Shown here piece by piece: positions 1 to 64,000 of a DNA stretch of 64,000 nucleotides. This DNA is from Escherichia phage allfine, in sequence record MN850633.1; one strand, given 5' to 3'. The translations under genes were made by a program, and so were the position numbers. Below the pieces are notes generated by a model that had not been told where the DNA came from, ran no database searches, and was given only the letters and a program-made list of their open reading frames with translations. Within the stretch, counting starts at the first letter, position 1. Each line of letters opens with the position of its first letter.

Positions 1-323
1 TGAGCATTCTTTGCAAATGCTTCTAAGGTATTTGAAGGGTCTGTGTTGAGACTGCTAAGTTGCTTATATAGATTCTTCTTAGTCTGCTCTAACAAGGTCT
101 GTTTGTTTAGCATCATAGTGATTTCAAACAACCTACGATATACTTTACCAGAAGCTGAAGGAACCCCAATAACTTCTTGTAAATACATTAAAGCAGGATA
201 AGAAAAACCAGAGCTATGTTGACCTTGTTCTTGAAAATACCCAACTTGAGCATTAGCCGTTTGCAAGTTCTTCATAGCCCCGACTAATTTTGCTCTAGCG
301 GGGTGAATAACCCTTTTAACCAT
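1..323 (-). CDS. hypothetical protein, partial (N-terminal part only; gene runs off the window start)
   Basis: Minus-strand ORF starting at 323 (ATG overlaps stop of upstream gene, TAATG) and open to position 1; N-terminus MVKRVIHPARAKLVGAMKNLQ; lies downstream of capsid gene in head module. Confidence 0.4.
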   Translation of the reverse strand, partial: MVKRVIHPARAKLVGAMKNLQTANAQVGYFQEQGQHSSGFSYPALMYLQEVIGVPSASGKVYRRLFEITMMLNKQTLLEQTKKNLYKQLSSLNTDPSNTLEAFAKNA

Positions 324-772
324 TATTCATCTCGCTCGATAATAAATACGCCATTAACACGGTTGCAGTAATCTCTGCCTTCGTATCTGGCAGCATCACC
401 ATATTCTGTGTATTTCTTGACAGAGCAAGGATTCTGACGACGCATGTCAATATCACACTGATTAATACCACCTGCATAGGGTAGTCCTGAAACAGAGCTT
501 TTAACAAGGTCATCATAAACAGCTTTCAGAGATTTGAATCTGGAAGAGTTACGTAAATAAACACCACCAACCTTCTCATCTCCCATCTTGGCTACTTGAA
601 AGAGTAAATATTTAAGAGCTTTGATGGCTGCTTTCTTTTCATCCTTTCCAGATTCTAGATAGAACCACTCTAGCACAGACTGCTCAATAAGAATTTCATC
701 GTTATTGGTGTCTGTGCAGAGGATTCTTACTCTATCAAGAGGGTTATTGGCTGGGTCGCCTGTATAACACAT
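323..772 (-). CDS. hypothetical head-module protein (149 aa)
   Basis: ORF immediately downstream of putative major capsid gene, same strand; no recognisable motif. Confidence 0.5.
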   Translation of the reverse strand: MCYTGDPANNPLDRVRILCTDTNNDEILIEQSVLEWFYLESGKDEKKAAIKALKYLLFQVAKMGDEKVGGVYLRNSSRFKSLKAVYDDLVKSSVSGLPYAGGINQCDIDMRRQNPCSVKKYTEYGDAARYEGRDYCNRVNGVFIIERDE

Positions 773-793
773 TCATAACCCTCCTTAAGAATA

Positions 794-1900
794 TTAGTCA
801 GCTTTAGCGTCAGCGCGAACATCTACCAGCAACTGAGGACGGGTGCAGTATGGCAGCATGTAAGAGTGAGCTTCGAAGTCAATACCTTCGTCACGGTCTT
901 TTTCGTATTCGAATACGTACAGTTCCTGACCAAGTGTATTTGCATAACCCATCTTAGGACATGGACCATATGCAACTTCGAAGATGTTGTTTGCTTCACC
1001 CAGCATAGAAACGTTAGGGAAAGCATGACCAACACCAACAGTGTCTGCTACGCTATCAATGCTCACCAGAGTGTGAACCTTACCACGCTTGTCTTTGAAC
1101 TTACCGTTGTACTGGACAAACTTAACACCACCGTAGTAGAAAGTGTTCATATGAGCCTGAACGCCGTCAGTACCACCAGTTCTCAGAGAACCAGTAATCT
1201 GTTGCCAAGCCAGTGGAGTCTGCTGTGCAAGATAAGCGTCACGAATCTTAGGGTGTTTAGTCAGCTTGCTGAAGAACACACGGTCAACAACTACGTGAAT
1301 TTCTTCACCGTTGATTACAGTGCCAGTCTTAGCTTCATCTTCCATGTGCATACGCAGTTCTTCGATAGAAGCGTCGATGTCAGCATTAGGGTTGTCAAGG
1401 TCGAAGTAGATAGTCTTCTTAGTTACATCGAACTGTTTGTACAGGTCTGCGTACAGCGTACCACGAGCATCAACAACTTTACCCTTCAGAGCTTGCATAA
1501 ATAGGAACTCACGAGTAATATCGAACTTGGTACGAATCTTCATCAGCTTCTTAGCACGTACTACAGCTTCAGTAGTCAGTTCGTTTGCAGTGCCTGGCTG
1601 ACGTACACCCTGAATTTCATCAGGAGTGATGCTTTCAACTTCTTTGAAGTACATCATTGGGAAGCTGATTTGACGAACACGCTCAGGTGCGCTAGTCTCT
1701 GCTTTACGGCTATCACGGTCTACCGCATCAAGCAAGCTAACATCCCAATCAGTCAAGTCCATAAGGAAAGTAGTTTGGGTGATTGGTGCTGAACGGAACA
1801 GACCTAAGTTGGAAATATACCCATAAGTATTTGGGATAGACTGGACTTCACCAGTCAGGTCAGCAAGGAAAAATCTGCTTTTTTCAGAATTAGTCAACAT
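794..1900 (-). CDS. putative major capsid protein (368 aa)
   Basis: Size and position: follows terminase-portal-protease/scaffold-small head protein in canonical head-module order; no motif confirmation possible without search. Confidence 0.6.
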   Translation of the reverse strand: MLTNSEKSRFFLADLTGEVQSIPNTYGYISNLGLFRSAPITQTTFLMDLTDWDVSLLDAVDRDSRKAETSAPERVRQISFPMMYFKEVESITPDEIQGVRQPGTANELTTEAVVRAKKLMKIRTKFDITREFLFMQALKGKVVDARGTLYADLYKQFDVTKKTIYFDLDNPNADIDASIEELRMHMEDEAKTGTVINGEEIHVVVDRVFFSKLTKHPKIRDAYLAQQTPLAWQQITGSLRTGGTDGVQAHMNTFYYGGVKFVQYNGKFKDKRGKVHTLVSIDSVADTVGVGHAFPNVSMLGEANNIFEVAYGPCPKMGYANTLGQELYVFEYEKDRDEGIDFEAHSYMLPYCTRPQLLVDVRADAKAD

Positions 1901-1933
1901 TGTAAAATTCTCCAGAATGTCTTATTATTGTTA

Positions 1934-2311
1934 TTACAGGCCAGTTGGTACGAAATCAATACCTTTAGCAGCCAGAGCTTTCTTGACTTCATCAGCATTA
2001 ACGCTTGATTCAAGAGTTAGCATGTCTTTCAGTTCTGCGTCACGGTAAATACCAACAACTTTCAACTGACCGTGGTAAGACAGTTGCAGGTCTGCATAAA
2101 AGTTAACGATACATACAGAATCAGCCTGAGCTTCTTCCCCTGCTGCAACTTTAGTACCATCTGCTTTCAGAACTTCACCTACACGATATTCTGTGGATGC
2201 CTGTGGAGTGTACTCTTTACGAGAGTGGCCTGTTGGGGTAACCTGTTCCCAAAGAATGATATCATTCAGAGGTTCTCTTTTACCTAACTTAGTAAAACCT
2301 TGATATGCCAT
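1934..2311 (-). CDS. small head protein, possible decoration protein (125 aa)
   Basis: Small ORF between protease/scaffold and capsid genes. Confidence 0.4.
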   Translation of the reverse strand: MAYQGFTKLGKREPLNDIILWEQVTPTGHSRKEYTPQASTEYRVGEVLKADGTKVAAGEEAQADSVCIVNFYADLQLSYHGQLKVVGIYRDAELKDMLTLESSVNADEVKKALAAKGIDFVPTGL

Positions 2312-2322
2312 TATTGTGTTCC

Positions 2323-3669
2323 TTATTTGATAAGAGATTTTAGAGCATTCTGGAGAGCCAGTTTGCGTTGTTCAGCGGTGTCTTCGGAAGCATTCTTAGC
2401 TGGTTCTTTTTCTTCTTCAACCAAATCAGCTTCGCCGTCATTACCCACTTCTTCCATAGCGTTGGAGTGTTCAAGAACAGCACCAGCAGTTTCTTTCAGC
2501 TTGGTAATTTCTGATTCTTTTTCTTCCATTGCAGAAGCGTGGGATGCGATAGTTTCATTAAGTTTCTGGTTAGCACCTTCCATAGCATTCATAAACAGAA
2601 CACTCAGAGGGTTATCAAGACCAGCACCTAAAATAGTCGTTGCAGCTTCTTTTGCATCAAATCCAAAAGCTTCAGCAGAAGCAGAAATCTTATTAGTCAA
2701 ATCTGACAAAGCAGCTTCCTGTTCTTTAGCTTTCATTTGAGCAACCTGAAGACGCAAAGCTTCTAGTTCTTGCTTTTCTTGTTCAGTCATTTCTTCACCT
2801 GAATTGTTAACGTTTAAACTTACAGGAGCCTCTTCAGAACCTTGTAAGTAATTTAAGAAATCATCTTGAGACATGATTGAGTTAATTAAACCAAGTTCAA
2901 GAGCTTCCTGAGCAGAATAAACATTCGCCTCAGTATTCTTTACAGCTTCTTCAGAGAGATTACGAGATTCGGCTACAAAACCTGTAAAGGTTGCGTAGGT
3001 ATCATTAATTCTCTTTTGAAGTCTTTCTTTGCTTTCTTCTGAAAGTGCTTGGAATGGTGAACCCATACCTTTAAACTCACCAGCTTTAATGACGTTAATT
3101 GTTACGCCATTCTTTTCAAATGCCTTAGTTAATTCCTGATGAACCATGATTACACCAATAGAACCAACATCTGCATCTGGTGATGCAATAATTTCTTCAG
3201 CAGAAGATGCAAGAGCGTATGCAGCGGAACAAGCGAACTCATCTACATAAGCAATAATTTTCTTTTGGCCTCTTGAAGCCATAATGTGACGTGCTAATTC
3301 AAAGCAACCTGAAGCTTCACCACCACCAGAATCAATGTGCAGAACAATAGTCTTAATTGACTCATCTGCTAAAGCTTCGTCAAAGCCTCTACGCAAACCT
3401 TCATAAGAGCTTAAACCACCTGTACACATTGCATCAATGAATGTCATACGATGGGTTAAACCACCCATAATAGGGATAATAGCAATGTCATCTTTCACTT
3501 TTAAAAGACTTCTTGCTTCACCTTTGGGTTTATCAAAGTTTACTGCTGCTTGGACATCACCCAGCAATCTGTTATTCACATAAGTTGCTGCTGAGTGAGC
3601 TAATGATTCAGTGGCTAGTAAAGGTTGGTTGAACAATCTATCAGCAAGTCTGAAGATATTCGAACTCAT
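2323..3669 (-). CDS. prohead protease (S49/ClpP-like) fused to scaffold-like coiled-coil domain (448 aa)
   Basis: N-terminal region resembles signal-peptide-peptidase/ClpP fold (IPIMGGL...HIDSGGGEASG); C-terminal half is Glu/Lys/Ala-rich coiled coil typical of scaffolds; located between portal and capsid. Confidence 0.7.
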   Translation of the reverse strand: MSSNIFRLADRLFNQPLLATESLAHSAATYVNNRLLGDVQAAVNFDKPKGEARSLLKVKDDIAIIPIMGGLTHRMTFIDAMCTGGLSSYEGLRRGFDEALADESIKTIVLHIDSGGGEASGCFELARHIMASRGQKKIIAYVDEFACSAAYALASSAEEIIASPDADVGSIGVIMVHQELTKAFEKNGVTINVIKAGEFKGMGSPFQALSEESKERLQKRINDTYATFTGFVAESRNLSEEAVKNTEANVYSAQEALELGLINSIMSQDDFLNYLQGSEEAPVSLNVNNSGEEMTEQEKQELEALRLQVAQMKAKEQEAALSDLTNKISASAEAFGFDAKEAATTILGAGLDNPLSVLFMNAMEGANQKLNETIASHASAMEEKESEITKLKETAGAVLEHSNAMEEVGNDGEADLVEEEKEPAKNASEDTAEQRKLALQNALKSLIK

Positions 3670-3680
3670 TTTTACTCACC

Positions 3681-4013
3681 CTATTTGTTTAAATCTACAG
3701 AGACTGAAGAGATAACATAGATACCTTCTTCAGCGAAGAATTGAGGTTTGCTAAGAGCACCAGTTGCCACGCATTTATCGTTAGCATCCCACAAGCTATA
3801 GTGTGAGACCGTTGCAGAAGCTGGAACAGTAATATTAACTGTGTCTTCTGAGGCAATTAAGCCATTATCCGGTTCAGAAAAATAAATAGCCACTGGCTGA
3901 GTAACCTTATTTGCTGTAGGGTCTGCCGTTGGGTCTACATTGTGTAAAATAATAGTCGTTGGGGTTAGCGTGGCGAGGATTTTATTCTTACCATCAATAG
4001 TTAATGTTCCCAT
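3681..4013 (-). CDS. hypothetical protein (110 aa)
   Basis: ORF in head module, stop/start abutting neighbours. Confidence 0.45.
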   Translation of the reverse strand: MGTLTIDGKNKILATLTPTTIILHNVDPTADPTANKVTQPVAIYFSEPDNGLIASEDTVNITVPASATVSHYSLWDANDKCVATGALSKPQFFAEEGIYVISSVSVDLNK

Positions 4014-4513
4014 TAATTAAACCTTACTTTTTGTTTAAGGACTGTTGAATGGTTACCAGATTCATCTACCACATTTACAATCATATCATATACTTTGCCT
4101 TTGACAAGTACTTTGTAATCATTTTGTGAAAAAATGTATTCAAGTCTGTTTGTTTCTTTATTAACCGTCATTGGAGATTGAAATGCAGTGTCGAGGGTAA
4201 TGAAAGCGGCTTCAATGCTATTAACATTGATACGTTTATTCTCGCAGTTATATAACTTTACACCCAAAAGGCATGAACTGTCAAATGGAATTTTAACAAT
4301 TTCACTACAATTTCCTGAAATAAACGGTTTTCCACTCATTGGTGCATCAAGTAACCTGCAAATAGTGAAAACGTCAGAGGTTCCACCATCACTTACATAA
4401 CCTGAAAGGCTGACCCTTGAGCCAGCCTCTACAGATAACTTGTCAGTAATGATAAGAACACCTCTATACGAATGCACTCGTGTAGCATTTGAAATAGAGA
4501 TAACTTCAGCCAT
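4013..4513 (-). CDS. hypothetical protein (166 aa)
   Basis: ORF between portal and protease genes. Confidence 0.45.
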   Translation of the reverse strand: MAEVISISNATRVHSYRGVLIITDKLSVEAGSRVSLSGYVSDGGTSDVFTICRLLDAPMSGKPFISGNCSEIVKIPFDSSCLLGVKLYNCENKRINVNSIEAAFITLDTAFQSPMTVNKETNRLEYIFSQNDYKVLVKGKVYDMIVNVVDESGNHSTVLKQKVRFN

Positions 4514-5988
4514 TATTTATTTGCCTTATTTGCTGTGCTTGGGTCTTTCGCTGAAGGTGTCTTTGCAGTACCTTCTCCAGCGGTCTTATAACCATCTCCT
4601 GAACGGCTTTGGCTATTCGGAGAAAGCTTTTCAGATACTGGTTGAGACTCATCAGCAGGAGGAAGACCAATATGCTCTCTAAGCTTGTTAGATAGCTCTT
4701 TGTCAACTTCCAAAGCACCTACTGCAACGGTCTTCTGAATATAAGAACCAATTGCTTCAAGGTCTGGAGTTTCGATATCATCATAAGTGATTTGTACATG
4801 TTCTTCATCGTCCCACATATTAAGAGCATAAGTCTGTGCAACTAAATCACGGTTAATTACGTTCTTAATTTGCTTCAGCAGAATATCTACTGACATTGCT
4901 AGTAAGCTTGTCTTAGAATCTGCAAGAGAGAATGAACCATATTTTGACTGACCCATAGCAAGAACATCTGACATAAATGCCATCATAATCTGCTTGGAAT
5001 ATCTGTCAATAATAGAACCTGTATCGTATGCTTTAGCACCCTGTCTAGAAACTAATGAGAACTCAAAAATATCCTCTTTAGTATCTGGGTCGATATATCT
5101 AGGCCAGATTAAACCTGCTCTGTCGTTAGCAATCATATCATTAACAACAGTTTTGCAGTATTGTACGAAAGCTTTCTTTTCAGGTTCTGCATTTTCATCC
5201 AGATAGTCTGGTGGTAAACCAATCTTTGGCATACCTACCAAGTCTCTTGAAACACCAACAGCTTCATACTCTTCAATCTGTACTTTATACTTCCACGGTA
5301 CATAAGCGTTAAGTAATGGTGAACGACCTTCTGGGTTACCATACTCATCATCATACTTAAACAGCATGAATTTAGCTCGTGGAAGTTTTCTTGTTAGTGG
5401 TCTTTCTCCAAGATTAATTGCTCCAGCAATATGTGAAACATTTCTCAGATTCTGTCTAACACCAGTAACTTTTCTAAAGTCTTCGTCAAAATACCACTTA
5501 TCAAGTGTTGATTGGTTTCTGATTGGTAATTTAGCCCACCCAATTAGACCATCATCAAATTTTGACTGGTACTTTCCTTTTTTACCCTGACGTTTCTTAT
5601 AAACCTTTTCGTTAACACAGAACCCATAAGTGCAGAATGACATTACAGAGTTAATAAAATCTGCCCAATCATGCTCCATGTCATCCATTAAAGAATTAAA
5701 GAAGTCTGCTCTTTCAAGCATTTTAGGGTCTTGCTCTTTTCCCTTTGGAGGTACGAATCTCCAGTTGACTTTTCTGACAAACATCTTAATAATATTTACA
5801 GATGCTGCTACAGCAGGGTCACGCATCATTAATTGGAAAGTTTTAATACTTTCAGGGAACCTTAGTGCCTGACGAGGTTCTTCATAGATTCTTCCATTCT
5901 TAACCTTCAGACCCAAAGAACCTACTTCACCCATTCTAAATGGTGGTAAGCTTTCTTGTGTTTCTGTAATATCTGCCATTCTTCTCAC
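4513..5988 (-). CDS. putative portal protein (491 aa)
   Basis: Large ORF immediately downstream of large terminase on same strand; size typical of portal; no motif verification. Confidence 0.6.
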   Translation of the reverse strand: MRRMADITETQESLPPFRMGEVGSLGLKVKNGRIYEEPRQALRFPESIKTFQLMMRDPAVAASVNIIKMFVRKVNWRFVPPKGKEQDPKMLERADFFNSLMDDMEHDWADFINSVMSFCTYGFCVNEKVYKKRQGKKGKYQSKFDDGLIGWAKLPIRNQSTLDKWYFDEDFRKVTGVRQNLRNVSHIAGAINLGERPLTRKLPRAKFMLFKYDDEYGNPEGRSPLLNAYVPWKYKVQIEEYEAVGVSRDLVGMPKIGLPPDYLDENAEPEKKAFVQYCKTVVNDMIANDRAGLIWPRYIDPDTKEDIFEFSLVSRQGAKAYDTGSIIDRYSKQIMMAFMSDVLAMGQSKYGSFSLADSKTSLLAMSVDILLKQIKNVINRDLVAQTYALNMWDDEEHVQITYDDIETPDLEAIGSYIQKTVAVGALEVDKELSNKLREHIGLPPADESQPVSEKLSPNSQSRSGDGYKTAGEGTAKTPSAKDPSTANKANK

Positions 5989-5995
5989 CTAGCTA

Positions 5996-7612
5996 TCAAC
6001 GTCTAAGCCCCTCATATGGGTTTCCTCTCACTAAGTCTGTGTGAGCACCCATTGATGGTGGCTTGAATAATTTAACTTCGTTAAGACTGTTGAAAGCATC
6101 ACTGGTAGCGTCCACTTGGTCATCTTTAGTTTTACCATCACCACAAAAGCCTTCAAGCTCTTGAAAGTAAGCTTCATTCCAACTACCTCTCAAGACTTTT
6201 ACAAGTCCAGCTTCAGAAGCAGCAGAAAACCCCGCAAATCGGGTAACTTTATCTTTATTTGTTGGTTTGGCTCTTGCTCGATAACCTTTCTCGGCAAGTT
6301 TCCTGATGAGGGATGTTGCGTAGGATTTACCAGCAGCGCCTGGGTCTTGAGGGATAAAAATACCAGTTCGCTTACCGTCACTTTCAGCAGTCAAATTAAT
6401 TTGTGTTTCGACTCCAGAGGGTCTATCTCTAAATCTTACTACATCAATGATATAATAGCAACCGTCTTTTTTAGATTTACCCATCTTAACACCTGCTGTC
6501 CAGTCTGGATTAGGGTTAATCTCAGATGGTAAAGTTGCTGCTAAGTCCCATGCTCTAACATCGAATACATCTTCTGGGAGTGAATCAACAATTTCACACC
6601 ATTGTCTTTGCCAATAGTTTGAACCTTCTGCACGAGCCTTCCAGTTACCGAAACGAAGTCTTGCAACGTTTACAGGGGTGTTATTTTCCAACTTACCGCG
6701 ATACTTTGGTTCTAAAAAGTCAAGAATTGGGTTATCATCAATCGTACCAGAGATGAAGGTGTATGTTTGAGGAATCTCAAGAGGGAACATTTCAAGAATC
6801 TTGTCTCTCTCCCAATCAGAAACCATCACACCATCATTCATAACATACCAACGAATACGACCACACTTTTCAGGGTCTGGATAACCTTCTTCATCTAAGA
6901 ATGGTTCTACCCAATCATAAATAAAGTGGTCTCTGTCTGGGTTCATGGAAATCTTCATGTATGAATCACCTTCAGCACCAGAACGTAGACGGGTTTGTAG
7001 GTATGAAATCTGTGAAGCAGAGAAGTGTGTACCTTCGTCAAAGTAAATAGCTGAGTATTCAATACCCTGATGGCCTTCAGCGTGCTTTTCAAGTTCTAGG
7101 TAGGTAAACTTGATAGTTGCCCCAGAAGGGAATGTGATAGTCATTTTCTGCTCGTGAGGAATCCCACCAAACTTACCAAATAGTTTCTTTGCAGCAGGCC
7201 ATAAACCACCTTGCAACTGTGTTGTATTTCGACGGAAATATACAGCATTATAGTTAGGGTCTTCAATAAATCTTAAAGAGTCCATTAACAATGCGGCAGT
7301 CTTACCAGCACCAGCAGCACCACCATAGAGAACCAAGTCAGCATTAGTATTTAAAAAGACCTCTTGAGAACCCGGCTGAGGGGCTACATAGTTCTTATCA
7401 GTCATCAATTTAAAGATGAGGCGAACTTGGTCTGGTGTGTATCTTAATAAAGTCAGAATTTGAGTTGGAAGGAATTTAGAGGGGTCTTTACCGAATGATT
7501 TGATAATTTCTTTTACTTCATCAGAAAGCCCCAACTCTCCAGCTAGGACTTTCCTAACATCTTCCACTCGCTTCTGCTTAACAGCATTTAAGTCCATTAA
7601 GCGCCTCCGCAA
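5996..7612 (-). CDS. terminase large subunit (538 aa)
   Basis: Walker A P-loop LYGGAAGAGKTAAL near N-terminus, nuclease-type C-terminal half, position at start of head module. Confidence 0.85.
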   Translation of the reverse strand: MRRRLMDLNAVKQKRVEDVRKVLAGELGLSDEVKEIIKSFGKDPSKFLPTQILTLLRYTPDQVRLIFKLMTDKNYVAPQPGSQEVFLNTNADLVLYGGAAGAGKTAALLMDSLRFIEDPNYNAVYFRRNTTQLQGGLWPAAKKLFGKFGGIPHEQKMTITFPSGATIKFTYLELEKHAEGHQGIEYSAIYFDEGTHFSASQISYLQTRLRSGAEGDSYMKISMNPDRDHFIYDWVEPFLDEEGYPDPEKCGRIRWYVMNDGVMVSDWERDKILEMFPLEIPQTYTFISGTIDDNPILDFLEPKYRGKLENNTPVNVARLRFGNWKARAEGSNYWQRQWCEIVDSLPEDVFDVRAWDLAATLPSEINPNPDWTAGVKMGKSKKDGCYYIIDVVRFRDRPSGVETQINLTAESDGKRTGIFIPQDPGAAGKSYATSLIRKLAEKGYRARAKPTNKDKVTRFAGFSAASEAGLVKVLRGSWNEAYFQELEGFCGDGKTKDDQVDATSDAFNSLNEVKLFKPPSMGAHTDLVRGNPYEGLRR

Positions 7613-7618
7613 ATAGAA

Positions 7619-7819
7619 TTATTCAGAGTCTGTAGCAGTCTCTTCTTTTTTAACTTCGAACTTTTCATCAACAGCATCAAGAAGTGCATCCATAGATGCT
7701 TCTTTAATATCAATACCTGTTGCTACAGACAATCTGTCTGCAATTGCCATGATAGTATTCTGCATAAATTCTAGCTTCTTATTAGCTTCATAAAGTTCTT
7801 TATAAACGGTCTCGCTCAT
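7619..7819 (-). CDS. hypothetical small protein (66 aa)
   Basis: ORF with GGAG Shine-Dalgarno about 10 nt upstream of ATG; directly upstream of large terminase. Confidence 0.45.
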   Translation of the reverse strand: MSETVYKELYEANKKLEFMQNTIMAIADRLSVATGIDIKEASMDALLDAVDEKFEVKKEETATDSE

Positions 7820-7854
7820 TATGTTTTCTCCAAATAGTTAACCATGTTTCCCCT

Positions 7855-7879
7855 TAAAAAAGACGGCACAGAGACCGTC
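7855..7879 (-). terminator. rho-independent terminator (minus strand)
   Basis: On minus strand GACGGUCUCUGUGCCGUC hairpin followed by UUUUUU; sits between tRNA array and head module. Confidence 0.5.
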
Positions 7880-7944
7880 AAGGAGAAACCACAATGTACG
7901 TCAGAGACATACTGTATAAGTCTTCTTATAAAGTATAACTCTGT

Positions 7945-8018
7945 AAAAAAGCCCTGTCTAAAAATACTCTTCGGTAGCGAAAGGAAGAATACTTATAGCA
8001 GGGCATTATTATTATTTT
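7945..8018. terminator. long hairpin with flanking A/T tracts, possible bidirectional terminator after tRNA array
   Basis: GCCCUG ... CAGGGC closing stem around an internally paired region, A6 tract on one side and ATTATTATTATTTT on the other. Confidence 0.4.
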
Positions 8019-8041
8019 AATTGAGAGAGAGTAAAATAACT

Positions 8042-8117
8042 TGGAGAATCCGAAGGGACTCGAACCCTTATAAACCTGTTTTGCAGACAGGCACATAGCC
8101 ATTTCTGTCACGGATTC
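8042..8117 (-). tRNA. tRNA-Cys (GCA)
   Basis: Hand fold: acceptor GAAUCCG/CGGAUUC, anticodon stem CCUGU/ACAGG with loop CUGCAAA, T-loop UUCGAGU, encoded CCA. Confidence 0.7.
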
Positions 8118-8121
8118 AAAT

Positions 8122-8214
8122 TGGAGGAAGATACCAGACTTGAACTGGTACACCGATTTCTCAGCTACTGGCAGTTTAGCAAACTGCTCCCTTACCTTTT
8201 AGGGTTAATCTTCC
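8122..8214 (-). tRNA. tRNA-Ser (GCU), type II with long variable arm
   Basis: Acceptor GGAAGAU/AUCUUCC, anticodon loop UUGCUAA, T-arm ACCAG-UUCAAGU-CUGGU, 93 nt. Confidence 0.6.
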
Positions 8215-8215
8215 A

Positions 8216-8950
8216 TTATTTCTGTAATGCGCTCTTCATTTCTGGTGTTGCAATAGTGTCAATTACACCAGTTTTACAGGCATCATCAAACCAGTCTGGT
8301 AAGATACCTGCTAAGAACCCATTGATATTCGTTTTAAGGTACTCTGCAATAAGGGCAGCTTCTTCTTCAATCATCTGCACAACTTCATCTGCATAAGCTG
8401 TAATCTTTGAGATACCTTCATTAATCTTACTGACAGCTTGGTTAGCTAAATCAGAAACAGTATCAAGACCCTTGTCAATAGCGTCTTGTAAGTCACTTAA
8501 TACATCGTTAACACTCTCTAGTGTACTGTTAATCGTATCAATAGCTTTTTGACCATATTCTGTAGCAACACCCATAATACCACTGAACGGTGTACAACCA
8601 ACTTGTTCTCCTGCTGCACCCATAACATTGGAATATCCCTTTGCTACCTGCATACGTGATGAAAACTCATCAATAGACTTTTGACCGTAGTCTGTTAGGG
8701 TCTTAGTAGTTGCTGTAGTGCTTGTAAGGCTTGTTGTAAAGCTGTTTAGAAGGACTGTTGTAAGTCCAGCAGCAACAAGTTTCTCCTGCATTGTAGGGTC
8801 TGTTACAGAACTAATAGAGCTTACAAGTGATGTAGAAGCAGCTACGGTTCCACCGAGAACTGCTGCACCAGTAATAAGTGGGTTAGAAAACCCTTTACCG
8901 GTTTTTAAGAGATTAAAAATCTCCTTACCTTGTTCTGTCATCTCTTTCAT
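8216..8950 (-). CDS. hypothetical Ser/Thr-rich protein (about 244 aa from internal Met)
   Basis: ORF 8216-9013 in track; upstream 60 nt overlaps a tRNA, so start placed at Met 22 (8950); embedded inside tRNA array. Confidence 0.45.
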   Translation of the reverse strand: MKEMTEQGKEIFNLLKTGKGFSNPLITGAAVLGGTVAASTSLVSSISSVTDPTMQEKLVAAGLTTVLLNSFTTSLTSTTATTKTLTDYGQKSIDEFSSRMQVAKGYSNVMGAAGEQVGCTPFSGIMGVATEYGQKAIDTINSTLESVNDVLSDLQDAIDKGLDTVSDLANQAVSKINEGISKITAYADEVVQMIEEEAALIAEYLKTNINGFLAGILPDWFDDACKTGVIDTIATPEMKSALQK

Positions 8951-8969
8951 TAAGCACCTTTGAAATTGG

Positions 8970-9043
8970 TAGTCCAGTGGGATTTGAACCCTCTTCTCAT
9001 GTTTTTCAGACACGCGCTTTAACCATATAAGCTACTTGGACTA
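8970..9043 (-). tRNA. tRNA-Phe (GAA), imperfect fold
   Basis: T-arm GAGGG-UUCAAAU-CCCAC, acceptor UAGUCCA/UGGACUA, anticodon stem CGUGU/ACAUG loop CUGAAAA; D-arm register ambiguous. Confidence 0.5.
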
Positions 9044-9048
9044 TAAAT

Positions 9049-9124
9049 TGGGGTGACCTACGGGATTTGAACCCGTATAGACCATGTTCACAGCATGGGT
9101 CATTACCATTTATGATAAGGCCAC
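9049..9124 (-). tRNA. tRNA-His (GUG)
   Basis: Acceptor GUGGCCU/AGGUCAC, D-stem UCAU/AUGA, anticodon stem CCAUG/CAUGG loop CUGUGAA, T-arm ACGGG-UUCAAAU-CCCGU, CCA encoded. Confidence 0.8.
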
Positions 9125-9155
9125 ATTTAAGGACTCTCGTAAGAATCCTTAGAAG

Positions 9156-9231
9156 TGGCAGCGGCATAAGGATTTGAACCTTAATAAGACAGCTTCAGAG
9201 ACTGCTGCATTGCCAGTTATGCTATACCGCT
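9156..9231 (-). tRNA. tRNA-Gln (CUG)
   Basis: Acceptor AGCGGUA/UGCCGCU, D-stem GCAU/AUGC, anticodon loop CUCUGAA, T-arm UAAGG-UUCAAAU-CCUUA. Confidence 0.7.
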
Positions 9232-9236
9232 AAATT

Positions 9237-9315
9237 TGGTACTCCATATCGGATTCGAACCGATACATAACACAGATTTTAAGTCTGGCCTCTCTGCCAA
9301 TTGGAGTAATGGAGC
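9237..9315 (-). tRNA. tRNA-Leu (UAA)?, Leu-like D-loop AAUUGGCAGAG but short variable region
   Basis: T-arm AUCGG-UUCGAAU-CCGAU, acceptor GCUCCAU/AUGGAGU, anticodon loop CUUAAAA; atypical for a type II tRNA. Confidence 0.45.
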
Positions 9316-9317
9316 AT

Positions 9318-9392
9318 TGGCGGGGGATGTTGGAATTGAACCAACTTCTTCGATTTCAAAGACCGAGGTTTTAACCTTGTAAACTAATCCCC
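9318..9392 (-). tRNA. tRNA-Gln (UUG)
   Basis: Anticodon stem UCGGU/AUCGA loop CUUUGAA, T-arm GUUGG-UUCAAUU-CCAAC; acceptor pairing imperfect. Confidence 0.55.
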
Positions 9393-9401
9393 TTTAAATC
9401 T

Positions 9402-9959
9402 TTACTTTCTCAGTGGATGAATAAAGAATGCCAACATAACTCTTTCCCTTGAGAATGCTCTTTCTTCTGGGACAACACTTTTTAGTTTCCATCCAATATA
9501 AATTCTCCAGTAAAATTGTTTACCAAAGATTTTAATTGATGGGATAAAAGCGAATAATCCCCAAGCATTCCTGTTCCACATTAGGAGATAACCAGTCTGA
9601 TTATCTTCAGGGTTAGAACTTACGTTGATATTACCTTTCCACTTAGTAACATCTTTTACATCTCTTCCTAACACATGGTAAGAGAAGTTATAAGCTTTGT
9701 TTCTCCAGAGCCATCCAACTCTTTGCATGTAGACACCTAGTTTACCAATCCATCTAATATTAGCCCATCTTTTAACGTGACCTTCATCACCATCAATTGG
9801 GTTGTCATAGGTCTCCATCCATCTGAATCCAAAAGGTAGATGTCCTTTCTTCTCACTGTAGAATGGAACTACAAAAGGTGCTAAGATAACTGCTAAGATT
9901 GCTGCAAATGGCTCTAACAAAGCTAAGAAAATCCATGAAGCATACTTCAAATATCTCAT
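9402..9959 (-). CDS. hypothetical membrane protein (185 aa)
   Basis: ORF with strongly hydrophobic N-terminus (two predicted TM helices), Trp-rich; embedded in tRNA array. Confidence 0.45.
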   Translation of the reverse strand: MRYLKYASWIFLALLEPFAAILAVILAPFVVPFYSEKKGHLPFGFRWMETYDNPIDGDEGHVKRWANIRWIGKLGVYMQRVGWLWRNKAYNFSYHVLGRDVKDVTKWKGNINVSSNPEDNQTGYLLMWNRNAWGLFAFIPSIKIFGKQFYWRIYIGWKLKSVVPEERAFSRERVMLAFFIHPLRK

Positions 9960-9978
9960 CTAAATAGCCTCTTTAAAT

Positions 9979-10054
9979 TGGCGCAGGATAAGGGATTCGA
10001 ACCCCTATTAACAGCTTCGTAGACTGTTGCTCTATCCATTTGAACTAATCCTGC
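9979..10054 (-). tRNA. tRNA-Arg (ACG)
   Basis: Acceptor GCAGGAU/AUCCUGC, D-stem GUUC/GAGC, anticodon stem ACAGU/GCUGU loop CUACGAA, T-arm AGGGG-UUCGAAU-CCCUU, CCA. Confidence 0.8.
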
Positions 10055-10059
10055 AAAAT

Positions 10060-10137
10060 TGGTGTTCCAAGACGGATTCGAACCGTCACTAGTACAAGGT
10101 TTGAGCTTGCATCCTCTGCCAATTGGGATACTGGAAC
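10060..10137 (-). tRNA. tRNA-Leu (CAA)?, Leu-like D-loop, short variable region
   Basis: Acceptor GUUCCAG/UUGGAAC, anticodon stem GCAAG/CUUGU loop CUCAAAC, T-arm GACGG-UUCGAAU-CCGUC. Confidence 0.5.
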
Positions 10138-10138
10138 A

Positions 10139-10213
10139 TGGTACTCACTAAAGGACTTGAACCTTTTTCTTCATCTTGTAAGGGTGATGTTTTACCATAT
10201 AAACTAAGCGAGT
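10139..10213 (-). tRNA. tRNA-Val (UAC)
   Basis: Acceptor ACUCGCU/AGUGAGU, D-stem GUUU/AAAC, anticodon loop CUUACAA, T-arm AAAGG-UUCAAGU-CCUUU. Confidence 0.65.
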
Positions 10214-10306
10214 ATGAAAGAGGTCTGGAGTTGTGCCGCTAACTCAACTCCGTGGAATTTGTTACGGTCTTCAGTTGACTCAAAGCGGTCTTTCACTTGA
10301 CCTCTG
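10214..10306. ncRNA. structured non-tRNA element inside tRNA array (candidate small RNA)
   Basis: Terminal 7-bp pairing AGAGGUC/GACCUCU enclosing hairpin GGAGUUG...CAACUCC; no T-arm consensus; fills gap between tRNA-Val and tRNA-Thr. Confidence 0.3.
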
Positions 10307-10309
10307 AAT

Positions 10310-10386
10310 TGGTGCTGCTCACAGGACTCGAACCTGCATTTCCATCCTTACAAGGGATGTGTAATAGCCAATTATACGAAAGCAGC
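10310..10386 (-). tRNA. tRNA-Thr (UGU)
   Basis: Acceptor GCUGCUU/GAGCAGC, anticodon stem CAUCC/GGAUG loop CUUGUAA, T-arm GCAGG-UUCGAGU-CCUGU. Confidence 0.8.
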
Positions 10387-10392
10387 ATTGTT

Positions 10393-10467
10393 TGGAGCAT
10401 CCAGAGGGAATCGAACCCTCAACCTCAGTTTGGAAGACTGTAATTTTCCCGTTTAAACTATGGATGC
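10393..10467 (-). tRNA. tRNA-Gly (UCC)
   Basis: Acceptor GCAUCCA/UGGAUGC, D-stem GUUU/AAAU, anticodon loop CUUCCAA, T-arm GAGGG-UUCGAUU-CCCUC. Confidence 0.75.
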
Positions 10468-10473
10468 ACTAAT

Positions 10474-10549
10474 TGGTGGAGAAGCAGGGAATTGAACCCT
10501 GTACTTAAGTTTGCAAAACTTATGTTTTAACCATGTAAACTACATCCCC
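10474..10549 (-). tRNA. tRNA-Ala (UGC)
   Basis: Anticodon stem UAAGU/ACUUA loop UUUGCAA; acceptor carries the G3-U70 wobble pair characteristic of tRNA-Ala; T-arm CAGGG-UUCAAUU-CCCUG. Confidence 0.8.
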
Positions 10550-10555
10550 ATTGTT

Positions 10556-10631
10556 TGGTACAGGTGGAGGGAATTGAACCCATCGTCTTACTGATTAAGA
10601 GTCAGCCGCATAACCATTTTGCTACACCTGC
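10556..10631 (-). tRNA. tRNA-Lys (CUU)
   Basis: Acceptor GCAGGUG/CACCUGU, anticodon stem GCUGA/UCAGU loop CUCUUAA; paralogous to the tRNA at 11790-11865. Confidence 0.6.
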
Positions 10632-10638
10632 ATTAATT

Positions 10639-10716
10639 TGGTAGGAGACAAGGGATTCGAACCCTCAAACATCTCGTTCTAAGCGAGATAGGTTTACCAA
10701 TTACCGTCAATCTCCC
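10639..10716 (-). tRNA. tRNA-Leu (UAG)?, atypical
   Basis: Acceptor GGGAGAU/GUCUCCU, anticodon stem UCUCG/CGAGA loop CUUAGAA, T-arm GAGGG-UUCGAAU-CCCUU; D-arm irregular. Confidence 0.5.
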
Positions 10717-10975
10717 ATTAAATCTTTTTAGAGAACTTCTAAGAACCTAAGCAACAAGGTTCCACAACAAGCTGTAATAACCTTAGAAGCCCTCTAAAAA
10801 GACCTAAAAAGGTCTTTGCATAGTCTTGTTTAATCCGGTGACTAGAACCTTTGGAGAGCTTGATATTATCTCTTCTCCGTGACACCTACTAGGTGCTTTA
10901 CTGTGCGTGTACGACAATACACTAGGGATACCAAAGCAACATCCGAATGAAGCTTGGCTTTAAATCTTATTAGGC

Positions 10976-11061
10976 GGTAAGTAAAGGAGTCGAACCCTCA
11001 CCGTATCTCTACAGTGGCAACTGTTTTCAAGACAGTTTGGCTACCATTAGCCGCTACCTAC
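10976..11061 (-). tRNA. tRNA-Ser (UGA), type II
   Basis: Anticodon stem ACUGU/ACAGU loop CUUGAAA, long variable arm, acceptor GUAGGUA/UACUUAC; boundaries approximate. Confidence 0.6.
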
Positions 11062-11075
11062 CCCTAATAAGACTT

Positions 11076-11158
11076 TGGCATGGGACGGAGGAGTTGAACC
11101 ACTTTGAAACGGTTTTGGAGGCCGTTGCTCATGCCTTAGAGTCTTAACATCGTCCCAC
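11076..11158 (-). tRNA. tRNA-like, possible tRNA-Trp (CCA), atypical 5-prime half
   Basis: Acceptor GUGGGAC/GUCCCAU with encoded CCA, anticodon-like arm ACGGC-CUCCAAA-ACCGU, about 7 extra nt in D region. Confidence 0.4.
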
Positions 11159-11301
11159 ACTATAATTCGAAGCTTACCGTATTTTCACAACACTGTAAAG
11201 CCCCTTCTCAGATTATTTACATGTTCTGGAAAACATGAGATACAGACCACCTCCTTACACGGAGACCCGATAAGGTCGTCTAAGTAATCTGCTAACTAAA
11301 T

Positions 11302-11383
11302 TGGTCGAGGCGGCAGGACTCGAACCCGCATACTCCACTTACTCGGTTAACGGCGGTTTAGAAGACCGCTGAGATACGCCCCG
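11302..11383 (-). tRNA. tRNA-like, possible tRNA-Arg (UCU), lacks canonical D-arm
   Basis: Good T-arm GCGGG-UUCGAGU-CCUGC and acceptor CGGGGCG/CGCCUCG plus CCA; anticodon arm GCGGU-CUUCUAA-ACCGC directly after acceptor; 23-nt extra segment. Confidence 0.4.
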
Positions 11384-11631
11384 TAATTATCTTTAAAGAC
11401 TCTCTTAGAAAGCCCTTAAAGATGCCCACCTTATTAATCATACCGTGGGCTAGTACGCCAAATTCTTTGATGAGGGATTGGAAGACCTCACTGGTGTTTA
11501 GCCTATCAAGCTACTGCCAGAAAAACATTGTCGTTTGCATTTATTTTAAATTTGCAAAATAGACGCTACGCAACGAAAACTAAGGTTACTATAAAGTAGT
11601 CACATCTCAATGTCAACAACTTTATTGAAAT

Positions 11632-11707
11632 TGGTACTGGTAGGTGGAATCGAACCACCGATGTTCCCTTATCAGGGGAGTGTTATAACCTTCTTAACTA
11701 TACCAGC
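11632..11707 (-). tRNA. tRNA-Ile (GAU)
   Basis: Acceptor GCUGGUA/UACCAGU, D-stem GUUA/UAAC, anticodon loop CUGAUAA, T-arm GGUGG-UUCGAUU-CCACC. Confidence 0.75.
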
Positions 11708-11708
11708 T

Positions 11709-11785
11709 TGGAGGTTCAGATGGGAATCGAACCCACATTCATAGGGCTTATGAGACCCTTGCATTACCTTATCTGCGACTGAACC
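11709..11785 (-). tRNA. tRNA-Met (CAU), elongator-type acceptor
   Basis: Acceptor GGUUCAG/CUGAACC, anticodon stem AGGGU/GCCCU loop CUCAUAA, T-arm GUGGG-UUCGAUU-CCCAU. Confidence 0.75.
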
Positions 11786-11789
11786 ATAT

Positions 11790-11865
11790 TGGTAGAAGTG
11801 GAGGGATTCGAACCCATCGCCTGTCAGATTAAAAGTCTGCCGCATAACCATTTTGCTACACTTCC
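11790..11865 (-). tRNA. tRNA-Lys (UUU)
   Basis: Acceptor GGAAGUG/CACUUCU, anticodon loop CUUUUAA, D region identical to tRNA-Lys(CUU) paralog. Confidence 0.65.
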
Positions 11866-12122
11866 ATTAAATTACCTTTGTAGATAAGCTACCCAGACTT
11901 GCTTAAGGTCTGTAGCGATGTGCCTTGTTGGGTTTAAATCTAGAATTTACCCTTTCACCCTTTGTGGTCGCATACTCACAGGTAAGCTTAATAACTTATC
12001 TACAAAGATAATTACCAGACCGTTGTTTATCATCTTAAGTGCTACCATTACACCAACTCGACATCTGCCGAGTGAAGGAATCGAACCTTCGCCTTTTCTT
12101 TACCGGAGAAATAGATTGTTTA

Positions 12123-12152
12123 AGTTTTGCTGTAAACGGTCTTCTGTAAATT
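12123..12152. repeat. repeat motif TTGCTGTAA-N2-GGTCTTCTGTAAA, copy 1 of 4 in tRNA array
   Basis: Near-identical copies at about 12205-12232, 12596-12629 and 12763-12790; CCAGACC partner forms long-range inverted repeat with GGTCTTCTG. Confidence 0.5.
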
Positions 12153-12204
12153 TGTTGAGCCAGACCAAGTTTTAAATTTTCAAAATTAAATTGGCTTGAA
12201 ATTT

Positions 12205-12232
12205 CATACATTCTTGCTGTATTTGGTCTTCT
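12205..12232. repeat. repeat motif copy 2 (TTGCTGTATTTGGTCTTCTG)
   Basis: Shares core with copies at 12123, 12596, 12763; upstream partner CCAGACCAAG at about 12163. Confidence 0.45.
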
Positions 12233-12294
12233 GCTCCTTTAAAGAATACTCGTAAGAACTCTTTAAGGGAGGGGCTAAATAGCCCTCTCAAAAT

Positions 12295-12371
12295 TGGCGG
12301 CTACGATGAGACTTGAACTCACATCATCTCCCGTGACAGGGGAGTATTTTCTCCAGTTAAACTACATAGCC
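12295..12371 (-). tRNA. tRNA-Asp (GUC)
   Basis: Acceptor GGCUAUG/CGUAGCC, anticodon stem CUCCC/GGGAG loop CUGUCAC, T-arm GUGAG-UUCAAGU-CUCAU, CCA encoded. Confidence 0.85.
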
Positions 12372-12376
12372 TTTAT

Positions 12377-12464
12377 TGGTGTGCCGTGTAGGAGTCGAAC
12401 CTACCGAGTCTCAATGACAAGGGATTTACAGTCCCCACCGCTACCATCTACGGGATAACGACAC
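12377..12464 (-). tRNA. tRNA-Tyr (GUA), type II
   Basis: Acceptor GUGUCGU/ACGGCAC, anticodon stem GGGGA/UCCCU loop CUGUAAA, long variable arm, T-arm GUAGG-UUCGACU-CCUAC. Confidence 0.75.
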
Positions 12465-12476
12465 ATTTAAATTTTG

Positions 12477-12550
12477 CGGTTAGTCAGGGATTCGAACCCT
12501 GTGCCATTCGCTTAACAGGCGACCGCACATACCTTATGTGCTTCCTAACC
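12477..12550 (-). tRNA. tRNA-Asn (GUU)
   Basis: D-stem GCAC/GUGC, anticodon loop CUGUUAA, T-arm CAGGG-UUCGAAU-CCCUG; CCA not encoded. Confidence 0.75.
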
Positions 12551-12595
12551 TTAATACATTGCCAGACCGTGTTTTTCTTTTATCCGCAAAAAGTA

Positions 12596-12629
12596 GTTTG
12601 TTGCTGAATACGGTCTTCTGTAAATTTGG
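12596..12629. repeat. repeat motif copy 3 (TTGTTGCTGAATACGGTCTTCTGTAAATTTGG) with upstream CCAGACCG partner at about 12571
   Basis: Same core as 12123 and 12763 copies. Confidence 0.5.
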
Positions 12630-12703
12630 AGGCGGGTGCAGGAGTCGAACCTGCCGATACCATGCTAATGAGACATGTGAGACGCCCTTTCTCTATACCC
12701 GCA
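12627..12703 (-). tRNA. tRNA-Met or Ile2 (CAU)
   Basis: Anticodon stem CAUGU/GCAUG loop CUCAUUA, D-stem GAGA/UCUC, T-arm GCAGG-UUCGACU-CCUGC; position 1-72 mismatch in one register. Confidence 0.6.
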
Positions 12704-12762
12704 ATTCTTAATGACCAGACCAAATATCTTCTTTGTCCGATTTCGTGTCAGATGAGTAGATT

Positions 12763-12790
12763 AAGTTTGCTGTAATTGGTCTTCTGTCAA
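12763..12790. repeat. repeat motif copy 4 (TTGCTGTAATTGGTCTTCTGTCAAAA) with upstream CCAGACCAA partner at about 12714
   Basis: Same core as other copies; on minus strand reads TTGACAGAAGACC. Confidence 0.5.
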
Positions 12791-12793
12791 AAC

Positions 12794-12871
12794 TGGCGTT
12801 CCAGAAGGGATTTGAACCCTCAAATATCCACTTTGAAAGAGTGGTGACTTTACCATTTTGTCTACTGGAAC
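12794..12871 (-). tRNA. tRNA-Glu (UUC)
   Basis: Acceptor GUUCCAG/CUGGAAC, anticodon stem CCACU/AGUGG loop CUUUCAA, T-arm GAGGG-UUCAAAU-CCCUU, CCA. Confidence 0.8.
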
Positions 12872-12878
12872 ATTAATT

Positions 12879-12955
12879 TGGTCTCTGTTGGAGGACTTGA
12901 ACCTCCGGCCTTACCGCCCCAAACGGAACGCTCTACCAAGCTGAGCTAAACAGAG
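12879..12955 (-). tRNA. tRNA-Pro (UGG)
   Basis: Acceptor CUCUGUU/AACAGAG with C1-G72 typical of bacterial tRNA-Pro, D-stem GCUC/GAGC, anticodon loop UUUGGGG, T-arm GGAGG-UUCAAGU-CCUCC. Confidence 0.8.
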
Positions 12956-13072
12956 ATAAATTTTTCAAACTCTATGTAACCACTTTAACATTATTTTTTA
13001 GTGATTGTCAAGAACTTTTTTAAAATATCTTTCAGTATCTTAGAAAAGCTCTCGTTTCGTTTCTATGTAGAA

Positions 13073-13101
13073 CATATTAAAGGGTATTAAACACATTGTC
13101 A
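13073..13101 (-). promoter_or_regulatory. sigma70-like promoter TTGACA-N17-TAATAT with hairpin in spacer, facing tRNA array
   Basis: Minus strand reads GTATTGACAatgtgtttaatacccttTAATATG; 9-bp inverted repeat AAGGGTATT/AATACCCTT overlaps spacer; about 110 nt upstream of first tRNA. Confidence 0.5.
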
Positions 13102-13120
13102 ATACCCTTTTTAAAACTTT

Positions 13121-14536
13121 TTACCAGATGTAACGGTCAATCATTACTGCTTTGAGCATTACGCTGATTGGGTCAAACTTCTCACCACCAAGCAGAGCTT
13201 TTAAAGTGGCTGGAGAGAACCCTGATACCATTGCTACACCGTTATCCTTAACAGATACTTCGCAAGTACCATTACGGTTTGCTAAGTACCAGAATACCAG
13301 TTGTGGCATCTCATATCCAGCTTTTTTGTACTTACTCTGAATTGCTTCAAAGTTTGTACGACCGTTAGCTCCATCAACCTGATTGAACTCCATATCGGAG
13401 AAGATGATAAGCTTACTTGGCATATCTTTCTGAGTCAAGTTGTTTCTTTTACCTGTTTCAAGAATGCGGTCAAAAGCTGCTTGTAAGTTAGTTGAGCCAT
13501 ATTCAACGTGTCGCATCACCTGACGATGACGGTTTCGTAAATCACCACTCAGTTCGATGAAGTGAGGGTTTGTTGAGTAAACCATTAACTCATTCTTAAA
13601 GCAACCAGTATTGCGTTCTGCTACATACAAGGCAAGTGATACACCAATATCAAGGGCAGTGATTGAACCAAGATTCACCCAAGACATTGAGCTTGAAACA
13701 TCGGTCATACACAAGATGTTCTCACCTTCTGCCATCCAGTTTGGTAGTGCTTTCCACTGCTCATTGGCAACATCTGCATTACCATGCTTGATAGACTTAA
13801 TCACATCGTATGGGTAAACAGCACCAGCGTTAATCTTAGCCTCACCCTTTGAGAGTGATTCGATGTAAGCTTTGTAACGTTCTCCATCTTTACGGTTAAA
13901 GAGCTTTTGGTAACGTGCAGCAGCGAGTGAAGGAATCTTGCTGTAGTCAATCTTACCAAACTCATTAGCAGAGATTTTTTGCTCAACTGTATCAGATAGT
14001 GCAGACAACAGTGTGCGGTACTCTTTCTCACTCAAGTTGGCAAACTTGCAGAAACGTTTTATAAACTGCTTATGACGTGGTTTGACTCGTGGTAACCACT
14101 TAGCCGCCAAACCTGCTGTTGCAGGGTCTAGTAATGCTGCTTCTAGATGTTTGAAGGCATCTGTCTCGAAACGAGTACCTACGAAGATTTTGAAGTCATC
14201 AAAACGACCAAGTTCTGCAATCTTATCCATAATGCGAAGAACCTGCGTAGGCTCTAAAACTTTGTCTTCAATCGCTTGAAGTAAAACAGTTCTGAAGGCT
14301 TTACGCTCACCCATACCTTCTCGTACATCTCGCATATGAAGCAAAATACGAACTGCAACATCAACATCCTCACGCAAAGCTTTGTAGAACAGGTCTGGTA
14401 AGATTTCTACGTTGCTACGGCTTGAACCAGCAGCTTTGTAAAAGTCTACAAGAGCAGACATTGATGAAGTATGGTTTACAGCACCATTTTCAGTTCGACC
14501 TGCATGAAGGTGCGCATGTTTAAATAATTCGCTCAT
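13121..14536 (-). CDS. vWA-domain protein, possibly TROVE/Ro60-like (471 aa)
   Basis: MIDAS-type motif MTDVSSSM followed about 100 aa later by LIIFSDMEF beta strand (vWA fold) in C-terminal third; N-terminal 270 aa helical; co-directional and immediately upstream of tRNA/tRNA-like array. Confidence 0.5.
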   Translation of the reverse strand: MSELFKHAHLHAGRTENGAVNHTSSMSALVDFYKAAGSSRSNVEILPDLFYKALREDVDVAVRILLHMRDVREGMGERKAFRTVLLQAIEDKVLEPTQVLRIMDKIAELGRFDDFKIFVGTRFETDAFKHLEAALLDPATAGLAAKWLPRVKPRHKQFIKRFCKFANLSEKEYRTLLSALSDTVEQKISANEFGKIDYSKIPSLAAARYQKLFNRKDGERYKAYIESLSKGEAKINAGAVYPYDVIKSIKHGNADVANEQWKALPNWMAEGENILCMTDVSSSMSWVNLGSITALDIGVSLALYVAERNTGCFKNELMVYSTNPHFIELSGDLRNRHRQVMRHVEYGSTNLQAAFDRILETGKRNNLTQKDMPSKLIIFSDMEFNQVDGANGRTNFEAIQSKYKKAGYEMPQLVFWYLANRNGTCEVSVKDNGVAMVSGFSPATLKALLGGEKFDPISVMLKAVMIDRYIW

Positions 14537-14617
14537 ATTTTACTCTCTTCTCTCATTTGTTTGTTGATGTGACAGACTTTAGAGCAACTTTGTAGAGTCT
14601 GTCAACACCTTTTAAAA

Positions 14618-14989
14618 TTATTTTTTGAGAGTCGCTACAGCAGAGAACGTTGGTTTGTTATCTGTCTGAGACTGACCACCATTATCAGGGGTCTTCTTAG
14701 TGTCTGCTGCAATCGCTTTCATCTCACCTGCTGAGTGAGTCATGATGGTTTTACCAGCCTCCATCATCGACTTCAGGTTTACATCGTCAGTCGTCAAACC
14801 GAACTCTGCAAGCTTAGCAGCATCCCTTGTAACAACCGCCTCAAACAACTTTGCAGCAAACTCAGCAGAATTATCAATGGTCAGTTGAGCTTTTACAAGT
14901 GAGCTTTTGTTACGAGAGCCTTTTGGTCTTCCAGATGGGTTTCCAGACTGGCCTTTTTTAAACTGGCCTTTGTTTGTTCTGTTTTTCAT
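14618..14989 (-). CDS. hypothetical basic protein with GNPSGRPKG motif (123 aa)
   Basis: N-terminal KGQSGNPSGRPKGS motif seen in small phage DNA-binding proteins; first gene of minus-strand unit. Confidence 0.5.
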   Translation of the reverse strand: MKNRTNKGQFKKGQSGNPSGRPKGSRNKSSLVKAQLTIDNSAEFAAKLFEAVVTRDAAKLAEFGLTTDDVNLKSMMEAGKTIMTHSAGEMKAIAADTKKTPDNGGQSQTDNKPTFSAVATLKK

Positions 14990-15116
14990 TGGTATGCCTC
15001 TTATAAGACCTCTTAAAAGGCTTTTAAGATAAAAGATAGATATCCAGAAAGATATCTGTTTAAATAGCCTTTTTAGAGGAACCTTTTAAGTTATCTTCTA
15101 AGTATTTATAAGCCTA

Positions 15117-15138
15117 CACCTTGTCAAGTACTTTGTCA
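15117..15138. promoter_or_regulatory. conserved 22-bp motif CCTTGTCAAGTACTTTGTCAAC at strand-switch region
   Basis: Near-identical copy at 60186-60207 in the other divergent region; contains two TTGTCAA half-sites around AGTAC; related shorter variants in array cassettes. Confidence 0.45.
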
Positions 15139-15160
15139 ACAACTTTTTTAACTTGCAATA

Positions 15161-15189
15161 GTTCTTGACTTGTTGTATGGATTACTGTA
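15161..15189 (+). promoter_or_regulatory. candidate promoter TTGACT-N17-TACCAT for plus-strand small-gene block
   Basis: -35-like TTGACT and weak -10 about 50 nt upstream of first plus-strand ORF. Confidence 0.3.
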
Positions 15190-15238
15190 CCATCTTACTT
15201 AAAGCTGTAGGTCTGCCTTGTTCTACAAAGGAGACTTA

Positions 15239-15400
15239 ATGAGAAAATCAAACAACCCGAAGAAAGGTAAAAATACCAATCACTGTAAGGAATCAAAAAG
15301 GGTAGAGTTACTCTACTATTCATCCTCTGAAATTGGTCTGTACCTGTTCTTTCAAAATTACAGAAGACAAGAGGATTATCTATGTGTAGTTCCCAATTAG
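15239..15400 (+). CDS. hypothetical small basic protein (53 aa)
   Basis: ATG at 15239 preceded by AAGGAGA Shine-Dalgarno; track ORF 15218 used an upstream alternative start. Confidence 0.4.
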   Translation: MRKSNNPKKGKNTNHCKESKRVELLYYSSSEIGLYLFFQNYRRQEDYLCVVPN

Positions 15401-15615
15401 AAATCGCAGATATTATAGATTTATATCAAACTGCAAAGAGTCATGGCTATATAACCTCAATTGGAAAGAATAGTCACTATGATGCTTTGACTGGAATGTA
15501 TTTCAGGGCAATGGCTCAATCTAGTGAACAACACTTAATGGTTTCTTCCAGTGAGTTTACTTCGTTTCTCTATTGCAGCAAAATTATAAATCGCAGGAGA
15601 ACTGAAAAATGTTAA
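15382..15615 (+). CDS. hypothetical protein (77 aa)
   Basis: ORF in tightly packed plus-strand block. Confidence 0.4.
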   Translation: MCSSQLEIADIIDLYQTAKSHGYITSIGKNSHYDALTGMYFRAMAQSSEQHLMVSSSEFTSFLYCSKIINRRRTEKC

Positions 15616-16199
15616 CAGTAAGTTTTAATTACAATAGTGATGGCTCTGTATCAATTAACTCACCTTATGCAAATGACCTACTTAAAGAGCTAGTCAATCA
15701 GTGTGAGAGGGGTCTTCACTATGTTCAAAATTCTTTTAAACAGAAGACTATTGCTAATAACTTGATGCGTGTAACAGTGACGGCATCGAATCCAAATTAT
15801 GACTTTGATAGCGAAAGTCCGTACTCATTAGTTGCGCTTGGAGAGAGCAGCCAATTCAAACTTGTTTGCCACGACTCAGAAACATTTCTTAAGGTATTTT
15901 CCAACCTTATCCATAATAATAAGTACAGCTACGTTGATGGTAGTGTAAACTTCTATCCAGCAAACTATACATGTTTGTTGGTTGATAATATGAGAAAAAG
16001 TAAGCAAGAGCCTACAGAAATTTCATTTGATGTGAACTCTAGTCCAGACGCAGAAACAAGTAAGAACTTTGATATGAGTTACGCATTGTCACTCAGTAAG
16101 AAATCCGAGTTCATTGATTATGTCAATGGATTTGGTTTTAAGTTTGATGAGAGTATGAATCTTAAAAAACTTAAGAACCTACTTAAGACCAAAGCTTAA
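15609..16199 (+). CDS. hypothetical protein (196 aa)
   Basis: ORF overlapping upstream stop; no known motif. Confidence 0.5.
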   Translation: MLTVSFNYNSDGSVSINSPYANDLLKELVNQCERGLHYVQNSFKQKTIANNLMRVTVTASNPNYDFDSESPYSLVALGESSQFKLVCHDSETFLKVFSNLIHNNKYSYVDGSVNFYPANYTCLLVDNMRKSKQEPTEISFDVNSSPDAETSKNFDMSYALSLSKKSEFIDYVNGFGFKFDESMNLKKLKNLLKTKA

Positions 16200-16246
16200 G
16201 TGTGAATAGGGGCTGATGCCCCTTTAACTATTTATAAGGATATTTA

Positions 16247-16618
16247 ATGAAAGCTAAGAGTGCAAAAGACTTTTATTGCTTCCTACAATCCTATATCAAT
16301 TCCGTGCAAAATGGTGAAAGGTACAACCTTAATGATGTTATCCCAACACCTTTGACATGGAGACTCAGTAAATGGCCTGAAGAAGATATTACACCAACAA
16401 GCGAACAGCGTACCTACAAACCTGAAATCAATATTCCAGATTCTGAGAATCTATTATATCCAATGTTCCATATCGTTGGTCTTGGAAGATTCCTTATGGA
16501 TATCCAGTATGTAATTGGTAAAGGTTATAAGGTTAAAGTTATTGTTGTTGGTGATGTATCTCCGCATCACAAAGGTTATTTTAGACTAAACGCACATTTA
16601 GAGGCTAAAAAGAAATGA
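16247..16618 (+). CDS. hypothetical protein, paralog of N-terminal domain of next gene (123 aa)
   Basis: Shares Y..F..I..V..G.RY...........W/LSKWPE.DI....E...YKP.......LLY with N-terminus of 16615-17499. Confidence 0.5.
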   Translation: MKAKSAKDFYCFLQSYINSVQNGERYNLNDVIPTPLTWRLSKWPEEDITPTSEQRTYKPEINIPDSENLLYPMFHIVGLGRFLMDIQYVIGKGYKVKVIVVGDVSPHHKGYFRLNAHLEAKKK

Positions 16619-17499
16619 TTAAAGCAAAGACTTACCCAGACTTCAAAGAGTTTGTGAAGGGTTTCATTGCAAATGTAAAGGCTGGTAAGAGATATGATTT
16701 TAGAACATATCAAGAGGCTATTTTACCACTTACCTATAGTTCATATTGGCCTGAAGCTGATATTGCAGAAGTTGAGAAGTTTGACTACAAACCAGACTAC
16801 AAAGTTCCATTTAGTGATGAATTGCTTTACAGTGTTGGTGCACAGATGAGAACTGCTGATTTCTTCATGGATTTGCAGTATGCAATCATCAATGGTAAAG
16901 ATGTTGACACAATTTACTGTGAATGGTTGGCAAGAGTTAAGCCGTTCTCAATGTTGAATGCTAAGTTGAAGGATGCTATTAAGCCACCATCAATTACTCA
17001 GCAACCAACAGGTCAAACAGTCAATGAGGGTGGCACACTTACTCTAAGCATTCTAGCAACTAACGCCACTGGATATCAATGGAAAAAGGATGGTGAGGAC
17101 ATCCCTAGTGCCAATTCTGCAACTTACACAAAACAGTCAGTAGCACCTTCTGACGCTGGTTCATACACTTGTGTTGTATCTGGAGAGGGTGGAACAAGTG
17201 TTACCTCAGATGCAGCAACAGTTACTGTGAATGCACTTCCAGTAATCACTCAACAGCCAACCAATCAAGAAATCACTGAAGGTGATACCTTAACGCTGAA
17301 TGTTGTGGCAACAGGTGCAACAAGTTACCAGTGGAAGAAAGGTGAGGAAGACATCCTCGATGCAACTACTGCAACTTACACCAAAGAAGGTGCAACCGCT
17401 GCTGATTCAGGAAGCTACACCTGTGTAGTTACTGGTGCAGGTGGCTCTGTAACATCTAACGCAGCAACAGTTACAGTTAATCCAGCAGGGGAGGCATAA
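16615..17499 (+). CDS. protein with two tandem Ig-like domains (294 aa)
   Basis: Two about 80-aa repeats ITQQPT.Q...EG.TLTL...ATGA.SYQWKK.GEDI...TSATYTK......DSGSYTCVV.G.GG...S.AATVTVN typical of Ig-like domains; N-terminal domain paralogous to previous ORF. Confidence 0.6.
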   Translation: MIKAKTYPDFKEFVKGFIANVKAGKRYDFRTYQEAILPLTYSSYWPEADIAEVEKFDYKPDYKVPFSDELLYSVGAQMRTADFFMDLQYAIINGKDVDTIYCEWLARVKPFSMLNAKLKDAIKPPSITQQPTGQTVNEGGTLTLSILATNATGYQWKKDGEDIPSANSATYTKQSVAPSDAGSYTCVVSGEGGTSVTSDAATVTVNALPVITQQPTNQEITEGDTLTLNVVATGATSYQWKKGEEDILDATTATYTKEGATAADSGSYTCVVTGAGGSVTSNAATVTVNPAGEA

Positions 17500-17963
17500 T
17501 GCAACTCTCAAGAAAAGGTTTAGAGGCTATTAAGTTCTTTGAAGGTCTGAAGTTAGAGGCTTACGAAGACTCTGCCGGAATCCCAACAATCGGTTATGGA
17601 ACAATCCGTATTGGTGGGAAGCCTGTTAAGATGGGTATGAAAATTACGGCTGAACAAGCTGAACAGTATCTTCTTGCAGATGTTGAAAAATTCGTTGCAG
17701 CAGTTAACAAAGCTATCAAGGTTCCAACTTCTCAGAATGAGTTTGATGCACTTGTAAGTGAAACATACAACATTGGTATCACGGCTATGCAGGACTCCAC
17801 ATTTATCAAGCGCCACAATGCTGGTAATAAGGTTGGTTGTGCAGAAGCTATGCAGTGGTGGAACAAGGTCACAGTCAAAGGTAAGAAGGTCACTTCAAAC
17901 GGCCTGAAAAACAGACGTAGAATGGAAGCTGACATTTATCTTGACAGTGTATATCCAAAGTAA
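17499..17963 (+). CDS. lysozyme/endolysin, T4-lysozyme-like GH24 (154 aa)
   Basis: N-terminal catalytic pattern LEAYEDSAGIPTIGYG aligns with T4 lysozyme E11/D20/T26 region. Confidence 0.85.
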   Translation: MQLSRKGLEAIKFFEGLKLEAYEDSAGIPTIGYGTIRIGGKPVKMGMKITAEQAEQYLLADVEKFVAAVNKAIKVPTSQNEFDALVSETYNIGITAMQDSTFIKRHNAGNKVGCAEAMQWWNKVTVKGKKVTSNGLKNRRRMEADIYLDSVYPK

Positions 17964-17973
17964 TATCTTCATA

Positions 17974-17997
17974 GGCTCCTTCGGGAGCCTTTTTTAT
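17974..17997 (+). terminator. rho-independent terminator
   Basis: GGCUCC-UUCG-GGAGCC hairpin followed by UUUUUU immediately after lysozyme stop. Confidence 0.8.
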
Positions 17998-18014
17998 TTT
18001 CTAAGGAGAAAACT

Positions 18015-18413
18015 ATGAAGCTTTGGGCTAGTGACTTTGGGACTTTTAAGTACACTCGTGATGGTTCAATGGTGAGAATTATTGGCAGCCAGATTGTAGT
18101 AATGGGTGATGAGGTTTGTACAAAGTTCACTGTAGAGTTAGCTGAACTATCACCTATTACCCGTGCTAAGAATGGGTTTTTCAGGTTCGAGACTTACAAA
18201 GTAGATGAGTACGGGAGGTTCAACCCTCTTGGAGAGAGTGGATTAGATATTATTTCTGAACACCCATTGACAGCAGAGCAATTGTCAGGTTATTATAAAA
18301 CTCTACTTGAAAGAGAGTTAGCAACCCATGAGTGTGAAGCAAAATACCACATAGAGCGTTGTGAAACTCTCAAAGAAAAGATAAAACTAGCAGAGAGAGG
18401 TTTTTATGAATAA
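18015..18413 (+). CDS. hypothetical protein (132 aa)
   Basis: ORF with GGAGAA Shine-Dalgarno, after terminator. Confidence 0.5.
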   Translation: MKLWASDFGTFKYTRDGSMVRIIGSQIVVMGDEVCTKFTVELAELSPITRAKNGFFRFETYKVDEYGRFNPLGESGLDIISEHPLTAEQLSGYYKTLLERELATHECEAKYHIERCETLKEKIKLAERGFYE

Positions 18414-18801
18414 TAACAGTCATATCCATGTTAAAGTTGATGTCAGTCGTTACAGCGAAAATGAGGAACTAGACCTGCAAGATGCTCTTCTCTTTGAGAA
18501 GAATGGCAATCTTCATTTGCATTTTGAAGGTACGAATACATATCTCCACAGATGCCGAGATGATGCAGACGGTTGTCCTGTTTTTGCTTGGTATAATTTA
18601 GAGTTTCCTCTTTATGCAATCCACTATCCAGATGGTGGAGAAGACTGGACAACTCAATCAATCTTTGATGAGCTTAATGGTGTTCCCGTTGAGCAAGAAG
18701 AGCAAGAACCTGTTGAACTTACATTCACTTTTATCAAAGAAGAGAAAGTAGGTGACTTGTCAGTAACTGAAGCAATTCAAGTCTCACAGGTTATTCGTTA
18801 A
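18406..18801 (+). CDS. hypothetical protein (131 aa)
   Basis: ORF overlapping neighbours by a few nt. Confidence 0.5.
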   Translation: MNNNSHIHVKVDVSRYSENEELDLQDALLFEKNGNLHLHFEGTNTYLHRCRDDADGCPVFAWYNLEFPLYAIHYPDGGEDWTTQSIFDELNGVPVEQEEQEPVELTFTFIKEEKVGDLSVTEAIQVSQVIR

Positions 18802-19094
18802 TGAGTAAATTACAGGTTGTTTTCCCTATTTGTGACTTCTCACTAGAGCGTGAACTTGACCTGTACGAAGAAATTACTGACGAAATTATCTGGTCTGTTG
18901 TAGAAGAGGCTATCAAGAAGCTGTATGGTGGCCTCTTAAATCCATCAAGTAAGAAGTTAAGCACTAAGCAAGTAGCTGACCCATATATTTCATACGATGC
19001 CTACAACAAACCTTTTGAAAATACCTGCTTTGACCTTATGGTAGGTAATAACAAAGTCAACTATTTCTTCGTCAGAGAGTTTAACGATGAGTAA
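18801..19094 (+). CDS. hypothetical protein (97 aa)
   Basis: ORF, start overlaps upstream stop. Confidence 0.5.
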   Translation: MSKLQVVFPICDFSLERELDLYEEITDEIIWSVVEEAIKKLYGGLLNPSSKKLSTKQVADPYISYDAYNKPFENTCFDLMVGNNKVNYFFVREFNDE

Positions 19095-19431
19095 GCTCCA
19101 TGTCACAGTGTACAAAAACTTCTCAGATATTAAAGAGTCTTTAACAAATAAGCTTGACTTACAACGTAAAAGACTCTTTTTAATGTACGATATAGACAAC
19201 TACAACCATCCTAAAGAGTTTAACTACAAAGATGGTACAAAGGTTGTTGAGTTTGAAGATTCTGTGACGGTATATGTCAAGCATGACTTACCAGCAAAGT
19301 ACATAGGGATGCTAGAGTACTACATATTCAAACATACTGGTATGCGTGGTGAATCTGTCAAGATATCTTCTATAGAAGTTTTTGAGAAACCTAACACACA
19401 ACTTAAAAAGTATTTAATGAGGAAACTGTAA
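19087..19431 (+). CDS. hypothetical protein (114 aa)
   Basis: ORF in plus-strand block. Confidence 0.5.
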   Translation: MSKLHVTVYKNFSDIKESLTNKLDLQRKRLFLMYDIDNYNHPKEFNYKDGTKVVEFEDSVTVYVKHDLPAKYIGMLEYYIFKHTGMRGESVKISSIEVFEKPNTQLKKYLMRKL

Positions 19432-20012
19432 TGTCCGAAGAGCAACAGGATATCATTCCACAAGTAACACTTGTACAACACTTTGGAAATATTGAAGGGT
19501 GTGTTGCACTTTTTCAACCAAGCATCAACTCTCCTGCAAAAGTTTGCAAGCTGACTATGAATGTTAACAACATCAGTGTTTGCCTTGTGGAAGAAGTTCA
19601 ATATTTCAAGTTTAATGACAGAGAGGTTGATGCTGCACTCTTGAAGTATCGAGCAAACCTCGAAAAAGATATTGACCACAAAGAACTTGTAACATTGTTT
19701 GGTGACCTTCACAAGCTTCTTGAAAAGGTTATTAAGCGCACATATTACATGAACAATGGTTCAATCATCACCACTTTGATTTCACCATGTATTTCAGAGC
19801 CAATTTTAACTGATGACGGTGGATACTACGTGGTAGCATCAGCAGACTCTGATTGGTGGATGAAGAACACAGCACTTAAAACAGTGATTGAGGCTATCCG
19901 CGAACATATCCCTTCATTCAGCCCGTGGAAAGGTAAAAGTGATGATTTCATTGCACTATTGAGTGAAGAGAGTAACAAGCGCAGTGCATTGCTGCCTAAA
20001 AAATACTCTTGA
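19431..20012 (+). CDS. hypothetical protein (193 aa)
   Basis: ORF in plus-strand block. Confidence 0.5.
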   Translation: MSEEQQDIIPQVTLVQHFGNIEGCVALFQPSINSPAKVCKLTMNVNNISVCLVEEVQYFKFNDREVDAALLKYRANLEKDIDHKELVTLFGDLHKLLEKVIKRTYYMNNGSIITTLISPCISEPILTDDGGYYVVASADSDWWMKNTALKTVIEAIREHIPSFSPWKGKSDDFIALLSEESNKRSALLPKKYS

Positions 20013-20095
20013 CCGAGTATACAATATTGACTATGATGGGAGCTATCGAGAGGTAGTTCCCTTTTTAGTTTCTAGATAAGAGACATGGTAAAAGA

Positions 20096-20314
20096 ATGAA
20101 AAAGTTAACTACAGTTGAAGATTACTACAAACTTTCCCTGTTAGAACAGTATCGTAGAAGCCAGAATATCAGAAAATGCTACGGTAAACACGCTGAAGGT
20201 GACTTTTACCGTTGCTATGATGCAGATTTAAAAGGCGTAACACCTAGAGGGAAAGTCCTGCAAAGACTTGTTGACCTTGAGTGGAACAAACGATTGAGAG
20301 GGGTTGGAAAATGA
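20096..20314 (+). CDS. hypothetical protein (72 aa)
   Basis: ORF with upstream AAGA-rich RBS. Confidence 0.45.
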   Translation: MKKLTTVEDYYKLSLLEQYRRSQNIRKCYGKHAEGDFYRCYDADLKGVTPRGKVLQRLVDLEWNKRLRGVGK

Positions 20315-20814
20315 TTTACGAAGAAAGATACAAGATAGATTTTCAAGATACTTGCCATCATACTTCTTTAAGAGTGACGAAACCAAATGGAGAGGTTGGT
20401 ATCATAGCACATTTTGGTGGTGATTATTGGTATGGTACAGGTTGCTTTGAAGGCTACACTCAAGAATACCTGAAAGCTTTCTACAGAGACTTTGCAAATG
20501 ACTACAACAGAGTTGTTGACGAAAAGAATAAGTGCATTAAGCATGAACACCATGCCAGAGGCTGCCTAAGTATTGTTATGGTACTGGCGTTCTTCTTAGC
20601 AATGCTACTGGCAGTATCAGCAATTAGCTGCATAGCTCAAGATTTGACAATTACACAGATTACTACAAAGATACACGATATCTGGTACTTGTATGCTGTT
20701 CCTTTAGCTGGTATCATCATCTCACTAATAAGGTTCAGAGTTCATAAGAAACGCCTTAAGGACTCTGAGGTTAAACTTGAAGAGGTAAGTAAAGAATGCA
20801 ACCTACAATTATAG
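20281..20814 (+). CDS. hypothetical membrane-anchored protein (177 aa)
   Basis: Two hydrophobic helices in C-terminal half (LSIVMVLAFFLAMLLAV, LYAVPLAGIIISLI). Confidence 0.5.
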   Translation: MEQTIERGWKMIYEERYKIDFQDTCHHTSLRVTKPNGEVGIIAHFGGDYWYGTGCFEGYTQEYLKAFYRDFANDYNRVVDEKNKCIKHEHHARGCLSIVMVLAFFLAMLLAVSAISCIAQDLTITQITTKIHDIWYLYAVPLAGIIISLIRFRVHKKRLKDSEVKLEEVSKECNLQL

Positions 20815-20890
20815 CTGTATGTGTTCGTTTTGCAATCGCTGAAATGATTAACAAGGCAATCTTAAAAGATGCCTATGGAGAGACTAAGTA

Positions 20891-21115
20891 ATGATTAAAA
20901 CACCTGTACCAATTTTTGGATTTCCTTCTATAGAAGAGTTTAAAGTTTATCTTGACAAAAACTTCTACAACGAGCAGCCTGTTACTTTGCTGAAGAGTGA
21001 CTTATCAGAGCTTCTTGATATGGTTATCAAGGCAACTCCTGAGAAGGAGCCTGAACAGAAAGCTGAGAAGAAGACTAGTAAGAAATCCGATAAGAAGACT
21101 GAAAAGTCTGAGTAG
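20891..21115 (+). CDS. hypothetical protein with Lys/Glu-rich tail (74 aa)
   Basis: ORF in plus-strand block. Confidence 0.45.
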   Translation: MIKTPVPIFGFPSIEEFKVYLDKNFYNEQPVTLLKSDLSELLDMVIKATPEKEPEQKAEKKTSKKSDKKTEKSE

Positions 21116-21169
21116 TAACTTGAGGGGTTACTTGATAGCCCCTTTGTAGAAACTTAGAAGGTAGCGAAT

Positions 21170-21721
21170 ATGCAAGTTTTTAAAGATGTAAAAGAGGTTG
21201 AAGGTAACTACCTAGTACTTGATTGGAATGATATTCGGGAAGCACTCTCCGAAGAAAATCTTGACTGGTTTGAACAAATTATCTTTGCAGTACGGCATAA
21301 CAGAGAAGTTGAAAATGGTAAAGAGCCATTAGAAGGAATCTTTGTAGAGAAGTCTTATCAGTTCTATGAAGACACTTTACAGAAAGTTAAAATGTACTTC
21401 AGACAGAAGAACCGTAAAGTGGTCACTATGGTGTCTCTTGGTGGACAGAGTATGTCTATTATGGAAGATATCAACCCTAAGAGGCCGAGTAAAGGTGTCT
21501 GTATAAAAATCACAGGCCATGAAGAGTATATCTCAGCAAGTGATTTTAGTGTATTCTGTAATGGTTCTGCTGTATTTAATGGGTTTCATTATGATATCCG
21601 AGTGTACCCAATTAAGGGAGATGATATCATGATGCAGGTATTCGATAACAACAATGGGTTCACTCATTTTTACCAGACAACTAAGTCATCCTTGAAGACA
21701 GTTTTAGAAAGCCTGATTTAA
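21170..21721 (+). CDS. hypothetical protein (183 aa)
   Basis: Last ORF of plus-strand block, AGGTAGCGAATATG RBS. Confidence 0.5.
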   Translation: MQVFKDVKEVEGNYLVLDWNDIREALSEENLDWFEQIIFAVRHNREVENGKEPLEGIFVEKSYQFYEDTLQKVKMYFRQKNRKVVTMVSLGGQSMSIMEDINPKRPSKGVCIKITGHEEYISASDFSVFCNGSAVFNGFHYDIRVYPIKGDDIMMQVFDNNNGFTHFYQTTKSSLKTVLESLI

Positions 21722-22936
21722 AATATCTTAAGAGCCTCCTTAATTGGGGGTTTTTTAATTTTTTATAAAATTTTATCGGTTGTCCCAACCTCTGGGTCAC
21801 CATCATATGTGAATAAAGTATCTATCCTTTTTAACAACCTTCTTAATCTTACTCTCTATATAGTTATATAGTACTATATAGTATCTTAGTATCTATCTAG
21901 TGGTCTTAATAGCCCCTCTGTATAACCCTTCTAACAAGCCCTCTAACAAGCCATCTAAACACTCTTCTAACAAGCCTTCTAAACAACCTATACAATCATC
22001 TTAACCATCTCTCTATATCCTCTTAGAAGCTCCTATACACCTCTTAATCTCTAGGTTAGCTATGTTACCCTCTATAGGTGTTCACTAGGTACTACTAAGC
22101 CTCTATATAGACTGTTTTAACAAACTTAACAGGAATATCTTCACAGACCTTATCTCACAAGGTCTAACACGGTACTAACAAGGTATCTTATAAGCCTGTT
22201 ATTACCTGTATTTTTAAAAGACTGTCTAGGTAATTATTCAGAATCTTAAAATTTTTATAAAATAGGACTATCAAGTCATTTTTTAGGGTCTTTGAAGGAA
22301 CTGAAAAATATCTGATTAGGATGTATATCTGCTTGGTAGCCCTTAACAGCTCCCTTACAAGTACTTTGCAAAATTTTAAAATATCCTTAACAATTTCTTA
22401 ACAACTCTCTCAAGCTCTTAACAAATCTTCAAAGGTCTTAACAGATTCTTAACAGAACTAACAAGGATGTAACAGTTTCTTAACAGTTGATACATAGTCT
22501 TTACAGAGTCTTAACAGATGACTAACAAGAGTTAATTAGTTAATTTTAAAGAGTTATTTTGTTAAGATAATTAACAAGTTCCTAACAAGTGTTTAATCTT
22601 TTTAACAAGCTATTAACATGGTCACTATCTCTTGGTCTATAGTTCCCTTTCCTTCTTAGTGATTCTTTAAACATACCTCTTAAAAGCTCTCTATAGCTCT
22701 TCATAGGCTCTTTTAAGTCTCTTCCTAGTAGTTACACCCCAACTGTACAGACACCTCTTTATAGGGCTTTACAGGAGCTTTTAAGGCTATGTCAAAGACT
22801 CTTACAAGGCTTTTACGTGGTCTTAACAGAGATTTAACAAGGGGCTAACAAGTTGCTAACAAGTGCCTTAAAAGCATAACTATGTAGGGATTGTTAAGAA
22901 ATTGTTAAGAAAATGTTAAGGGGGCTAGCATTTACG

Positions 22937-22990
22937 TAACTTTTAAACTACTTCAAAATAACTTTTAAACTACTTCAAAATAACTTTATA
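22937..22990. repeat. tandem direct repeat, 22-bp unit TAACTTTTAAACTACTTCAAAA x2 plus partial third
   Basis: Perfect tandem duplication read directly in sequence. Confidence 0.85.
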
Positions 22991-23309
22991 GCCCCCTTCT
23001 TAGATATTCACAAGATAGCTAACGAGATAATAAAGCTTACACCCTTATAAGATTCTTTTAAGTCTCTGGGAAGCTTTATAAAGGGCTTTTTAGGGTGAGT
23101 TAATGCAATCCCTTAAGTTAGGTTGATAAGGCTGTTATAGAGCTTTATAGAGCGTTTAAACGGTTGCCCTTCCCTTTCGGGTTATGGGCTTATATTTAAG
23201 TTGATTTGATAAAAGGCTATAGAGTAGACTATAGAGTTATTGCTTTTTAAGGTCTGATAAGATTCTGGAAAGGAAAGGGAAAGGGTTGTATAAGGGATTT
23301 GATAAGACG

Positions 23310-23336
23310 TAAAAAAGCCCCTATGGGAAAGGGGCT
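23310..23336 (-). terminator. rho-independent terminator at end of small-ORF array
   Basis: Minus strand AGCCCCUUUCCCAUAGGGGCU hairpin followed by UUUUUU, just downstream of stop at 23375. Confidence 0.7.
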
Positions 23337-23374
23337 GTAAAGGTATCTGGGGCTATTTAGCCCCGTTGCGGCGT

Positions 23375-23623
23375 TTAGTTAGTGCCTTTTTTGTCGTAGT
23401 ACAGGGAGACAATTTTTTCACCCCAGTAGTGGTATGTATAACCCTCTTTGAGAACTTCCTGTTTTGTTTCTTTCCAGAATTCATCAGAGGGGTTGTAGTC
23501 ACTGATGGTCTGGCTGATAAGGCCTTTCACCATTTCAAAGGTGTTATCAGTACCTACAAGGTCAAATTTAACGTCCAGAGAGTAGAAGCCGAATTCGTTA
23601 ACAGTTGCGCGGATAGTAGCCAT
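23375..23623 (-). CDS. hypothetical protein (82 aa), array gene 15
   Basis: ORF preceded by conserved cassette (GGAG RBS plus stem-loop). Confidence 0.55.
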   Translation of the reverse strand: MATIRATVNEFGFYSLDVKFDLVGTDNTFEMVKGLISQTISDYNPSDEFWKETKQEVLKEGYTYHYWGEKIVSLYYDKKGTN

Positions 23624-23700
23624 TTTAGAATCTCCAGTTTAGGAAGTTGATTAAGGGTTTTATTTAGTGGGGAAGGTCATTCCCTCCCCGTTGATTGACA
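23624..23700 (-). repeat. intergenic cassette type A: RBS CTAAACTGGAGATTCTAAAATG plus hairpin GGGGAGGGAAUGACCUUCCCC
   Basis: Near-identical copies at 24234-24300, 24796-24870, 26020-26090, 26884-26960. Confidence 0.7.
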
Positions 23701-23702
23701 AT

Positions 23703-24233
23703 TTACAGACTTTTGATTGTCTCGTCAATATCTTTTTCAATATCTTTTAAAGTTTTTTCTAAGTTCTTGATATTGAAAGATAAGCCCTCTCCTAGTGTCT
23801 TAGAGTAACCGCTAGGACGTGAGTTATATAGTTCGATTTCTTCCACTTCGAAGAGACTAACCAACTCACCGCTTACACTGTAAGCCATTGAAACAGTATT
23901 TACAGGGGCTTTATAAAACTTGTTTAAGGACTTGATAGAACGTTCATAAGCCATTTTATAACCGTTTAAAAGGTTTTTAACGTGGTTACGAACGTTTTTG
24001 CACTCATCTAAGTAAATCTCTAAGAATAACGGTAATAATTCCGCTACAGCTTGCATAAAGTGAGAGACTACAACAGTAGAAACATTACGGCGATGAATGT
24101 AATAAGCCCCGTTTTCTGACTTAGTGATGGTTGCAAAGTGTACCCCATTGCAGCGAAATTCGTATGTGTCTTTTACAGGTTTTGACATTACAGCATTTGA
24201 ACGAATGAAGTTGATAGCTTTAAACTTGTTCAT
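23703..24233 (-). CDS. hypothetical protein (176 aa), array gene 14
   Basis: ORF preceded by type A cassette. Confidence 0.55.
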   Translation of the reverse strand: MNKFKAINFIRSNAVMSKPVKDTYEFRCNGVHFATITKSENGAYYIHRRNVSTVVVSHFMQAVAELLPLFLEIYLDECKNVRNHVKNLLNGYKMAYERSIKSLNKFYKAPVNTVSMAYSVSGELVSLFEVEEIELYNSRPSGYSKTLGEGLSFNIKNLEKTLKDIEKDIDETIKSL

Positions 24234-24300
24234 TTTGACTCTCCTAGTTTAAGGATTTTATTTAGTGAGGAAGGTCATCCCTCCCGTTGATTAGTAATTT
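24234..24300 (-). repeat. intergenic cassette type A
   Basis: CATTTTGACTCTCCTAGTTTAAGG...GAGGAAGGTCATCCCTCCC copy. Confidence 0.65.
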
Positions 24301-24453
24301 ACTTGTTTTGATAGCTGATTGCAAGCAATTTTTTAAGCTTATCTATAAAGAATCTTTTAAGTGAATCCCTTTTAGATAAACCCCCTCGAACAAAGTTACC
24401 AATGTCAAGGGGTATTGTCAACACTTTTTTAAAAGTTTTTTGTAAGTTATTGA

Positions 24454-24795
24454 TTAACTGATGAATATTTTTTCAGGCTTTACATAGCTGATACGTTGAC
24501 TTTTTAGAAGGTCATCCCAGATTATCGCGGCAATGTGACCATATCCGGCCTCACGTAAGAGCTTCATTGCTTTACTTCTCGTTTCAAAACGGCTTGCGTA
24601 GTACTCACTATTCAGAGTTGTTTTCTTCCCTTCATTGTCTACATGAATAATCTGCATTACGTGAAAGGGGCTTGTGTCCTCGCCTTTGTTCCACTGTTCA
24701 AAGTATTTTAGGCACTGCATAGGCGACATCTTATCACTAACCTGAGTTGACCAAGATGCGCCAGCTTTATCGGTAATTACGGTTACATAAGCCAT
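24454..24795 (-). CDS. hypothetical protein (113 aa), array gene 13
   Basis: ORF preceded by type A cassette. Confidence 0.55.
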   Translation of the reverse strand: MAYVTVITDKAGASWSTQVSDKMSPMQCLKYFEQWNKGEDTSPFHVMQIIHVDNEGKKTTLNSEYYASRFETRSKAMKLLREAGYGHIAAIIWDDLLKSQRISYVKPEKIFIS

Positions 24796-24870
24796 TTTTA
24801 GAATCTCCAGTTTAGGACTTCATTTAGTGGGGAAGGTCATTCCCTCCCCGTTGATTGACAATTTACAGAC
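24796..24870 (-). repeat. intergenic cassette type A
   Basis: Conserved RBS block and hairpin GGGGAAGGTCATTCCCTCCCC. Confidence 0.7.
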
Positions 24871-24885
24871 TTTTATCAGGCTTGT

Positions 24886-25119
24886 CTAGTCTTTTTCAAT
24901 GATAATTTCATATTGACCGTCAACGCTGTCAAAATAGATGCCGTCTTTATCTTCTGTCTTAAAGTAGCATTGTATATCATCACTTGCGGGATAGTCTTGC
25001 CGTGCTATCTGGCAAACTTGAATAGCATTTTCTTTACTTCCTGTAAACTCTTCAAGCCCTTTAAAATCGCATGAATGACCATTACAGATGGAAAGGATGA
25101 GGTAAACGGTTGTAAGCAT
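24886..25119 (-). CDS. hypothetical protein with hydrophobic N-terminus (77 aa), array gene 12
   Basis: ORF; N-terminus MLTTVYLILSICNG may be signal or lipoprotein-like. Confidence 0.45.
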   Translation of the reverse strand: MLTTVYLILSICNGHSCDFKGLEEFTGSKENAIQVCQIARQDYPASDDIQCYFKTEDKDGIYFDSVDGQYEIIIEKD

Positions 25120-25162
25120 GATTTAAGCCCCCTAAAAGCCCCTACAAGGGGCTGATTAGTGT

Positions 25163-25729
25163 TTATAAGGTGATTGCATAGGTTTTTAAAAAAAAGCTCT
25201 TTAAATCCTCTTCTGCGATGTTTCCTGCCAGTGTATCCATGATGTCACAAAAAACCTGAATGCTGTCCGACTGTTGAACGCTTTTAGCAAGAAGCTCCAG
25301 AGACTCATCAAGATAGTTTAAATTTGGGTTATCCAATGAAGGAAGACAAAAAGGCGAAAACATCGCATTAAACTCGGTTACGTAAACCTTTTTAATCCAA
25401 TTTAAATCGAAGTATTCTGTAAAACTTGCTACGCCAGACATATTATCACAAGAATAATCATCATTTAATTCGTCCTCTGGAATATCAAGTTCCAAGATAA
25501 CAATGTTTTGGGTTTTCATCTGGAAAGCTGCCGTGATAGTGGCATTTCCTAACGCCTGTTGAATACCTTCGGATACTATCTCTTCCTCATCGTCACCATA
25601 GATTTTATTTTCTGGGTATACGTAAAAATTGCCATCCATATCCGAACAATTCCATGCACCTGATGGCTTATCACCATTATTAATCAGGTTGATAAAGTTT
25701 TCTTGAGTAGTACCGTGAAAGCATTTCAT
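25163..25729 (-). CDS. hypothetical acidic protein (188 aa), array gene 11
   Basis: ORF preceded by type B cassette. Confidence 0.55.
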   Translation of the reverse strand: MKCFHGTTQENFINLINNGDKPSGAWNCSDMDGNFYVYPENKIYGDDEEEIVSEGIQQALGNATITAAFQMKTQNIVILELDIPEDELNDDYSCDNMSGVASFTEYFDLNWIKKVYVTEFNAMFSPFCLPSLDNPNLNYLDESLELLAKSVQQSDSIQVFCDIMDTLAGNIAEEDLKSFFLKTYAITL

Positions 25730-25815
25730 TTTTTGAATCTCCAGTTTAGGATTTAGTGGTAAAGCTCTTTATCTGGGGCTTACTTTATCGAACTATAAGC
25801 CCCTTGTAAAGTACT
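25730..25815 (-). repeat. intergenic cassette type B: RBS CTAAACTGGAGATTCAAAAAATG plus hairpin GGGGCTTATAGTTCGATAAAGTAAGCCCC and upstream AAAGTACTTTACAAGG motif
   Basis: Copies at 26525-26610, 27594-27685, 28199-28286, 28545-28633, 29015-29102. Confidence 0.7.
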
Positions 25816-26019
25816 TTATTTGTTATTTTTGACAACTTTTAAGACTGCAAGATACCCTAAGCAATAAGAATCACCGAAGAGAGTCCTACCCATGAAAGAA
25901 TCCTCTTTGATATCCTTTGTAGTGACAGTTTTTTCTACGCCGTGGGAAAGGACTATATCGCCAACTTTGATATCTTTGATGTGTGTAGTTTCAATGTTTA
26001 AGCCGTTAATAATAGCCAT
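25816..26019 (-). CDS. hypothetical protein (67 aa), array gene 10
   Basis: ORF preceded by type A cassette. Confidence 0.5.
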   Translation of the reverse strand: MAIINGLNIETTHIKDIKVGDIVLSHGVEKTVTTKDIKEDSFMGRTLFGDSYCLGYLAVLKVVKNNK

Positions 26020-26090
26020 TTTAGAATCTCCAGTTTAGGACTTTACTTAGTGGGGAAGGTCATTCCCTCCCCGTTGATGTGTAATTTAAT
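26020..26090 (-). repeat. intergenic cassette type A
   Basis: Conserved RBS block and hairpin. Confidence 0.7.
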
Positions 26091-26119
26091 CTATCTAAAA
26101 ACCGGTGTCAACAAAATTT

Positions 26120-26524
26120 TTAGAGTTCTGCATAAATTGCATCACAGACATCACGAAAATCGTGATTTGTCAAATTACGTTGTAACCAAGTGGCAAAGAA
26201 ATCAGCGATTGCAAAATTAGCGTCATACTCGACGGATAGCCATACTTTAACAGCAAATCGAAACATTTTTAAATCAAGCTCTTTATTCATTATCTTTGAT
26301 TTGCCTAACATGTCAGCCATTTCATATTGTGCGCCGTCTAGCGTGATACCTGATGCAACGTCAGCCAATGATTTTTTTACGTTTTCAACGTCTAAGATAA
26401 CGCTTTGAATCTTCCCGATAATGTTGTGCAATGTCTCATCAGGCGCTGATGACGTGATAACATTAATCCGGTTAACGGTCAAACGTGCTTTTAAGATTGA
26501 TAATTCACGGTTATTAATAGCCAT
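26120..26524 (-). CDS. hypothetical protein (134 aa), array gene 9
   Basis: ORF preceded by type B cassette. Confidence 0.55.
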   Translation of the reverse strand: MAINNRELSILKARLTVNRINVITSSAPDETLHNIIGKIQSVILDVENVKKSLADVASGITLDGAQYEMADMLGKSKIMNKELDLKMFRFAVKVWLSVEYDANFAIADFFATWLQRNLTNHDFRDVCDAIYAEL

Positions 26525-26610
26525 TTTTAAGTTCTCCAGTTTAGGATTTAGTGGTAAAGCTCTTTATCTGGGGCTTACTTTATCGAACTATAAGCCCCCT
26601 GTAAAGTACT
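26525..26610 (-). repeat. intergenic cassette type B
   Basis: Conserved RBS block and hairpin. Confidence 0.7.
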
Positions 26611-26883
26611 TTACACTAAATGCAGCTTTTTACCTTTTACTATGATGTAACTCGATGCGCTATTGCTTTGCACATCCTGATAAATTCTGCGCAAACGGCC
26701 TTCGTAGTATACTTTCCAACTGGTTGGAATCTTTTTCCCGTATCCTGTAGCAGTTTTTTGTAGTCCTGCAAGTTGCCAATCTAAGATATGTTGTTCGGCT
26801 TGTAAATCTTCGAAGTGCATTACACCGTTCACATAGTGACGAATGGTTACGTTTAAGGTGCGACCGTTGTTAGTAGTGTACAT
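26611..26883 (-). CDS. hypothetical protein (90 aa), array gene 8
   Basis: ORF preceded by type A cassette. Confidence 0.55.
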   Translation of the reverse strand: MYTTNNGRTLNVTIRHYVNGVMHFEDLQAEQHILDWQLAGLQKTATGYGKKIPTSWKVYYEGRLRRIYQDVQSNSASSYIIVKGKKLHLV

Positions 26884-26960
26884 TTTGAATCTCCTAGTTT
26901 AAGGACTTTACTTAGTGGGGAGGTTATTACCTCCCGTTGATTAGTAATTTACTTGTTTTA
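26884..26960 (-). repeat. intergenic cassette type A variant
   Basis: CATTTTGAATCTCCTAGTTTAAGG...GGGGAGGTTATTACCTCCC. Confidence 0.65.
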
Positions 26961-26970
26961 AAAACCAAAA

Positions 26971-27303
26971 TCAAGAGGAATTTTTTCGTTTGCTCAATTC
27001 TTGAACAATTACAGCGTAGTAGTCTTTTAAGTCACTGACATTTAAAGCATTTATCAGAGAATTATAATCATCGACTAACTGAAAATCATCTTTGAAAATG
27101 TCGCTGATTTGATAAGTTTTTGATTGAAATCTGAAGCTCATTTCTAACCGTTTTATTTGTTCATCACTTAAACGCTCCAGAAAGCTCATTACAAGGCTAT
27201 TATTGACCTGTTGCGTGATTGCCTTATTTGCTAGATTATAGGCTTTATATGCCTTATATAGCGCGAAAATGGCAAGGATTGCGGTGATGCCAGTCATTAA
27301 CAT
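26971..27303 (-). CDS. hypothetical membrane-anchored protein (110 aa), array gene 7
   Basis: N-terminal TM helix MLMTGITAILAIFALYKAY. Confidence 0.5.
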   Translation of the reverse strand: MLMTGITAILAIFALYKAYKAYNLANKAITQQVNNSLVMSFLERLSDEQIKRLEMSFRFQSKTYQISDIFKDDFQLVDDYNSLINALNVSDLKDYYAVIVQELSKRKNSS

Positions 27304-27593
27304 GGTGTTTCCTCTTTACGTGATACTTTGCCATTTACAGTTATCTCATAGGATTCTAATAAGTCACTTTTAGACTTTACTGGACTTTTAAAAGTATCAT
27401 CATAAATATTTACTTGCAATACAGGTTTTTTATACTCCCTGCAACTATTCCATAAGCAAATCACTACGCGACGGCCTTTTATTTTGCCGTGCAACCATTC
27501 CATAACATCATGATTATTTCTTGATGTCTCGATAAAATCAATTTTGTTGAGTAATTTGCTCAGATTTTCACGCACTTGATTTGATAATTTCAT
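27297..27593 (-). CDS. hypothetical protein (98 aa), array gene 6
   Basis: ORF preceded by type B cassette; overlaps downstream gene start by 7 nt. Confidence 0.55.
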   Translation of the reverse strand: MKLSNQVRENLSKLLNKIDFIETSRNNHDVMEWLHGKIKGRRVVICLWNSCREYKKPVLQVNIYDDTFKSPVKSKSDLLESYEITVNGKVSRKEETPC

Positions 27594-27685
27594 TTTAGAA
27601 TCTCCTAGTTTAAGGGCTTTATTTGATAAATCTCTTTATCTGGGGCTATCTTACCAGCTTGATAACCCCGTGTAAAGAAATCTAT
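27594..27685 (-). repeat. intergenic cassette type B variant
   Basis: Conserved RBS block; hairpin GGGGCTATCTTACCAGCTTGATAACCCC. Confidence 0.6.
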
Positions 27686-28198
27686 TTAGTTCTTAAAGAT
27701 ATTCATCACTGAGTCTTTCAACGATTCCAAACGTTCTAATACTTCAGTTTCTGCGTCTGAATTGTTCACCTCTTCTTTTAGTCTATCTTCTAAATCCTCA
27801 CCGTCACTATAGCACCAATCGAAAGCGTAACCAATATAAAAGCTGTCTAAAACCGTTTTACCGTTTGCATCTACAACTTTCGCGGCAATGTTATACTCTG
27901 AAGCTTCTAAATCTCTTTCTAGTTCTTTTTGTAAGCTGATGTAAGCCTCTTTTGATGGATTTTCCCGGCCTTGTTTTGCATAGTCACTTGAAAGCTGTTT
28001 AAGGCTGTAATGCAAAGGGATTGCATATTTAAATGCATTATGCTGATAGTTAGGATTTTTAACAGTCACGCCGCCTTGATGGTCATCTGTAAACTTCCAA
28101 TTATCAAGGTTATGGCTTGCTTCGTAGCAATTTACCGCTTCATAGATAATGGTGAATTTTTCTTTTACAACTTCAAAAGTAGCGTCTACAGTTTTCAT
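27686..28198 (-). CDS. hypothetical acidic protein (170 aa), array gene 5
   Basis: ORF preceded by type B cassette. Confidence 0.55.
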   Translation of the reverse strand: MKTVDATFEVVKEKFTIIYEAVNCYEASHNLDNWKFTDDHQGGVTVKNPNYQHNAFKYAIPLHYSLKQLSSDYAKQGRENPSKEAYISLQKELERDLEASEYNIAAKVVDANGKTVLDSFYIGYAFDWCYSDGEDLEDRLKEEVNNSDAETEVLERLESLKDSVMNIFKN

Positions 28199-28286
28199 TT
28201 TTGAATCTCCAGTTTAGGATTTAGTGGTAAAGCTCTTTATCTGGGGCTTAAGATATCAACTTTTAAGCCCCTTGTAAAGTACTTTA
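28199..28286 (-). repeat. intergenic cassette type B
   Basis: Conserved RBS block and hairpin. Confidence 0.7.
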
Positions 28287-28544
28287 TCAGATTAAATTGC
28301 CAGTTAATGATAAGTGCATTTTATAGCCTTTTTTGGTAAAGACGTTCACTTTACCGAGTGATTTTACACCTTTAAAAAGGTTGTTTGAACTGCGTTTTAA
28401 GGTTAGTTGTTTATCAGCCTTTACTCCCCATCTTACAGCGGATTGTTTTCCGTTGTCAACCACTTTCCCGCATAACTTTTTAGCCATAACGCGAGCGTCA
28501 TCACGAGTTTTTGCAGCAATTACAACGTTTTTGATAATAGCCAT
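28287..28544 (-). CDS. hypothetical basic protein (85 aa), array gene 4
   Basis: Start placed at Met 6 of track ORF because conserved cassette RBS is positioned for ATG at 28544. Confidence 0.5.
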   Translation of the reverse strand: MAIIKNVVIAAKTRDDARVMAKKLCGKVVDNGKQSAVRWGVKADKQLTLKRSSNNLFKGVKSLGKVNVFTKKGYKMHLSLTGNLI

Positions 28545-28633
28545 TTTTAAGTTCTCCAATTTAGGATTTAGTGGTAAAGCTCTTTATCTGGGGCTTACTT
28601 TATCGAACTATAAGCCCCTTGTAAAGTACTTTA
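28545..28633 (-). repeat. intergenic cassette type B
   Basis: Conserved RBS block and hairpin. Confidence 0.7.
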
Positions 28634-29014
28634 TCAGTTAATTTTGAAAATTGTCACATAGCCGTCACTGCCGATTATTTGAGACACTCCAGCTTTTTCC
28701 ACTGAATAGCCCATATTTTCAAGATGATAAACAGCATCATCATAACCATATGCGCCACCCTGATAACGTCTCTTATCGCATCTTATCAGGTTTTTACCAC
28801 GTCCTGCAAGTGCATTCAGTACAGCTTTTTCACTTGATAGCGTACCATCTAACATGGTTGCCGTGTAATGGTTGATTTTATTCCCGTTAATATCATACTT
28901 AAAATTGAATGCGTGAATAACAATCAATTTGCCGTTAAATTTTTCATCAAGTGACTTCTCCAGTGCGTTGCGGAAGTTGTCTTTGTTGATGAATTTCGGT
29001 GCACGATAAGCCAT
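28634..29014 (-). CDS. hypothetical protein (126 aa), array gene 3
   Basis: ORF preceded by type B cassette. Confidence 0.55.
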   Translation of the reverse strand: MAYRAPKFINKDNFRNALEKSLDEKFNGKLIVIHAFNFKYDINGNKINHYTATMLDGTLSSEKAVLNALAGRGKNLIRCDKRRYQGGAYGYDDAVYHLENMGYSVEKAGVSQIIGSDGYVTIFKIN

Positions 29015-29102
29015 TTTTGAATCTCCTAGTTTAAGGTTAATGTAGTAAAGCTCTTTATCTGGGGCTTACTTTATCGAACTATAAGCCCCTTGTAAAGTAC
29101 TT
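29015..29102 (-). repeat. intergenic cassette type B
   Basis: Conserved RBS block and hairpin. Confidence 0.7.
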
Positions 29103-29309
29103 TTATCTATCGTAATAGTAAACCGCTGTCTGTTTTATATGTCGCTTTGTATTCTTCGTAAGGTAGCAATTAGAGTTGATTGCCGTTTCTACATAGTTGC
29201 AATAATCAGCTTCTGATATTCTACGCCATGCGCCGCACACTTGCATGTAAAAACGTTTTACCTTTGTATTAACGTTGGTTGTAACCATCAATTCACGGCT
29301 GTAAATCAT
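29103..29309 (-). CDS. hypothetical protein (68 aa), array gene 2
   Basis: Start taken at ATG overlapping upstream stop (TAATG) rather than track start 29324. Confidence 0.45.
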   Translation of the reverse strand: MIYSRELMVTTNVNTKVKRFYMQVCGAWRRISEADYCNYVETAINSNCYLTKNTKRHIKQTAVYYYDR

Positions 29310-29497
29310 TATTTCGCGCTCCATTTCTCAAAGAGTTCAGCAGGGAAACGTTCGCTATAACCTTTTAAGGAAAAAGTGTTATCTTTGTGGATAGCTTCCA
29401 CCTGATAAACCTTATAAGAACGTATAGTTAGCATTTTGTAAGAGTATTCGTGCTTAATGTTAACCTCATCGCCAACTTTAATTTTTCTTGATGCCAT
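29309..29497 (-). CDS. hypothetical protein (62 aa), array gene 1
   Basis: First ORF of array, preceded by GGAGAATCTAAGAAATG RBS and candidate promoter. Confidence 0.5.
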   Translation of the reverse strand: MASRKIKVGDEVNIKHEYSYKMLTIRSYKVYQVEAIHKDNTFSLKGYSERFPAELFEKWSAK

Positions 29498-29548
29498 TTC
29501 TTAGATTCTCCAGTTTAGGAAGTGGGCTTGATTGCCCGTCTGATGCAG

Positions 29549-29577
29549 ATATTAGATAACCATACTCAAAGAGTCAA
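29549..29577 (-). promoter_or_regulatory. sigma70-like promoter TTGACT-N17-TAATAT driving small-ORF array
   Basis: Minus strand reads TATTGACTctttgagtatggttatcTAATAT, about 45 nt upstream of first array ATG; same -10 as tRNA-array promoter. Confidence 0.5.
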
Positions 29578-29754
29578 TAGGAATTTTAAAAATATTTTTT
29601 TTTGCAAAGATTGTAATGAAACGGGTGCGCGCGACTACCATAAAACAGAACTACAATCAAGAATTATTTTTCAATCCGCTACAAATTTTTCTGTTGACTT
29701 TTATTTCCAGATGTGGTAGCCTTGTGAGAAATGGCGACATCCCTACCTGCACCC

Positions 29755-29945
29755 ACCTACCTGCACAATTCTAAAATGATTTTTCTTGCCCGACCTGATT
29801 TTTCTCTGCACGTTTTGAAAATGAAAAAGCTCTTTGGAGATTACCTGCACAGTTTGAAAATGAATTTTCCCTTTGGAGTTCAAAATTTTCTCTACAGATT
29901 TCTCTACAGAACTCTACCTGCACAATCCTGAAATGAAAAAGCCCC
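29755..29945. repeat. four direct repeats CTGCACA(A/G)T(T/C)(C/T)TGAAAATGA in non-coding leader region
   Basis: Copies at about 29762, 29806, 29852, 29922; region 29498-30009 has no convincing ORF. Confidence 0.6.
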
Positions 29946-30009
29946 CCTTACCTGAAAAATTTACCAGATAAGAAAGGCTTAGTCTATTGTGAATACTATA
30001 CAGAATTTC

Positions 30010-30795
30010 TTAGTTCTTTGCGTCTAAGAAGGTTACTTCCGGTGAAGAGAAAACCGTCTCGATATCCTCATCATTTCTTGCATAGATGTAAGCATCTGCA
30101 TCACTGCCAAATGTTACTGCAATTCTGTGATTGCTCTTCGACAGGTGGGTAACTAGAGCGTTACTTAGAGACATCTTCTCAACCGGAGGGTTACTTTGAT
30201 GTATCTTACCTTTTCTTCGTCTGAAGAGGGTAACTGTATCATCTGTGAACATTACTACACCTGCAAAGTATTCTGGTTCACAGTAGTTATTCCAACCTGA
30301 GCGTAACTTGTGGTACATCTCTCCTTCGTAGACATACAGATAAACATCTACACTCTTCATCACCTGATTAATGATAACTGTGACGGCTTGAGGGTCTAGC
30401 CCACCGATACCTGCACCAATCATAGGTAGACCAACTTTCTTCAACTGATTGACTTCACAGTATCTGTTAAGCTGTTTCAAAGATGATTCTAAAGCACTGT
30501 ATCGGGCATCTTTACCAGTCTTAAGCTGAGTGTAAAGGTTAGCTATTCGACCTTGTTTTAAACGTGCTACAGAGAAATTACCCAGTAAATTTTCACAGGG
30601 TTTGTGTCCTATACCACCTGCATATAGATAAACTTCTGTATCGGTCTCATATGCTTTTGGGTAAAGTTTAGAAATCTTGTCAGCGATACCTGCACCCATT
30701 AAATTCATACAGTTGCAACCGTGACCGATGATGTCAAACTTACCTTTATCAAATGCGGCAAAGATATCACCATTGATTATTTTTACAATACCCAT
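30010..30795 (-). CDS. macro-domain protein (ADP-ribose binding/hydrolase family) with about 100-aa C-terminal extension (261 aa)
   Basis: Macro-domain signatures IINGDIF...DIIGHGCNCMNLMGAGIA and VGLPMIGAGIGGLDPQAV. Confidence 0.7.
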   Translation of the reverse strand: MGIVKIINGDIFAAFDKGKFDIIGHGCNCMNLMGAGIADKISKLYPKAYETDTEVYLYAGGIGHKPCENLLGNFSVARLKQGRIANLYTQLKTGKDARYSALESSLKQLNRYCEVNQLKKVGLPMIGAGIGGLDPQAVTVIINQVMKSVDVYLYVYEGEMYHKLRSGWNNYCEPEYFAGVVMFTDDTVTLFRRRKGKIHQSNPPVEKMSLSNALVTHLSKSNHRIAVTFGSDADAYIYARNDEDIETVFSSPEVTFLDAKN

Positions 30796-30996
30796 TTAAC
30801 ATCTCTCCCAAGATTCTTTATCTTCTGAAGGTTTTACACGTTGTCCTTCGTGGTCTACCCAGATACATCCACAACCTTCACAGATTACTGGCATTGCATA
30901 GCCAGCTTTAAAGTCATCTTCAGTGATAAGACCTTTTAAGTCACCTGTATCACGTCCGAACATTTCGATAGAACAGTCTTTGCAGAAGTCAGCCAT
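30796..30996 (-). CDS. small Cys-rich zinc-ribbon-like protein (66 aa)
   Basis: CKDC ... CEGCGC pattern; start placed at internal Met MADFCKDC; stop/start coupling with macro-domain gene. Confidence 0.45.
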   Translation of the reverse strand: MADFCKDCSIEMFGRDTGDLKGLITEDDFKAGYAMPVICEGCGCIWVDHEGQRVKPSEDKESWERC

Positions 30997-31216
30997 GAAT
31001 AATTGCCTCTTGAATGATGATGCCTTTACCACAACGACTTTTAAAGTCTTCCAACGGTTGGGAGATGAAGCCGCGCAAGCAATCACTAAATACTAAGTTT
31101 TTCCTGTAAGCTATCACAAAGTTTGTTGTAAACGGGATGACTTCATTTCTTCCAATGAATACTGCTGACCGGATGAGTTTCCGTGTCTTTTTATCTCTGG
31201 CTAGAATTACTCTCAT
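30989..31216 (-). CDS. hypothetical protein (75 aa)
   Basis: ORF in operon-like run. Confidence 0.4.
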   Translation of the reverse strand: MRVILARDKKTRKLIRSAVFIGRNEVIPFTTNFVIAYRKNLVFSDCLRGFISQPLEDFKSRCGKGIIIQEAIIHG

Positions 31217-31517
31217 AATTTACCTTCTCAGTTAGCTCATATAAATCAACATGCTCAATACTATCAATGTTGATATCAATCTTTTTGAAACGTTCCATCA
31301 CTTCATTGTCAGTCATCCATATCAGACACCAATGATTGTGGATGGATTCTTCAAGAAGGTCAACACAATCTTTAAAAGTTTTTGTATCACTTCTTGTTCC
31401 TACTACTGCGATTGTTCCATATAGCCACTTACCATTGCCATAGGTTACCTGTGCTACACCAACTTCTTTATTGTTATCATAGTAAACGGCTACAAAGTCT
31501 CTTCCATTAATCTGCAT
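31191..31517 (-). CDS. hypothetical protein (108 aa)
   Basis: ORF in operon-like run. Confidence 0.5.
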   Translation of the reverse strand: MQINGRDFVAVYYDNNKEVGVAQVTYGNGKWLYGTIAVVGTRSDTKTFKDCVDLLEESIHNHWCLIWMTDNEVMERFKKIDINIDSIEHVDLYELTEKVNYESNSSQR

Positions 31518-31519
31518 AG

Positions 31520-31789
31520 CTACTTCCTCGTTTTAAGAACTGCTAAGATTTCTTTAGAATCTGGTAAGAACCATGTGTAGTGATTCTCTTTGATTTCTGG
31601 ATGAGTGTCAACCTTTATTTTGCACTCTTTGCCAACATGCTTAAGTTGTGCTGTGACACCTTGCATAAAGATATGACACATCACGTTATCCATAATGGTT
31701 GGTGAGAAATCAATTCGCATATAAGTCTCTTTTGGTCGTGGTAGCAGTAAGTACCCTTCTACGTAAAAAGTATCTTGATTCTCTGTCAT
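31520..31789 (-). CDS. hypothetical protein (89 aa)
   Basis: ORF in operon-like run. Confidence 0.5.
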   Translation of the reverse strand: MTENQDTFYVEGYLLLPRPKETYMRIDFSPTIMDNVMCHIFMQGVTAQLKHVGKECKIKVDTHPEIKENHYTWFLPDSKEILAVLKTRK

Positions 31790-32055
31790 TGCTGCTTATT
31801 CCCTAATAAAATCATGTCAATAAGGTTATTAGCTTTGATTGTACACTGGTAAAATCCGTCACGGTAGAACTCAAGTGCTGCTGCTACATCACTACCTGTG
31901 TTGCCTTTGATGATATACCGTGATTCTTCTTGAGTGTACTTATCACTCTCACTTACTTGGGAGTTTTTGAATGTACTGCTCACTTTGTTCGTTGAACACC
32001 CTGACATAATTATCAGTAACACAAACATTATAAAACTCTGGCTTAGTCTTTTCAT
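31786..32055 (-). CDS. lipoprotein, o-spanin-like (89 aa)
   Basis: Signal peptide with lipobox IMSGC; start embedded in 3-prime end of upstream membrane-anchored gene in another frame (Rz/Rz1-like overlap). Confidence 0.5.
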   Translation of the reverse strand: MKRLSQSFIMFVLLIIMSGCSTNKVSSTFKNSQVSESDKYTQEESRYIIKGNTGSDVAAALEFYRDGFYQCTIKANNLIDMILLGNKQQ

Positions 32056-32296
32056 ACGTTAGTACCTCTTTTGTATGCTTATTCTTAGCAAGCACATCTT
32101 TCAAATCATTTTTGTAATTGGTGCTCAGTGTGGCTAAACCTTCCTGATAAGCATCTTTGGCAACACTTATTAGTTTCTCATTATTTAGCTCAGTTTCAGC
32201 AACTTGATAGTCTCTGTAAGAGTATCCTCCCCAGACACCTGCACCAACTAAGAAAACAATTATGAAAGTAGCTTGACAGAACTCTTTAAATGTCAT
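31949..32296 (-). CDS. type II membrane protein, i-spanin-like (115 aa)
   Basis: N-terminal TM helix FIIVFLVGAGVWGGY followed by helical periplasmic domain; overlaps lipoprotein gene. Confidence 0.5.
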   Translation of the reverse strand: MTFKEFCQATFIIVFLVGAGVWGGYSYRDYQVAETELNNEKLISVAKDAYQEGLATLSTNYKNDLKDVLAKNKHTKEVLTYEKTKPEFYNVCVTDNYVRVFNEQSEQYIQKLPSK

Positions 32297-32315
32297 TTAA
32301 CAATCTCCTAAAATG

Positions 32316-32336
32316 AAAAAGGCTCCCGAAGGAGCC
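32316..32336 (-). terminator. rho-independent terminator
   Basis: Minus strand GGCUCCUUCGGGAGCC hairpin plus UUUUU after stop at 32349. Confidence 0.75.
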
Positions 32337-32348
32337 TGTATCTTAACC

Positions 32349-32813
32349 TTAACCGAGGACTTTAGCAAGGATATTCGCAGCCATCGAAGAAGCTTTTGCA
32401 GCAGCAACTACGCCAGCTTTGACAGTGCTATCCTTAATAGCAGATACCGTTGCAGCATCAGTAAAGAGATAAGTGATTGTTTTAGAACCACTTGTAAAGG
32501 AAAGCATAAGAGTAGTTTCCAGATTGAAAGAGCGATACGGAGCACCTTCTTTAACGATACCTTCAGCACCTAACTCTGAAGCCTTGCCCATATCATAGAT
32601 AGTCATCAGGTTTTCTTTGTGTGCAGTCGTTGAACCAGCACCTTTGACGTGTTTCTTAACATTTAAAAGAGCACGATACTCCCGAATGTTACCGTCTGCT
32701 TTTACATTGACAGCACGGAAGATTTTACCCTCAAAGTTGCTCTTGATAATGTTACGAACTACTTCAGATTTGTTTGCTGTAACGTCCAGTGCTACCGTGA
32801 TAATGTTGTTCAT
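32349..32813 (-). CDS. hypothetical protein (154 aa)
   Basis: ORF followed by strong terminator; Ala/Val-rich C-terminus. Confidence 0.5.
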   Translation of the reverse strand: MNNIITVALDVTANKSEVVRNIIKSNFEGKIFRAVNVKADGNIREYRALLNVKKHVKGAGSTTAHKENLMTIYDMGKASELGAEGIVKEGAPYRSFNLETTLMLSFTSGSKTITYLFTDAATVSAIKDSTVKAGVVAAAKASSMAANILAKVLG

Positions 32814-32823
32814 AAGTTTTCTC

Positions 32824-33519
32824 TCAATGTTTAACTAACATGGTTTTGATGTGTGGAAGGATTCTATTCACCTTCTGCACATTCTTCTCTGTATCTTCTA
32901 TAAAACATACTATATTAAAGTAAGGCAGAATGCAAGACTGAATCATCCTCACTTTCAAACTTTCTGCACTTATAGAGTTAGTCCCAAAACCACGCATAAA
33001 AAGCATGTAGTCATGCTCTGTGTTATGCCTTAAAAACATCTCAGTAGGTATTCTCTGAGATTCGCCTCTCGCTGTCAAGAGTCCAACGGCAGCATGATTA
33101 GCAATTGCATCAATGATATTGAAAACATACGTTGGTTTTGCTCTTACAGAGTCAAGAAGATTAGTGTACTGTGAAAATGAACCATCAGTCAGTTCCGTTG
33201 AACAATCTTCGTGATTAAAATTTGTAAGAACACCATCAATATCTGCTAAGATGAGATTCCCTTTTTCTATAAGGTCTTTATTGACTATGACTAAACTATC
33301 ACGTTTTACACCTATGGATTGTCCAGTCTTTTTGTCCACAACGTTCACAATTGGTTCTGACGTGTGGAACTCTTCAAGTGAACATACAACTTCTCTTGCG
33401 GTGTCTTCAAAGTCTCTACACTGTTCTGGAGTCCATACACAGGAATCAAGACCTAACTCATGAGGATGTAAGTCATAAGCATGACACAGTACTTCATCAG
33501 ACTTTTTTAATTTTTTCAT
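32824..33519 (-). CDS. HAD-superfamily hydrolase, possible 5-prime nucleotidase (231 aa)
   Basis: HAD motif I LADIDGVLTNF in central region. Confidence 0.5.
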   Translation of the reverse strand: MKKLKKSDEVLCHAYDLHPHELGLDSCVWTPEQCRDFEDTAREVVCSLEEFHTSEPIVNVVDKKTGQSIGVKRDSLVIVNKDLIEKGNLILADIDGVLTNFNHEDCSTELTDGSFSQYTNLLDSVRAKPTYVFNIIDAIANHAAVGLLTARGESQRIPTEMFLRHNTEHDYMLFMRGFGTNSISAESLKVRMIQSCILPYFNIVCFIEDTEKNVQKVNRILPHIKTMLVKH

Positions 33520-34045
33520 GGTTTACCTTAGAAATGTTTGTTGCAAATTCACATTGAGCAATAACTTTCATGTTGTTATAGACATCTTGAGAATATTTCT
33601 TAGCTTTAGGGATTTTGTACGAATACCCAGCATTATATGATGCTAAAACTTTTTGTAAAGTCTTCTTTGACTTTGGCTGACCATGCACCTTTGTCCAAAA
33701 CTCAAGCTCTTTGTGAGTTTCCTTCGCAGCATAATCAAAGTCTCTTAAGAGTTTCTTTTTAGCCACATTAGGACTAATTTTGTTACGCTTTACAACAGTC
33801 TTCAAGTGATTCTGGAAGATACCATAATCATGTGTCTTTTTATTCTCTACCTTCAGACCTAACTCTGACTCTTGTAAGGCTATAGCAGCTAGAGTGATAC
33901 CCCAACCTTTACCCATGTTATTCTCACCATACTGGTAAGCTTTTAACATGTTTACTTTTTGGCTAATTGATAGCTCTGGGCAGTCAACTGCATAAGATAA
34001 GTGTGCTGTAAACATTAAGCACAAACCTAGAATCAATTTCTTCAT
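33497..34045 (-). CDS. secreted lytic transglycosylase-like protein (182 aa)
   Basis: N-terminal signal peptide MKKLILGLCLMFTAHLSYA; QESELG ... YGIFQ resembles SLT catalytic ES and GLMQ motifs. Confidence 0.45.
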   Translation of the reverse strand: MKKLILGLCLMFTAHLSYAVDCPELSISQKVNMLKAYQYGENNMGKGWGITLAAIALQESELGLKVENKKTHDYGIFQNHLKTVVKRNKISPNVAKKKLLRDFDYAAKETHKELEFWTKVHGQPKSKKTLQKVLASYNAGYSYKIPKAKKYSQDVYNNMKVIAQCEFATNISKVNHEKIKKV

Positions 34046-34103
34046 TGGTTCTCCTGTTTAGTTTATCGTGACAACAATTATACAGCACTCTGCACAAAAT
34101 ACA

Positions 34104-34128
34104 AATAAAAAAGGCCGCCGAAGCAGCC
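34104..34128 (-). terminator. rho-independent terminator
   Basis: Minus strand GGCUGCUUCGGCGGCC hairpin followed by UUUUUUUAUUU after stop at 34146. Confidence 0.6.
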
Positions 34129-34145
34129 TTTTAAGAAATTACTTA

Positions 34146-35255
34146 TTAGATTTCACGTTTACGTTGGGAGATTAGTTCACCAGCAGTGCCAACGATGACA
34201 TGCAAAGCTTCAGTCTTGCCATCCCATTCTTTCAGCACTTTACGTTGATTATCAACGATTGCTGCAACTTCATAACGAGACGAACGCATCTTCATATCGT
34301 TGTAATCAGTTGGAACAGATACAACATCTCGTGGATGGACACGAACCTTCAGGATTGTATCACCTGAGAAGCAACGAACATAATCCCAAGCACCAACGTG
34401 AAGACCCTGAGAGCAAGTCACGTTACGGTTATTATCAACCATCCAACGTGGCATTTCTACAATGTTACCCAAATCATTAGGTACTCTGTAGGTGTGGGAG
34501 TCAACCAGCTTGCCTTCATGAGTAGAGACTTTCTTCCAACCAATGATGTAGCCTTCTTCATCAATTTCAACATCAAGGTGAGATACGAATCCCCAAAGTT
34601 GTTCTACAGAGTCTTTAGATGGGTTTTCCATCAGTTTTTCGAAGAACATCACAAGGCGTTCAAAACCCTTATCTCCAGTCTTCATCATGTGAAGAATACG
34701 GTCAACCAGAGTAGAACGCATCTCAACAGCACCGTAGAATAACTTGTCACCTTTGATGGTGATAGCACCCTGAGTGAAGTTTTCGATAGACTTACGAATG
34801 TTCATCAGTTCGAAAGCTTTCTTATACTCACCGGATACAACAGCCATCACGATTTCTTTGTAGTTCGGATGGGTAGATTCAACGATTTCAGAATCTGCAC
34901 CGAAAGTCATGATAACAGAGTCGCCAGTAATCATGTACTCAATCTGGTTGCCATTCTGCATAGCTTCATGCAGTTTATTTACCGGAGCTTTCTGTACATC
35001 CTCGTTAACAGCCTTTTTAACTGGCTTGTCAGCTTTCTTTTTAACTGATTTAGCAACTTGCTTCAAAGTCTTCGTAGCTGGTTTAGAAGCTACCTTTTTC
35101 TTACCTTTTAAGGTTGCTTCATGACGCTCTACAGCACGACCAACTGAACGGGTTGAGGTGTTAAATTTCTGTGCAATAGCTGTTTTAGTCAGCTTACCCT
35201 CTTTAACCAGTTTGTAAATTTCTGCGTCAATCTGTGCTTTAGTTTTAGTAGTCAT
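34146..35255 (-). CDS. rIIB-like protein (369 aa), tentative
   Basis: Immediately downstream of rIIA-like gene; N-terminal HTH-like segment and Lys-rich linker; assignment by synteny only. Confidence 0.35.
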   Translation of the reverse strand: MTTKTKAQIDAEIYKLVKEGKLTKTAIAQKFNTSTRSVGRAVERHEATLKGKKKVASKPATKTLKQVAKSVKKKADKPVKKAVNEDVQKAPVNKLHEAMQNGNQIEYMITGDSVIMTFGADSEIVESTHPNYKEIVMAVVSGEYKKAFELMNIRKSIENFTQGAITIKGDKLFYGAVEMRSTLVDRILHMMKTGDKGFERLVMFFEKLMENPSKDSVEQLWGFVSHLDVEIDEEGYIIGWKKVSTHEGKLVDSHTYRVPNDLGNIVEMPRWMVDNNRNVTCSQGLHVGAWDYVRCFSGDTILKVRVHPRDVVSVPTDYNDMKMRSSRYEVAAIVDNQRKVLKEWDGKTEALHVIVGTAGELISQRKREI

Positions 35256-35299
35256 CTTATTACTCTCTCTTGTTAGTTAATAAATCATTTTGTGAGACT

Positions 35300-35329
35300 A
35301 TTCTAAGGGGCTTCAAAGCCCCTTGTCAA
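35300..35329 (-). promoter_or_regulatory. sigma70-like promoter TTGACA-N18-TAGAAT with GGGGCUUUGAAGCCCC hairpin in spacer
   Basis: Minus strand GTTTGACAaggggctttgaagccccTTAGAAT about 45 nt upstream of ATG at 35255. Confidence 0.5.
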
Positions 35330-35334
35330 ACACT

Positions 35335-37701
35335 TTAATCGTAAATTGTAGTCCCTTCTGGAACACACTTCACATCAAAGCCCAAGAACTTACTCACTTC
35401 GATGGGTGACACTTTATTCCAATCTAAATGAGAAAGCAAGAAGTTTTCTTGTTTCCTTTTTGAGAAGTAGTTTGTCACCTTAATAAACATACGGTCACCA
35501 GCTTTCTTAATTTTCTTGTAAAGCTTTGTATCATTATCAAGACACCTTTTCAAATCTTGCAACACACTAATAGTGTAAGTGTATGCAAATTGTGCAGCAA
35601 TGTATTGGATTTTACCGAACATTGCCTCAACAGCATCTTCATTACCTTCTAGGAAGATAGTTTTGTTTGTATCCCGTGAATAGCAATAACCATCAGAAAT
35701 CTTCCTGTTATTGAACGTAAAGTTTCTGGTAATAATCCAACAGCTTGTAAGGTCTAGGACACCACGCATACAGACGCGTGTCATATACCTGTTATGATTA
35801 ATCCAATGAACATCAGTTAAGCTGTCGTTCAAGAGCTTCTCATCTACTTCAATCCAGTCTTCTGGTATCTTTTTCCAATTTGCTTTTCGGAAAACATAGA
35901 CTGTCTTTCCAATGACATTGGCAACTGACTTAGCTACATCATCTGGAGATGAGCAAAAACATTCGCCATCAACTGTGTCACCTACTGCCTTAATATAAAG
36001 CTGAGGCTCTTCAATCGTGTCTAAGTCTTCTGACACCTCTGTGTATGAGGCTACACCTTCTGCTGGAACAGCTTTCCAGAGTTTTACAACACCTCTTACA
36101 GCTTCTTTACGCTGATAGTGATGTTCCTTATCAGACATCTTCACAATCTTTAACAAGCTTTTATCAAGTTTGTGTAGGTTGATTAAGTCATCTAGCTCTT
36201 TTTCAGTCGAGAATACAAACACAATACCATTATATCTGTGAAACAGACTTGACTCACTGGCGTAATCTCGACATGCACCACGCAGAATCTGATTGCGGCC
36301 TACAGTCTTCTCAGTGCCATTTTTATTACGACGGTCATTAATCACGAACAAAAACTGTTCAATTTGGCTTTTACGCATTGCACCAAAGATATTGAACATA
36401 CTTGCCTCTTGAGTGTAGGAAAGTGCTGTTGCACGAATCTTACTCTCTAAAGAGTTGAACTTGACATAAGCAACTGGATTATAAAGATAATCCACTTTAG
36501 GGATATTGTTCCCGTTCCTATCAACCTTGATATTACCTTTACCGTCACGTTCATAAATGACTGAGCCGTCTTCTGCGTAGATAATCCCACGACGGATGTT
36601 TAGTAATTCTACTTCCAGAGAATCAAGCTTAACGCCTCCCCACTCTAGCTTTGGACACACAACATTAAACATCTCTCGTGAGTTCAAACGTAACTCAGCA
36701 TAAGCCTGTGCAGCATCCATGAGTGTAGGTTGGCTGTTAACTTTCTTGATAACATCCTTTGTAATGGCTTCAGTTATCTTTTTAGTAGCCTCAATGATAA
36801 CATTTTTTGTCGTATCATTCATCTGCAATGCTTCACGAGAAGCTGCAATAGCAACTGAACCAATAGGCATGTAAATGTTTACAAGGTCTACGCTCCTACG
36901 GAAAAACTCTGGCAAGACTTTGAAGAAATCATCACCAAGTAATGCTTCCATATTAACTGGATAGGCAATATTACCCATCACCACATTAAACTCTGTCCTG
37001 TTACCACTAGAACGCCAGCTTTGCTTATGAATCATAGCGTCATAAACACCTTCTTCACGAGCAATGACATTCATGTCTGCTAACACGTCATCATATACAA
37101 TATTACTTTCTGGTTTTACAGCAAAGTATGAGTATACGTGACCAGCCTCTTCAAAGAACTTTGAAATACGGTGGTCAGCAACTGCCACACGTACAGCTAA
37201 ACCATTAGGTTCTTTTGTTGGGTTAGTGGTCAGCTTAGTTACTTGAGGGATACCATTCTCAAGGTAAACAGAGTACTTATTAACAACACCATCAACATAG
37301 CTAGATACTGTGAATGACTGAGCAATTGCAAATGGAGATTTTGAACCGATACCCATTGCACCAATGTAATCATTAGAGTCATTCTTCGTAGAAGCCCCGT
37401 AGTTTAGGTACAAACTCATAACTTTATCATGAGTCAATCCAGTTCCAAAATCACGGACTTCAAAGTAAGGCTCAAAACGAGTAGGTAAATGCACATGGAA
37501 CGGGATATTCTCTTTTCCAGCTTCTTTCTGAGCATCTACTGCGTTACATGACAGTTCACGAATCACTGCCCTTTCTTTAAAGGTATATACACCAGAACTC
37601 AAAAGGCTGAACATTTCAGGTGTCATTGTAATCTGTGCTTGAGATGTCTCCAAAGAAGTTGAACTCTTAATCACTTCTGCGTGGTCATTTACCATGCGCA
37701 T
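35335..37701 (-). CDS. rIIA: rIIA-like protein with N-terminal GHKL-type ATPase fold (788 aa)
   Basis: Bergerat-fold N box RELSCNAVDA and G1 box RDFGTGL near N-terminus; size and pairing with downstream gene as in T4 rIIA-rIIB. Confidence 0.55.
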   Translation of the reverse strand: MRMVNDHAEVIKSSTSLETSQAQITMTPEMFSLLSSGVYTFKERAVIRELSCNAVDAQKEAGKENIPFHVHLPTRFEPYFEVRDFGTGLTHDKVMSLYLNYGASTKNDSNDYIGAMGIGSKSPFAIAQSFTVSSYVDGVVNKYSVYLENGIPQVTKLTTNPTKEPNGLAVRVAVADHRISKFFEEAGHVYSYFAVKPESNIVYDDVLADMNVIAREEGVYDAMIHKQSWRSSGNRTEFNVVMGNIAYPVNMEALLGDDFFKVLPEFFRRSVDLVNIYMPIGSVAIAASREALQMNDTTKNVIIEATKKITEAITKDVIKKVNSQPTLMDAAQAYAELRLNSREMFNVVCPKLEWGGVKLDSLEVELLNIRRGIIYAEDGSVIYERDGKGNIKVDRNGNNIPKVDYLYNPVAYVKFNSLESKIRATALSYTQEASMFNIFGAMRKSQIEQFLFVINDRRNKNGTEKTVGRNQILRGACRDYASESSLFHRYNGIVFVFSTEKELDDLINLHKLDKSLLKIVKMSDKEHHYQRKEAVRGVVKLWKAVPAEGVASYTEVSEDLDTIEEPQLYIKAVGDTVDGECFCSSPDDVAKSVANVIGKTVYVFRKANWKKIPEDWIEVDEKLLNDSLTDVHWINHNRYMTRVCMRGVLDLTSCWIITRNFTFNNRKISDGYCYSRDTNKTIFLEGNEDAVEAMFGKIQYIAAQFAYTYTISVLQDLKRCLDNDTKLYKKIKKAGDRMFIKVTNYFSKRKQENFLLSHLDWNKVSPIEVSKFLGFDVKCVPEGTTIYD

Positions 37702-37729
37702 AATACTTTCCTCTTAGTTTACTGTTAAA

Positions 37730-37906
37730 TTACTTATTAAACATTTTACCAGAACCACCACACATAGGGCAACAACCTGCTCTTGTATACCCTTCCCCAT
37801 TGCAGTAATCACACTTCTTGTACTCTGCATAGTACTTGCAAAGAAGGTAAACAAAAACTGCTACACTACTAAGTGACAGTAAAATTTCTATCCAATATGC
37901 TTGCAT
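37730..37906 (-). CDS. small membrane-anchored protein with two DnaJ-type CxxCxGxG zinc-finger repeats (58 aa); absent from ORF track
   Basis: Hand translation MQAYWIEILLSLSSVAVFVYLLCKYYAEYKKCDYCNGEGYTRAGCCPMCGGSGKMFNK; start overlaps upstream stop. Confidence 0.4.
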   Translation of the reverse strand: MQAYWIEILLSLSSVAVFVYLLCKYYAEYKKCDYCNGEGYTRAGCCPMCGGSGKMFNK

Positions 37907-38223
37907 GACTCACCTCTCATATTTTTGTAAAGGATAAAGCTTCTGTCATGGACGATACTTGTAGATACTGCAAAGTTACTTTCAAGCATCTGTTTGTTTG
38001 GATTGTAGAAGCTTTCTTTAAACTCGTCAAGCGCAAATTGGTGATGTTGTGGAAGACCTTTTACACATATTTTTATTGTGATTGCTGCTGCAATCTTGCC
38101 AGTCAGTTCTTCTTTAGCTGCTACTAGAATTTTGCTAAGGAACTTTTTACCATCTTCAGGTTTCTTAATGTTCTCCCAACGTTCTTCTAAGACAATGTTG
38201 ATATTCATCTCTTTGATTTTCAT
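37888..38223 (-). CDS. hypothetical protein (111 aa)
   Basis: ORF after terminator, GGAGAAAACTATG RBS. Confidence 0.5.
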   Translation of the reverse strand: MKIKEMNINIVLEERWENIKKPEDGKKFLSKILVAAKEELTGKIAAAITIKICVKGLPQHHQFALDEFKESFYNPNKQMLESNFAVSTSIVHDRSFILYKNMRGESCKHIG

Positions 38224-38240
38224 AGTTTTCTCCAGAAATT

Positions 38241-38261
38241 AAAAAGGCTCCCGTAGGAGCC
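38241..38261 (-). terminator. rho-independent terminator
   Basis: Minus strand GGCUCCUACGGGAGCC hairpin plus UUUUU after NAMPT-family gene stop. Confidence 0.75.
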
Positions 38262-38276
38262 TCTTATCATATACTT

Positions 38277-40058
38277 TTAAAGCTGCTTGTCAATATTATT
38301 TCGAATATCACCAAGAGTTGTGTAACCGAACTGTTCAGAGTCACTAAAAATTAAGCGTAGAGCACAAGCTGGGTGGTCAAGTGCATCTGCAAAGCTCTGG
38401 AATCCATAGCCATCTACAGCTTTCAGCTTCTCACCATCCCACATAGGTGCTACACCACCAAAGGCAGATTTCTTAACACCACTATCTGTTTTAGGGTCTT
38501 TTGCAAGCATAATCTCTTTACCACCAATGCTTGCAAGAGTTGCTTTGACAGCAAATGCAAAGGTGTCACGAGTCATGTACTGGTAAGTGTAAGAACCTAC
38601 GCCAAACACTACGTTAGAGCTTGCAAAACCCATTTCATACAGACGCTTCAGGATTTCGTTTGCACGTTCCAGCGTGATAGAGTCACCATAGATAAGTCCG
38701 ATATGCTCATCCAGTACCTTAAACCCTTTAGAGTTAATAGTTCCCCCAAAGATGTTGTACAGTGTCTTAATAGCTCCATCAATCTCAGCTACAGGACGTG
38801 TTACAACGTTTGCAGAACCAACCATATAAGCATTTTTCAACAGCACTGTATCAGCAACTTCAAAGTCTTCTCTGTCAACAACCATTTCGTAGCCTTCTGA
38901 CAGTAGCCATCCAGCAATACCATAATTGATGTTTTCAAGCTTCATGTTCAGGACAGAGTTCAGCATTGTGTCACTTGCCTCTAGCTTGCTTAGGTGCTCG
39001 TAATAAGCCTTCTTAGCACACTCTAAGTGGATTGCTTTATAGCCTGTGACAATATGTACAGGGTCTCCAGAGTCAGGACGAATTACCAGTTTGCCATCAC
39101 GTTCCATAATTTCTTTACGGAGTGCTGGTAAGATTTCTGACACAGTTCTCCAGAAGTTATAAGTATCTGAAACAATACTTACAATACCAGTTGGGTAAGT
39201 TTCTGTTAAGAAACGACGGAAGGTTTGTAACTCACCTTTAAAGCGTCTTTCTTCTTCAATCAGTTCATTACCACCTTCCCAAGCAATGTTTGCACACATT
39301 ACAGAGTGTTCAGTGGCTGGTACAGAACTACCAATATCAGAAATTGGGTAAGACTGTCCATAGATGCGTTTAGCCGTGTATACAGCAGGGAAACTATCAG
39401 TTCCTTTAAAGCTGGTTAAGTGACCTACAGCATTAAATGCGTCATCGGTAAAGCCGGACATACCACGCATAGCAAAGTCATGGCACTGATAAGGTAAATG
39501 TAAGTCGTTATCGCAAGTAAGGTCAGCCCACTTCTTACAGATACGTTTGTAGTGCAATGCGATAGTTGCAATGGTGCAAGCCTTCCAAATCTCAGCAGAG
39601 AAAGCATCTTCCAGATAACCTGCTACCCAATGGAAACCTGAAACAGTGTTCTGGAAGACAATCATTGGGACACGCATCGGGACAACTGTGCCTTCTTCTA
39701 CAGCGTATACTTCAACTGGCAGATAACCTAAGTCGTGAAGTGCTTCCCAATGCTCTCGACCGATAGCATCTTTACCCAGAACACCATTCATGACTTCTAA
39801 GATTTCGTCAATTGCTTCTTTTTTATCACGTTCAAAGAAAGTGGCGTTCCAGTGGTCTATCAAGTAATCTTTAACAAAACGTTGAATACCAAAAGCCACT
39901 ACACCATCAATTGCTAAAGGGCTGTTAAACCATTTGTCGCTACGTGGTGTCAGGTTGAACATCAAGTACTCTGTTGCACTAGGATACTGGTAAACATGAC
40001 CAGATTTGTAAGCATCTGCGTTTAAACCTGCTGGTACTGCATAAAGCGATTTAGTCAT
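38277..40058 (-). CDS. nicotinamide phosphoribosyltransferase family protein (NAMPT/NadV or Namat-like, 593 aa)
   Basis: N-terminal DAYKSGHVYQYP matches NAMPT DSYKVTHYKQYP; C-terminal GDSITLE...FGVGSYTYQ matches NAMPT core. Confidence 0.85.
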   Translation of the reverse strand: MTKSLYAVPAGLNADAYKSGHVYQYPSATEYLMFNLTPRSDKWFNSPLAIDGVVAFGIQRFVKDYLIDHWNATFFERDKKEAIDEILEVMNGVLGKDAIGREHWEALHDLGYLPVEVYAVEEGTVVPMRVPMIVFQNTVSGFHWVAGYLEDAFSAEIWKACTIATIALHYKRICKKWADLTCDNDLHLPYQCHDFAMRGMSGFTDDAFNAVGHLTSFKGTDSFPAVYTAKRIYGQSYPISDIGSSVPATEHSVMCANIAWEGGNELIEEERRFKGELQTFRRFLTETYPTGIVSIVSDTYNFWRTVSEILPALRKEIMERDGKLVIRPDSGDPVHIVTGYKAIHLECAKKAYYEHLSKLEASDTMLNSVLNMKLENINYGIAGWLLSEGYEMVVDREDFEVADTVLLKNAYMVGSANVVTRPVAEIDGAIKTLYNIFGGTINSKGFKVLDEHIGLIYGDSITLERANEILKRLYEMGFASSNVVFGVGSYTYQYMTRDTFAFAVKATLASIGGKEIMLAKDPKTDSGVKKSAFGGVAPMWDGEKLKAVDGYGFQSFADALDHPACALRLIFSDSEQFGYTTLGDIRNNIDKQL

Positions 40059-40104
40059 CTTTTAATCTCTCTCAAAATGGGGCTTAAAAGCCCCCTATAA
40101 AGTT

Positions 40105-41004
40105 TTAATCAAGGTTTGCTACAGTAACTTGACCATAATGTGTTAAGCCACGGTCTTTAGCTTCCCCTAAAGAGTTTGTAGTGTAAATGTGGTCAATACC
40201 ATTGTCAAGAAGGTTTTCAACACCTTTAGAGAAGATACCATGTGTTACATAGAGTTCCACACGTTTTGCACCTGCTTCACGAAGATGTTTAGCTGCTTCT
40301 ATGAATGTTCGACCACCATCACAGATATCGTCGAGAATCATAACAGTTTTATCGGTCAAATCAACATCATCAAGGATTCGCATACCAGTAATTTCACCAG
40401 TCTTAAGGTTACGTACTTTAGACATTGTGATGTATGGTTTATCCACCTCTTTAGCAGTCTCTGCAATCTTCTTAGAAGCACCTGCATCTGGGGCTACTAA
40501 GTAATCAACCAGAGGGTCATTCGCATAGTGAACTGCGACTTCCTTTTGAGGAATGCTTTGGAAGCAGTTAAATAGGTTGTCTGGTACATAACTGTGAGGG
40601 TCAACTGCACAGACTGCACCAAACCCCATTGCATTAACCTGTTTAGCAAAAACCTTCAAAGCTGCTGCATCACCTTTAAACATGTGACGGTCATATCGTG
40701 CATTTGGTAAGTAGTAAAAAATGACAGTCTTTAAGGCATATTCATGAGGAACTAAATCATCAATTGCTTCTTTAGCAAGTGCCACAGCAAACAATGTGTC
40801 TTTATCATAACCTTTTACAATCATAATCACATTGTTGATGGATGATGCTGCGTGAGCAGTAAAGTCAACAAGCTCTTGTGAAAAGTGTCCACCAATCTCA
40901 CCAGAAGGGAACTGGATGAGGTTAAACTCTTCTTCATGAGACCCTTTTGTCGGTGAATGAATTATAACACGGATAGATGTTTTCATAGTTTTACTCTCAA
41001 TCAA
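40105..41004 (-). CDS. ribose-phosphate pyrophosphokinase (Prs) family protein, possible ADP-ribose pyrophosphokinase (299 aa)
   Basis: Type I PRTase/Prs motif MILDDICDGGRTF; size and N-terminal domain like Prs; adjacent to NAMPT-family gene. Confidence 0.7.
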   Translation of the reverse strand: MIESKTMKTSIRVIIHSPTKGSHEEEFNLIQFPSGEIGGHFSQELVDFTAHAASSINNVIMIVKGYDKDTLFAVALAKEAIDDLVPHEYALKTVIFYYLPNARYDRHMFKGDAAALKVFAKQVNAMGFGAVCAVDPHSYVPDNLFNCFQSIPQKEVAVHYANDPLVDYLVAPDAGASKKIAETAKEVDKPYITMSKVRNLKTGEITGMRILDDVDLTDKTVMILDDICDGGRTFIEAAKHLREAGAKRVELYVTHGIFSKGVENLLDNGIDHIYTTNSLGEAKDRGLTHYGQVTVANLD

Positions 41005-41275
41005 AAGTCACGAATGTCACAGCCATAGCTGTTTTGCATTTTTGTGGATTCACAATGTGATAGATTACTGAACAGTTACCTGTGCTATCTGGTACTGGTT
41101 TTGTCCAAGTGCGTTCAACATTTGGTTCACCTAGTTCTTTGTAGAATCCGTTTGTGTGACGGTCAATCATCTCAAGAGCTAATGGGTCTGGTATATGGCC
41201 ACGAAGCATATACATCTCACAACCATTTCCAGCATCACTTATTAGGTCTTTTATTTCCCAATCTGCTTTAGCCAT
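40997..41275 (-). CDS. hypothetical protein (92 aa)
   Basis: ORF overlapping neighbours by 8 nt each side. Confidence 0.45.
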   Translation of the reverse strand: MAKADWEIKDLISDAGNGCEMYMLRGHIPDPLALEMIDRHTNGFYKELGEPNVERTWTKPVPDSTGNCSVIYHIVNPQKCKTAMAVTFVTFD

Positions 41276-41783
41276 TGTAAGTTGCCCTATAAACTGTCTC
41301 GAACTTCAACAGGAGAGATATTGCCAAATCTGTATAGCTGTTGTCAAGCACATCTGGCATATTGTTTTTGATATATTTCTCTTGCTCTTCATAGGTCATC
41401 TTAGAGGTGCTTAAAAGTCTATCTCCTTGCTTCTGATTATCAGCTTTAGTCTGGATAAACCAGTTTGCACAGTGATGTTCACCACCTTTTGTAACAGGCT
41501 TGTGGTGGCCTAATGTGAAGGACTGGTTACCTGTGTATCTGCAAAGCTTATTGAGTACTGTAATGGTGTTCTTCACAACAAAACATTCATACAGGTTATC
41601 TATGGTGTAATGTGGGTAATAGTGGAATAGTGCTCTTTCACGAGTACTCTCACGATTCCAGAGAATCATGTGATTGGAGTTGGAAGGGTCATATTGGTGG
41701 GAGTCAATGAACTCTTGACGTTCCTCAAAGCTGAGCCTTAACACTGACATTGCAGCCGAACGTTTCAGGTTTGACAGGTACAT
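41268..41783 (-). CDS. hypothetical protein with HNH-like motif (171 aa)
   Basis: GHHKPVTKGGEHHCANW resembles HNH nuclease core. Confidence 0.4.
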   Translation of the reverse strand: MYLSNLKRSAAMSVLRLSFEERQEFIDSHQYDPSNSNHMILWNRESTRERALFHYYPHYTIDNLYECFVVKNTITVLNKLCRYTGNQSFTLGHHKPVTKGGEHHCANWFIQTKADNQKQGDRLLSTSKMTYEEQEKYIKNNMPDVLDNSYTDLAISLLLKFETVYRATYNG

Positions 41784-41834
41784 ATTATCTCCAAAATAAA
41801 AAGGGAACCTTTACAGTTCCCTAATCATAGACTC

Positions 41835-42146
41835 TTACTGAACTAATTTCAATACTTTGAAGAAACCTTCTTCACCAATTGCATCATAGACCTTTTCAGT
41901 TGGCTTGATAAGGTTGTTCAAGCAGATTATTTTCTTACGTTTCTTATCATAAGAAAGTTTAAGCTGCTTCAGCTCTTTATCATCTTCAGGGTGCTCATTG
42001 TACATCTTTACAGCCTCTTTGAAGCTAATGTAACCGCCGCCAAGAGTAAGGAAACCTGTGCCACAATAATGTGAATTGTGCTTATCAGCCATAAACTGAC
42101 ACAGAATAGAAATCTGAATTTTACGGGTGTTATAAATCTTTTCCAT
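41835..42146 (-). CDS. hypothetical protein (103 aa)
   Basis: ORF. Confidence 0.45.
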   Translation of the reverse strand: MEKIYNTRKIQISILCQFMADKHNSHYCGTGFLTLGGGYISFKEAVKMYNEHPEDDKELKQLKLSYDKKRKKIICLNNLIKPTEKVYDAIGEEGFFKVLKLVQ

Positions 42147-42157
42147 TTTGGTTATCC

Positions 42158-42415
42158 TTACTTGTTGCGTTTACGGTTACGAGCTTTCTTAGCTGCTCGT
42201 TTAATAGCTGCTGCACCAGACGGACGGTGGGCTTGCTTCTTACCACCTTTACCACGTCCAACATGAATGTAAGGCTGCTGTTCAATCTGGCTTGCAAGAA
42301 CCTGTGCAACTGCTGAAGCATCTACACCGACCTGCTTACCCGTCATAGAAACAATTGCTGCTGCTTTTGCCAGTGCAGCTAAGAAACCAGCTTTCATATT
42401 ACCTAAAATTCCCAT
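42158..42415 (-). CDS. hypothetical protein with basic C-terminus (85 aa)
   Basis: ORF; C-terminal KRAAKKARNRKRNK. Confidence 0.45.
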   Translation of the reverse strand: MGILGNMKAGFLAALAKAAAIVSMTGKQVGVDASAVAQVLASQIEQQPYIHVGRGKGGKKQAHRPSGAAAIKRAAKKARNRKRNK

Positions 42416-42430
42416 TTTTAGCCTCTCTCA

Positions 42431-42712
42431 TTAAAGTTTAATACAGAACTGGTCTAGTTCTTCTTTTTCAATACCAACTTGAACATCTCCGTATGCTACG
42501 TCAGTGAAAAATGTCTGTCCATCATTAAATGCGCTTTCTGAATCAACGTGGAAAGTAACACGTTTAACAATCTCTGCTAGAGCTACTAACCCACTTTTCC
42601 CAAACTTCTCATGGGTCTTTACCATCCACTCATCAAGTGAGTTAATATTATAAGTCCACTTACCGGAGTAGCTACTCTGCTCTCCACTGACAGTCACCTT
42701 GCCACCCATATT
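42431..42712 (-). CDS. hypothetical protein (about 93 aa)
   Basis: Track ORF 42431-42790 trimmed to internal Met to limit overlap with nrdG. Confidence 0.4.
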   Translation of the reverse strand, partial: NMGGKVTVSGEQSSYSGKWTYNINSLDEWMVKTHEKFGKSGLVALAEIVKRVTFHVDSESAFNDGQTFFTDVAYGDVQVGIEKEELDQFCIKL

Positions 42713-43157
42713 CTTTTCTCCACAAGTTTTGGTTGTCTGAACCACGATATGGTTTGTTCGTTGGTTTAGAAGAATCATACTTACCATCAATTACAACGTC
42801 AACATATTTCATCACTTCATGGTGGATTTTTTCGTGTAACTGAAAACCTGTCCAAAGCCATATAGATTTTTCTGGGTAAACAGTTTTAATACGTTTGCAT
42901 ATGTTGGTGACCTCTTGAATGTTTCTGTCATCCAGAGGCTCTCCACCAAGTATTGACAACCCACTAATGGCCTTATCATCCATTAACTTAATGATGCCGT
43001 AGAGGTTTGCATAAGTAAACTCTTTACCAGCATTAAACTTCCAAGACTCCCTGTTAAAGCAGCCTTCACAGTGATGTTTACAGCCAGCTACGAAGAGGCT
43101 TACCCGAACCCCTTCACCATTAGCTGTGTCAAATGGTCGAATCTCCATGTAATTCAT
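42672..43157 (-). CDS. nrdG: anaerobic ribonucleotide reductase activating protein (radical SAM)
   Basis: Radical-SAM CxxxCxxC motif CKHHCEGC near N-terminus; size and proximity to nrdD. Confidence 0.8.
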   Translation of the reverse strand: MNYMEIRPFDTANGEGVRVSLFVAGCKHHCEGCFNRESWKFNAGKEFTYANLYGIIKLMDDKAISGLSILGGEPLDDRNIQEVTNICKRIKTVYPEKSIWLWTGFQLHEKIHHEVMKYVDVVIDGKYDSSKPTNKPYRGSDNQNLWRKEYGWQGDCQWRAE

Positions 43158-43192
43158 CTAGTTACCTCACCAATACTATTTAATTGTTTTAC

Positions 43193-43588
43193 TCATTCAA
43201 ACACTACCTGACAAGGAACCTGTTTAGTAATAAACTCTTCACAGTGCTCTTTAATGAAGTTTTGTAATGGAACACAGTCTTGTGCACAAGTCATTAGCAT
43301 AATGTACTCTGGGTTCATGATGTTTTCAAGGGTGTAGAAGACAACATCGTCAGATAGTTCGTGACCATCTTCTTCAGACCAAGTTCCAGAGACTACAGCC
43401 AGTTTATCAAGTAATTCATTAGGCAATACTACACCATCTTCTACAGAATCACTTAGAACATTTTCACCGATATACAATGTGAAGACCGTGTGGAATGTTG
43501 AGTACCTTACGTGATTCTTTTCACAAGAGCCACACTCTGAGGCGTAATCCTTAATCCACTCTAACTGTTTTTGGCTCAACTTAATCAT
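43193..43588 (-). CDS. hypothetical protein (131 aa)
   Basis: ORF. Confidence 0.5.
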   Translation of the reverse strand: MIKLSQKQLEWIKDYASECGSCEKNHVRYSTFHTVFTLYIGENVLSDSVEDGVVLPNELLDKLAVVSGTWSEEDGHELSDDVVFYTLENIMNPEYIMLMTCAQDCVPLQNFIKEHCEEFITKQVPCQVVFE

Positions 43589-43800
43589 AATTTCACCTTA
43601 GTTGGTAATGCACTGAATGCTATAGCTAACCCTAAAAATGGTTTGAAACATGACCATAAATCCATCTGACCATGATATGAGAGACTCCATTGTGGGTCTG
43701 AAAAACCCCATACCATGACACTAACCCCAAAGAAGAAGATTAGTATGTGGAGTATGGGTATCAATACTTTTAAGAGTGTTGTCATTGTTAATTCCACCAT
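43585..43800 (-). CDS. hypothetical small membrane protein (71 aa)
   Basis: Two hydrophobic segments. Confidence 0.4.
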   Translation of the reverse strand: MVELTMTTLLKVLIPILHILIFFFGVSVMVWGFSDPQWSLSYHGQMDLWSCFKPFLGLAIAFSALPTKVKL

Positions 43801-44174
43801 ATAGTTTTACCATTATCACATGTGTAAAGATACTCTACAGAAGTTTGTGGTACAAGTATAGTGGTGCTACCACTAAGTACACTCACAAAATGAGTAACCT
43901 CACGATGCTGATGAGTTTTTACACAATTGTTTGCCTCCATCCATATCACAGTTTTGTATGAATAGAACACTGCCAAGACACAAAGGACAATAACCCCAAC
44001 TATCATGGCAAACTCAGGCAAAAAATCTGACTGTATGATGTCTCTAAATCGCATTACTCCAAGAATAAATAAGATTATCAGACATACAATCCCACAAACT
44101 GCTACATAAAGCCACAAGTCCATAATGTAACTCCAAATAAAAAGGTGATGTAAGCCTATCAAGACCCACACCAC
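43788..44174 (-). CDS. hypothetical membrane protein (128 aa)
   Basis: Multiple hydrophobic helices. Confidence 0.45.
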   Translation of the reverse strand: MVWVLIGLHHLFIWSYIMDLWLYVAVCGIVCLIILFILGVMRFRDIIQSDFLPEFAMIVGVIVLCVLAVFYSYKTVIWMEANNCVKTHQHREVTHFVSVLSGSTTILVPQTSVEYLYTCDNGKTIWWN

Positions 44175-44185
44175 CTTGTCAAGTT

Positions 44186-45133
44186 TTACATAGAGACTCT
44201 ATCACGAATCTCAGCGATTTTTGCATCATTCATTCGAGACTGACCTTTAATTTTTGTGAATGACAAGTACCCGCACACCCTGTTAATCACAGAAATATCA
44301 TGTGAATGACAAACCTCACATTCTTCAACATCAGCCTTTGGTCTGTCACCACAATGTTCACAGATTGCTAAGTCAAAGTTAAGTCCCTGATAGAAACCTT
44401 TCAACATCCCTCTTGTAATACAACTCTTAAGTGCTGATAAGTTTTCTGGATTAGCTACCCTTACATACTGGATTCTGCCGCCTCTACAGATATGGAAGAA
44501 GGGTTCTTCTAAGTCCTGCTTCTCAAATGGTGTAATATCTGCTGCAACATTCATATGGAAACTATTTGTAAAGTATTCTTTATCAGAAACACCTTTGATA
44601 ACGCCAAACATATCTCTGAACTGTTTTAACTGAGTTCCACAAAGTGATTCTGCTGGAGTGCCATATACCGCATACAAGAAGCCATCTTCGTTCTTAAACT
44701 CTTCAGTTTTCATGTTAATGTATGCCAGAACATCGTATGTAAAACTACAGCTTCCAACTTCATGAAGCCGTTTACCTTCAGCAAGAACAGATAGCTCATC
44801 AAGCGCAGTAACCCCAAAAGAAGCTGTGAAGGACTTCACAATATCCCAACCAACCTTGTCAGTAGGCTTCTTAGTTCCTTTGTACAGACCACCTTGTGTA
44901 AATGCAAGAGGGTTAGAACTTGCTGGCATATTGGCAATCATTTCATAGCGTTTCTTGTGGAAACTACGAATCATCTCTAGGTACTTATCAAGCTCTTTCC
45001 AGAAATCTAAACCATTCTCTTTAGAATACTGGTAAATCATTGGTAAGTTCAAAGATACAGCACCAATGTTAGCACGACCAACATAGAACTCTTCCCCATT
45101 ATCGTTAAGATATGGTGATAAGAACGCTCTACA
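44186..45133 (-). CDS. nrdD: anaerobic ribonucleoside-triphosphate reductase, exon 2 (C-terminal part)
   Basis: Begins CRAFLSPYL directly after predicted 3-prime splice site; C-terminal CEHCG...CEVC zinc site and glycyl-radical motif RVCGYL. Confidence 0.8.
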   Translation of the reverse strand, partial: CRAFLSPYLNDNGEEFYVGRANIGAVSLNLPMIYQYSKENGLDFWKELDKYLEMIRSFHKKRYEMIANMPASSNPLAFTQGGLYKGTKKPTDKVGWDIVKSFTASFGVTALDELSVLAEGKRLHEVGSCSFTYDVLAYINMKTEEFKNEDGFLYAVYGTPAESLCGTQLKQFRDMFGVIKGVSDKEYFTNSFHMNVAADITPFEKQDLEEPFFHICRGGRIQYVRVANPENLSALKSCITRGMLKGFYQGLNFDLAICEHCGDRPKADVEECEVCHSHDISVINRVCGYLSFTKIKGQSRMNDAKIAEIRDRVSM

Positions 45134-45875
45134 CTTGTTGTTCAGGTAAGTTCGCTAAGCTTACCCCGCTTTATTCAAGCTGCTTACTGTCGCCAGTAAG
45201 TCCAGACTATATCTTCTACTTATTTCTAAGTAGCGTACCATTTCGAGTCGCTTGACCCTACACCGCTACATTCATCACGGTTAGTCGTTCGGCATTTAGA
45301 TGTATTCAAACTCATATTCGAAGTTATTATGCTCTTTTACACCCTTCAATATTGAAGAGATGGTCTTGCGATTGTGTCCAAGTATATTGGATAACTCTCG
45401 TATTGACTTAGTAACAATAACTTCCTTTGTCACTTTGTGTGTGGCTTTCACGGCATATGAACGCTTGTGGAACTTGTAACATCCGTTCTCATAACCCTCT
45501 TTAGCATTCTCAGAATGAGTACCCCATTCTAAGTTAGATGCGTGGTTATTTAGTTTGTTATCGTCCTTATGTTTTACAATTGGAAGATTATTCGGGTTAG
45601 GTACATATTTCTCAGCAACTAACCTGTGGACATACATGTCACGATTCTTCTTACCGTAAAACCTCACTTTCATATACCCAGTGTTGGATTTCCACTGCGT
45701 AAGCTCTACACCATTTTCCCTAAAGACTTTTCCATCTTCAGTGACGTGATAGTTTGGCATGTAAGACTCCTATGTTGTATAGTTTCTTACATCGTACATC
45801 ATTTAGCACAGGATTGTCTACATCTGTAGAGTTTCCCTGTTTAGGCACGTTTTAGATGAGCTATAGAGCTTGTTA
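45134..45875 (-). mobile_element. putative group I intron in nrdD carrying HNH homing endonuclease ORF
   Basis: Exon 1 ends ...ISPMG then stop; exon 2 resumes CRAFLS in frame, reconstituting conserved PMGCR motif; upstream exon ends in U, intron ends in G; P7-like pairing CGACUAA / UAUAGUC. Confidence 0.65.
45296..45760 (-). CDS. HNH homing endonuclease (intron-encoded, 154 aa)
   Basis: HNH core HRLVAEKYVPNPNNLPIVKHKDDNKLNNHASNLEWGTHSEN; own AGGAG RBS. Confidence 0.8.
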   Translation of the reverse strand: MPNYHVTEDGKVFRENGVELTQWKSNTGYMKVRFYGKKNRDMYVHRLVAEKYVPNPNNLPIVKHKDDNKLNNHASNLEWGTHSENAKEGYENGCYKFHKRSYAVKATHKVTKEVIVTKSIRELSNILGHNRKTISSILKGVKEHNNFEYEFEYI

Positions 45876-47072
45876 ACCCATCGGTGAAATTACCTTGCCA
45901 GAACGCTCAAAAGCTTCTGCTACAGCACCATGACCAGATACACTTAAGAAATCTGGATACATTGCTTTAGAGCAGCACTCAATAGCTTTACTGTACAGGT
46001 GGCCTTGACAGATATTCTCATTATGTCTCTTCTGGTCATAAATATAAACCAGTTTAGGGAATACAACAGGCTTCTTGCTCTTACCTTGTCCATTCATACG
46101 AACATCTAGGAGAGTACTTGCAATTATATATTGCAGTCGGTTATCTTCATTGGACATATCTGAGTCAAGTAACCCGAATGTCAAAGTTGTGAATGCAAAA
46201 TCCCCACGACTACAAGGTACAGTATTTAGTTTCATTTCAAGTGACTGGAAACCTTGAGTTAGCTCAATCTGTAGCTGCTCCATGACATAATTGTGGTAAT
46301 GCTCTTTAGGAATACCATAAGATGCTGCTTTCTCAGCATGATAGCGTAGAGACTTCTTAGCATACGGTACAAGTACCTTATCAATCTCTGCTAAAGTAAA
46401 GCCACCAAATTGCTGTGCAGTTGCTGAAAGAACTACATCGCCAATAACCTGTAATGCTGACAGTACAGACTTCGGTTCACAATATTCAATGCCAGACATT
46501 TCAAAGCCACCTTTCAGCACTTTACCAATGTCAAACAGGCAACAGTTGATACCACCAAAAATTAGGTCTCTTAAATCATGGATATAGATAAACCCTTTTT
46601 CAATGGCTTCAAGTTCCTCTGGTGTTAAATGGTACTGCTTAAAGATTTCTTTAGTCAGGTAACCACGAATAATTGAACCTTTTGTAGAAATTAAACTGCT
46701 GTCAAAGTTAGCATTCTCCCTGTCACCTAAGAAGAGTGTATCTTTGGTCTTCTGGTAAAGTTCATCCCAATTTTGAGCAACCTCTTTACGGTAATTTCTA
46801 TATGTTGAGTAAGACTCATAAATCTCGTGATTGACTTCTGCCAAAGCACCCTCAACAATACTGTGAATATCATTTACAGAAATTAGCAAATTATTCTGTT
46901 TAGTAGATTTTACCAGAATCCTCATAAATGCTGACTCAAGAGCTTGGGTAACATCTGGTGGGAGTTCTTTATATCCAACCCTATTAGCTGACTTTGTGAC
47001 TGCTGCTAAAACTTTTTTGATATCAGGTTCTTCGAGTGAGCCATTCTTTTTAATAATCTGTACTTTGTTCAT
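45876..47072 (-). CDS. nrdD: anaerobic ribonucleoside-triphosphate reductase, exon 1 (N-terminal part)
   Basis: N-terminal ATP-cone-like start MNKVQIIKKNGSLEEPDIKKV; ends SPMG at predicted 5-prime splice site. Confidence 0.8.
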
Positions 47073-47090
47073 TATTGCCCCTTTACATGC

Positions 47091-47111
47091 TAAAAAGGTC
47101 TCCGAAGAGAC
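47091..47111 (-). terminator. rho-independent terminator
   Basis: Minus strand GGUCUCUUCGGAGACC hairpin plus UUUUU. Confidence 0.7.
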
Positions 47112-47120
47112 CCTTTCATT

Positions 47121-47327
47121 TTAAATCTTTTTAGAAAACTTCGCAAAGAGTTCTCTTAGTTTTTCAGTGATACCTAGCTGTATCTCTAATATTTCAAAGA
47201 TAACCCATAGTAACATGGCTCCAAACAATGAACCTTGTTCAAAATCAGTAAATAGGTTAACAACAAGCATACCAATCACAATAGCTGGTGCATCAACAAC
47301 CAAACCTTCCCAAAGGCGTTTAAGCAT
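47121..47327 (-). CDS. hypothetical small membrane protein (68 aa)
   Basis: Two hydrophobic helices. Confidence 0.4.
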   Translation of the reverse strand: MLKRLWEGLVVDAPAIVIGMLVVNLFTDFEQGSLFGAMLLWVIFEILEIQLGITEKLRELFAKFSKKI

Positions 47328-47562
47328 TATTCACCTCTGCCATAAAATTCTGTAGCGTTCCAACAGGTTTTAGGTTTTGACCGTCAGTTTTCATGATGAA
47401 TGGCATCTGACGAACTGGCATCTGTGCAATATCCATCAGGTCTGGCAGTTCATAATCCTGCCCTAACATTCTCACAACATGGTCAATACCACGAGCTTTC
47501 GCAAAATTCTTTGCAGTCTCACACTGAGGGCATCCAGTTTTGGAGTAAATTACATAAGTCAT
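47320..47562 (-). CDS. glutaredoxin/NrdH-like redoxin (80 aa)
   Basis: CPQC active-site motif near N-terminus; sits between RNR genes. Confidence 0.7.
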   Translation of the reverse strand: MTYVIYSKTGCPQCETAKNFAKARGIDHVVRMLGQDYELPDLMDIAQMPVRQMPFIMKTDGQNLKPVGTLQNFMAEVNNA

Positions 47563-48635
47563 TAAGGAACCTCTAAAAATCCACTATTCAAATCATCTAC
47601 AACAGTATTCAATAAATACGCACCGTTCTGTTGCTCCTGATTAGCATTCTGCTCTTTATCAATTTCCATCTTCTTAATCATATACTTCAAAGGTGGTTCT
47701 TTAGGAGCTACAAAATCTCTGGGAATGCCAAACATGTCATACAGTGGGGCAGCATTATAGTAAACCCACTCATGAAGAAGCTTTGTATTTAACCCAACTA
47801 CAGCACGTCCTTCGGAGAAGATATAATACGACCATTTCTCTTCACTTTCAACCACTTCATCTAAGATTACTTTAATCTCTGGAAGAATTTGTTGGAAAGC
47901 TTTTTGCCACTCATCATCTCTTAAAGTTTCTTTTAAAACTTCAATATCAATTTTAGTGTGAAGGATTTCGTCAAGCATAATTTTCTGGACAGCTTGAGCA
48001 ATACCCTGAAATTTATCTTGAGCATCAAGTGCAAAAGTACATGCAAAGGATGCCATAAAAGATATACCTTCCAGTGCAGTCACTGCAAATAGACCTTTCA
48101 GAATCACTTTATGGAAGTGCAAAGGGTCTTTGTCCAGAAGTGAGTCACGCACATAACTCAGACGATAGTTTATACCTTCATCCAGTAATTCTTCAAGAAC
48201 ACGATTCACAGTTTTTAATCGGTCTTGCACAGCAACATTCTGGTTAATCTCATCTAAGATTGTTTCAGGGTTTTTAATACATTGCCTTACAATCTCTGAG
48301 TAAGTAAGGGCATGTAGGTTTTCAATCTCAGACTGCTTCATAATTGCAGTTGCATAGATGTCATCAGAGATAAAGGGTGCAAAGGCAAATGCCAAGCTCT
48401 TAGCAACTTGAGTATCTGCTTCCCATTGCCACTTAAGAATCTCAAGCATTACACCTGACATTGATGCTGGAACACTCTCAAAATCAAGACGTGATTGTTC
48501 AAAAGGGAACTCATCTTCTGACCAGTCTTGTGCTTTTTGTTGTTTATAAAGTTCAAAGATTTTTGGGTAGTGCTTATTAAGTGAGTCAAAAGTTTTTCTC
48601 TCACCACCTAAAAAGATTGGGTGCTGGTTAATCAT
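47562..48635 (-). CDS. nrdB: ribonucleotide reductase small subunit
   Basis: Ferritin-like di-iron protein directly downstream of nrdA; start set at MINQHPIF with AGGAG RBS. Confidence 0.8.
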   Translation of the reverse strand: MINQHPIFLGGERKTFDSLNKHYPKIFELYKQQKAQDWSEDEFPFEQSRLDFESVPASMSGVMLEILKWQWEADTQVAKSLAFAFAPFISDDIYATAIMKQSEIENLHALTYSEIVRQCIKNPETILDEINQNVAVQDRLKTVNRVLEELLDEGINYRLSYVRDSLLDKDPLHFHKVILKGLFAVTALEGISFMASFACTFALDAQDKFQGIAQAVQKIMLDEILHTKIDIEVLKETLRDDEWQKAFQQILPEIKVILDEVVESEEKWSYYIFSEGRAVVGLNTKLLHEWVYYNAAPLYDMFGIPRDFVAPKEPPLKYMIKKMEIDKEQNANQEQQNGAYLLNTVVDDLNSGFLEVP

Positions 48636-48889
48636 AGCGTGATTTCTCCTTTCTTTATCATTTCTAAGGCTTGTTTTCTGTCTAAAACTTCCCAATTTTC
48701 TTTGTTGAACATCTCATAAGGTCTTGCGTAGATTTTACCATCTGCTGTAGAGATGTAAGAGATACCAGCAACCCATGAGTCATCCTTTTGTTTTATCATC
48801 ATGTCTGTGCTACTCACATAGTACATCGTTTTCCGAGGCTTGTGGAGCAAGTATATAGGTCGCTTATGTTTTTCTATTAAATCTTTCAT
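48632..48889 (-). CDS. hypothetical protein between nrdA and nrdB (85 aa)
   Basis: Start at internal Met MKDLIEKHK with GGAGAGAC RBS. Confidence 0.45.
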   Translation of the reverse strand: MKDLIEKHKRPIYLLHKPRKTMYYVSSTDMMIKQKDDSWVAGISYISTADGKIYARPYEMFNKENWEVLDRKQALEMIKKGEITL

Positions 48890-48944
48890 GGTCTCTCCAA
48901 AGTTATTTTTAGAGGGTCTTTTACGACCCTCATAGTTGTTAAAA

Positions 48945-51179
48945 CTAAACACCACAACCCTCGCAATAAGCATCTTGCAGTGCGGATTTACCTACACCAA
49001 TGCGGCTGTTAAGGTAGTACATGGTTTTCATACCTACCGAGTTGGCATAAATCATGTACTTCAAAGCTTGAGCCAATGATACCTTCTTAGACTTTGCATA
49101 GTCAACATAGAAGTCTGAAGAGATAGCTTGACCAGTGAACTTTTGAACAATTGCATAACAGTCAATCATATCAAAGGTGTCGATATCCCAAGCAATTTCA
49201 TAGACATACTTCAACTCTTCATAATCTGGAACAATAAACAGCACGTTACCAGTTGCAGACTTTTTAGTTAAAATAAAGTCACGAATTGGGTACAAGCCAT
49301 TTGTCGTATTAGTTGCTAGTGAAGAACTCTCATTAGGCATGTAAGCTTCTAATACAGAGTTTCGGATGCCACCGTTTTCTTTGATACGTTGTGCTAAGTC
49401 ATCCCAATCATATCTTAGTTTTGCATCATGCTTCTCATCAATCTTCTTGTTAGCTGTCTTTGGAGGAACCCAGCCTTCAGGGTACTTAGTGAACTTCATG
49501 TACTCTGGAACACCACGCTCTTTAGCAAGTCTCAGAGAGGCTTCATGCAGATAGTAAGAGTGCATCTCTGCAAGTTCATGAAGTTTCGTTTTACCTGCTC
49601 GTGAAGAGTAGTTCACGTAGTTCTTCGCAAGGTAATGAGCCACATTTGTAAGGCCAATCCCAACAGAACGACGCTTCTGAACATGGTTACGCATCGACGG
49701 ATACGGATAATCCATAAGGTCAATAACGGAGTCAACCATTGCAAGAGCATAATAAGCAACGTCAGCGTATTCATCTTCTGAAATTCTCCCTGCAACCAAA
49801 CTAGCTAGGAAGCAAAGAGCCACCTCACCATCCTCTTTCACAGCATCATCTCTGTAAAGGTCTGTCTCTTTCTCAAAACCATACACTGGCAACACAATTT
49901 CCATACAAAGATTTGACATCTTCAATGGTTCTTTAAATGGTGTATGTGTGTTCGCATTGTTAGTGAAGAATGGATACACACGACCTGTAGCATAACGCTG
50001 TTGAATAAACAGCTTAGCAATTTCACGAGCCTTGACTCGTCTATGTTTAACACCTGAATGTACTGCATGACCAACTGCCATAGCAAACTCATCAGCAGAT
50101 GCTGTGTAGAACATGTCATAGAGTTTTGGTGCATCTTTGTAAGAGAATAGCAACCAATCTGTATCATACTGAACACACTGCCAGAAATAATCGTTTGTGC
50201 CGAATGAGTAGTCCATCTCGTTAATGCGTTTAGAAGGAACCGTTGTAGGGTGCTTCAAACGCAGTAAATCTTCAATCTGCGGGTCTAGAGCAGTGTAGAA
50301 GTTATTAGCTGAACCACCACGACTCTTCTGTTTATTTGCCTCTACAGATGAACGTACAAGCTTGTAATAAGGTAGCTTACCCATGTGCTCAATAGTATTT
50401 TGACGGATACCATCACCAATAGTGCGAGTCTCCATCAGCATACCAATACCAGCTTGCTTTGTAGTCATATCATAAGCAACCTTTGCAGCAATACCAAGTG
50501 ATTCAGCAGTATCATTTGCCTTAATCAAACAGCATGACGCATAACCTGATTTAGTAGCTCTTAAACTATTTAAATAAGGTGTAGGAGCGTTAATCTTCAG
50601 GTCAGATAGGTAAGTGTACAGCTTGATAACATCTTGCAGTCTACGGTGCTTTGGTTGCTTCTCAAAGGCTTTCATAGCCATACCCATAAACATAAATTGT
50701 GGTGACTCAAAAAGTCTTCCCGTTTTAATATCACGGATACCATACTTGTCTCTGAACTGTTTCAAGACTGCATAACCGTAAGAGATATCTTTTGAGTGCA
50801 CGATGTAACCTTGCAGGTATTCAAGCTCTTCCTGTGAGTAATCCATCTTCTCCCAAAGTCCTGCTCTCTCCATATTTTTAACGAAGGTAATCAGCGTAGG
50901 AACCTTAGTAAAGCCTCCAAAGGCTTCTTTGTAGATAATCCCCAGAAGTAGCCGTCCAGCCATATCTGAGTACTCTTGAGTTTGTTTATCAACACAAACA
51001 TCAATCATGGCTTGGTGCATCTCTTTTGTAGTGCAACCCTCATAGACACGTTTCATAGCTTCCATAGTGACTTCTGACCAGATAATTCCACGCTTATCTG
51101 CCCATGATGCCCACTTATTCAGTCTTTCTGGGTCAAAGTTTACTACTGTACCATTTGATTTTTTAATTGTCTTAATCAT
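48945..51179 (-). CDS. nrdA: ribonucleotide reductase large subunit
   Basis: N-terminal ATP cone; class I active-site motif KMSNLCMEIVLP; 744 aa. Confidence 0.9.
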   Translation of the reverse strand: MIKTIKKSNGTVVNFDPERLNKWASWADKRGIIWSEVTMEAMKRVYEGCTTKEMHQAMIDVCVDKQTQEYSDMAGRLLLGIIYKEAFGGFTKVPTLITFVKNMERAGLWEKMDYSQEELEYLQGYIVHSKDISYGYAVLKQFRDKYGIRDIKTGRLFESPQFMFMGMAMKAFEKQPKHRRLQDVIKLYTYLSDLKINAPTPYLNSLRATKSGYASCCLIKANDTAESLGIAAKVAYDMTTKQAGIGMLMETRTIGDGIRQNTIEHMGKLPYYKLVRSSVEANKQKSRGGSANNFYTALDPQIEDLLRLKHPTTVPSKRINEMDYSFGTNDYFWQCVQYDTDWLLFSYKDAPKLYDMFYTASADEFAMAVGHAVHSGVKHRRVKAREIAKLFIQQRYATGRVYPFFTNNANTHTPFKEPLKMSNLCMEIVLPVYGFEKETDLYRDDAVKEDGEVALCFLASLVAGRISEDEYADVAYYALAMVDSVIDLMDYPYPSMRNHVQKRRSVGIGLTNVAHYLAKNYVNYSSRAGKTKLHELAEMHSYYLHEASLRLAKERGVPEYMKFTKYPEGWVPPKTANKKIDEKHDAKLRYDWDDLAQRIKENGGIRNSVLEAYMPNESSSLATNTTNGLYPIRDFILTKKSATGNVLFIVPDYEELKYVYEIAWDIDTFDMIDCYAIVQKFTGQAISSDFYVDYAKSKKVSLAQALKYMIYANSVGMKTMYYLNSRIGVGKSALQDAYCEGCGV

Positions 51180-51196
51180 TTTTGAATCCTACAGAT

Positions 51197-51218
51197 GAAA
51201 AGAGCCTCCGAAGAGGCT
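51197..51218 (-). terminator. rho-independent terminator
   Basis: Minus strand GAGCCUCUUCGGAGGCUC hairpin followed by UUUUC. Confidence 0.6.
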
Positions 51219-51225
51219 CCCTAGT

Positions 51226-51564
51226 TTAAATCTTGAAAATTTGCTCATTCTGCCACATATCGTAAAACTTATCACTTACTTTTGTGACTGAAGAAGTGTG
51301 CATACAATTCAGGGAGAACCATGATGATGTATTATCATCCATAAGTGTTTCAAGTTTTTGTGTAACATTCACACCCATGTCTGCAACAACGTAATTGCCT
51401 CGCATCTTGCAAACAATTCTTCCAAACAAGATTGCACTTCTCCCTCTTTGGTCATCACAGTACATAACTGTGTCTCCGTGCTTAACATCTTGTCCGATAC
51501 TATCAACACCTAATTTAGCACCTAAGATAATGTCATCATAAGATAGCTTTTTTGCTTTAGACAC
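51226..51564 (-). CDS. hypothetical protein (112 aa)
   Basis: ORF. Confidence 0.5.
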   Translation of the reverse strand: MSKAKKLSYDDIILGAKLGVDSIGQDVKHGDTVMYCDDQRGRSAILFGRIVCKMRGNYVVADMGVNVTQKLETLMDDNTSSWFSLNCMHTSSVTKVSDKFYDMWQNEQIFKI

Positions 51565-51889
51565 GGTATTTCTCCAAGTTTCTTTTTAGATACAACCAAC
51601 CATCGTCAGTTCTTTCTACACCCATAAAGAGGGGAGCCATCACGACTTTACCGAAAGTATTTCTGTGTTGGCAGATTTCAAAAGAATATTCTTTCTCAAT
51701 ATCAATCCCGTATTTGTACAGGACTGCTTTTAAAACTTGTTCATTGTCCAGAAGTGTATCTGGAGTCTCACCATACTTTTCAAGTAACGGGTCATTCATA
51801 AACACCGTCATAGAAATATTGTAGTTTGAGAAGTGGCTCTTCTGAGCCACACCCTCTTTATTAATGTTCTGTGAATCCATTATAACCAA
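51557..51889 (-). CDS. hypothetical protein (110 aa)
   Basis: ORF. Confidence 0.5.
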   Translation of the reverse strand: MVIMDSQNINKEGVAQKSHFSNYNISMTVFMNDPLLEKYGETPDTLLDNEQVLKAVLYKYGIDIEKEYSFEICQHRNTFGKVVMAPLFMGVERTDDGWLYLKRNLEKYRV

Positions 51890-52616
51890 CCCCTTTTAAC
51901 CAGCACTTCAGGTTATTAGCATCATAATTCAGTTTCGGGTATGAGGTTACATGGAACTGCTCACCATCATAGTAGACAATATCTGCAATCCATAGTCCAT
52001 TCTCTTTACAGAAGTCTTTATCTGCTTTAGAGGTAATTGGATTAACTTCTACAAAACCATCTACACCCAAATCCTTTAAGCTACCTACAAGACCTTTGCA
52101 GATAACGCATGTCTCAGATACTACCACAAAAAGTTCTTGGCTTTCAAGTTCTACAATGTATTCACCAAGCTGTACTTTAGGGAGATTCGATTGCTTCATA
52201 ATCTTCCCATCTGCTGCACGAACAATTGCATACCACTCTTTACCATCAACTACTGACATTCTGATAATACACTCTTGACCAGTACGCTTTTCAATGTCTG
52301 CAAGACGCTTTAAAGCTTCTTCATAGTCATCTGTGTACTTCAGGTCATTATTATGGCAAACAGCTTTCATAGCACCGTTATGGTCATGTTGTGACAGGTA
52401 AATCAAGCCGTCAAGAACATATTGTAAATCTGCCTGAGCATCCAGTGTCTCAATGGGGTCTTTCTCTTCAATTGCTTTTACAAGCTCTTTTGCTTCTTCA
52501 AGCATACACAGAGATTGAGATTTTAAAGATTCCCAATACTCATCACTGTAAGGTTGCTTTTGAGTGTTTCCACAACGAAGGTTCCAGTTTTTTACTGATT
52601 CTCTTGAGTTAAACAT
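51861..52616 (-). CDS. hypothetical protein (251 aa)
   Basis: ORF; acidic helical N-terminal region, CxxC (CVIC) in C-terminal half. Confidence 0.5.
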   Translation of the reverse strand: MFNSRESVKNWNLRCGNTQKQPYSDEYWESLKSQSLCMLEEAKELVKAIEEKDPIETLDAQADLQYVLDGLIYLSQHDHNGAMKAVCHNNDLKYTDDYEEALKRLADIEKRTGQECIIRMSVVDGKEWYAIVRAADGKIMKQSNLPKVQLGEYIVELESQELFVVVSETCVICKGLVGSLKDLGVDGFVEVNPITSKADKDFCKENGLWIADIVYYDGEQFHVTSYPKLNYDANNLKCWLKGVGYNGFTEH

Positions 52617-52855
52617 TCGGACTCCTTAAAATATTTGTTAACCTTTAGCTCTCGTGTTTCAATATATTCTAGATGTTCACGTAGCTCTTGACGTTTAAGC
52701 ATTAGGTGCTGCATTTGAGATTCAACAGCTTCAACTTCTTTAATTATTGACTCTTTAGCATTTGCAAGAATGCGCTCAAGTTCTTCAATCTTGCTGTCAA
52801 CTTTTGCTACATGGCTTACAGCTTTACTTTTGTTAAACATTTTATTCTCTCTCAA
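52592..52855 (-). CDS. hypothetical coiled-coil protein (87 aa)
   Basis: ORF, Glu/Lys-rich helical. Confidence 0.45.
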   Translation of the reverse strand: MRENKMFNKSKAVSHVAKVDSKIEELERILANAKESIIKEVEAVESQMQHLMLKRQELREHLEYIETRELKVNKYFKESECLTQENQ

Positions 52856-52861
52856 TAGTTA

Positions 52862-53359
52862 TCAAGCACAATTTGCTTTCATTACCTTATGGATTCTTTT
52901 TTCAGCATCTTCATAAGTTTCTTTAGTAATAAACTTAATTGCTGCAATATTGGCATTGTAGAAGAGTCTGAGCTTCGAGTCAATCCTTTTTGTCATTACA
53001 TCGAACTTATGTTGAAGGTTTGCTTCACCATAAACTAGACCACCTTTTGTGCAGTAGGTTTGGATAATGTAAAAGTCAAAAAATTCTTTTCCAAAGCTCT
53101 CAATATCTTTTTTAATATACTCAGAAGAAGTCTCGTAAGTCATCCAATCACTCTCCTTAGTGACTACCTTCTTCCGAGTCTTCCCAGCAACTTTTCTTTT
53201 GGTCACACTGTTAAACTGTTTCTTTCCTATATAATATTGTCCAGTCTTCTTACAATGTACTAAATAGACAAAGCCAAAATGTTTAGTTGGGTCAACTTCC
53301 CCACATAAAGATACCCAATGACCATAGGTGGGGCAATTGCCAAATCCTTTAATCTTCAT
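52862..53359 (-). CDS. GIY-YIG family nuclease, possible free-standing homing endonuclease (165 aa)
   Basis: N-terminal FGFVYLVHCKKTGQYYIGKK matches GIY-(10)-YIG motif. Confidence 0.6.
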   Translation of the reverse strand: MKIKGFGNCPTYGHWVSLCGEVDPTKHFGFVYLVHCKKTGQYYIGKKQFNSVTKRKVAGKTRKKVVTKESDWMTYETSSEYIKKDIESFGKEFFDFYIIQTYCTKGGLVYGEANLQHKFDVMTKRIDSKLRLFYNANIAAIKFITKETYEDAEKRIHKVMKANCA

Positions 53360-54389
53360 TCATACAAGGCTCCCAATTATATTTCTTAAAAGTAAAATCG
53401 TCTTTCTTGTTTCTTTCCTGATAAGCTAAGAAAAAGTGTTGCTGCATTAACTCTAAAGGTGTTCTGGTAATTGTTTGACCATCCCACGAGACATAAGTGT
53501 ATGACTCTTTCTTAGCATAAAGTTCATAGATAGCATCAAGACACTCTTTGTAAGTGGTTTTACCTTCAAGGGCTTTCATTATAGTAGCCTTACCAACACC
53601 CTTTAAACCAAAATAATTATCCGCATTATCACCAGCCACAGCTTGGTAACAAAGGAATTTAAAACCTACCCCAACTGTCTTCTTAGCTTTTGGTGTCGAT
53701 TTTATTGGACAATCCCAAATTTCACCAACGTTGTTATCAGCAATGAAAATCAAAGGTGACTTTTCATAGGTCATATCAATACAGTAAGTCCCTTCAGCTT
53801 GGCGAAGGTCTTTATCAATACTCATTAAGGCAGCCTTTTTTCCCATCTTTTCAGCTTTAGCAATAACGATAGAGTCAGCTTCAAATCCATCAAGAATCAA
53901 TTTGAACTCTGGTCTTGACAGAAGATATTCACGACAAGCAACTAAGTGTGTTGGTGTGACAGCATCTTTACGGTTACCTTGGTATTGGTGCTCAAGACCT
54001 TTAATGTCTTTGTGTTTATGCACACCTTTCTCTGTTAAATAACCTACCCAAGTTCTCTCTTTACCAACAACCTTAAGCCATTCCTGAAGCACCTGTTGAG
54101 TAGCCATGATAGCTTCTTTTTCACTCTTAGCTTCTTTCCAAGTCTGTCTTTCCCATTCATCTTCATCAAATGTCAGGCCAAGTTCTTCCACAAGGATTCT
54201 CTGGTCTGCTAACCATCTTGCAGCATCTTTTGCATTATCAAATGGTTCAGATTCTTCTGCTGTGAGTTTATTGACATATTTATATTTTGCTTTCTCAACT
54301 ACACAAGCACCTTTATAGGCAATGCTGTCAGAGTCAATAAAAACATGTGTAACTGAATCGGGAAGTTTTGTTAATGTGTACTTCTCCAT
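53349..54389 (-). CDS. 5-prime-3-prime exonuclease / flap endonuclease (346 aa)
   Basis: PIN-like N-terminus HVFIDSDSIAYKG, acidic cluster LILDGFEADS, H3TH motif GLKGVGKATIMKAL. Confidence 0.8.
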   Translation of the reverse strand: MEKYTLTKLPDSVTHVFIDSDSIAYKGACVVEKAKYKYVNKLTAEESEPFDNAKDAARWLADQRILVEELGLTFDEDEWERQTWKEAKSEKEAIMATQQVLQEWLKVVGKERTWVGYLTEKGVHKHKDIKGLEHQYQGNRKDAVTPTHLVACREYLLSRPEFKLILDGFEADSIVIAKAEKMGKKAALMSIDKDLRQAEGTYCIDMTYEKSPLIFIADNNVGEIWDCPIKSTPKAKKTVGVGFKFLCYQAVAGDNADNYFGLKGVGKATIMKALEGKTTYKECLDAIYELYAKKESYTYVSWDGQTITRTPLELMQQHFFLAYQERNKKDDFTFKKYNWEPCMNED

Positions 54390-54451
54390 TATGGCTCTCC
54401 ATATGAAAAAGCCCCATACTAAGTACAGGGCTTTAAAGTAACTTTTAGAGA

Positions 54452-55318
54452 TTAGTCTTCTGTATCGAAGTCTTCATCTTCTTCGTCATCTGGGTCTGGC
54501 AAATCTTCATCATCACCGTCATCAGAATCATCAGAATCATTCGAAGGTTTGTGGTCTGTTGCGTCTTCTTCAGTGATTTCACCGTTATCTTCAACACCAT
54601 CAAGACCAAGCATAGCCAGTTCATCTTCATCCAGTTCAGGTTCACCATTAGCACCGTTACCACCAGTGTAAGGTACAAGAGTATCAATGATAAACTGTTC
54701 CTGAATAGGTTTTGTCAGAACATTGTTCTCAAAAGTGTAGAAGTGAGTAGAAAGAATCACACTACCAAAAGAACCGTTACCAACTGCAATATCTGGATGA
54801 ATTACATCATAGTTCTTGTCATCTTCATGTTTATCAGATGCTTGAGCTTTAATTTTCTTCATCGGCTGTTTAACAGCTACACGCTTACCATTTACTTCTT
54901 CAATAAGCATAACAGGGAATGACTGTTTAGCTGTCCATACAGCACCATCTTTATAAGCTGCTGCACGACTTACTTTCAAGATGTAGTAAGTGTCTGCTTC
55001 AAATGGTGGTTTGCAGCCAAACTTCTCTTCGAAGTCATCTGCATCAACTGCTTCAGTAGTAACTTTATCCCAACCTTCTGGGTTCTTCTTAGACTTAGTA
55101 AACTCTTTAAAGAGCTTGTTACCATCTTCTGCCAGAATTGAAACACTGTAGTTGCAGTCTTTTCCTGGGAATTTCTTATCAATGGATTTACCTTTACCCG
55201 GACGTGGTGAAGTGTTCAGGTAATAAAACCAGACATCTTTCAGCAGGTAACGCAGAGTTTGACGTTCAGTACCGTTGTACTTCTCTACCGGAGCTTTCAT
55301 TTTAACAACTTTAGACAT
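54452..55318 (-). CDS. single-stranded DNA-binding protein-like, acidic C-terminal tail (288 aa)
   Basis: Position between primase-helicase and exonuclease; extremely acidic C-terminal tail ending DEEDEDFDTED. Confidence 0.5.
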   Translation of the reverse strand: MSKVVKMKAPVEKYNGTERQTLRYLLKDVWFYYLNTSPRPGKGKSIDKKFPGKDCNYSVSILAEDGNKLFKEFTKSKKNPEGWDKVTTEAVDADDFEEKFGCKPPFEADTYYILKVSRAAAYKDGAVWTAKQSFPVMLIEEVNGKRVAVKQPMKKIKAQASDKHEDDKNYDVIHPDIAVGNGSFGSVILSTHFYTFENNVLTKPIQEQFIIDTLVPYTGGNGANGEPELDEDELAMLGLDGVEDNGEITEEDATDHKPSNDSDDSDDGDDEDLPDPDDEEDEDFDTED

Positions 55319-55390
55319 TATTTAAACCTCTATCTCAATTTATGAAGAGTACCAATTCTAATTTGTTGATACTCTATTGTCAAACATTAA

Positions 55391-55540
55391 TTACTGGAAG
55401 TTGTGCTTATCTTTAGAAGCTGCTTTACGTGCGGTTTTTCCAGTTCTTACACGCTTCTCTTCATAGTATTTTGCTGGTTTTCCAGCAGTGGCTTTTAAGG
55501 AATCCCCAAAAACTTTTTCAAATGCTTTAGAGTGTTTCAT
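55391..55540 (-). CDS. small basic protein (49 aa); absent from ORF track
   Basis: Hand translation MKHSKAFEKVFGDSLKATAGKPAKYYEEKRVRTGKTARKAASKDKHNFQ; ATGA overlap with upstream ORF and GGAG RBS. Confidence 0.35.
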   Translation of the reverse strand: MKHSKAFEKVFGDSLKATAGKPAKYYEEKRVRTGKTARKAASKDKHNFQ

Positions 55541-55824
55541 GATATTCTCCGATATACTTGATATTCAAACACATTTTCTTTAATTATAAACAGCCAACTG
55601 ATATTATGCTTAGGCAGTGCAACGATGACTGTAATCGTGCTTTGGTAGAAATCTTCTTTTATCTCAACCTCCCCATTGCATTTCATGAGGAGCATTCTAT
55701 AGAACCTATCAATCTTTGTCAAACACTCTTCCTGAAATTCATTTAAACTTTTTTCTTCAAAGAAGGGTATAAACCCCTCTCTTTTATAACTATCACTCAG
55801 TTTCGAACGGGCAGTCATCTGCAT
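55537..55824 (-). CDS. hypothetical protein (up to 95 aa)
   Basis: ORF overlapping 3-prime end of primase-helicase gene; true start may be an internal Met. Confidence 0.35.
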   Translation of the reverse strand: MQMTARSKLSDSYKREGFIPFFEEKSLNEFQEECLTKIDRFYRMLLMKCNGEVEIKEDFYQSTITVIVALPKHNISWLFIIKENVFEYQVYRRIS

Positions 55825-57784
55825 CCTCGCTTAATACAGGTGGAATTGTTGAACTTTGACGCTGTTCTTCAGTATAGACTTCACCAGTCTCACGGTCAAA
55901 CACTTCATCCTCATAATGAGGTAAAGAGTCATCGTAATGGTCTTCAGCTTCACCAATGCCAAACTGTTGACGAATATTTTCTGCTGCACCATCAATGTCA
56001 ACACCACATCCAGAAGCTTTGATAAGGCGGCCTGTATCTGGATTGTACCAAGTATGACCAGCAATACCTGTTGACTTACCATGACGACGACACTTAGTTA
56101 ACTTGATTTTTGTCAAGTTTTTCTTAACAGGGTCTGGGTCAACCTTGTTACGCATTAACAGAATGTTGTTCATGGAAATCTGGAAATACGCACCAGAACC
56201 TTTAATGTCCTCTTCAGAGATATCTCCACCTTCAGAGTTAGCTTTCTGACCACCTGCACTCTTACGAACGTGACAGACGTTCACCTGTGCGTACTGGTAG
56301 CGTTTGCAACGACGCAATAGCTCAGACAAAACTTCCTCTTCATCCGTATCTGAACGTGACAGAGCCAACGTAATAGGGTCAAGAATGATAATCTTACAGT
56401 CTAAACTATTAACAAGATAGTCAACAAACTCCAGCAGGTTATCTTGGTCAATTGCCCCTTGATGGTCAACGATATGGATGCGACGACCTTTTGAAAGCTC
56501 GGCGTGTGCTCCCTTTAGTTCATCCCAATCTCGTTCATCATAAGGAATCTCAGAAATCTGCTTGCTTAGGTGGATTGCACAGAGCATCTCCATCAACTCT
56601 TCATAGGTATCTTCTACAGGAATTACACCGATATTATAATCAGTTTCTTTCCAAGCTGAATAAATCATCTCACGAGTGTAAGCTGATTTACCTACTGAAG
56701 ACGGTGCTGCAATAGTCGTAATCTCACCTAAACCGTAACCACCATAAGTCAACCTGTTCAAATCTCCGAAAGATTCTGGGAAGGGAATCAATGGAATCTG
56801 ACCACGATTCTTCATTGCCTCAAAACCATCTGCGAAGTTCTTGATACCAGCAGGGCAGTAACGAGGTGCGTTGTAGATACGCTGTTTAAATCCTTCCAGA
56901 ACTGTGTCTTTCTCTTTATAGAACTTTGTCCACCATTCGTTAAGGTCTTTTACACCTTCTGGATACTGGAATAAACGAACCTTCTCAATAGGTAGGATAC
57001 CAGCAGCTTCTTTGGTAGCTTTAGCACCTGCTTCATCGTTATCAAAGCACAAGTAAATCTCATCAAATGATGTAATGTACTGATAGTTGTCTTTGATAGA
57101 CTTAATGTTTGCACCTGATGGAACAGATACGTGACAGTAATTCTTACGACGAGACTTGTCCTTAATCGCCAAAGAAGTCATGTAGATAGCTGTCGCACAT
57201 TCCATCTCACCTTCCCAGATGAATAGACGGTTACCACCTTCTGGAGCAATCCATGAACCGAACATTGCTAGTTCACCTTTAATGTCTCCAACACCACCAG
57301 AAAAGTCTTTTAGCTTACCACGTAGGTGCTCTTTTGGATGGTCTTCTGGGTAACGGTGACGAACACGGTAGCCAACATGTTCTAGCTTACCATCTTCATT
57401 ACGTTTGTAAGTTGGATAGAAGTGCGCATCAATTTCACCGTCACTGTCAATGTCAACCTTGATACCTAAGCGTTCAAGGACTTTTGCAGGAATCTTCCTA
57501 TCCTTTAAGTCCATTGCTTCAAGGTTTTCTTTCACATCGTCTAAATCCATTCCACGGAAAGTACGGTTTTTATTGTCTGAACCAGTAGAATAAGTGCTCA
57601 CGATTTGTCCTTTATCAAAATCCCACTCTGGGAAACCTTTGTTACAACTAAAGCAAGTCATTGAATAAGAATCATTGTCATGATGATAGATTGAACCAGC
57701 ATCTGATGAACCACAACGTGGACATGCACAATGACCAATAAACTGACCAGCCTCTTTCAATTTACGACCTTTAGACATTAGCAC
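55793..57784 (-). CDS. DNA primase-helicase, T7 gp4-like (663 aa)
   Basis: N-terminal zinc ribbon CPRCGSSD...CFSCNKG, central TOPRIM-like region, C-terminal helicase Walker A APSSVGKSAYTREM. Confidence 0.85.
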   Translation of the reverse strand: MLMSKGRKLKEAGQFIGHCACPRCGSSDAGSIYHHDNDSYSMTCFSCNKGFPEWDFDKGQIVSTYSTGSDNKNRTFRGMDLDDVKENLEAMDLKDRKIPAKVLERLGIKVDIDSDGEIDAHFYPTYKRNEDGKLEHVGYRVRHRYPEDHPKEHLRGKLKDFSGGVGDIKGELAMFGSWIAPEGGNRLFIWEGEMECATAIYMTSLAIKDKSRRKNYCHVSVPSGANIKSIKDNYQYITSFDEIYLCFDNDEAGAKATKEAAGILPIEKVRLFQYPEGVKDLNEWWTKFYKEKDTVLEGFKQRIYNAPRYCPAGIKNFADGFEAMKNRGQIPLIPFPESFGDLNRLTYGGYGLGEITTIAAPSSVGKSAYTREMIYSAWKETDYNIGVIPVEDTYEELMEMLCAIHLSKQISEIPYDERDWDELKGAHAELSKGRRIHIVDHQGAIDQDNLLEFVDYLVNSLDCKIIILDPITLALSRSDTDEEEVLSELLRRCKRYQYAQVNVCHVRKSAGGQKANSEGGDISEEDIKGSGAYFQISMNNILLMRNKVDPDPVKKNLTKIKLTKCRRHGKSTGIAGHTWYNPDTGRLIKASGCGVDIDGAAENIRQQFGIGEAEDHYDDSLPHYEDEVFDRETGEVYTEEQRQSSTIPPVLSEDADDCPFETE

Positions 57785-57971
57785 CTCTTCGTTGTAGTTC
57801 TGCCTTCAATCCGTTTTCAATCTTGTCCAGTTCATGAATTTCATCTGCAATCTCTTTCCTTCGTGATTCAACTCTCTTAAGACGTTCAATCATTACCTCA
57901 TTGGAAAGAGATGAGAGTTCCACTAAACGGTGGTCAATAACTTTAAAATTGTCTTTTACTCTCATCTTCAT
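57771..57971 (-). CDS. hypothetical protein (66 aa)
   Basis: ORF, coiled-coil-like. Confidence 0.45.
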   Translation of the reverse strand: MKMRVKDNFKVIDHRLVELSSLSNEVMIERLKRVESRRKEIADEIHELDKIENGLKAELQRRGANV

Positions 57972-57979
57972 TCTCTCTT

Positions 57980-58723
57980 TTAAACTTTAATGATGGCTCT
58001 TAGCTTGTTCTCAAGGTCTGCAAGAGTACCATTATTATGAATAATGTCACGCTCATATTTTGTAGAAATCCCATTTTCTGAAACATGTGATGAAACTTTG
58101 TCCACATTGTCTCTTTTTACTTCAATAGTTTGGTGTGCAAATCTACTCAGCCATTCAGCTTCAGAGTCAAATCTTAAATCACTGATTAAGACAAAACCAT
58201 ATTGGTTTCTAAGTGAGCACATTTCATGGAATCTAACCATTCGTTTTTCGAGGTCTTTAGCCCAGAACTTGTCACCCATAACTTTACGGATGACTTCAGT
58301 GCCCCAAATCTGTTGGATTTGTCTTGATGAGAATTTATACTTCTTGCTAAATCCCAGACGTGTTAATAGAGTCGGTTTAGCAACCTTCTTAAGCTCCATA
58401 ATTAATCGCCCGGTTAGTTCTGACATAAGCTTAAAATCCATATGGTAACGCTCACCTTTGAAGGTAAACTCCATAGCTTCTGTAACTTTGAACATCAGTT
58501 CAGGATATGATAAGTCAAAAACCTGTGGAGTCTCTTTAGTTTCACCATACAGGTCATTCCAAGTTAGGTCAAATATCTTTGATGCAGATAGCTTAAGGTT
58601 GTCTGCATAAGCCATTACTGCAACATTGTAGCCGTACTCATCCTCTAAGATGTTCTTCACAATAGAACATGATGTGTCTTTTCCAGAACGTGCCTTTCCA
58701 GTAAATGCAATAATATTACTCAT
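57980..58723 (-). CDS. deoxynucleoside monophosphate kinase, T4 gp1-like (247 aa)
   Basis: P-loop AFTGKARSGKDT matches T4 dNMP kinase LSGVKRSGKDT. Confidence 0.75.
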   Translation of the reverse strand: MSNIIAFTGKARSGKDTSCSIVKNILEDEYGYNVAVMAYADNLKLSASKIFDLTWNDLYGETKETPQVFDLSYPELMFKVTEAMEFTFKGERYHMDFKLMSELTGRLIMELKKVAKPTLLTRLGFSKKYKFSSRQIQQIWGTEVIRKVMGDKFWAKDLEKRMVRFHEMCSLRNQYGFVLISDLRFDSEAEWLSRFAHQTIEVKRDNVDKVSSHVSENGISTKYERDIIHNNGTLADLENKLRAIIKV

Positions 58724-58784
58724 TTTATCTCCCTTAATTACTAAAAAGCCCCCAACTAAGGAGGCTTGTAAAATTTATAAAGAC

Positions 58785-59585
58785 TTAGTGCAGTTGCTCA
58801 GCATACTCTTTTTCAGCCATAGCTGAGATTTGCTTCACAAAATCATCACCGAAGTTAATGCGTAGTTTCTCTTCAATGATTGAAGCACCAATGTTCACCA
58901 AAACATCATTGATTGCTTGCATACTGACGCCACCAGTCATCTCTTCAATGAACTCAATACTCACACCCATCATCTGTGAAAGTTGGATTAGTGCAACAAT
59001 ATTCATCATCGTAGAGATAGCTGGAATCATCAGTGCAACTTTCACCTGAAGTGGTTCTATATCAGCTACAGAGTCATTTTCAACAGCTTCTTCCAAAGAC
59101 TCTTTAGTTTGCTGTATAATCTCTTTGATTCGTGGGTTTAATTCTTCTACGCCCCAATCAAGTTTTTCATATCGTGAAAGTTTCTCTTCCATACGCTTCT
59201 CAAGAACAGCCATAATAGCACTCGTTGATGAGATAAGCATATCAATAATGAAATCAGTGTCCTTAGTCAGCAACAGTTCCTTATCTTCGTCTGACATCCT
59301 GATATAGTCATTCTTTTGCATTTCATAAAAAATGAACTCAGCAAGTGCATCAACACCAACCGCAATAGATGCCAGAGCAAGTGTAGTGTCTGTCAACATC
59401 ATATTAACCTGTTCTGCAAAAGCACCGTTATCAGACTTGTCTTCAGGCAAGTTATAGCTTGCAGGCATAAACTGTTCTGTGTAGTTGTTGCCACGAAGAA
59501 TCATAGCCATGCTTTCTACGGCATTGATTAAGAACGCTTCGTCAATACCTTTTTCTTCAAGCATCTTTTCTACATCGATATTCAT
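58785..59585 (-). CDS. hypothetical protein (266 aa)
   Basis: ORF. Confidence 0.5.
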   Translation of the reverse strand: MNIDVEKMLEEKGIDEAFLINAVESMAMILRGNNYTEQFMPASYNLPEDKSDNGAFAEQVNMMLTDTTLALASIAVGVDALAEFIFYEMQKNDYIRMSDEDKELLLTKDTDFIIDMLISSTSAIMAVLEKRMEEKLSRYEKLDWGVEELNPRIKEIIQQTKESLEEAVENDSVADIEPLQVKVALMIPAISTMMNIVALIQLSQMMGVSIEFIEEMTGGVSMQAINDVLVNIGASIIEEKLRINFGDDFVKQISAMAEKEYAEQLH

Positions 59586-59586
59586 A

Positions 59587-60009
59587 TTATTTCTCTCTCA
59601 GTTGGTTAAGTTTCTTTCTAGAACATTTTAAGTTTTCGGATGAAGAAAAGTCAAGTGTCTTTTCAGAACGTGGATAATAGTGTCTATCCCAAGAAGTTTC
59701 AACATCGTTAATCAGTGACGCTAGATTACACAGGTCTGTACCACTTTGCAACCTCTTTTTAAGAGAATCTAGTAAAGCAACTGTGTCTTTAGCTTTACGT
59801 CTTGCTGTAGCAACATCTTTCATATGCTCAAATACAGAGCATTTTAAGTCATCTTCATAGTTTTCAGACAACTCTATTTCATGTTGTATATCAACCATTC
59901 TCCTGTGATGGTGAGCATATTCCCGTTGAGCAGCAATGTCAAGTTCTTCCAACTTCTGCAAAGCTCTAACAAAGTCAGCTATGTCTGGGTGAACAAACAT
60001 TTTCTGCAT
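59587..60009 (-). CDS. hypothetical protein (140 aa)
   Basis: First ORF of minus-strand unit next to divergent region. Confidence 0.5.
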   Translation of the reverse strand: MQKMFVHPDIADFVRALQKLEELDIAAQREYAHHHRRMVDIQHEIELSENYEDDLKCSVFEHMKDVATARRKAKDTVALLDSLKKRLQSGTDLCNLASLINDVETSWDRHYYPRSEKTLDFSSSENLKCSRKKLNQLREK

Positions 60010-60185
60010 GTAAGCCTCTTTTAAGTAACTATTAAGTTTTAATCTTTTATCTTAACGTATTCTATACGTTATACTTTAAAGCTTTTTAAAAGCTATTAAA
60101 TAATCTTTTAAGAGTTTTAAAGTATCTGTATAGTTAAACTGTTAAGTAACCTTTTAAGTAAAAACCCACTTCGCAAAGATTAACA

Positions 60186-60207
60186 CCTTGTCAAGTACAT
60201 TGTCAAC
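60186..60207. promoter_or_regulatory. conserved 22-bp motif CCTTGTCAAGTACATTGTCAAC in divergent region upstream of DNA polymerase
   Basis: 21 of 22 identical to motif at 15117-15138; surrounded by repeated CTTTTAAG motifs in AT-rich 258-bp spacer. Confidence 0.45.
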
Positions 60208-60267
60208 TTGCTTTTTATAATTTTTTGCAGTAATGTATGAGGTTAATGGTTTTAGAGGGAGTAAAAA

Positions 60268-62410
60268 ATGGAAAACGTAGATTTTAAAAACTTACATTTG
60301 GTTGGTGATACAGAGACTGATGGTTTACTCCTTGAGTTCACTAAAGTTCACGTAATGGCTTTTGCAGACTATAAATCTGACGATGAAGAGCCTCCTGTAT
60401 GGGTCTTTACAGATGAGCCTATCCTCGGTCACAAGTACACTAAGTACATCAAGGGTGGTTTACGTGAAGGTGTTGAATTTGTGTTAAAGGCAAAACGTCT
60501 TTGCATCCATAATGGTCTCGGTTATGACTGGTGGGTTTTCAATCACATTGCACCTGATTTATGGAACTTTGATAATCCAAAATGTAAGCCGTGGAGTAAT
60601 TTCTTTCAGGATTCTCTTATCCAGTCTCGTGTTCAGTGGATGGATAGACCAACTCCAAAGGGTTATAAAGGTGCTCATGGCTTGGCTGCATGGGGTGCTC
60701 GTGTTGGTGTCCGTAAACCAGAGATTGAGCATTGGGGTGTGTGGAATGCAGAAATCTTCACTCGTGTTGTAGAAGATATCCGTATTAACGCCAAAACTAA
60801 ACGGGCACTTGATAACGAGTATCTCAAGCTTAAGAAGTGTGGCATAGACACTTATGAAACCTACATGCGAGCTAAAGAAACATCTTTCTGGATGAGTCAA
60901 CAAGCTATCAATGGTTGGAAAGCTGATAAAGAGCTTATGGAGTTCCATGTAAAGGAACTTGACAAGTTGACTAATGAGCTTGCTTCAGAGGTTGAACCAC
61001 ATCTACCTCCAACTATTAAGACCAAAGGTAAAGTCACTGGAGAAGAGTTTGCAAAAGCTTGGAATGAGTATGTTGAAGCATTTGGTCATGCAGATGGACT
61101 GAAAAGAATTACCAAGTACCCTAAGACAAAGTATCGTCAGCAGGTACGTAATGGTGAGATGCAGACATACGAAATCAAACCATTTGGTAAGCCAACTACA
61201 AAGATTTTTAACATTGAAAAGAGAAATTGCTATACACCAACCAACTCTGTAACTGGTGAAGAGTACAAGGAAGGCTTTGTAGCAATGAAGGATGCTCGTG
61301 CAATTTGCAATGAGTTGAATGCAAAGATTGGTAAGAAATGCAAAGACTGGAAGCCAGTAAAAACAGTCAAAACTGTGAAGTACTATAACAGCCACGTTGT
61401 TAACCACTTTGAACTTGAGTCAAGTCGCTACACAGGTTTGATTGATGCACCATATACACCAATTGAGTTTGAAGTTTCTCGTATGACTCAGGTAGCAGTT
61501 GTTAAAGACTACTTGAAATCAGTTGGTTGGATTCCAGATGACTGGAACTACAAGAAAGACTCAGACGGTCGCCCTGTAAAAGTTTGTCGTTTCAAAGACA
61601 ATAAAAAGATGATTACAAAACATCCTAAGTGGCAGGAAATGGTTGAGCGGTGTGGTTTGAGTTATGTTGAACATGAAGGTGTGCAGTACATTGAGCATAA
61701 CTGGTCCGTGAAGAAATACACAGACTTGCTTGAGCCTTGCTTAATCCGTACTTCACCAAAACTTACTGAATCATCTTATGATACGATTGAAGGTGAACTT
61801 GGACAGAAGATTGCTAAGTACTATACTTTGATGCACAGACGCAGAACTATTGAGAACTCAAAGGATGATGAAAAAGGTTGGTTGAACCAGATTCGTCCTG
61901 ATGGTCGCCTTAGTGCTGGTGCGATGGTGTTCGGTACTTCAACTGGACGTATGACACAATATGGTATTGTAAACGTACCGTCTGGTGCTGCTGTCTATGG
62001 AGCACCTATGAGGGAGGTGTGGATTTGTGAAGAGGGGACTAACATTGTTTCTGTTGACCAGAACTCAGCTCAGCTTGTTTTACTGTGTAACTTTATGGGT
62101 GATAAAGATTTCACCAAAGCGGTAACTGAAGGTAAAGAGTTTGTAGAGTTCACTAAACAGGATGATGGACGATACTACTGCAAGCATCTTGATAAGTACC
62201 TAAATCCAGAGGCTGATAAATATTGTCGTTACGATGCTGATAACGATTTGTATGAAGTCTATACAGGTACTGATGCGCATACACTTAACAGTATCTATTT
62301 TGCATTGAACAAAGAAGAAGATATTATCCGTTGTAGAGAGACACAGGATGAGGAACTTCTTCACGAGATAACTAAAGGCCGTAAGAAGGCTAAGAATGGT
62401 ATCTATGCGT
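60268..62410 (+). CDS. DNA polymerase, family A (Pol I/T7-like), exon 1
   Basis: Exo I motif DTETDG at N-terminus, motif A VDQNSAQL, O-helix start RKKAKNGIYA truncated at predicted splice site. Confidence 0.85.
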
Positions 62411-63215
62411 CAGTGGCGCATGTAAAACGTTGTGAATTGCTGGAAGCCTAAGTCTGTAAAGATATGGTAATCAGCAGCGAAGTCTCTGTTAGGACTCCTA
62501 TAGTAGAAATGGGAGAGAGACAATGGCAGGTTATAAAGAAAGAGTTTGTTCCAGATGTGGCGAAGAGTTTAAGCCATATCAGTACAATCAAAAACGTTGT
62601 AGAAACTGCGTTCTTGAAGTAGACAGAAGAGCAGCAAGTCGTGTCATAGAAAAGGTATGTCCAAGCTGCAATAACCAATTCACACCTAGAACAGCAAGAC
62701 AGACATATTGCAGTTCTACATGTGGAGAAAAGGGAAGGGTAAAGAACTACTACTTAAGGACTTACGGCCTAGAAAGAGAAGAGGTTGAAGAGTTGTTAAG
62801 TAAATGTGGCCATAAGTGCCAAATCTGTGGCGGTGAAGGTTTCATCATGAATGGCTCAAGACATAAAGCTAAACTTGTTGTTGACCATGACCACAAAACA
62901 GGTAAGGTGAGAGGGATGTTGTGCCACAACTGTAACAGAGGTCTTGGCTTGTTCTCAGACAGTGTAGATAATATGCAGAGAGCAATTGCATACCTTAGTA
63001 AACAATAGTATTTTAGAGTTCCTAACAGAGAAACGTTCAGAGACTATCGAAAAGCATACTTAATGTGTGAACTGAGTAGAGTAGGATGGTAAGCTAATGA
63101 CCATTCCCAAGTGCAACGGTAGTATTACTACTACGTGATATAGTCCGACACTCCGTAGAAATGCGGAGAAGTTCATAAGAGAACTGGTACACCTTGCGAG
63201 TGTATTGACCAGATG
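62411..63215 (+). mobile_element. putative group I intron in DNA polymerase gene carrying endonuclease VII-type HNH ORF
   Basis: Splicing 62410 to 63216 gives in-frame ...KNGIYALLFGAGDEK..., matching T7 O-helix IYGFLYGAGDEK; exon ends in U, intron ends in G; P7-like pairing AGACUAU / AUAUAGUCC. Confidence 0.65.
62523..63008 (+). CDS. HNH endonuclease, endonuclease VII-type (intron-encoded, 161 aa)
   Basis: Multiple CxxC zinc knuckles plus LVVDHDHKTGKVRGMLCHNCNRGLG His-Me finger motif; own RBS. Confidence 0.8.
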   Translation: MAGYKERVCSRCGEEFKPYQYNQKRCRNCVLEVDRRAASRVIEKVCPSCNNQFTPRTARQTYCSSTCGEKGRVKNYYLRTYGLEREEVEELLSKCGHKCQICGGEGFIMNGSRHKAKLVVDHDHKTGKVRGMLCHNCNRGLGLFSDSVDNMQRAIAYLSKQ

Positions 63216-63772
63216 TATTGTTCGGTGCAGGTGATGAGAAGTTTGCCAAAACCATTAAGGCAGCTTCTACAGAGGAAGGTGCATTGACTAAGCAGACCTA
63301 CTATATGCGTCTACCAAAGATTAAGAAGCTACTTGACAGGTTAGAGGAAGACTTCAAAGCAACTAAGAAGGCACTTGAAGAGGTTTTTGGAAAAACTTCT
63401 GCAATTGCCAAAGGTGGTTATATCAAAGTCGCTGGAGCGTGGTTATGGTGTAAATCTCCACATAAGTTATTGAATTTCACACTCATGGGTAGTGAGGCGC
63501 AGGTTCAGAATGAAGCAATCAACCTTGCTTGCAGAAGAATGATTGATGAAGGTTTGATGAAGTTGAACGGTCGTAAACCAGCTATAGGTGCTCGTTTATT
63601 GTGCTCCTATCACGACGAGACGAGTTGGGAATGCCCAGAAAGTATGACGGCAGAAGTGAAAGCAGTTACTGACTGGTATTATGGACAAGCTTCTAAGAAC
63701 TTAGGTCTTAAGAAAGAAACACTTGTTACAGGTACTGGTAAGGTTGGTAAATCGTGGTATGAGGTACACTAA
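63216..63772 (+). CDS. DNA polymerase, family A, exon 2 (C-terminal part)
   Basis: Begins (L)LFGAGDEK completing O-helix; contains motif C LCSYHDE. Confidence 0.8.
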
Positions 63773-63828
63773 TTAGTATTGACAAGGTGCTCAGGGAAGA
63801 GTACCTTATACTATATCTTGTATAGGAG

Positions 63829-64000
63829 GACTTATGAGCCACCGTGGAAGAACCCATGCAGCAATGATGAAAGGTGCTTCAAAGGAAACTATCAAGAATC
63901 GTAAACAGAAGTTGTTTGAGAGAATGAACAGGTTAATTGAAAATTCATCTCTTTCAGGTTCTGAAAAGGTTTTCTTGAAAGGTAATCTGAAAAGTATTGC
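63829..64000 (+). CDS. hypothetical protein, partial (runs off window end)
   Basis: ATG at 63829 preceded by AGGAGGA RBS; N-terminus MSHRGRTHAAMMKGASKETIKNRKQKL; open to window end. Confidence 0.45.

What the first reader, a model, noticed from the sequence alone, without database searches (positions are those of the whole stretch)
12123..12790. Four copies of a motif with long-range inverted partner within the tRNA array
The motif TTGCTGTAA-N2-GGTCTTCTGTAAA recurs four times, three of them with an upstream CCAGACC partner 40-45 bp away that can pair with GGTCT(TCT)G. One copy reads TTGACAGAAGACC on the transcribed strand. This looks like a repeated promoter or RNA-processing element, or a miniature mobile element.
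Basis: seen in the sequence. Interest (0 to 1): 0.4.

Follow-up and report, generated by a model that had tools for sequence, protein, structure and literature searches.

The report
Phage Y-like RNAs beside Ro60-like gene
The four repeats are the matching ends of four small structured RNA genes hidden between the tRNA genes of a Felix O1-like phage, most likely the previously unidentified RNA partners (Y-RNA-like, one a tRNA mimic) of the Ro60-like protein encoded next door, and the same RNA signature sits beside that protein family in many phages and bacteria.

Summary
Four copies of the motif occur only at 12127-12790, and each has an inverted partner. On the transcribed (-) strand each copy is the 5' end of an element: NNNN-AGA-AGACCNN-WWWCAGCAA ... 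NNGGUCU-G-NNNN. This gives a 7-bp stem plus an outer 4-bp helix, both with compensatory changes. The interiors are unrelated (39-112 nt). One element (E1) carries a tRNA-like domain in the V-T-acceptor hairpin-D order of bacterial YrlA Y RNAs.

The same "7-bp stem + NUW-CAGCAA" signature is strongly enriched on the gene strand next to distant DUF2828 genes: 108 vs 22 in viral contigs and 158 vs 16 in bacterial genomes. A covariance model trained only on distant loci picks E3, E4 and E2 as the top three hits in the window.

These are not promoters, mobile elements or tRNA pseudogenes. The most likely reading is a new, Rfam-absent variant of Ro60-Y RNA partnerships, released from the tRNA precursor. 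RNA expression and protein binding are inferred, not shown.

The parts
12712..12789 (-). E4: short Y-RNA-like element between tRNA-Glu and tRNA-Met. Outer helix UGAC (12789-12786) / GUCA (12715-12712); AGA bulge; inner stem AGACCAA (12782-12776) / UUGGUCU (12723-12717); UUACAGCAA (12775-12767).
   Evidence: Sequence; fold; model R1, built only from distant loci, scores 33.9 bits, E 1e-5; frame covariation.
12559..12623 (-). E3: short Y-RNA-like element between tRNA-Met and tRNA-Asn. Inner stem AGACCGU (12616-12610) / ACGGUCU (12570-12564); AUUCAGCAA (12609-12601). The outer helix UUAC/GCAA has one A.C mismatch in this window; it is paired as UUGC/GCAA or UUAC/GUAA in relatives.
   Evidence: (z -2.1). 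Model R1: best hit in the whole window, 36.1 bits, E 3e-6.
12157..12236 (-). E2: short Y-RNA-like element. Outer helix GAGC/GCUC; inner stem AGACCAA (12229-12223) / UUGGUCU (12168-12162); AUACAGCAA (12222-12214).
   Evidence: (z -2.2). Model R1: 25.4 bits, E 1.4e-3.
12012..12149 (-). E1: long YrlA-like element. Same frame: UUAC-AGA-AGACCGU-UUACAGCAA ... ACGGUCU-G-GUAA. It encloses a tRNA-like four-way junction: helix CUUAA (12124-12120) / UUAAG (12038-12034); V hairpin 12111-12095; T arm GAAGGUUCGAUUCCUUC 12090-12074; acceptor-like hairpin 12073-12056; D arm GUGUAAUGGUAGCAC 12053-12039.
   Evidence: Fold. In 9 orthologs the acceptor-like hairpin has 3 pairs with compensatory change, and the T and D arms are invariant. 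Rfam tRNA model gives a partial hit of 22 bits over V+T. The V-T-AS-D order matches the YrlA description in PMC4201824.
13121..14536 (-). Gene for a 471-aa Ro60-like protein (DUF2828 + vWA-like DUF7788, with conserved DxSxS MIDAS motif D279/S281/S283). Ortholog of Bas63 gp130. Proposed protein partner of E1-E4.
12982..13102 (-). Two sigma-70-like promoter matches (13102-13074 TTGACA-17-TAATAT; 13011-12982 TTGACA-18-TAAAGT) between the Ro60-like gene and tRNA-Pro. Likely start of the tRNA/Y-like RNA polycistron.
   Evidence: Consensus scan only; not verified.
12295..12871 (-). Flanking tRNA genes: Glu 12794-12871, Met 12627-12703, Asn 12476-12550, Tyr 12377-12464, Asp 12295-12371. Their processing would set the ends of E4 and E3 and the 5' side of E2.
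   Evidence: ARAGORN; Rfam tRNA.

Best explanation
The window comes from a Felix O1-like phage (Felixounavirus). The four repeats are the conserved 5' ends of four small non-coding RNA genes, and their inverted partners are the 3' ends. The elements (E1-E4) are 65-138 nt long and are interleaved with tRNA genes on the - strand.

Each RNA closes its two ends into a 7-bp helix (AGACCNN/NNGGUCU). The helix is followed on the 5' strand by NUW-CAGCAA and on the 3' strand by G. In this phage group it is extended by an AGA/G internal loop and a 4-bp outer helix.

The elements are probably transcribed with the tRNAs from promoters just downstream of the Ro60-like gene. They would be set free when RNase P and the 3'-processing enzymes excise the flanking tRNAs (inferred).

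By analogy with Ro60-Y RNA particles, the stem plus CAGCAA module is the binding site for the neighbouring Ro60-like DUF2828 protein (inferred from genomic association, not shown). E1 adds a YrlA-type tRNA mimic. E2-E4 are short YrlB-like versions.

The particle would modulate or tether the Ro60-like protein during infection. That protein counters the Ppl defence in Bas63. What the RNAs contribute to this is unknown.
For: 1. Repeat and pairing are real.
2. On 20 distinct frames from Felix-like and Yersinia-phage elements, 98.6% of cells are paired and 8 of 11 pairs have compensatory changes. This includes 3 of 4 pairs of the outer helix, which was not used for selection. Slid controls give 19-47% paired.
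3. E1 folds as a four-way junction with V, T, acceptor-like and D arms. The acceptor-like hairpin covaries: AU/UA/CG, GC/UA and UG/GU/UA. This is the order described for YrlA.
5. The Yersinia phage P778 protein is 53% identical. Its array holds analogous elements with different, still complementary stems (GGACUGU/ACAGUCC, GGAUUC/GAAUCC, GGACUC/GAGUCC) and the same WWWCAGCAA.
6. In 78 diverse loci (75 viral contigs plus three other phage loci; proteins 39-63% identical to the window's), the architecture occurs 108 times on the gene strand against 22 on the other strand. Permuted-hexamer controls give 14.5 +/- 7.1.
7. Features that were not required by the search are nevertheless conserved: A0 70%, G1 82%, U8 90%, G after the stem 81%.
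8. In the 75 viral-contig loci, 51 of 78 hallmark hits lie within 1 kb of the gene, against 15% expected.
9. In 80 bacterial/archaeal loci the count is 158 vs 16, with controls at 8.6 +/- 5.2.
10. Model R1, trained only on distant viral loci, ranks E3, E4 and E2 first, second and third in the 64-kb window. It gives 40 of 40 hits on the gene strand in the bacterial set.
11. Long family members elsewhere get significant but sub-threshold Rfam YrlA hits of 35-38 bits.
12. Bas63 has all four elements in the same spacers. Its authors noted gp130's Ro60 fold and only speculated about Y RNAs.
Against: - There are no expression, end-mapping or binding data. RNA release and protein binding are inferences.
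- The canonical Ro-binding motif (GNCGAAN0-1G / CGAA) is absent.
- Rfam YrlA and Y_RNA give no hit in the window, even at E <= 10.
- Pfam TROVE does not match the protein. The protein link rests on a predicted structure.
- The outer helix is not supported in the wider family.
- The inner-stem pairing in the wide scans was a search criterion, so only the enrichment and the non-required features count as evidence there.
- gp130 alone, without these RNAs, counters Ppl when expressed from a plasmid or from the T7 genome. So the RNAs are not needed for that activity in that setting.
- The G.U versus A.C mismatch test for the RNA strand was uninformative.
Confidence: 0.72

Rival explanations
1. The elements are cis-acting signals in the polycistronic pre-tRNA, such as nuclease entry sites or spacer hairpins that help excise the neighbouring tRNAs. 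They would have no life of their own and no link to the Ro60-like protein.
For: They sit exactly in inter-tRNA spacers. Spacers of 76 and 90 nt are fully occupied by E3 and E4. Some family members elsewhere enclose a tRNA-like sequence (L089 7734-7833, L203 3665-3773).
Against: In many distant loci the elements lie directly beside the DUF2828 gene where no tRNA is present within about 12 kb (L082 and L084: 0 tRNAs). In bacteria they form tandem sets upstream of the gene. Only 4 of about 20 spacers in this array carry them. A conserved single-stranded CAGCAA is not a known RNase P/E/III determinant (own knowledge).
Confidence: 0.1
2. They are repeated promoters (host sigma-70 or phage-modified RNA polymerase) driving sub-clusters of tRNA genes.
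For: TTGACA (E4) and TTTACA (E1, E3) resemble a -35 hexamer on the transcribed strand.
Against: No TAnnnT follows at 16-18 nt, and the sites are not returned by the promoter scan. E2 has GGAGCA. The homologs in Yersinia phage and in distant loci lack any -35-like hexamer, whereas the stem complementarity and CAGCAA are kept. A promoter does not explain a covarying partner 39-112 nt downstream.
Confidence: 0.02
3. They are miniature inverted-repeat mobile elements, or DNA-level recombination sites (attC-like folded sites) that shuffle tRNA cassettes.
For: The ends are inverted repeats. The interior varies in length and sequence, like attC sites. Phage PMBT20 has lost tRNA-Asn/Tyr/Asp and E2 through a junction that fuses the E3 and E1 5' motifs, so the repeats do act as recombination substrates.
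Against: The elements occupy the same positions in Felixounavirus, Mooglevirus and a more distant relative. There are no target-site duplications, and no copies elsewhere in the 64-kb window. Orientation is fixed relative to the DUF2828 gene. The interiors contain T-arm/D-arm RNA modules. The PMBT20 deletion is explained by ordinary homologous recombination between 24-nt repeats.
Confidence: 0.04
4. They are decaying tRNA pseudogenes, or in the case of E1 a circularly permuted tRNA gene that is processed into a working tRNA.
For: E1 contains a perfect T arm, a D arm with GG, and a 7-bp acceptor-like helix. The Rfam tRNA model scores 22 bits over part of it. Some records annotate 'tRNA pseudogene/tRNA-OTHER' in this region.
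Against: - E2-E4 have no tRNA arms and match the distant short-element model.
- E1's acceptor helix is closed by a loop with no CCA end.
- The terminal stem occupies the anticodon-arm position.
- ARAGORN finds no tRNA in E1, or in an artificially re-permuted E1.
- Compensatory changes in the acceptor-like hairpin, together with invariant T/D arms, indicate selection rather than decay.
Confidence: 0.03

Closest known systems
Bacterial Y RNAs YrlA and YrlB of Salmonella Typhimurium and relatives (Chen et al. 2014, PMC4201824; Rfam RF02553)
   Same: They are encoded next to a Ro60-type ring protein gene, with several RNAs per locus sharing one short 5' motif. The 5' and 3' ends pair. YrlA carries a tRNA-like domain in the order V, T, acceptor stem-loop, D, exactly as in E1. 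YrlB lacks that domain, like E2-E4.
   Different: The shared motif here is NUW-CAGCAA after an AGR-started 7-bp stem, not GNCGAAN0-1G. The partner protein is DUF2828-type, not Pfam TROVE. The Rfam YrlA model does not detect E1. The genes are interleaved with tRNA genes.
Thermus phage phiLo Ro60 with Yrl1/Yrl2 (PMC12135203; PDB 9KOP, 9L5Y)
   Different: The phiLo RNAs were picked by the CGAA motif in a bulge and lie upstream of the gene. Binding was shown experimentally there and not here.
Bas63 (JohannRWettstein) gp130 (bioRxiv 10.1101/2024.10.10.617714)
   Different: The RNAs were not identified. The candidates found here are not among the annotated tRNAs. They lie in the spacers and under two small opposite-strand 'hypothetical protein' calls (bas63_0137/0138). 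gp130 worked against Ppl without them.
Deinococcus radiodurans Yrn1 and metazoan Y RNAs
   Same: A terminal stem binds Ro60 and a variable effector module follows. Yrn1 has tRNA-like arms in normal order, as seen in family member L089 7734-7833.
   Different: They use a GGUCCGA/CGAA-type recognition helix, canonical TROVE proteins and independent transcription units.
Phage T4 stable RNAs species 1 and 2 (rnaC, rnaD) in the T4 tRNA cluster (own knowledge)
   Same: They are small stable RNAs of unknown function, co-transcribed and co-processed with phage tRNAs.
   Different: No Ro60-like partner or shared motif is known. No sequence relation was tested here.

Membership tests
Y RNA / YrlA-YrlB class (Ro60-associated ncRNA) | Encoded adjacent to a gene for a Ro60/Rsr ring protein (HEAT-repeat TROVE module plus vWA domain) | tested here: met
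Y RNA / YrlA-YrlB class (Ro60-associated ncRNA) | 5' and 3' ends base-pair into a terminal stem that encloses a loop or module | tested here: met
   7-bp stem plus 4-bp outer helix; 98.6% paired; 8 of 11 pairs compensatory; folds.
Y RNA / YrlA-YrlB class (Ro60-associated ncRNA) | Conserved Ro-binding motif GNCGAAN0-1G (bacteria) or GGUCCGA (animals) near the 5' end | tested here: not met
   No such motif is present. The shared motif is AGACCNN-WWW-CAGCAA, with family consensus AGRNNNN-NUW-CAGCAA.
Y RNA / YrlA-YrlB class (Ro60-associated ncRNA) | YrlA: tRNA-like domain with V, T, acceptor stem-loop and D arms in that order | tested here: met
   Met for E1 only: fold and covariation in the acceptor-like hairpin; CUAU (YUAY) precedes V. 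E2-E4 lack the domain, which makes them YrlB-like.
Y RNA / YrlA-YrlB class (Ro60-associated ncRNA) | Match to Rfam models YrlA (RF02553) or Y_RNA | tested here: not met
   No hit in the window at E <= 1 over 6 kb or at E <= 10 over 441 nt. Long family members in L069 and L148 score 35-38 bits against a gathering score of 69.
Y RNA / YrlA-YrlB class (Ro60-associated ncRNA) | Physical association with the Ro60 protein and accumulation as a discrete small RNA | not testable with these tools
   Needs RIP/CLIP, EMSA, Northern blot or small-RNA sequencing.
DUF2828-associated stem+CAGCAA RNA family (defined here) | 7-bp stem starting AG, NUW-CAGCAA after the 5' strand, G after the 3' strand, same strand as and near a DUF2828 gene | tested here: met
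   Model R1, built from 36 elements of distant loci, ranks E3, E4 and E2 as the top three hits in the window (E 3e-6, 1e-5, 1.4e-3). E1 shares the frame, but its long interior limits the score (15.6 bits).
Sigma-70 promoter | -35 and -10 hexamers 16-18 nt apart, conserved among relatives | tested here: not met
   The sites are not returned by the scan. The -35-like hexamer is absent in E2 and in the Yersinia-phage homologs.
Miniature inverted-repeat transposable element | Terminal inverted repeats with homologous interiors, target-site duplications and variable insertion sites | tested here: not met
   Interiors are unrelated. Positions are syntenic across genera. No other copies occur in the window.
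tRNA gene, pseudogene or permuted tRNA gene | Complete cloverleaf with anticodon arm and open acceptor end, recognised by ARAGORN or the Rfam tRNA model | tested here: not met
   ARAGORN finds none. Rfam tRNA scores 22 bits, below the 29-bit threshold, on E1 only. Re-permuted E1 is not recognised.

The most novel reading that the evidence does not exclude
DUF2828-type proteins and 'stem + NUW-CAGCAA' RNAs form a second, previously unrecognised branch of Ro60-Y RNA particles with its own RNA recognition code. It is widespread in tRNA-rich phages and in bacteria, notably Clostridia and Chloroflexi, with up to seven tandem RNA genes per locus. Its cargo modules range from nothing to tRNA mimics in both topologies. 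In Felix O1-like phages the RNAs would gate or retarget an anti-defence protein (the Ppl counter) or act as tRNA decoys.
Probability: 0.45. Interest if true: 0.8.

Novelty: new variant of a known kind. Interest (0 to 1): 0.7.

Why it matters
- Ro60-Y RNA particles are a conserved but poorly understood RNA-surveillance system. In bacteria the RNA partners have been found only beside proteins annotated as TROVE.
- This analysis gives concrete, testable RNA partners for a Ro60-like phage protein that already has a phenotype (a counter to the Ppl defence in Bas63).
- It shows that the RNAs are hidden in tRNA-array spacers and are mis-annotated as small ORFs.
- It defines a simple signature that finds hundreds of similar RNAs next to DUF2828 genes in phages and bacteria, none covered by Rfam 15.
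- It offers a natural series of Y-like RNAs with different tRNA-like cargos for studying how Ro60-type rings read RNA.
- It improves annotation of a phage genus used in typing and therapy.

Tried and rejected
- **Promoter reading:** no -10 element; not returned by the scan.
- **Terminator reading:** no U tract after the stems.
- **Rfam:** no family apart from tRNA covers the elements in the window or the short elements elsewhere.
- **Sequence search of the protein or its profile against PDB:** nothing found. Only the fold comparison worked.
- **Pfam TROVE at E <= 10:** no match.
- **Coding potential:** the ORFs across the elements are short and overlap tRNA genes. Indels in A-runs among orthologs are not in multiples of three.
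- **Outer helix in the wider family:** not supported; mean best run 3.34 against 3.46 for shuffled partners.
- **G.U versus A.C mismatch test for strand:** uninformative, 7 vs 10.
- **Re-permuting E1 into tRNA order:** ARAGORN finds nothing.
- **Fifth model hit at 59067-59127 (-):** lies inside a 266-aa ORF and is judged chance.
- **Vibrio phage phi-pp2 candidate (L050 near 340-480):** has AUACAGCAA, but its stem is out of register; left undecided.
- **DUF5681 neighbour gene as a general partner:** found only in Ounavirinae-like loci.
- **Literature search for Felixounavirus small-RNA or transcriptome data:** nothing useful.
- **Supplement of Chen et al. 2014:** not held, so I could not check which phages they listed.

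Full report
**Source and context.** The 1.2-kb region is 96-98% identical to many Felixounavirus genomes (Felix O1-like myophages of E. coli and Salmonella). It is 82-83% identical to Mooglevirus genomes. The window carries 25 tRNA genes, all on the - strand, from 8042 to 12955. The finding lies in the promoter-proximal part of this array.

**Check of the observation.**
- The 18-nt core GCTGTAANNGGTCTTCTG is found at 12129, 12216, 12603 and 12769 with 0-2 mismatches. The expectation is 0.54 hits at up to 3 mismatches, and no shuffle reached the observed number.
- GGTCTTCTG is found 7 times against 0.47 expected.
- CCAGACC on the + strand occurs only at 12015, 12160, 12562 and 12715.
- A search for AGACCNN followed by its exact reverse complement returns one partner for each of the four copies, with 39, 52, 54 and 112 nt between the arms.
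- So all four copies have a partner, not three. The partner of the first copy lies at 12017-12023, outside the stated coordinates.

**Anatomy on the transcribed strand.** Each element reads 5'-NNNN-AGA-AGACCNN-WWW-CAGCAA ... NNGGUCU-G-NNNN-3'.
- The NN of the inner helix is GU/AC in E1 and E3 and AA/UU in E2 and E4.
- The outer tetranucleotides are UGAC/GUCA (E4), GAGC/GCUC (E2) and UUAC/GUAA (E1).
- E3 has UUAC/GCAA, with one A.C mismatch in this window. Relatives have UUGC/GCAA or UUAC/GUAA.
- On 20 distinct frames from Felix-like phages and a Yersinia phage, 98.6% of cells pair and 8 of 11 pairs show changes on both sides. Sliding the partner by 1-3 columns drops pairing to 19-47%.
- The outer helix was not used to collect the sequences, yet 3 of its 4 pairs covary.
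- The interiors of the four elements are unrelated to each other but conserved among orthologs.
- E3 and E4 fill the whole 76-nt and 90-nt spacers between tRNA genes.

**E1 is a tRNA mimic of the YrlA type.**
- Its interior folds into a four-way junction closed by CUUAA/UUAAG.
- The junction holds a hairpin in the variable-arm position, a canonical T arm (GAAGG-UUCGAUU-CCUUC), a 7-bp acceptor-like helix closed by a 4-nt loop, U8-like UG, and a D arm with GG.
- Among nine orthologs the T and D arms are invariant. The acceptor-like hairpin exists in three versions (ACUCGGC/GUCGAGU, ACACGU/GCGUGU, ACCCUUC/GAAGGGU) that keep pairing. Three pairs have compensatory change.
- Chen et al. (PMC4201824) describe exactly this order (V, T, acceptor stem-loop, D) for YrlA, with YUAY at the start of V. 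E1 has CUAU there.
- E1 is not a cryptic tRNA gene. ARAGORN finds nothing in it, or in an artificially re-permuted version. The Rfam tRNA model scores only 22 bits over V+T.

**The neighbouring gene.**
- The 471-aa ORF at 13121-14536 is on the same strand and ends 166 nt before tRNA-Pro. It matches only DUF2828 and DUF7788 in Pfam and PHROG 850 'RNA-binding protein'.
- Sequence searches against PDB find nothing.
- An AlphaFold model from 40 homologs (pLDDT 88.8, pTM 0.88) matches Ro60 over its full length. The Foldseek top 12 hits are all Ro60/TROVE proteins (E 6.5e-8 to 1e-5).
- A DxSxS MIDAS motif is invariant in the family.
- The ortholog in phage Bas63 is bas63_0130. A preprint reports that gp130 resembles Ro60, counters the Ppl defence, and sits upstream of the tRNA genes. 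It speculates that 'some tRNA genes are possibly Y RNAs'.
- Bas63 has all four elements, in the spacers and under two small opposite-strand 'hypothetical protein' calls.

**Link between the RNA signature and the protein family.**
- In Yersinia phage P778 (protein 53% identical), the array downstream of the gene holds three analogous elements. Their stems differ but remain complementary, the motif is the same WWWCAGCAA, and one has a T arm.
- I then took 75 viral contigs encoding homologs only 39-48% identical. I added three other phage loci whose proteins are 46-63% identical. In these 78 loci I counted the architecture: 7 nt, 3 nt, CAGCAA, then the complement of the 7 nt within 15-170 nt.
- It occurs 108 times on the gene strand, 22 times on the other strand, and 14.5 +/- 7.1 times for 59 permutations of the hexamer.
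- Features that the search did not require are conserved: A at stem position 1 (70%), G at position 2 (82%), U in the middle of the 3-nt spacer (90%), G right after the 3' strand (81%), and an A-rich run before it.
- In the 75 viral contigs, 51 of 78 hallmark hits lie within 1 kb of the gene ends, where 15% would be expected.
- In 80 bacterial and archaeal genome or MAG loci the counts are 158 against 16, with controls at 8.6 +/- 5.2. There are up to seven tandem copies upstream of the gene.
- A covariance model built only from 36 short elements of the distant viral loci ranks E3 (36.1 bits, E 3e-6), E4 (33.9 bits, 1e-5) and E2 (25.4 bits, 1.4e-3) as the three best hits in the 64-kb window.
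- The same model finds 40 hits at E < 0.01 in the bacterial set, all on the gene strand.
- Sizes fall into a short class (46-70 nt) and a long class (about 90-180 nt). Twenty-two of 105 elements contain a T-loop-like GTTCRA.
- Long members get significant but sub-threshold Rfam YrlA hits (L069, 38 and 34.8 bits; L148, 37.7 bits; gathering score 69).
- Two members enclose a tRNA-like sequence in normal order, as in D. radiodurans Yrn1.

**Interpretation.** *Shown here:*
- the repeats are the paired ends of four conserved structured elements on the tRNA strand;
- one of them is a YrlA-type tRNA mimic;
- the adjacent protein has the Ro60 fold;
- the stem+CAGCAA signature co-occurs, strand-specifically and at close range, with this protein family across phages and bacteria;
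- no Rfam 15 family covers the signature.

*Inferred:*
- the elements are released as small RNAs by tRNA processing of a transcript starting at the promoter-like sites at 13102-12982;
- the stem plus CAGCAA is the protein's binding site, playing the role that GNCGAA(N)G plays for canonical Rsr.

*Unknown:* what the particle does. Known Y RNAs gate Ro60 or tether it to PNPase. That could apply here, but gp130 alone rescues T7 from Ppl. So the RNAs are not required for that activity in that setting.

**Rivals.**
- Promoter, terminator, MITE and tRNA-pseudogene readings each fail a direct test.
- A purely cis-acting role in pre-tRNA processing is hard to reconcile with loci that have the elements beside the gene and no tRNAs.
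- The repeats do serve as recombination substrates. PMBT20 has lost tRNA-Asn/Tyr/Asp and E2 through an E3/E1 hybrid junction. This is a side effect, not a function.

**Novelty.**
- Phage Ro60 homologs with Y-like RNAs are known in mycobacteriophages, CcrColossus, phage G and phiLo.
- The Ro60-like fold of the Felixounavirus protein has been noted.
- New here are the identity and location of the candidate RNAs, their distinct recognition signature, and the breadth of the DUF2828-associated family.
- I rate this a new variant of a known kind, of considerable interest. All functional steps still await experiment.

Noticed in passing
window 11866-12014 (- strand): A 149-nt strongly structured element sits directly 3' of E1 and 5' of tRNA-Lys. 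MFE is -47.7 kcal/mol (z -5.3), with a 24-bp closing stem. It is conserved in Felixounavirus and in a distant relative (L051), with 7 of 42 pairs compensatory. Its internal hairpin CAGAC-CUUAAGCAA-GUCUG(G) echoes the repeat (AGCAA, GUCUGG). No Rfam family matches. In Bas63 it is annotated as an opposite-strand ORF (bas63_0138). It may be a fifth partner RNA or a separate sRNA.
   Followed up: partly
L002 (Salmonella phage PMBT20) 1827-2013, compared with window 12127-12620: PMBT20 lacks tRNA-Asn, Tyr, Asp and E2. The junction is a hybrid whose 5' flank comes from E3 and whose body comes from E1. This indicates a deletion by recombination between the 24-nt repeats.
   Followed up: partly
L089 7734-7833 and L203 3665-3773: In distant loci the same stem+CAGCAA frame encloses a near-complete tRNA-like sequence in normal order. 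The L089 case looks like tRNA-Thr: Rfam tRNA 52.9 bits, a weak acceptor stem and no CCA. So the cargo of the frame varies: none, a YrlA-order mimic, or a normal-order mimic.
   Followed up: partly
window 59067-59127 (- strand): The covariance model gives a fourth hit here (24.4 bits, E 2.4e-3; AGAGAUU-AUA-CAGCAA with a bulged 3' strand). It lies inside a 266-aa ORF (58785-59585) and is probably chance.
   Followed up: partly
window 11305-11383 and 11081-11160 (- strand): These are tRNA-like sequences missed by ARAGORN. The first scores 31.7 bits with Rfam tRNA, just above threshold. Related phages annotate tRNA-Arg and tRNA-Trp in this stretch. The array may hold 26-27 tRNAs.
   Followed up: no
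window 14618-14989 (- strand): A DUF5681 gene (PHROG 4114, function unknown) lies directly upstream of the Ro60-like gene. It is conserved next to that gene in the Yersinia phage, L051 and L057, but not in the other 150 or so loci. It is therefore a lineage-specific neighbour, not a general partner.
   Followed up: yes
distant short elements, e.g. L061 9409-9469, L072 9398-9455, L099 14882-14931: Many short family members contain a second (A)AGCAA in the interior. In the Yersinia phage, CCAGCAAC follows the 3' strand. A possible second copy of the recognition motif was not analysed.
   Followed up: no
L074 1317-1767 and L153 6027-6307: Loci carrying DUF2828 genes also encode tmRNA (a permuted tmRNA in L153, 98.9 bits) besides tRNA arrays. 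This hints that the protein travels with translation-related RNA genes.
   Followed up: no
L050 (Vibrio phage phi-pp2) about 340-480 and 5972: A KVP40-like vibriophage with a DUF2828 gene has AUACAGCAA after a 9-bp stem strand in its tRNA region, but out of register with the family frame. It also has UUACAGCAA 30 nt upstream of the gene start. Status undecided.
   Followed up: no

Follow-up and report, generated by a model that had tools for sequence, protein, structure and literature searches.

Predicted promoters overlapping hairpins at the tRNA array, the rIIA–rIIB junction and a small-gene array of a Felix O1-like phage

What could a hairpin do in the middle of a promoter? The question is raised by two loci of Escherichia phage allfine (MN850633.1), one upstream of the tRNA genes (site 1) and one between rIIA and rIIB (site 2), where the hexamers of a sigma-70-type promoter share their bases with an inverted repeat (Table 1). 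The window analysed, a stretch of 64,000 nucleotides, belongs to a Felixounavirus, a Felix O1-like myovirus; its bases 12000–15000 are 97.7% identical to those of Escherichia phage vB_EcoM_ASO1A and match 260 phage records. Gene names were transferred from NC_041979.1. In an Rfam search of the whole window at gathering scores, tRNAs were the sole matches, and a literature search on Felix O1-like phages yielded no usable transcriptome, start-site or termination data. An initial annotation had described promoters at sites 1 and 2, each with a GC-rich hairpin between its −35 and −10 elements, and a third promoter at the head of an array of small genes (site 3). All three promoter-like sites are found, all on the minus strand, with site 1 one base away from the range first given (13073–13101).

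Table 1. Positions of the promoter-like sites, hairpins and neighbouring genes in the window.
Feature	Position	Strand	Elements
tRNA array	tRNA-Pro 12955..12879	−	25 tRNA genes, tRNA-Pro first
Site 1, promoter P1	13074..13102	−	TTGACA 13102..13097, 17-nt spacer, TAATAT 13079..13074
Site 1, hairpin	13079..13110	−	Arms AAAGGGTATT (13110..13101) and AATACCCTTT (13088..13079), 12-nt loop
Site 1, AT-rich tract	13103..13120	−	AAAGTTTTAAAAAGGGTA, upstream of the P1 −35
Tandem promoter P2	12982..13011	−	TTGACA, 18 nt, TGtTAAAGT (extended −10)
rIIA	35335..37701	−	Stop codon 35337..35335
rIIB	34146..35255	−	
Site 2, promoter	35300..35329	−	TTGACA 35329..35324, 18-nt spacer AGGGGCTTTGAAGCCCCT, TAGAAT 35305..35300
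Site 2, hairpin	35305..35324	−	AAGGGGCT-TTGA-AGCCCCTT; AGGGGCT-TTGA-AGCCCCT
Site 3	29549..29577	−	TTGACT 29577..29572, 17 nt, TAATAT 29554..29549; head of the small-gene array
Class A cassettes (six)	25759..29103	−	TTTACA, 17 nt, TAnnnT; hairpin GGGGCTTA...TAAGCCCC encloses the −10
Class A, −35 to −10 spans	25810..25782, 26605..26577, 27676..27648, 28278..28250, 28625..28597, 29096..29068	−	
Class B cassettes (five)	23669..26935	−	−35-like hexamer, 17 nt, TAAATT; hairpin GGGGAGGG..CCTTCCCC about 10 nt past the −10
Class B, hairpins	23689..23669, 24849..24829, 26072..26052, 26935..26917, within 24324..24267	−	
Composite	14570..14605	−	TTGACA, 18 nt, TAAAGT (14605..14576); 9-bp inverted repeat TGACAGACT / AGTCTGTCA spans −35 and −10
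Composite	44142..44182	−	TTGACA, then directly a 16-pair hairpin enclosing a weak −10 TAGGCT, T run at end
Composite	55346..55383	−	TTGACA, 17 nt, TAGAAT; hairpin AGAGTATC..GGTACTCT encloses the −10
Promoter abutting terminator	38242..38293	−	TTGACA, 16 nt, TATGAT, terminator hairpin directly after the −10
Promoter abutting terminator	41802..41852	−	TTGAAA, 17 nt, TATGAT, terminator hairpin 1 nt on
Promoter abutting terminator	17941..17990	+	TTGACA, 17 nt, TATCTT, terminator 3 nt on
Promoter abutting terminator	20009..20061	+	TTGACC, 17 nt, TATGAT, terminator 0 nt on
Promoter abutting hairpin	55669..55722	−	TTGACA, 17 nt, TAGAAT; CTCCTC..GGGGAG 1 nt on, without T run

Site 1 is bounded on one side by the stop codon (13123..13121, minus strand) of a gene for a 471-aa DUF2828/DUF7788 protein and on the other by tRNA-Pro. 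Its promoter, P1, agrees with the sigma-70 consensus at 10 of 12 positions. The hairpin begins 10 nt past the stop codon of the 471-aa gene; its 5′ arm covers the first two bases of the −35, and its 3′ arm forms the 3′ half of the spacer and reaches the first T of the −10. A spacer hairpin is thus present here only in part, and the GC-rich label does not fit it, the stem being AT-rich with 3 G-C pairs in 10–12. Its fold is predicted at −13.5 kcal/mol (z = −3.3). With the tail UUUAAUAUGUUCU and three G-C pairs, it receives only a marginal call in the terminator scan, and it lacks the G+C-rich stem-loop and U tract of an intrinsic terminator.

A tandem promoter, P2, is found 91 nt downstream of P1, with its −10 ending about 27 nt before tRNA-Pro. 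An AT-rich tract (ATTTTAAAAAAGTTC) similar to that of P1 precedes it, and TTTTAAAAA(A)G stands before each of the two promoters. Both tracts resemble the UP-element consensus of E. coli. P2 is conserved, its −10 reading TATAGT in relatives at about 85% identity. Across 27 related loci, site 1 is essentially invariant over a stretch that begins at the stop codon and ends 15 nt past the −10, with divergence on either flank, in the end of the upstream gene and in the downstream spacer. The 3′ arm shows A to G changes only, each of which leaves a U.G pair when read on the minus strand. The more remote homologues of the 471-aa protein (L061–L065) lie in a context other than that of the tRNAs and were dropped as a source of covariation. 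Site 3 carries the same TAATAT as P1, as the initial annotation had pointed out, but this hexamer is a common one in DNA of 39% G+C, as in the window, and the spacer of site 3 contains no hairpin, which leaves the match without meaning.

At site 2, placed where 79 nt separate rIIA from rIIB, the initial description holds in full: the whole spacer is a G-C-rich hairpin of 8 bp with a 4-nt loop. The promoter agrees with the consensus at 11 of 12 positions. The rIIA stop codon stands 5 nt ahead of the −35 and 10 nt ahead of the hairpin, and AGAGAG..ATG follows downstream. In context, the fold is predicted at −13.3 kcal/mol (z = −2.7); the spacer alone reaches −11.6 kcal/mol, the sole stable spacer among 47 promoter-like sites. 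No U tract follows the hairpin (tail UUAGAAUAG), and the terminator scan returns no terminator-like call for it. In 30 IMG/VR loci, TTGACA (TTGACT in one), the GGGGC/GCCCC stem and TAGAAT or TAAAAT are kept, and this conservation extends to genera with 77–87% rIIB identity, in which the spacer is 17 nt long and the flanks differ. Variation is concentrated in the loop, the stem being nearly invariant; in two loci (L007, L032), a G to A change in the 3′ arm produces a C.A mismatch on the sense strand. The equivalent of site 2 has been annotated by pattern as a promoter in GenBank record KR014248.1, where the hairpin is unmentioned; the equivalent of site 1 carries no annotation there. Together with this annotation, the conserved hexamers, spacing and AT-rich upstream tract bear out the earlier identification of sites 1 and 2 as probable promoters.

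The reading that we favour, and hold to be probable though well short of assured, is that each site is an overlapping module, in which a restart promoter in the DNA shares its bases with a hairpin that acts on the read-through RNA of the upstream gene. As duplex DNA, the module would be a promoter used by host sigma-70, serving rIIB at site 2 and, with the tandem P2, the tRNA array at site 1. In read-through transcripts of the upstream gene, the same bases would fold into a hairpin about 10 nt past the stop codon, which may attenuate or end these transcripts, or protect their 3′ end. Each of the two hairpins extends as far as the first −10 base, and a predicted start about 7 nt past the −10 would be located within the hairpin or downstream of it. 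Transcripts from the promoter itself would thereby escape it, since an RNA started within or downstream of the hairpin lacks the complete structure, and the read-through RNA alone would carry it in full. Promoter spacers and apical loops are under almost no sequence constraint, which permits such an overlap, and the sharing of bases could save 20–30 nt in a tightly packed genome. From the sequence we infer promoter activity, the position of the start and an effect of the hairpin on RNA, whether by termination, pausing, processing or stabilisation. Efficient intrinsic termination at either site is doubtful because U tracts are absent. In RT-PCR of Felix O1, expression was highest at 25 min for rIIA, at 10 min for rIIB and at 5 min for the two genes upstream of the tRNAs (Whichard et al., 2010, PMC3185647). 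The difference in timing between rIIA and rIIB fits a separate predicted promoter for rIIB.

The rIIA–rIIB junctions of more distant phages carry comparable elements. A contig with 45% rIIB identity (L033) has TTGACA and an unrelated hairpin, AAGTGGTC-TAATAA-GGCCACTT, over the −10. In phage RB49, TTGTCG, 17 nt and TGgTATAAT are followed by a hairpin GGGCGGC..GTCGCCC. Because these hairpins are unrelated, the combination of promoter and hairpin at this junction appears to recur without sequence homology. In an Erwinia phage of the genus Kolesnikvirus (59% identity), a GGGGCTG-GAAA-CAGCCC hairpin is found 10 nt past the rIIA stop and the hexamers are degenerate, from which it follows that a hairpin can occur without the promoter and serves some function in itself.

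The same Erwinia phage lends weight to the idea that the hairpin is the only functional part of these units, with hexamers that are fortuitous or inactive and downstream genes that are expressed by read-through alone. Consensus promoter matches are, moreover, no commoner in the window than in shuffled sequence (43 found, 45 expected), a point that weighs against the favoured reading as well. We regard this explanation as very improbable in view of how the hexamers are conserved. TTGACA and TAnAAT stand 17–18 nt apart in 30 of 30 site 2 loci despite the spacer indel, and hexamers are likewise kept at site 1 and at the promoters at 38293 and 41852. In the 28 relatives compared for these two, ATTGACAA and TATGAT or TATTAT are kept at the former, also at 74–78% protein identity, and the spacer and synonymous sites vary; at the latter, TTGAAA, the 17-nt spacing and TATGAT or TACTAT are kept in two different upstream contexts. 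Five hairpins (17941(+), 20009(+), 38293, 41852 and 55722) also begin 0–3 nt past a −10, and positions −12, −11 and −7 are conserved within the variable loop of the repeated cassettes described below.

Units of this kind are found throughout the window. A survey of every intergenic gap, joined to a scan for hairpins (same strand, −9 kcal/mol or better) together with promoters, gives about 21 promoter–hairpin composites, including 11 cassettes of the small-gene array and the five promoters whose −10 abuts a stem. Of the 48 sites that agree with the consensus at 10 or more of 12 positions, 9 overlap a hairpin. The expectation for sites placed at random is 2.58 ± 1.54 (maximum 9 in 2000 trials), under a null that makes no correction for promoters and hairpins both sharing short intergenic gaps. 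Chance co-occurrence of promoters and hairpins was rejected on this overlap statistic and on conservation. The composite at 14605 corresponds to an annotated promoter in KR014248.1, and both the promoter and the terminator at 17941 are annotated in that record. The composite at 44182 has a predicted fold of −22.9 kcal/mol (z = −5.6). The favoured reading fits less well at 38293 and 17941, where an RNA started 6–7 nt past the −10 would retain the greater part of the stem's G-C core.

The array at 23.4–29.5 kb comprises about 14 small minus-strand genes, between which lie repeated intergenic regions of 75–100 nt that contain the class A and class B cassettes. In class A, the inner hairpin (8–9 pairs) is nested in a longer outer stem (10–13 pairs), giving an interrupted helix of about 20 bp, and both stems covary. 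A 17-mer taken from class A occurs in 2–7 copies in every Felix O1-like contig found. In 107 aligned cassette copies, which represent the main 46-nt length class only, the −10 has T at −12 in 104, A at −11 in 104 and T at −7 in 103, that is, 96–97% conservation of three positions in a variable apical loop, and positions −10 to −8 vary freely; G is found at −14 in 94 (88%). The invariance of TTTACA in class A was discarded as evidence, the hexamer having been part of the search anchor.

The evidence at the level of RNA is drawn from these cassettes because sites 1 and 2 show hardly any stem variation in about 30 relatives. Among 120 distinct copies, two pairs of the inner stem show TA/AT exchanges, a third occurs as CG, TG or TA, and a fourth as AT, TG, CG or TA. 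In the outer stem, one pair is GC in 95 copies and TA in 15, and another is TG in 111. Read on the sense strand, the stems of these 120 copies contain about 84 G.U cells and a single A.C cell. Since G.U so far exceeds A.C and compensatory changes occur, the helix appears to have been selected as single-stranded sense RNA and not as a symmetric DNA palindrome. The pattern of substitution thus points to selection of the cassette hairpin as RNA.

This asymmetry bears on two explanations at the level of DNA. The initial annotation had suggested that initiation could be coupled to DNA structure, as would follow if the inverted repeat were extruded as a DNA hairpin or cruciform and the geometry of −35 and −10 changed, tying initiation to topology. 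There is a trace of such extrusion at site 2. Its loop occurs as TTTGAA or as TTCAAA, each the exact reverse complement of the other, between flanks that are otherwise the same (L005 and L010; L004 and L006), the signature of a hairpin-mediated inversion. Because the loop has been inverted exactly and more than once, the DNA hairpin does form in vivo from time to time, and the predicted DNA folds of −7.9 and −8.2 kcal/mol are moderately stable. Arms of 8–10 bp with loops of 4–12 nt, as at the two sites, are poor formers of cruciforms, however, and the excess of G.U over A.C in the cassettes indicates that only one strand needs to pair. The hexamers and their spacing are also those of ordinary duplex sigma-70 promoters, and no phage RNA polymerase has been reported for Felix O1 (PMC3185647). 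The cassette covariation goes against the coupling of initiation to DNA structure, which we consider the least probable of the explanations weighed here. We rate only slightly higher, and still as highly improbable, the proposal that the spacer hairpin is a DNA-level switch in addition to its role in RNA, its extrusion altering the spacing and twist between −35 and −10 and coupling the rIIB and tRNA promoters to upstream activity. Its trigger would be negative supercoiling from upstream transcription, or transient single-strandedness during replication or injection.

The other explanation takes the dyad to be a DNA operator, to which a dimeric phage or host protein binds, shutting the promoter off as infection proceeds. 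Site 2 would suit this well, as a perfect dyad that exactly fills the spacer, the classical position of an operator; GGGGC..GCCCC recurs at site 2, in the class A cassettes and elsewhere, and a "transcriptional regulator" is annotated in the genome of a relative. Across the units, however, no dyad is shared at a fixed position, and site 2 alone has a perfect one. Stem sequences, arm lengths and loops (4 to 17 nt) differ from unit to unit, and the dyad may stand ahead of the −35, past the −10 or in registers between them. The cassette arms are not true palindromes, given their many G.T and single A.C cells, and GGGGC stems are also found in ordinary terminators without a promoter (e.g., 40094..40079). 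An operator is accordingly very improbable as a general explanation, though less so at site 2.

A further explanation takes the hairpins to be RNA processing or stability elements only, such as RNase III-type sites at which polycistronic early RNA is cut into units, or stem-loops that protect a 3′ or 5′ end, to which the promoters simply add transcription. The hairpins of sites 1 and 2 and of class A and class B all lack the U tracts that follow the ordinary terminators of the phage, the long interrupted helix of class A covaries in both of its stems, and class B hairpins would lie within a few nt of the 5′ end predicted for their own RNA. Stems of 8–12 bp, as at sites 1 and 2, are nevertheless short for a substrate of RNase III. 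In addition, a comparable stem-loop of RB49/phi1 reduced the expression of a downstream reporter as much as rrnB T1 (Arbiol et al., 2010, PMC2839356). We therefore think processing or stability alone unlikely, and return to the overlapping module of restart promoter and read-through hairpin as the preferred reading.

The initial annotation had also raised the possibility that the units are recombination-prone cassettes, which is supported for the array but not for sites 1 and 2. At 23.6–29.1 kb, the same upstream gene is joined by way of a cassette to different downstream genes in different phages: the junctions are U0-D0 in 20 phages and U0-D3 in 2, U2-D3 in 11 and U2-D12 in 1, and U9-D3 in 6 and U9-D12 in 3. 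In one contig (L067), the gene has been deleted and a fused solo cassette is left. These comparisons support the view that the cassettes mark likely points of exchange of small early genes. Sites 1 and 2 are each single-copy, with synteny unchanged in all the relatives examined.

The arrangement can be compared with several known systems. It resembles an intrinsic terminator followed by a restart promoter, in that a hairpin past a stop codon is followed by the promoter of the next gene, and the five units whose −10 abuts a hairpin include ordinary terminators with T runs. Sites 1 and 2 depart from that system in having the hairpin within the promoter, with the −10 standing where a U tract would be. 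Phage N4 likewise ties promoters to a DNA hairpin, but its early promoters lack −35 and −10 elements and are bound in extruded form by the RNA polymerase of the virion. Here, the hexamers are canonical for sigma-70 and the covariation points to RNA; for these reasons and those given above, neither a hairpin promoter of the N4 type nor a cruciform switch was retained. In Felix O1 itself, the 57-bp CTTTACATGGGGCTTAAAAGTCTGTAAAGTAAGCCCCAGATAAAGAGCTTTACCACT and the 39-bp TTGACACTGGTTTTTAGATAGATTAAATTACACATCAAC of Whichard et al. (2010, PMC3185647) correspond to class A and class B, respectively, and are listed there as direct repeats only, with no interpretation as promoters or hairpins. The five promoters listed in that paper include neither site 1 nor site 2, and the paper describes as unknown the way in which transcription gets past the many terminators. 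We propose restart promoters, placed within or directly beside hairpins, as an answer to this question.

The closest likeness is to the promoter-early stem-loops (PeSLs) of the T4-like phages RB49/phi1, PST/T4 and nt-1/KVP40, as described by Arbiol et al. (2010, PMC2839356) and Comeau et al. (2014, PMC4122927), two papers that deal with PeSLs in T4-like phages only. RB49 is the phage in which PeSLs were defined. For composites of RB49/phi1 with a stem-loop between −35 and −10, both promoter and attenuator activity have been shown (PMC2839356), and a role of PeSLs in modular shuffling has been demonstrated (PMC2839356; PMC4122927). Formation of mini-circles likewise belongs to the PeSL type. 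As described, PeSLs combine an intergenic sigma-70-type promoter with a stem-loop, often GGGG...CCCC; the stop codon of the upstream gene lies in an AT-rich tract ahead of the −35, and a Shine–Dalgarno sequence and start codon follow the promoter. Site 2 has all of this layout; site 1 has the tract and stop codon, followed by tRNA genes. A stem-loop that overlaps predicted promoter hexamers is present at both, with GGGGC/GCCCC filling the spacer at site 2 and GGG/CCC with AT-rich arms at site 1. All the registers given for the PeSL stem-loop (between the boxes, covering one of them, upstream, or immediately past the −10) occur in the window.

The array cassettes show every feature of PeSLs that can be read from sequence in those descriptions: they are repeated, flank small ORFans and sit at junctions where gene content differs between relatives. 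The TTTACA-N17-TAnnnT of class A also resembles the PST/T4 PeSL consensus TTTACW-N17-TAYWAT. Sites 1 and 2 differ in being single-copy, syntenic and placed beside conserved genes; they neither form a repeated family in variable ORFan regions nor lie at shuffling junctions, as PeSLs do in the same accounts. The host genome differs as well, being that of a Felixounavirus (Ounavirinae), and the motifs have no sequence homology to those of the T4-like phages. To the PeSL descriptions consulted in PMC2839356 and PMC4122927, the present comparison adds RNA-type covariation and strand asymmetry. Units of 30–60 nt such as these may serve as natural boundaries for gene insertion and deletion in Felix O1-like genomes, of use in annotation and engineering. 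The composite design of promoter and stem-loop would extend from T4-like phages to Felixounavirus, an unrelated group of therapeutic and diagnostic phages, which suggests convergent evolution of a dual-coded element that insulates genes as well as restarting transcription.

The hairpin that fills the -35/-10 spacer of site 2, the minus-strand promoter between rIIA and rIIB, carries one of two loop alleles, CTTTGAAG or CTTCAAAG (35305-35324; loci L004-L032). The two alleles are exact reverse complements of each other in otherwise identical flanks (L005 vs. L010; L004 vs. L006), a pattern that looks like recurrent hairpin-mediated inversion through template switching. Variation at a hairpin is also found downstream of the NAMPT gene, which in the window is followed by the promoter-less hairpin GGGGCTTTTAAGCCCC (40079-40094). 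In five related loci (L119, L123, L131, L132, and L142), an inserted ORF whose product starts with MDKGYFEKYL takes the place of this hairpin; the replacement is another indel at an intergenic hairpin. Hairpins also directly follow five strong promoter-like sites (listed in the table), where most of them are canonical terminators. Approximately 0.2 such arrangements would be expected by chance, as roughly estimated from the densities of sites and hairpins, and both of the two sites checked in diverged relatives are conserved.

The genes of the small-gene array are spaced by repeated 75-100-nt cassettes of two classes, and in every cassette a covarying hairpin accompanies a promoter-like element. 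At the cassette junctions, related phages vary in gene content. In the description of phage Felix O1, the cassette sequences appear as direct repeats only (Whichard et al., 2010; PMC3185647). The non-coding region ahead of the array contains three copies of TGTGCAGGT, with CATTTT-type motifs before the copies. The related sequence TGTGCAGAG is located at 34088-34096, between a terminator and a TATAAT hexamer upstream of the gene at 33497..34045, and in the whole window the shared pattern has six matches vs. 2.1 expected. No convincing ORF was found in the 1.65-kb stretch, which is rich in short repeats (CTTAACA, TCTTAACAG, CTATAGAG, and tandem AAGTTATTTTGAAGTAGTTTAA) and might, as a guess, be a replication origin or a protein-binding array.

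Two genes are interrupted relative to NC_041979.1, the source of the transferred gene names. The nrdD insertion carries an HNH endonuclease ORF (45296..45760), which matches Pfam HNH_3 at E = 1e-10. At 45363..45183 it also holds an RNA resembling a group I intron, whose score of 33 bits falls short of the Rfam gathering score (50). The insertion in the DNA polymerase gene, which contains an Endonuclease VII-domain ORF (62523-63008; E = 9e-20), is probably a mobile intron or a homing-endonuclease insertion.

Locations of the features discussed in the text
Feature	Position	Strand	Remark
Tandem conserved promoters P1 and P2	12982-13120	minus	upstream of 25-tRNA array
Promoter-like site with abutting hairpin	17941-17990	plus	hairpin 0-3 nt after -10
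Promoter-like site with abutting hairpin	20009-20061	plus	hairpin 0-3 nt after -10
1.65-kb stretch	21722-23374		flanked by convergent gene blocks
Small-gene array	23375-29497	minus	~14 ORFan-type genes
512-nt non-coding region	29498-30009	minus	ahead of small-gene array
Promoter-like site with abutting hairpin	38242-38293	minus	hairpin 0-3 nt after -10
Promoter-like site with abutting hairpin	41802-41852	minus	hairpin 0-3 nt after -10
nrdD insertion	45041-45872	minus	~745 nt vs. NC_041979.1
Promoter-like site with abutting hairpin	55669-55722	minus	hairpin 0-3 nt after -10
DNA polymerase gene insertion	62408-63219	plus	~810 nt vs. NC_041979.1

A 26th tRNA-like gene (11305-11383, minus strand) has an Rfam match of 31.7 bits; it was not detected by ARAGORN, and the corresponding position in NC_041979.1 carries a tRNA-Arg annotation. 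Ahead of the tRNA array, a TTTTAAAAA(A)G tract resembling an UP element is found upstream of both P1 and P2, and in relatives of ~85% identity the P2 spacer contains a small dyad (ACACTA..TAGTGT). Tandem P1/P2 promoters with upstream tracts are reminiscent of the arrangement of rRNA operon promoters.

What the first reader, a model, noticed from the sequence alone, without database searches (positions are those of the whole stretch)
13121..14536. vWA-domain protein with possible TROVE/Ro60-like N-terminus directly upstream of the tRNA and tRNA-like RNA array
The 471-aa protein has a MIDAS-type motif and a downstream hydrophobic strand consistent with a vWA fold after a helical N-terminal domain, the layout of Ro60/Rsr. 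Ro60 proteins bind Y RNAs, and bacterial and phage Y RNAs are known to mimic tRNAs. The gene is co-directional with an array that contains several non-canonical tRNA-like elements, so a phage Ro60-Y RNA module is a real possibility.
Basis: inference. Interest (0 to 1): 0.6.

Follow-up and report, generated by a model that had tools for sequence, protein, structure and literature searches.

The report
Phage Ro60-like protein with Y-like RNAs
A Felix O1-type phage gene encodes a divergent Ro60-like ring protein, whose near-identical copy in a sister phage is already known to defeat a bacterial defence, and four unannotated small structured RNAs (one a tRNA mimic) lie between the tRNA genes just downstream, look like its RNA partners, and recur beside this gene in many unrelated phages.

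Summary

What is new is a set of concrete RNA candidates. Four copies of an unannotated structured RNA lie in the tRNA spacers 330-1100 nt downstream (12711-12791, 12558-12625, 12156-12238, 12011-12151). Each has a covarying two-part closing helix followed by an invariant CAGCAA. The longest copy carries a T arm, a closed acceptor hairpin and a D arm in the circularly permuted order of YrlA.

The family recurs on the gene's strand, often abutting it, in phages of Proteobacteria, Actinobacteria, Firmicutes and Campylobacter. It is absent from control tRNA arrays. Rfam's YrlA model does not detect it.

Binding between the protein and these RNAs is inferred, not shown.

The parts
13121..14536 (-). 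Ro60-like protein gene (DUF2828 + DUF7788; helical HEAT-like domain plus MIDAS vWA domain); ortholog of Bas63 gp130
14576..14605 (-). sigma-70-like promoter (TTGACA-18-TAAAGT) just upstream of the gene
   Evidence: consensus match only
13074..13110 (-). hairpin after the stop codon overlapping a promoter-like site (TTGACA-17-TAATAT) that reads into the tRNA/RNA array
   Evidence: consensus match only
12982..13011 (-). second promoter-like site (TTGACA-18-TAAAGT with TG) reading into the array
   Evidence: consensus match only
12711..12791 (-). E3: short Y-like RNA (closing helix + ACAGCAA). It fills the spacer between tRNA-Glu and tRNA-Met almost exactly.
   Evidence: R2 43.3 bits; orthologs; MFE shows both stems
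12558..12625 (-). E2: short Y-like RNA filling the spacer between tRNA-Met and tRNA-Asn
   Evidence: R2 43.0 bits; the lower stem covaries among orthologs, UUAC/GUAA versus UUGC/GCAA
12156..12238 (-). E0: short Y-like RNA (lower stem GAGC/GCUC)
   Evidence: R2 36.8 bits
12011..12151 (-). E1: long Y-like RNA with a YrlA-type permuted tRNA mimic. Lower stem 12149-12146/12015-12012; upper stem 12142-12135/12024-12017; CAGCAA 12132-12127; anticodon-arm-like hairpin 12111-12095; T arm 12090-12074; closed acceptor hairpin 12073-12056; D arm 12054-12038.
   Evidence: R1 152.7 bits and R2 108.2 bits; MFE reproduces the structure; covariation; Rfam sees only a partial tRNA
8042..12955 (-). co-directional array of 25 tRNA genes in which the four RNAs are embedded (context)
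14618..14989 (-). DUF5681 gene, the conserved upstream neighbour of the Ro60-like gene in Ounavirinae-like phages (context; role unknown)

Best explanation
The gene encodes a divergent Ro60-type protein: a helical ring-like domain joined to a MIDAS vWA domain. I propose that it forms ribonucleoprotein particles with four small RNAs encoded 0.3-1.1 kb downstream on the same strand. The proposed steps are as follows. (1) The RNAs are transcribed with the tRNAs from the promoters at about 13100 and 13000. Processing of the flanking tRNAs (RNase P at the downstream tRNA, 3' trimming of the upstream one) releases them, because E2 and E3 fill their inter-tRNA spacers to within 1-7 nt. (2) The shared module is a 4-bp lower stem, an asymmetric internal loop (5'-ANA / 3'-G), a 7-8-bp upper stem and single-stranded NCAGCAA. 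This module is the protein-binding site, analogous to the bulged helix of Y RNAs. (3) The variable interior is the effector module. In E1 it is a circularly permuted tRNA mimic like YrlA, which would tether a tRNA-binding or RNA-decay/repair factor or act as a decoy. (4) The particle serves RNA surveillance and counter-defence during infection. In a sister phage the protein is required against the Ppl defence system. What is shown here: the fold, the family, the synteny, the RNA structure with its covariation, and its association with the gene across phages. What others have shown: the anti-Ppl phenotype. What is inferred: expression as discrete RNAs, binding, and the effector.

For: RNA: four copies in the window and nowhere else in its 64 kb. 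They are positionally conserved in Felixounavirus, Suspvirus, Mooglevirus and contigs whose protein is 53-63% identical. Analogous elements with unrelated stem sequences follow the gene in Klebsiella phage FBKp34.

Covariation on 40 sequences: 91.4% of cells paired, against 59.9% in shuffles and 36-42% in slid controls; 30 of 31 pairs show double-sided changes; 0 of 500 shuffles reach the observed values. RNAalifold independently predicts the closing helix, with all 11 pairs compensated.

Association: all 57 R2 hits (E<=0.01) lie on the gene's strand. In 14 of 24 loci the nearest hit is within 500 nt of the gene, and in 9 it is within about 130 nt. There is a 51.5-bit hit 95 nt after the 'Ro-like RNA binding protein' gene of mycobacteriophage Kingsolomon, and weaker gene-abutting hits in Listeria, Staphylococcus and Campylobacter phages.

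Model-free test: CAGCAA occurs at 2.0 per kb on the gene strand within 300 nt of the gene (58 of 81 loci), against 0.35 per kb farther away and 0.08 per kb on the opposite strand (p about 1e-40 and 1e-23).

Controls: T5-like and rV5-like tRNA arrays give 0 hits. The T4-like array gives only a 31.6-bit tandem-tRNA artefact.

Architecture: the order of arms matches published YrlA, namely T stem-loop, closed acceptor stem-loop, UA, D stem-loop. Precedent: canonical phage Ro60 proteins bind adjacent Y-like RNAs.
Against: No binding or expression data exist for these RNAs. In the PhageMaP experiments gp130 alone, from a plasmid or inserted in T7, restored plaquing on Ppl hosts, so that phenotype does not need the phage RNAs. 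The protein does not hit the TROVE Pfam model. The RNAs are not detected by Rfam YrlA and lack its GNCGAA motif in the expected place. Thermodynamic z-scores are modest, -1.6 to -2.0. The covariation alignment was fitted to the model. 23 of 81 loci show no CAGCAA within 300 nt, and Vibrio phage ValKK3 gave no model hit. DUF2828 genes usually sit in tRNA clusters, so part of the association could reflect a shared habitat, and only three control arrays were tested.
Confidence: 0.6

Rival explanations
1. The protein works on its own as a protein-level inhibitor of a host defence (Ppl), for example through its MIDAS/vWA face. The CAGCAA hairpins are unrelated features of phage tRNA clusters, such as processing, spacer-stabilising or transcript-punctuation elements, that share the genomic neighbourhood.
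For: gp130 alone rescues T7 on Ppl hosts. DUF2828 genes are nearly always embedded in or beside tRNA clusters, so co-location could be indirect. E2 and E3 coincide with inter-tRNA spacers.
Against: The same hexamer and hairpin design is kept in phages of hosts from different phyla, whose processing enzymes and promoters differ. This points to a phage-encoded reader. In many loci the element abuts the gene, within 10-130 nt. tRNA arrays without the gene lack the element. The fold is that of an RNA-binding ring protein whose relatives bind adjacent RNAs.
Confidence: 0.22
2. The protein does bind the hairpins, but they act in cis as operators in its own mRNA or the array transcript, giving autoregulation or control of tRNA-cluster expression, rather than as free Y-like RNAs that recruit effectors.
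For: In many distant loci a single short hairpin lies immediately 5' or 3' of the coding sequence. A hairpin and promoter overlap sits right after the stop codon in the window.
Against: The window has four copies, up to 1.1 kb away and separated from the gene by promoters and tRNAs. The position relative to the gene flips between upstream and downstream among lineages. A conserved tRNA-mimic domain with covarying T, acceptor and D arms is hard to explain for an operator.
Confidence: 0.12
3. The elements are not a real RNA family. They are decayed tRNA remnants or tandem-tRNA artefacts plus chance repeats.
For: Chen et al. warn that adjacent tRNAs mimic the YrlA order. My model gives such artefacts at about 23-32 bits. 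Rfam sees only a partial tRNA in E1.
Against: The window copies score 37-108 bits, and three of them have no tRNA-like part at all. The closing helix covaries in every pair. The model-free CAGCAA enrichment and strand bias are extreme. Copies are conserved across genera with compensatory changes.
Confidence: 0.03

Closest known systems
Bas63 (Escherichia phage JohannRWettstein) gp130, PhageMaP preprint (PMC11482910)
   Same: It is the ortholog: 463/471 identical residues, with the same position directly upstream of tRNA-Pro/Glu/Met/Asn/Tyr/Asp. The authors noted the structural similarity to Ro60 and suggested Y RNAs. They showed that deletion impairs growth on Ppl hosts and that the gene can be transferred to T7.
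   Different: The preprint suggested that some annotated tRNA genes might be Y RNAs and named none. The candidates found here are unannotated spacer RNAs with a defined motif and structure, all four of which are also present in Bas63.
Bacterial Ro60 (Rsr) with YrlA/YrlB Y RNAs, and canonical phage versions such as mycobacteriophage Bxz1 gp220
   Same: The protein has a ring-like helical domain plus a MIDAS vWA domain. The RNAs are encoded on the same strand within 4 kb. There is a long RNA with a permuted tRNA mimic (T arm, closed acceptor stem, UA linker, D arm) alongside shorter RNAs that lack it, and the 5'/3' ends form the putative protein-binding helix.
   Different: The protein is about 80-90 residues shorter and has no TROVE Pfam match, whereas Bxz1 gp220 hits TROVE at 9e-50. 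The RNA signature is ANA/G internal loop + NCAGCAA rather than GNCGAAN0-1G. Rfam YrlA detects the Bxz1 RNA (32.5 bits) but nothing here, and my model detects nothing in Bxz1. In this family the RNAs are embedded in large tRNA arrays.
Thermus phage phiLo phiRo60 with Yrl1/Yrl2 (PMC12135203; PDB 9KOP, 9L5Y)
   Different: phiRo60 is a TROVE-domain protein, and its Yrls carry the CGAA motif. No tRNA array or tRNA-mimic domain is reported in the passages read.

Membership tests
Pfam DUF2828 + DUF7788 / PHROG 850 ('RNA-binding protein') | Significant match to the family profiles over the full length | tested here: met
   DUF7788 2.3e-43, DUF2828 1.1e-29, phrog_850 7.3e-184 covering residues 1-471
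Ro60 / Rsr (TROVE family) | Sequence match to the TROVE domain (PF05731) | tested here: not met
   0 of 43 family members hit TROVE even at E<=10. The control Bxz1 gp220 hits at 9.4e-50.
Ro60 / Rsr (TROVE family) | Fold: helical HEAT-like ring domain followed by a vWA domain | tested here: met
Ro60 / Rsr (TROVE family) | Ro60-type vWA domain with MIDAS motif (DxSxS...T...D) | tested here: met
   D279, S281, S283, T349 and D381 are invariant in 43 homologs. Pfam vWA_Ro60 is hit by 8/43 members, best 1.7e-4. The best PDB profile hit is the Ro60 MIDAS strand, but at E=0.33 it is not significant.
Ro60 / Rsr (TROVE family) | Binds Y RNA on its outer surface and single-stranded RNA ends in the central cavity | not testable with these tools
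   This needs RIP/EMSA or a structure of the complex.
YrlA (Rfam RF02553) Y RNA | Detected by the YrlA covariance model | tested here: not met
   No YrlA hit at E<=1 in 7600-15300 or at E<=10 in 11866-12294, and none at gathering score in 15 related loci. The model is present and works on Bxz1: 32.5 bits, E=3.9e-4.
YrlA (Rfam RF02553) Y RNA | Encoded on the same strand within 4 kb of the Ro60 gene | tested here: met
   E3, E2, E0 and E1 start 330, 496, 883 and 970 nt after the stop codon, all on the minus strand.
YrlA (Rfam RF02553) Y RNA | Permuted tRNA-like domain (T stem-loop, closed acceptor stem-loop, D stem-loop) inside a helix formed by the 5' and 3' ends | tested here: met
   The E1 structure is recovered by MFE. 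All helices covary. The layout matches Wang et al..
YrlA (Rfam RF02553) Y RNA | GNCGAAN0-1G motif near the 5' end in the Ro-binding module | tested here: not met
   The only match (GGCGAAGG at 12093) lies at the junction before the T arm, not in the closing helix. The conserved motif is NCAGCAA.
Y RNA in the functional sense | Stable small RNA physically bound by the Ro60-type protein | not testable with these tools
   No expression or binding data are available.

The most novel reading that the evidence does not exclude
DUF2828-type proteins and the CAGCAA-hairpin RNAs form a second, previously unrecognised lineage of Ro60-Y RNA particles that is much more widespread in phages than the canonical TROVE/YrlA pair. 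It occurs in hundreds of sequenced phages of Proteobacteria, Firmicutes, Actinobacteria and Campylobacter, including Felix O1, P100-like Listeria phages and KVP40-like vibriophages. Its RNAs are produced from tRNA-array spacers. The tRNA-mimic member works as a tether or decoy in the conflict over tRNAs and RNA decay between phage and host immunity.
Probability: 0.4. Interest if true: 0.85.

Novelty: new variant of a known kind. Interest (0 to 1): 0.7.

Why it matters
Ro60-Y RNA particles are a classic but still poorly understood RNA-surveillance system. In phages they have been studied only for the few that carry canonical TROVE proteins. This gene family is present in at least 709 phage genome records, and one member has a demonstrated counter-defence phenotype. 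Until now its RNA side was only a guess.

A defined RNA family, with coordinates, a consensus motif, a covariation-supported structure and a working covariance model, makes that guess directly testable. The tests are RIP-seq, EMSA with point mutants, and deletion of the RNAs in Bas63. It also gives annotators something to mark in tRNA arrays that are currently labelled as empty spacers.

If the pairing is confirmed, it would show that tRNA-mimicking Y RNAs arose or diversified inside phage tRNA clusters. That fits the published model that YrlA derived from dimeric tRNA transcripts. It would also link phage tRNA arrays to a dedicated RNP.

Tried and rejected
1. Sequence search of the PDB with the single protein found nothing. 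With a 43-sequence profile, Ro60 was the top hit but at E=0.33, so it was not used as evidence on its own.
2. NCBIfam gave only noise.
3. Rfam scans of the array, both the wide scan at E<=1 and the narrow scan at E<=10, found no Y_RNA or YrlA. Weak miRNA, snoRNA, plastid-UTR and tmRNA hits were judged to be chance or antisense-tRNA artefacts.
4. The YrlA motif GNCGAAN0-1G has one match in E1, but in the wrong place (the T-arm junction), so it was rejected as a Ro-binding motif.
5. I considered reading the 5' TTGACA/TTTACA of the elements as -35 boxes. The -10 regions are poor, the hexamer is not conserved in E0 or in distant copies, and those bases pair with the 3' tail as the lower stem with covariation.
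6. A possible extra 'anticodon-stem' pairing in E1 (CUUAA/UUAAG) is not conserved in SUSP2 and was dropped (reading).
7. The supplementary YrlA alignments of Chen et al. are not held, so their model could not be rebuilt. Rfam RF02553 on Bxz1 served as the control instead.
8. The MAFFT alignment of distant copies misplaced the acceptor hairpin, so model-based alignment was used, with the bias that implies.
9. Hit L036 5402-5527 and the window hits at <=23 bits were rejected as tandem tRNAs.
10. The 'tRNA-OTHER' annotations in phage NBEco005 are ordinary tRNAs, not the elements.
11. A literature search for DUF2828 returned only plant and tardigrade papers. The Wolin 2020 review is not held. The mechanism of Ppl could not be established from the library.

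Full report
**1. The observation.**
The window is a Felixounavirus (Felix O1-like myovirus). Region 12900-14700 is 97-98% identical to Shigella phage JK55, Salmonella phage Meda and about 200 other records. ORF 13121-14536 on the minus strand encodes 471 aa. All 25 tRNA genes found by ARAGORN (8042-12955) are on the minus strand, starting 165 nt after its stop codon. So the gene does lie directly upstream of the array and is co-directional with it.

A MIDAS motif is present: D279-V-S281-S-S283, with T349 and D381. Every one of these residues is invariant in an alignment of 43 homologs that go down to 40% identity.

**2. What the protein is.**
Pfam assigns DUF2828 (1.1e-29) and DUF7788 (2.3e-43). 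PHROGs assigns phrog_850, 'RNA-binding protein', over the full length (7.3e-184). Sequence searches of the PDB are not significant, although the best profile hit is the MIDAS strand of Ro60 (E=0.33).

An AlphaFold2 model built on the 43-sequence alignment is confident (pLDDT 86.9, pTM 0.87). It is all-helical to about residue 265 and then forms a vWA domain.
- Foldseek against the PDB returns only Ro60/TROVE structures in the first ten places, aligned over the whole length (E from 8e-8 to 4e-6). Generic vWA domains follow.
- At the sequence level, 8 of 43 family members hit Pfam 'Ro60 vWA domain' (best 1.7e-4), and none hits TROVE.

The protein is therefore a structurally clear but sequence-divergent Ro60-type protein. 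It is not a member of the TROVE family as Pfam defines it.

**3. What is already known.**
Some records annotate homologs as 'vWFA protein', 'RNA-binding protein' or, in mycobacteriophages, 'Ro-like RNA binding protein'.

The PhageMaP preprint (PMC11482910) studied Bas63, a Felixounavirus. It reported the following:
[quoted passage not shown] - Deleting gene 130 cripples plaque formation on a host carrying the Ppl defence, and complementation restores it.
- gp130 alone, from a plasmid or inserted into T7, rescues T7 on Ppl.

I verified that bas63_0130 has the same length and the same downstream tRNA order, and is 463/471 identical to the window protein.

**4. The search for an RNA partner.**
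Rfam found no Y_RNA or YrlA in the array. Reading the non-tRNA spacers on the minus strand, I noticed a repeat: 5' CAGAAGACC-R-N-U-N-CAGCAA ... Y-GGUCUGG 3'. There are four copies:
- E3, 12711-12791
- E2, 12558-12625
- E0, 12156-12238
- E1, 12011-12151

E2 and E3 fill the spacers tRNA-Glu/tRNA-Met and tRNA-Met/tRNA-Asn to within 1-7 nt.

Each copy can form a 4-bp lower stem, an asymmetric internal loop (5' AGA / 3' G) and a 7-8-bp upper stem, followed by single-stranded UACAGCAA and a variable interior. In E1 the interior consists of an anticodon-arm-like hairpin, a T arm (GAAGG-UUCGAUU-CCUUC), a closed 5-bp hairpin and a D arm (GGUG-UAAUGGUAG-CACU). This is the circularly permuted order that defines YrlA: T stem-loop, closed acceptor stem-loop, D stem-loop. 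ViennaRNA's MFE for E1 reproduces this structure. The z-scores of the four copies are only -1.6 to -2.0, however, so thermodynamics alone proves little.

**5. Comparative evidence that the RNA family is real.**
All four copies are conserved in position in Bas63, fjerdesal, SUSP2 (Suspvirus), and Sf14, 3HA14 and ESh21 (Mooglevirus). They show compensatory changes. The lower stem varies as UUAC/GUAA, UGAC/GUCA, UUGC/GCAA and GAGC/GCUC, and the E1 acceptor hairpin as ACUCG/CGAGU versus ACACG/CGUGU.

Metagenomic contigs whose protein is only 53-63% identical keep the same arrangement of DUF5681 gene, Ro-like gene and tRNA array. They carry the elements with thoroughly changed but still complementary helices.

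In Klebsiella phage FBKp34 (Stephanstirmvirinae, 52% protein identity), the 480-nt gap after the gene holds at least three analogous hairpins. Their stem sequences are unrelated, but they keep the same UACAGCAA. One has a T arm, a 7-bp closed acceptor hairpin, a UA linker and a canonical D arm.

I built a covariance model from seven E1-type copies (R1). Searching 757 kb of DUF2828-flanking DNA from IMG/VR gave 106 hits, 105 of them on the gene's strand. They included full-length hits next to genes only 39-48% identical to the window protein.

On the model-based alignment of the 40 best hits:
- 91.4% of cells form standard pairs, against 59.9% in column shuffles and 36-42% with slid partners.
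- 30 of 31 pairs show double-sided changes.
- No shuffle in 500 reaches any observed measure.

That alignment leans towards the model. RNAalifold run on it without my structure still predicts the two-part closing helix, with compensatory changes in all 11 pairs.

**6. Association with the gene.**
A second-generation model (R2) gives the following:
- It finds the four window copies (108, 43, 43 and 37 bits) and nothing else in the 64-kb window. A filter-free scan of 7600-15300 adds only tandem-tRNA artefacts at <=23 bits.
- Across 810 kb it gives 57 hits at E<=0.01, all on the gene's strand.
- Of the 24 loci outside the window (relatives' contigs, FBKp34 and IMG/VR) with a hit of at least 35 bits, the nearest hit is within 500 nt of the gene in 14 and within about 130 nt in 9.
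- Control tRNA arrays from phages lacking the gene are negative: a T5-like array (35 tRNAs in 30 kb) and an rV5-like array give no hits. A T4-like array gives only a 31.6-bit hit spanning two adjacent tRNAs, the artefact Chen et al. describe.
- In named distant phages, mycobacteriophage Kingsolomon has a 51.5-bit full-architecture hit 95 nt after its 'Ro-like RNA binding protein' gene. Listeria, Staphylococcus and Campylobacter phages have weaker hits (24-29 bits) abutting the gene. Vibrio phage ValKK3 has none.

A test that uses no model agrees. CAGCAA on the gene's strand within 300 nt of the gene ends occurs 95 times in 47.5 kb (58 of 81 loci; 2.0 per kb). The rate is 0.35 per kb farther away and 0.08 per kb on the opposite strand (binomial p about 2e-40 and 6e-24). 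Two thirds of these motifs are preceded by a 7-nt strand with a perfect downstream complement, and the stem sequences are unrelated between lineages.

The hexamer and design persist across phages whose hosts belong to different phyla. The reader of the motif is therefore most simply a phage factor, and the adjacent co-oriented gene is the obvious candidate. This last step is inference.

**7. Relation to YrlA.**
As a positive control I took mycobacteriophage Bxz1. Its gp220 is a canonical Ro60 (TROVE 9e-50, vWA_Ro60 4e-54). Rfam's YrlA model (RF02553) gives a 32.5-bit, E=4e-4 hit 189 nt upstream of that gene. So the model exists and can see a phage YrlA, yet it sees nothing in this window. Conversely, R2 finds nothing in 31 kb around Bxz1 gp220.

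The two protein families thus each have their own RNA family. The architecture is the same: the ends form a helix, there is a conserved 5'-strand motif, and there is a permuted tRNA mimic plus shorter paralogs, as with YrlA and YrlB. The sequence signatures differ: CAGCAA with an ANA/G loop here, GNCGAAN0-1G there.

The anticodon-arm-like hairpin kept in the Ounavirinae E1 has CUNNNAA loops with a freely varying triplet. This fits the published idea that such RNAs arose from dimeric tRNA transcripts.

**8. Mechanism and its limits.**
The best-supported reading is a Ro60-like RNP. The RNAs would be co-transcribed with the tRNAs from the promoter-like sites at 13102-13074 and 13011-12982. tRNA processing would free them, the protein would bind them through the closing-helix/CAGCAA module, and the variable interior would engage other factors.

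By analogy with Rsr/Y RNA/PNPase and with phiRo60/Yrl/PNPase, and given the neighbours in other phages (an RtcB-type ligase and a phosphohydrolase in Listeria phage LMLPA3, a phosphoesterase in an Enterococcus phage), the likely arena is RNA decay, repair and tRNA-centred conflict with host defences.

The weak points are these:
- There are no expression or binding data.
- gp130 alone suffices against Ppl in a heterologous setting.
- About a quarter of loci lack an obvious element within 300 nt.
- Only three control arrays were tested.
- The covariation alignment was fitted to the model.

I put about 0.95 on the fold assignment, about 0.9 on the RNA family being a genuine structured RNA, and about 0.6 on the two forming a particle.

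**9. Verdict.**
The protein-level idea is already in the literature. The analysis adds a concrete, previously unannotated RNA family that makes the Ro60-Y RNA hypothesis testable and extends it to a large, host-diverse set of phages. I classify it as a new variant of a known kind, with interest 0.7.

Noticed in passing
window 11866-12010 (minus strand): A further structured RNA of about 145 nt lies directly after E1. It has a closing stem of about 20 bp and a conserved CCUUAAGCAA. It is conserved in SUSP2, Sf14, ESh21 and the distant contigs L008-L010. RNAalifold predicts 29 pairs, 19 of them with compensatory changes. There is no Rfam hit.
   Followed up: partly
window 11305-11383 (minus strand): A tRNA-like gene is missed by ARAGORN but scores 31.7 bits with Rfam tRNA. 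Relatives annotate it as tRNA-Arg(TCT).
   Followed up: partly
window 11385-11690 (minus strand): Sub-threshold tmRNA and permuted-tmRNA-like matches (15-29 bits) occur here, with another odd tRNA-like sequence carrying a CCA-type anticodon loop near 11506-11590.
   Followed up: no
window 9125-9155, and within 10717-10972, 11063-11631, 12239-12294 (minus strand): A second, different hairpin repeat recurs in the array spacers. It has the loop UUCUUACGAG, for example UAAGGAUUCUUACGAGAGUCCUUA.
   Followed up: no
window 8216-9013 and 9402-9959 (minus strand): Two protein genes sit inside the tRNA array: DUF7217 (265 aa) and DUF7338 (185 aa). The listed start of the DUF7217 ORF overlaps tRNA-Phe at 8967-9042.
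   Followed up: no
window 14618-14989 (minus strand): A DUF5681 gene (123 aa, basic N-terminus) immediately precedes the Ro60-like gene. It keeps this position in contigs whose Ro-like protein is only 53-63% identical.
   Followed up: partly
L095 (Listeria phage LMLPA3) 3959-8017: The DUF2828 gene lies in a tRNA cluster with an RtcB-type RNA ligase, a metal-dependent phosphohydrolase and a 'ribosome associated inhibitor A' nearby. This recalls the bacterial rsr-rtcBA RNA-repair operon.
   Followed up: no
L047 293-616: A permuted tmRNA (Rfam RF04321, 71.7 bits, above the gathering score) lies 3.4 kb upstream of a DUF2828 gene in an IMG/VR contig.
   Followed up: no
L005 (Klebsiella phage FBKp34) 5003-5116: A 114-nt feature is annotated as a second tRNA-Asp, and Rfam matches it as a tRNA with a long insert. 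It lies just after the Y-like elements and may be another composite tRNA-like RNA.
   Followed up: no
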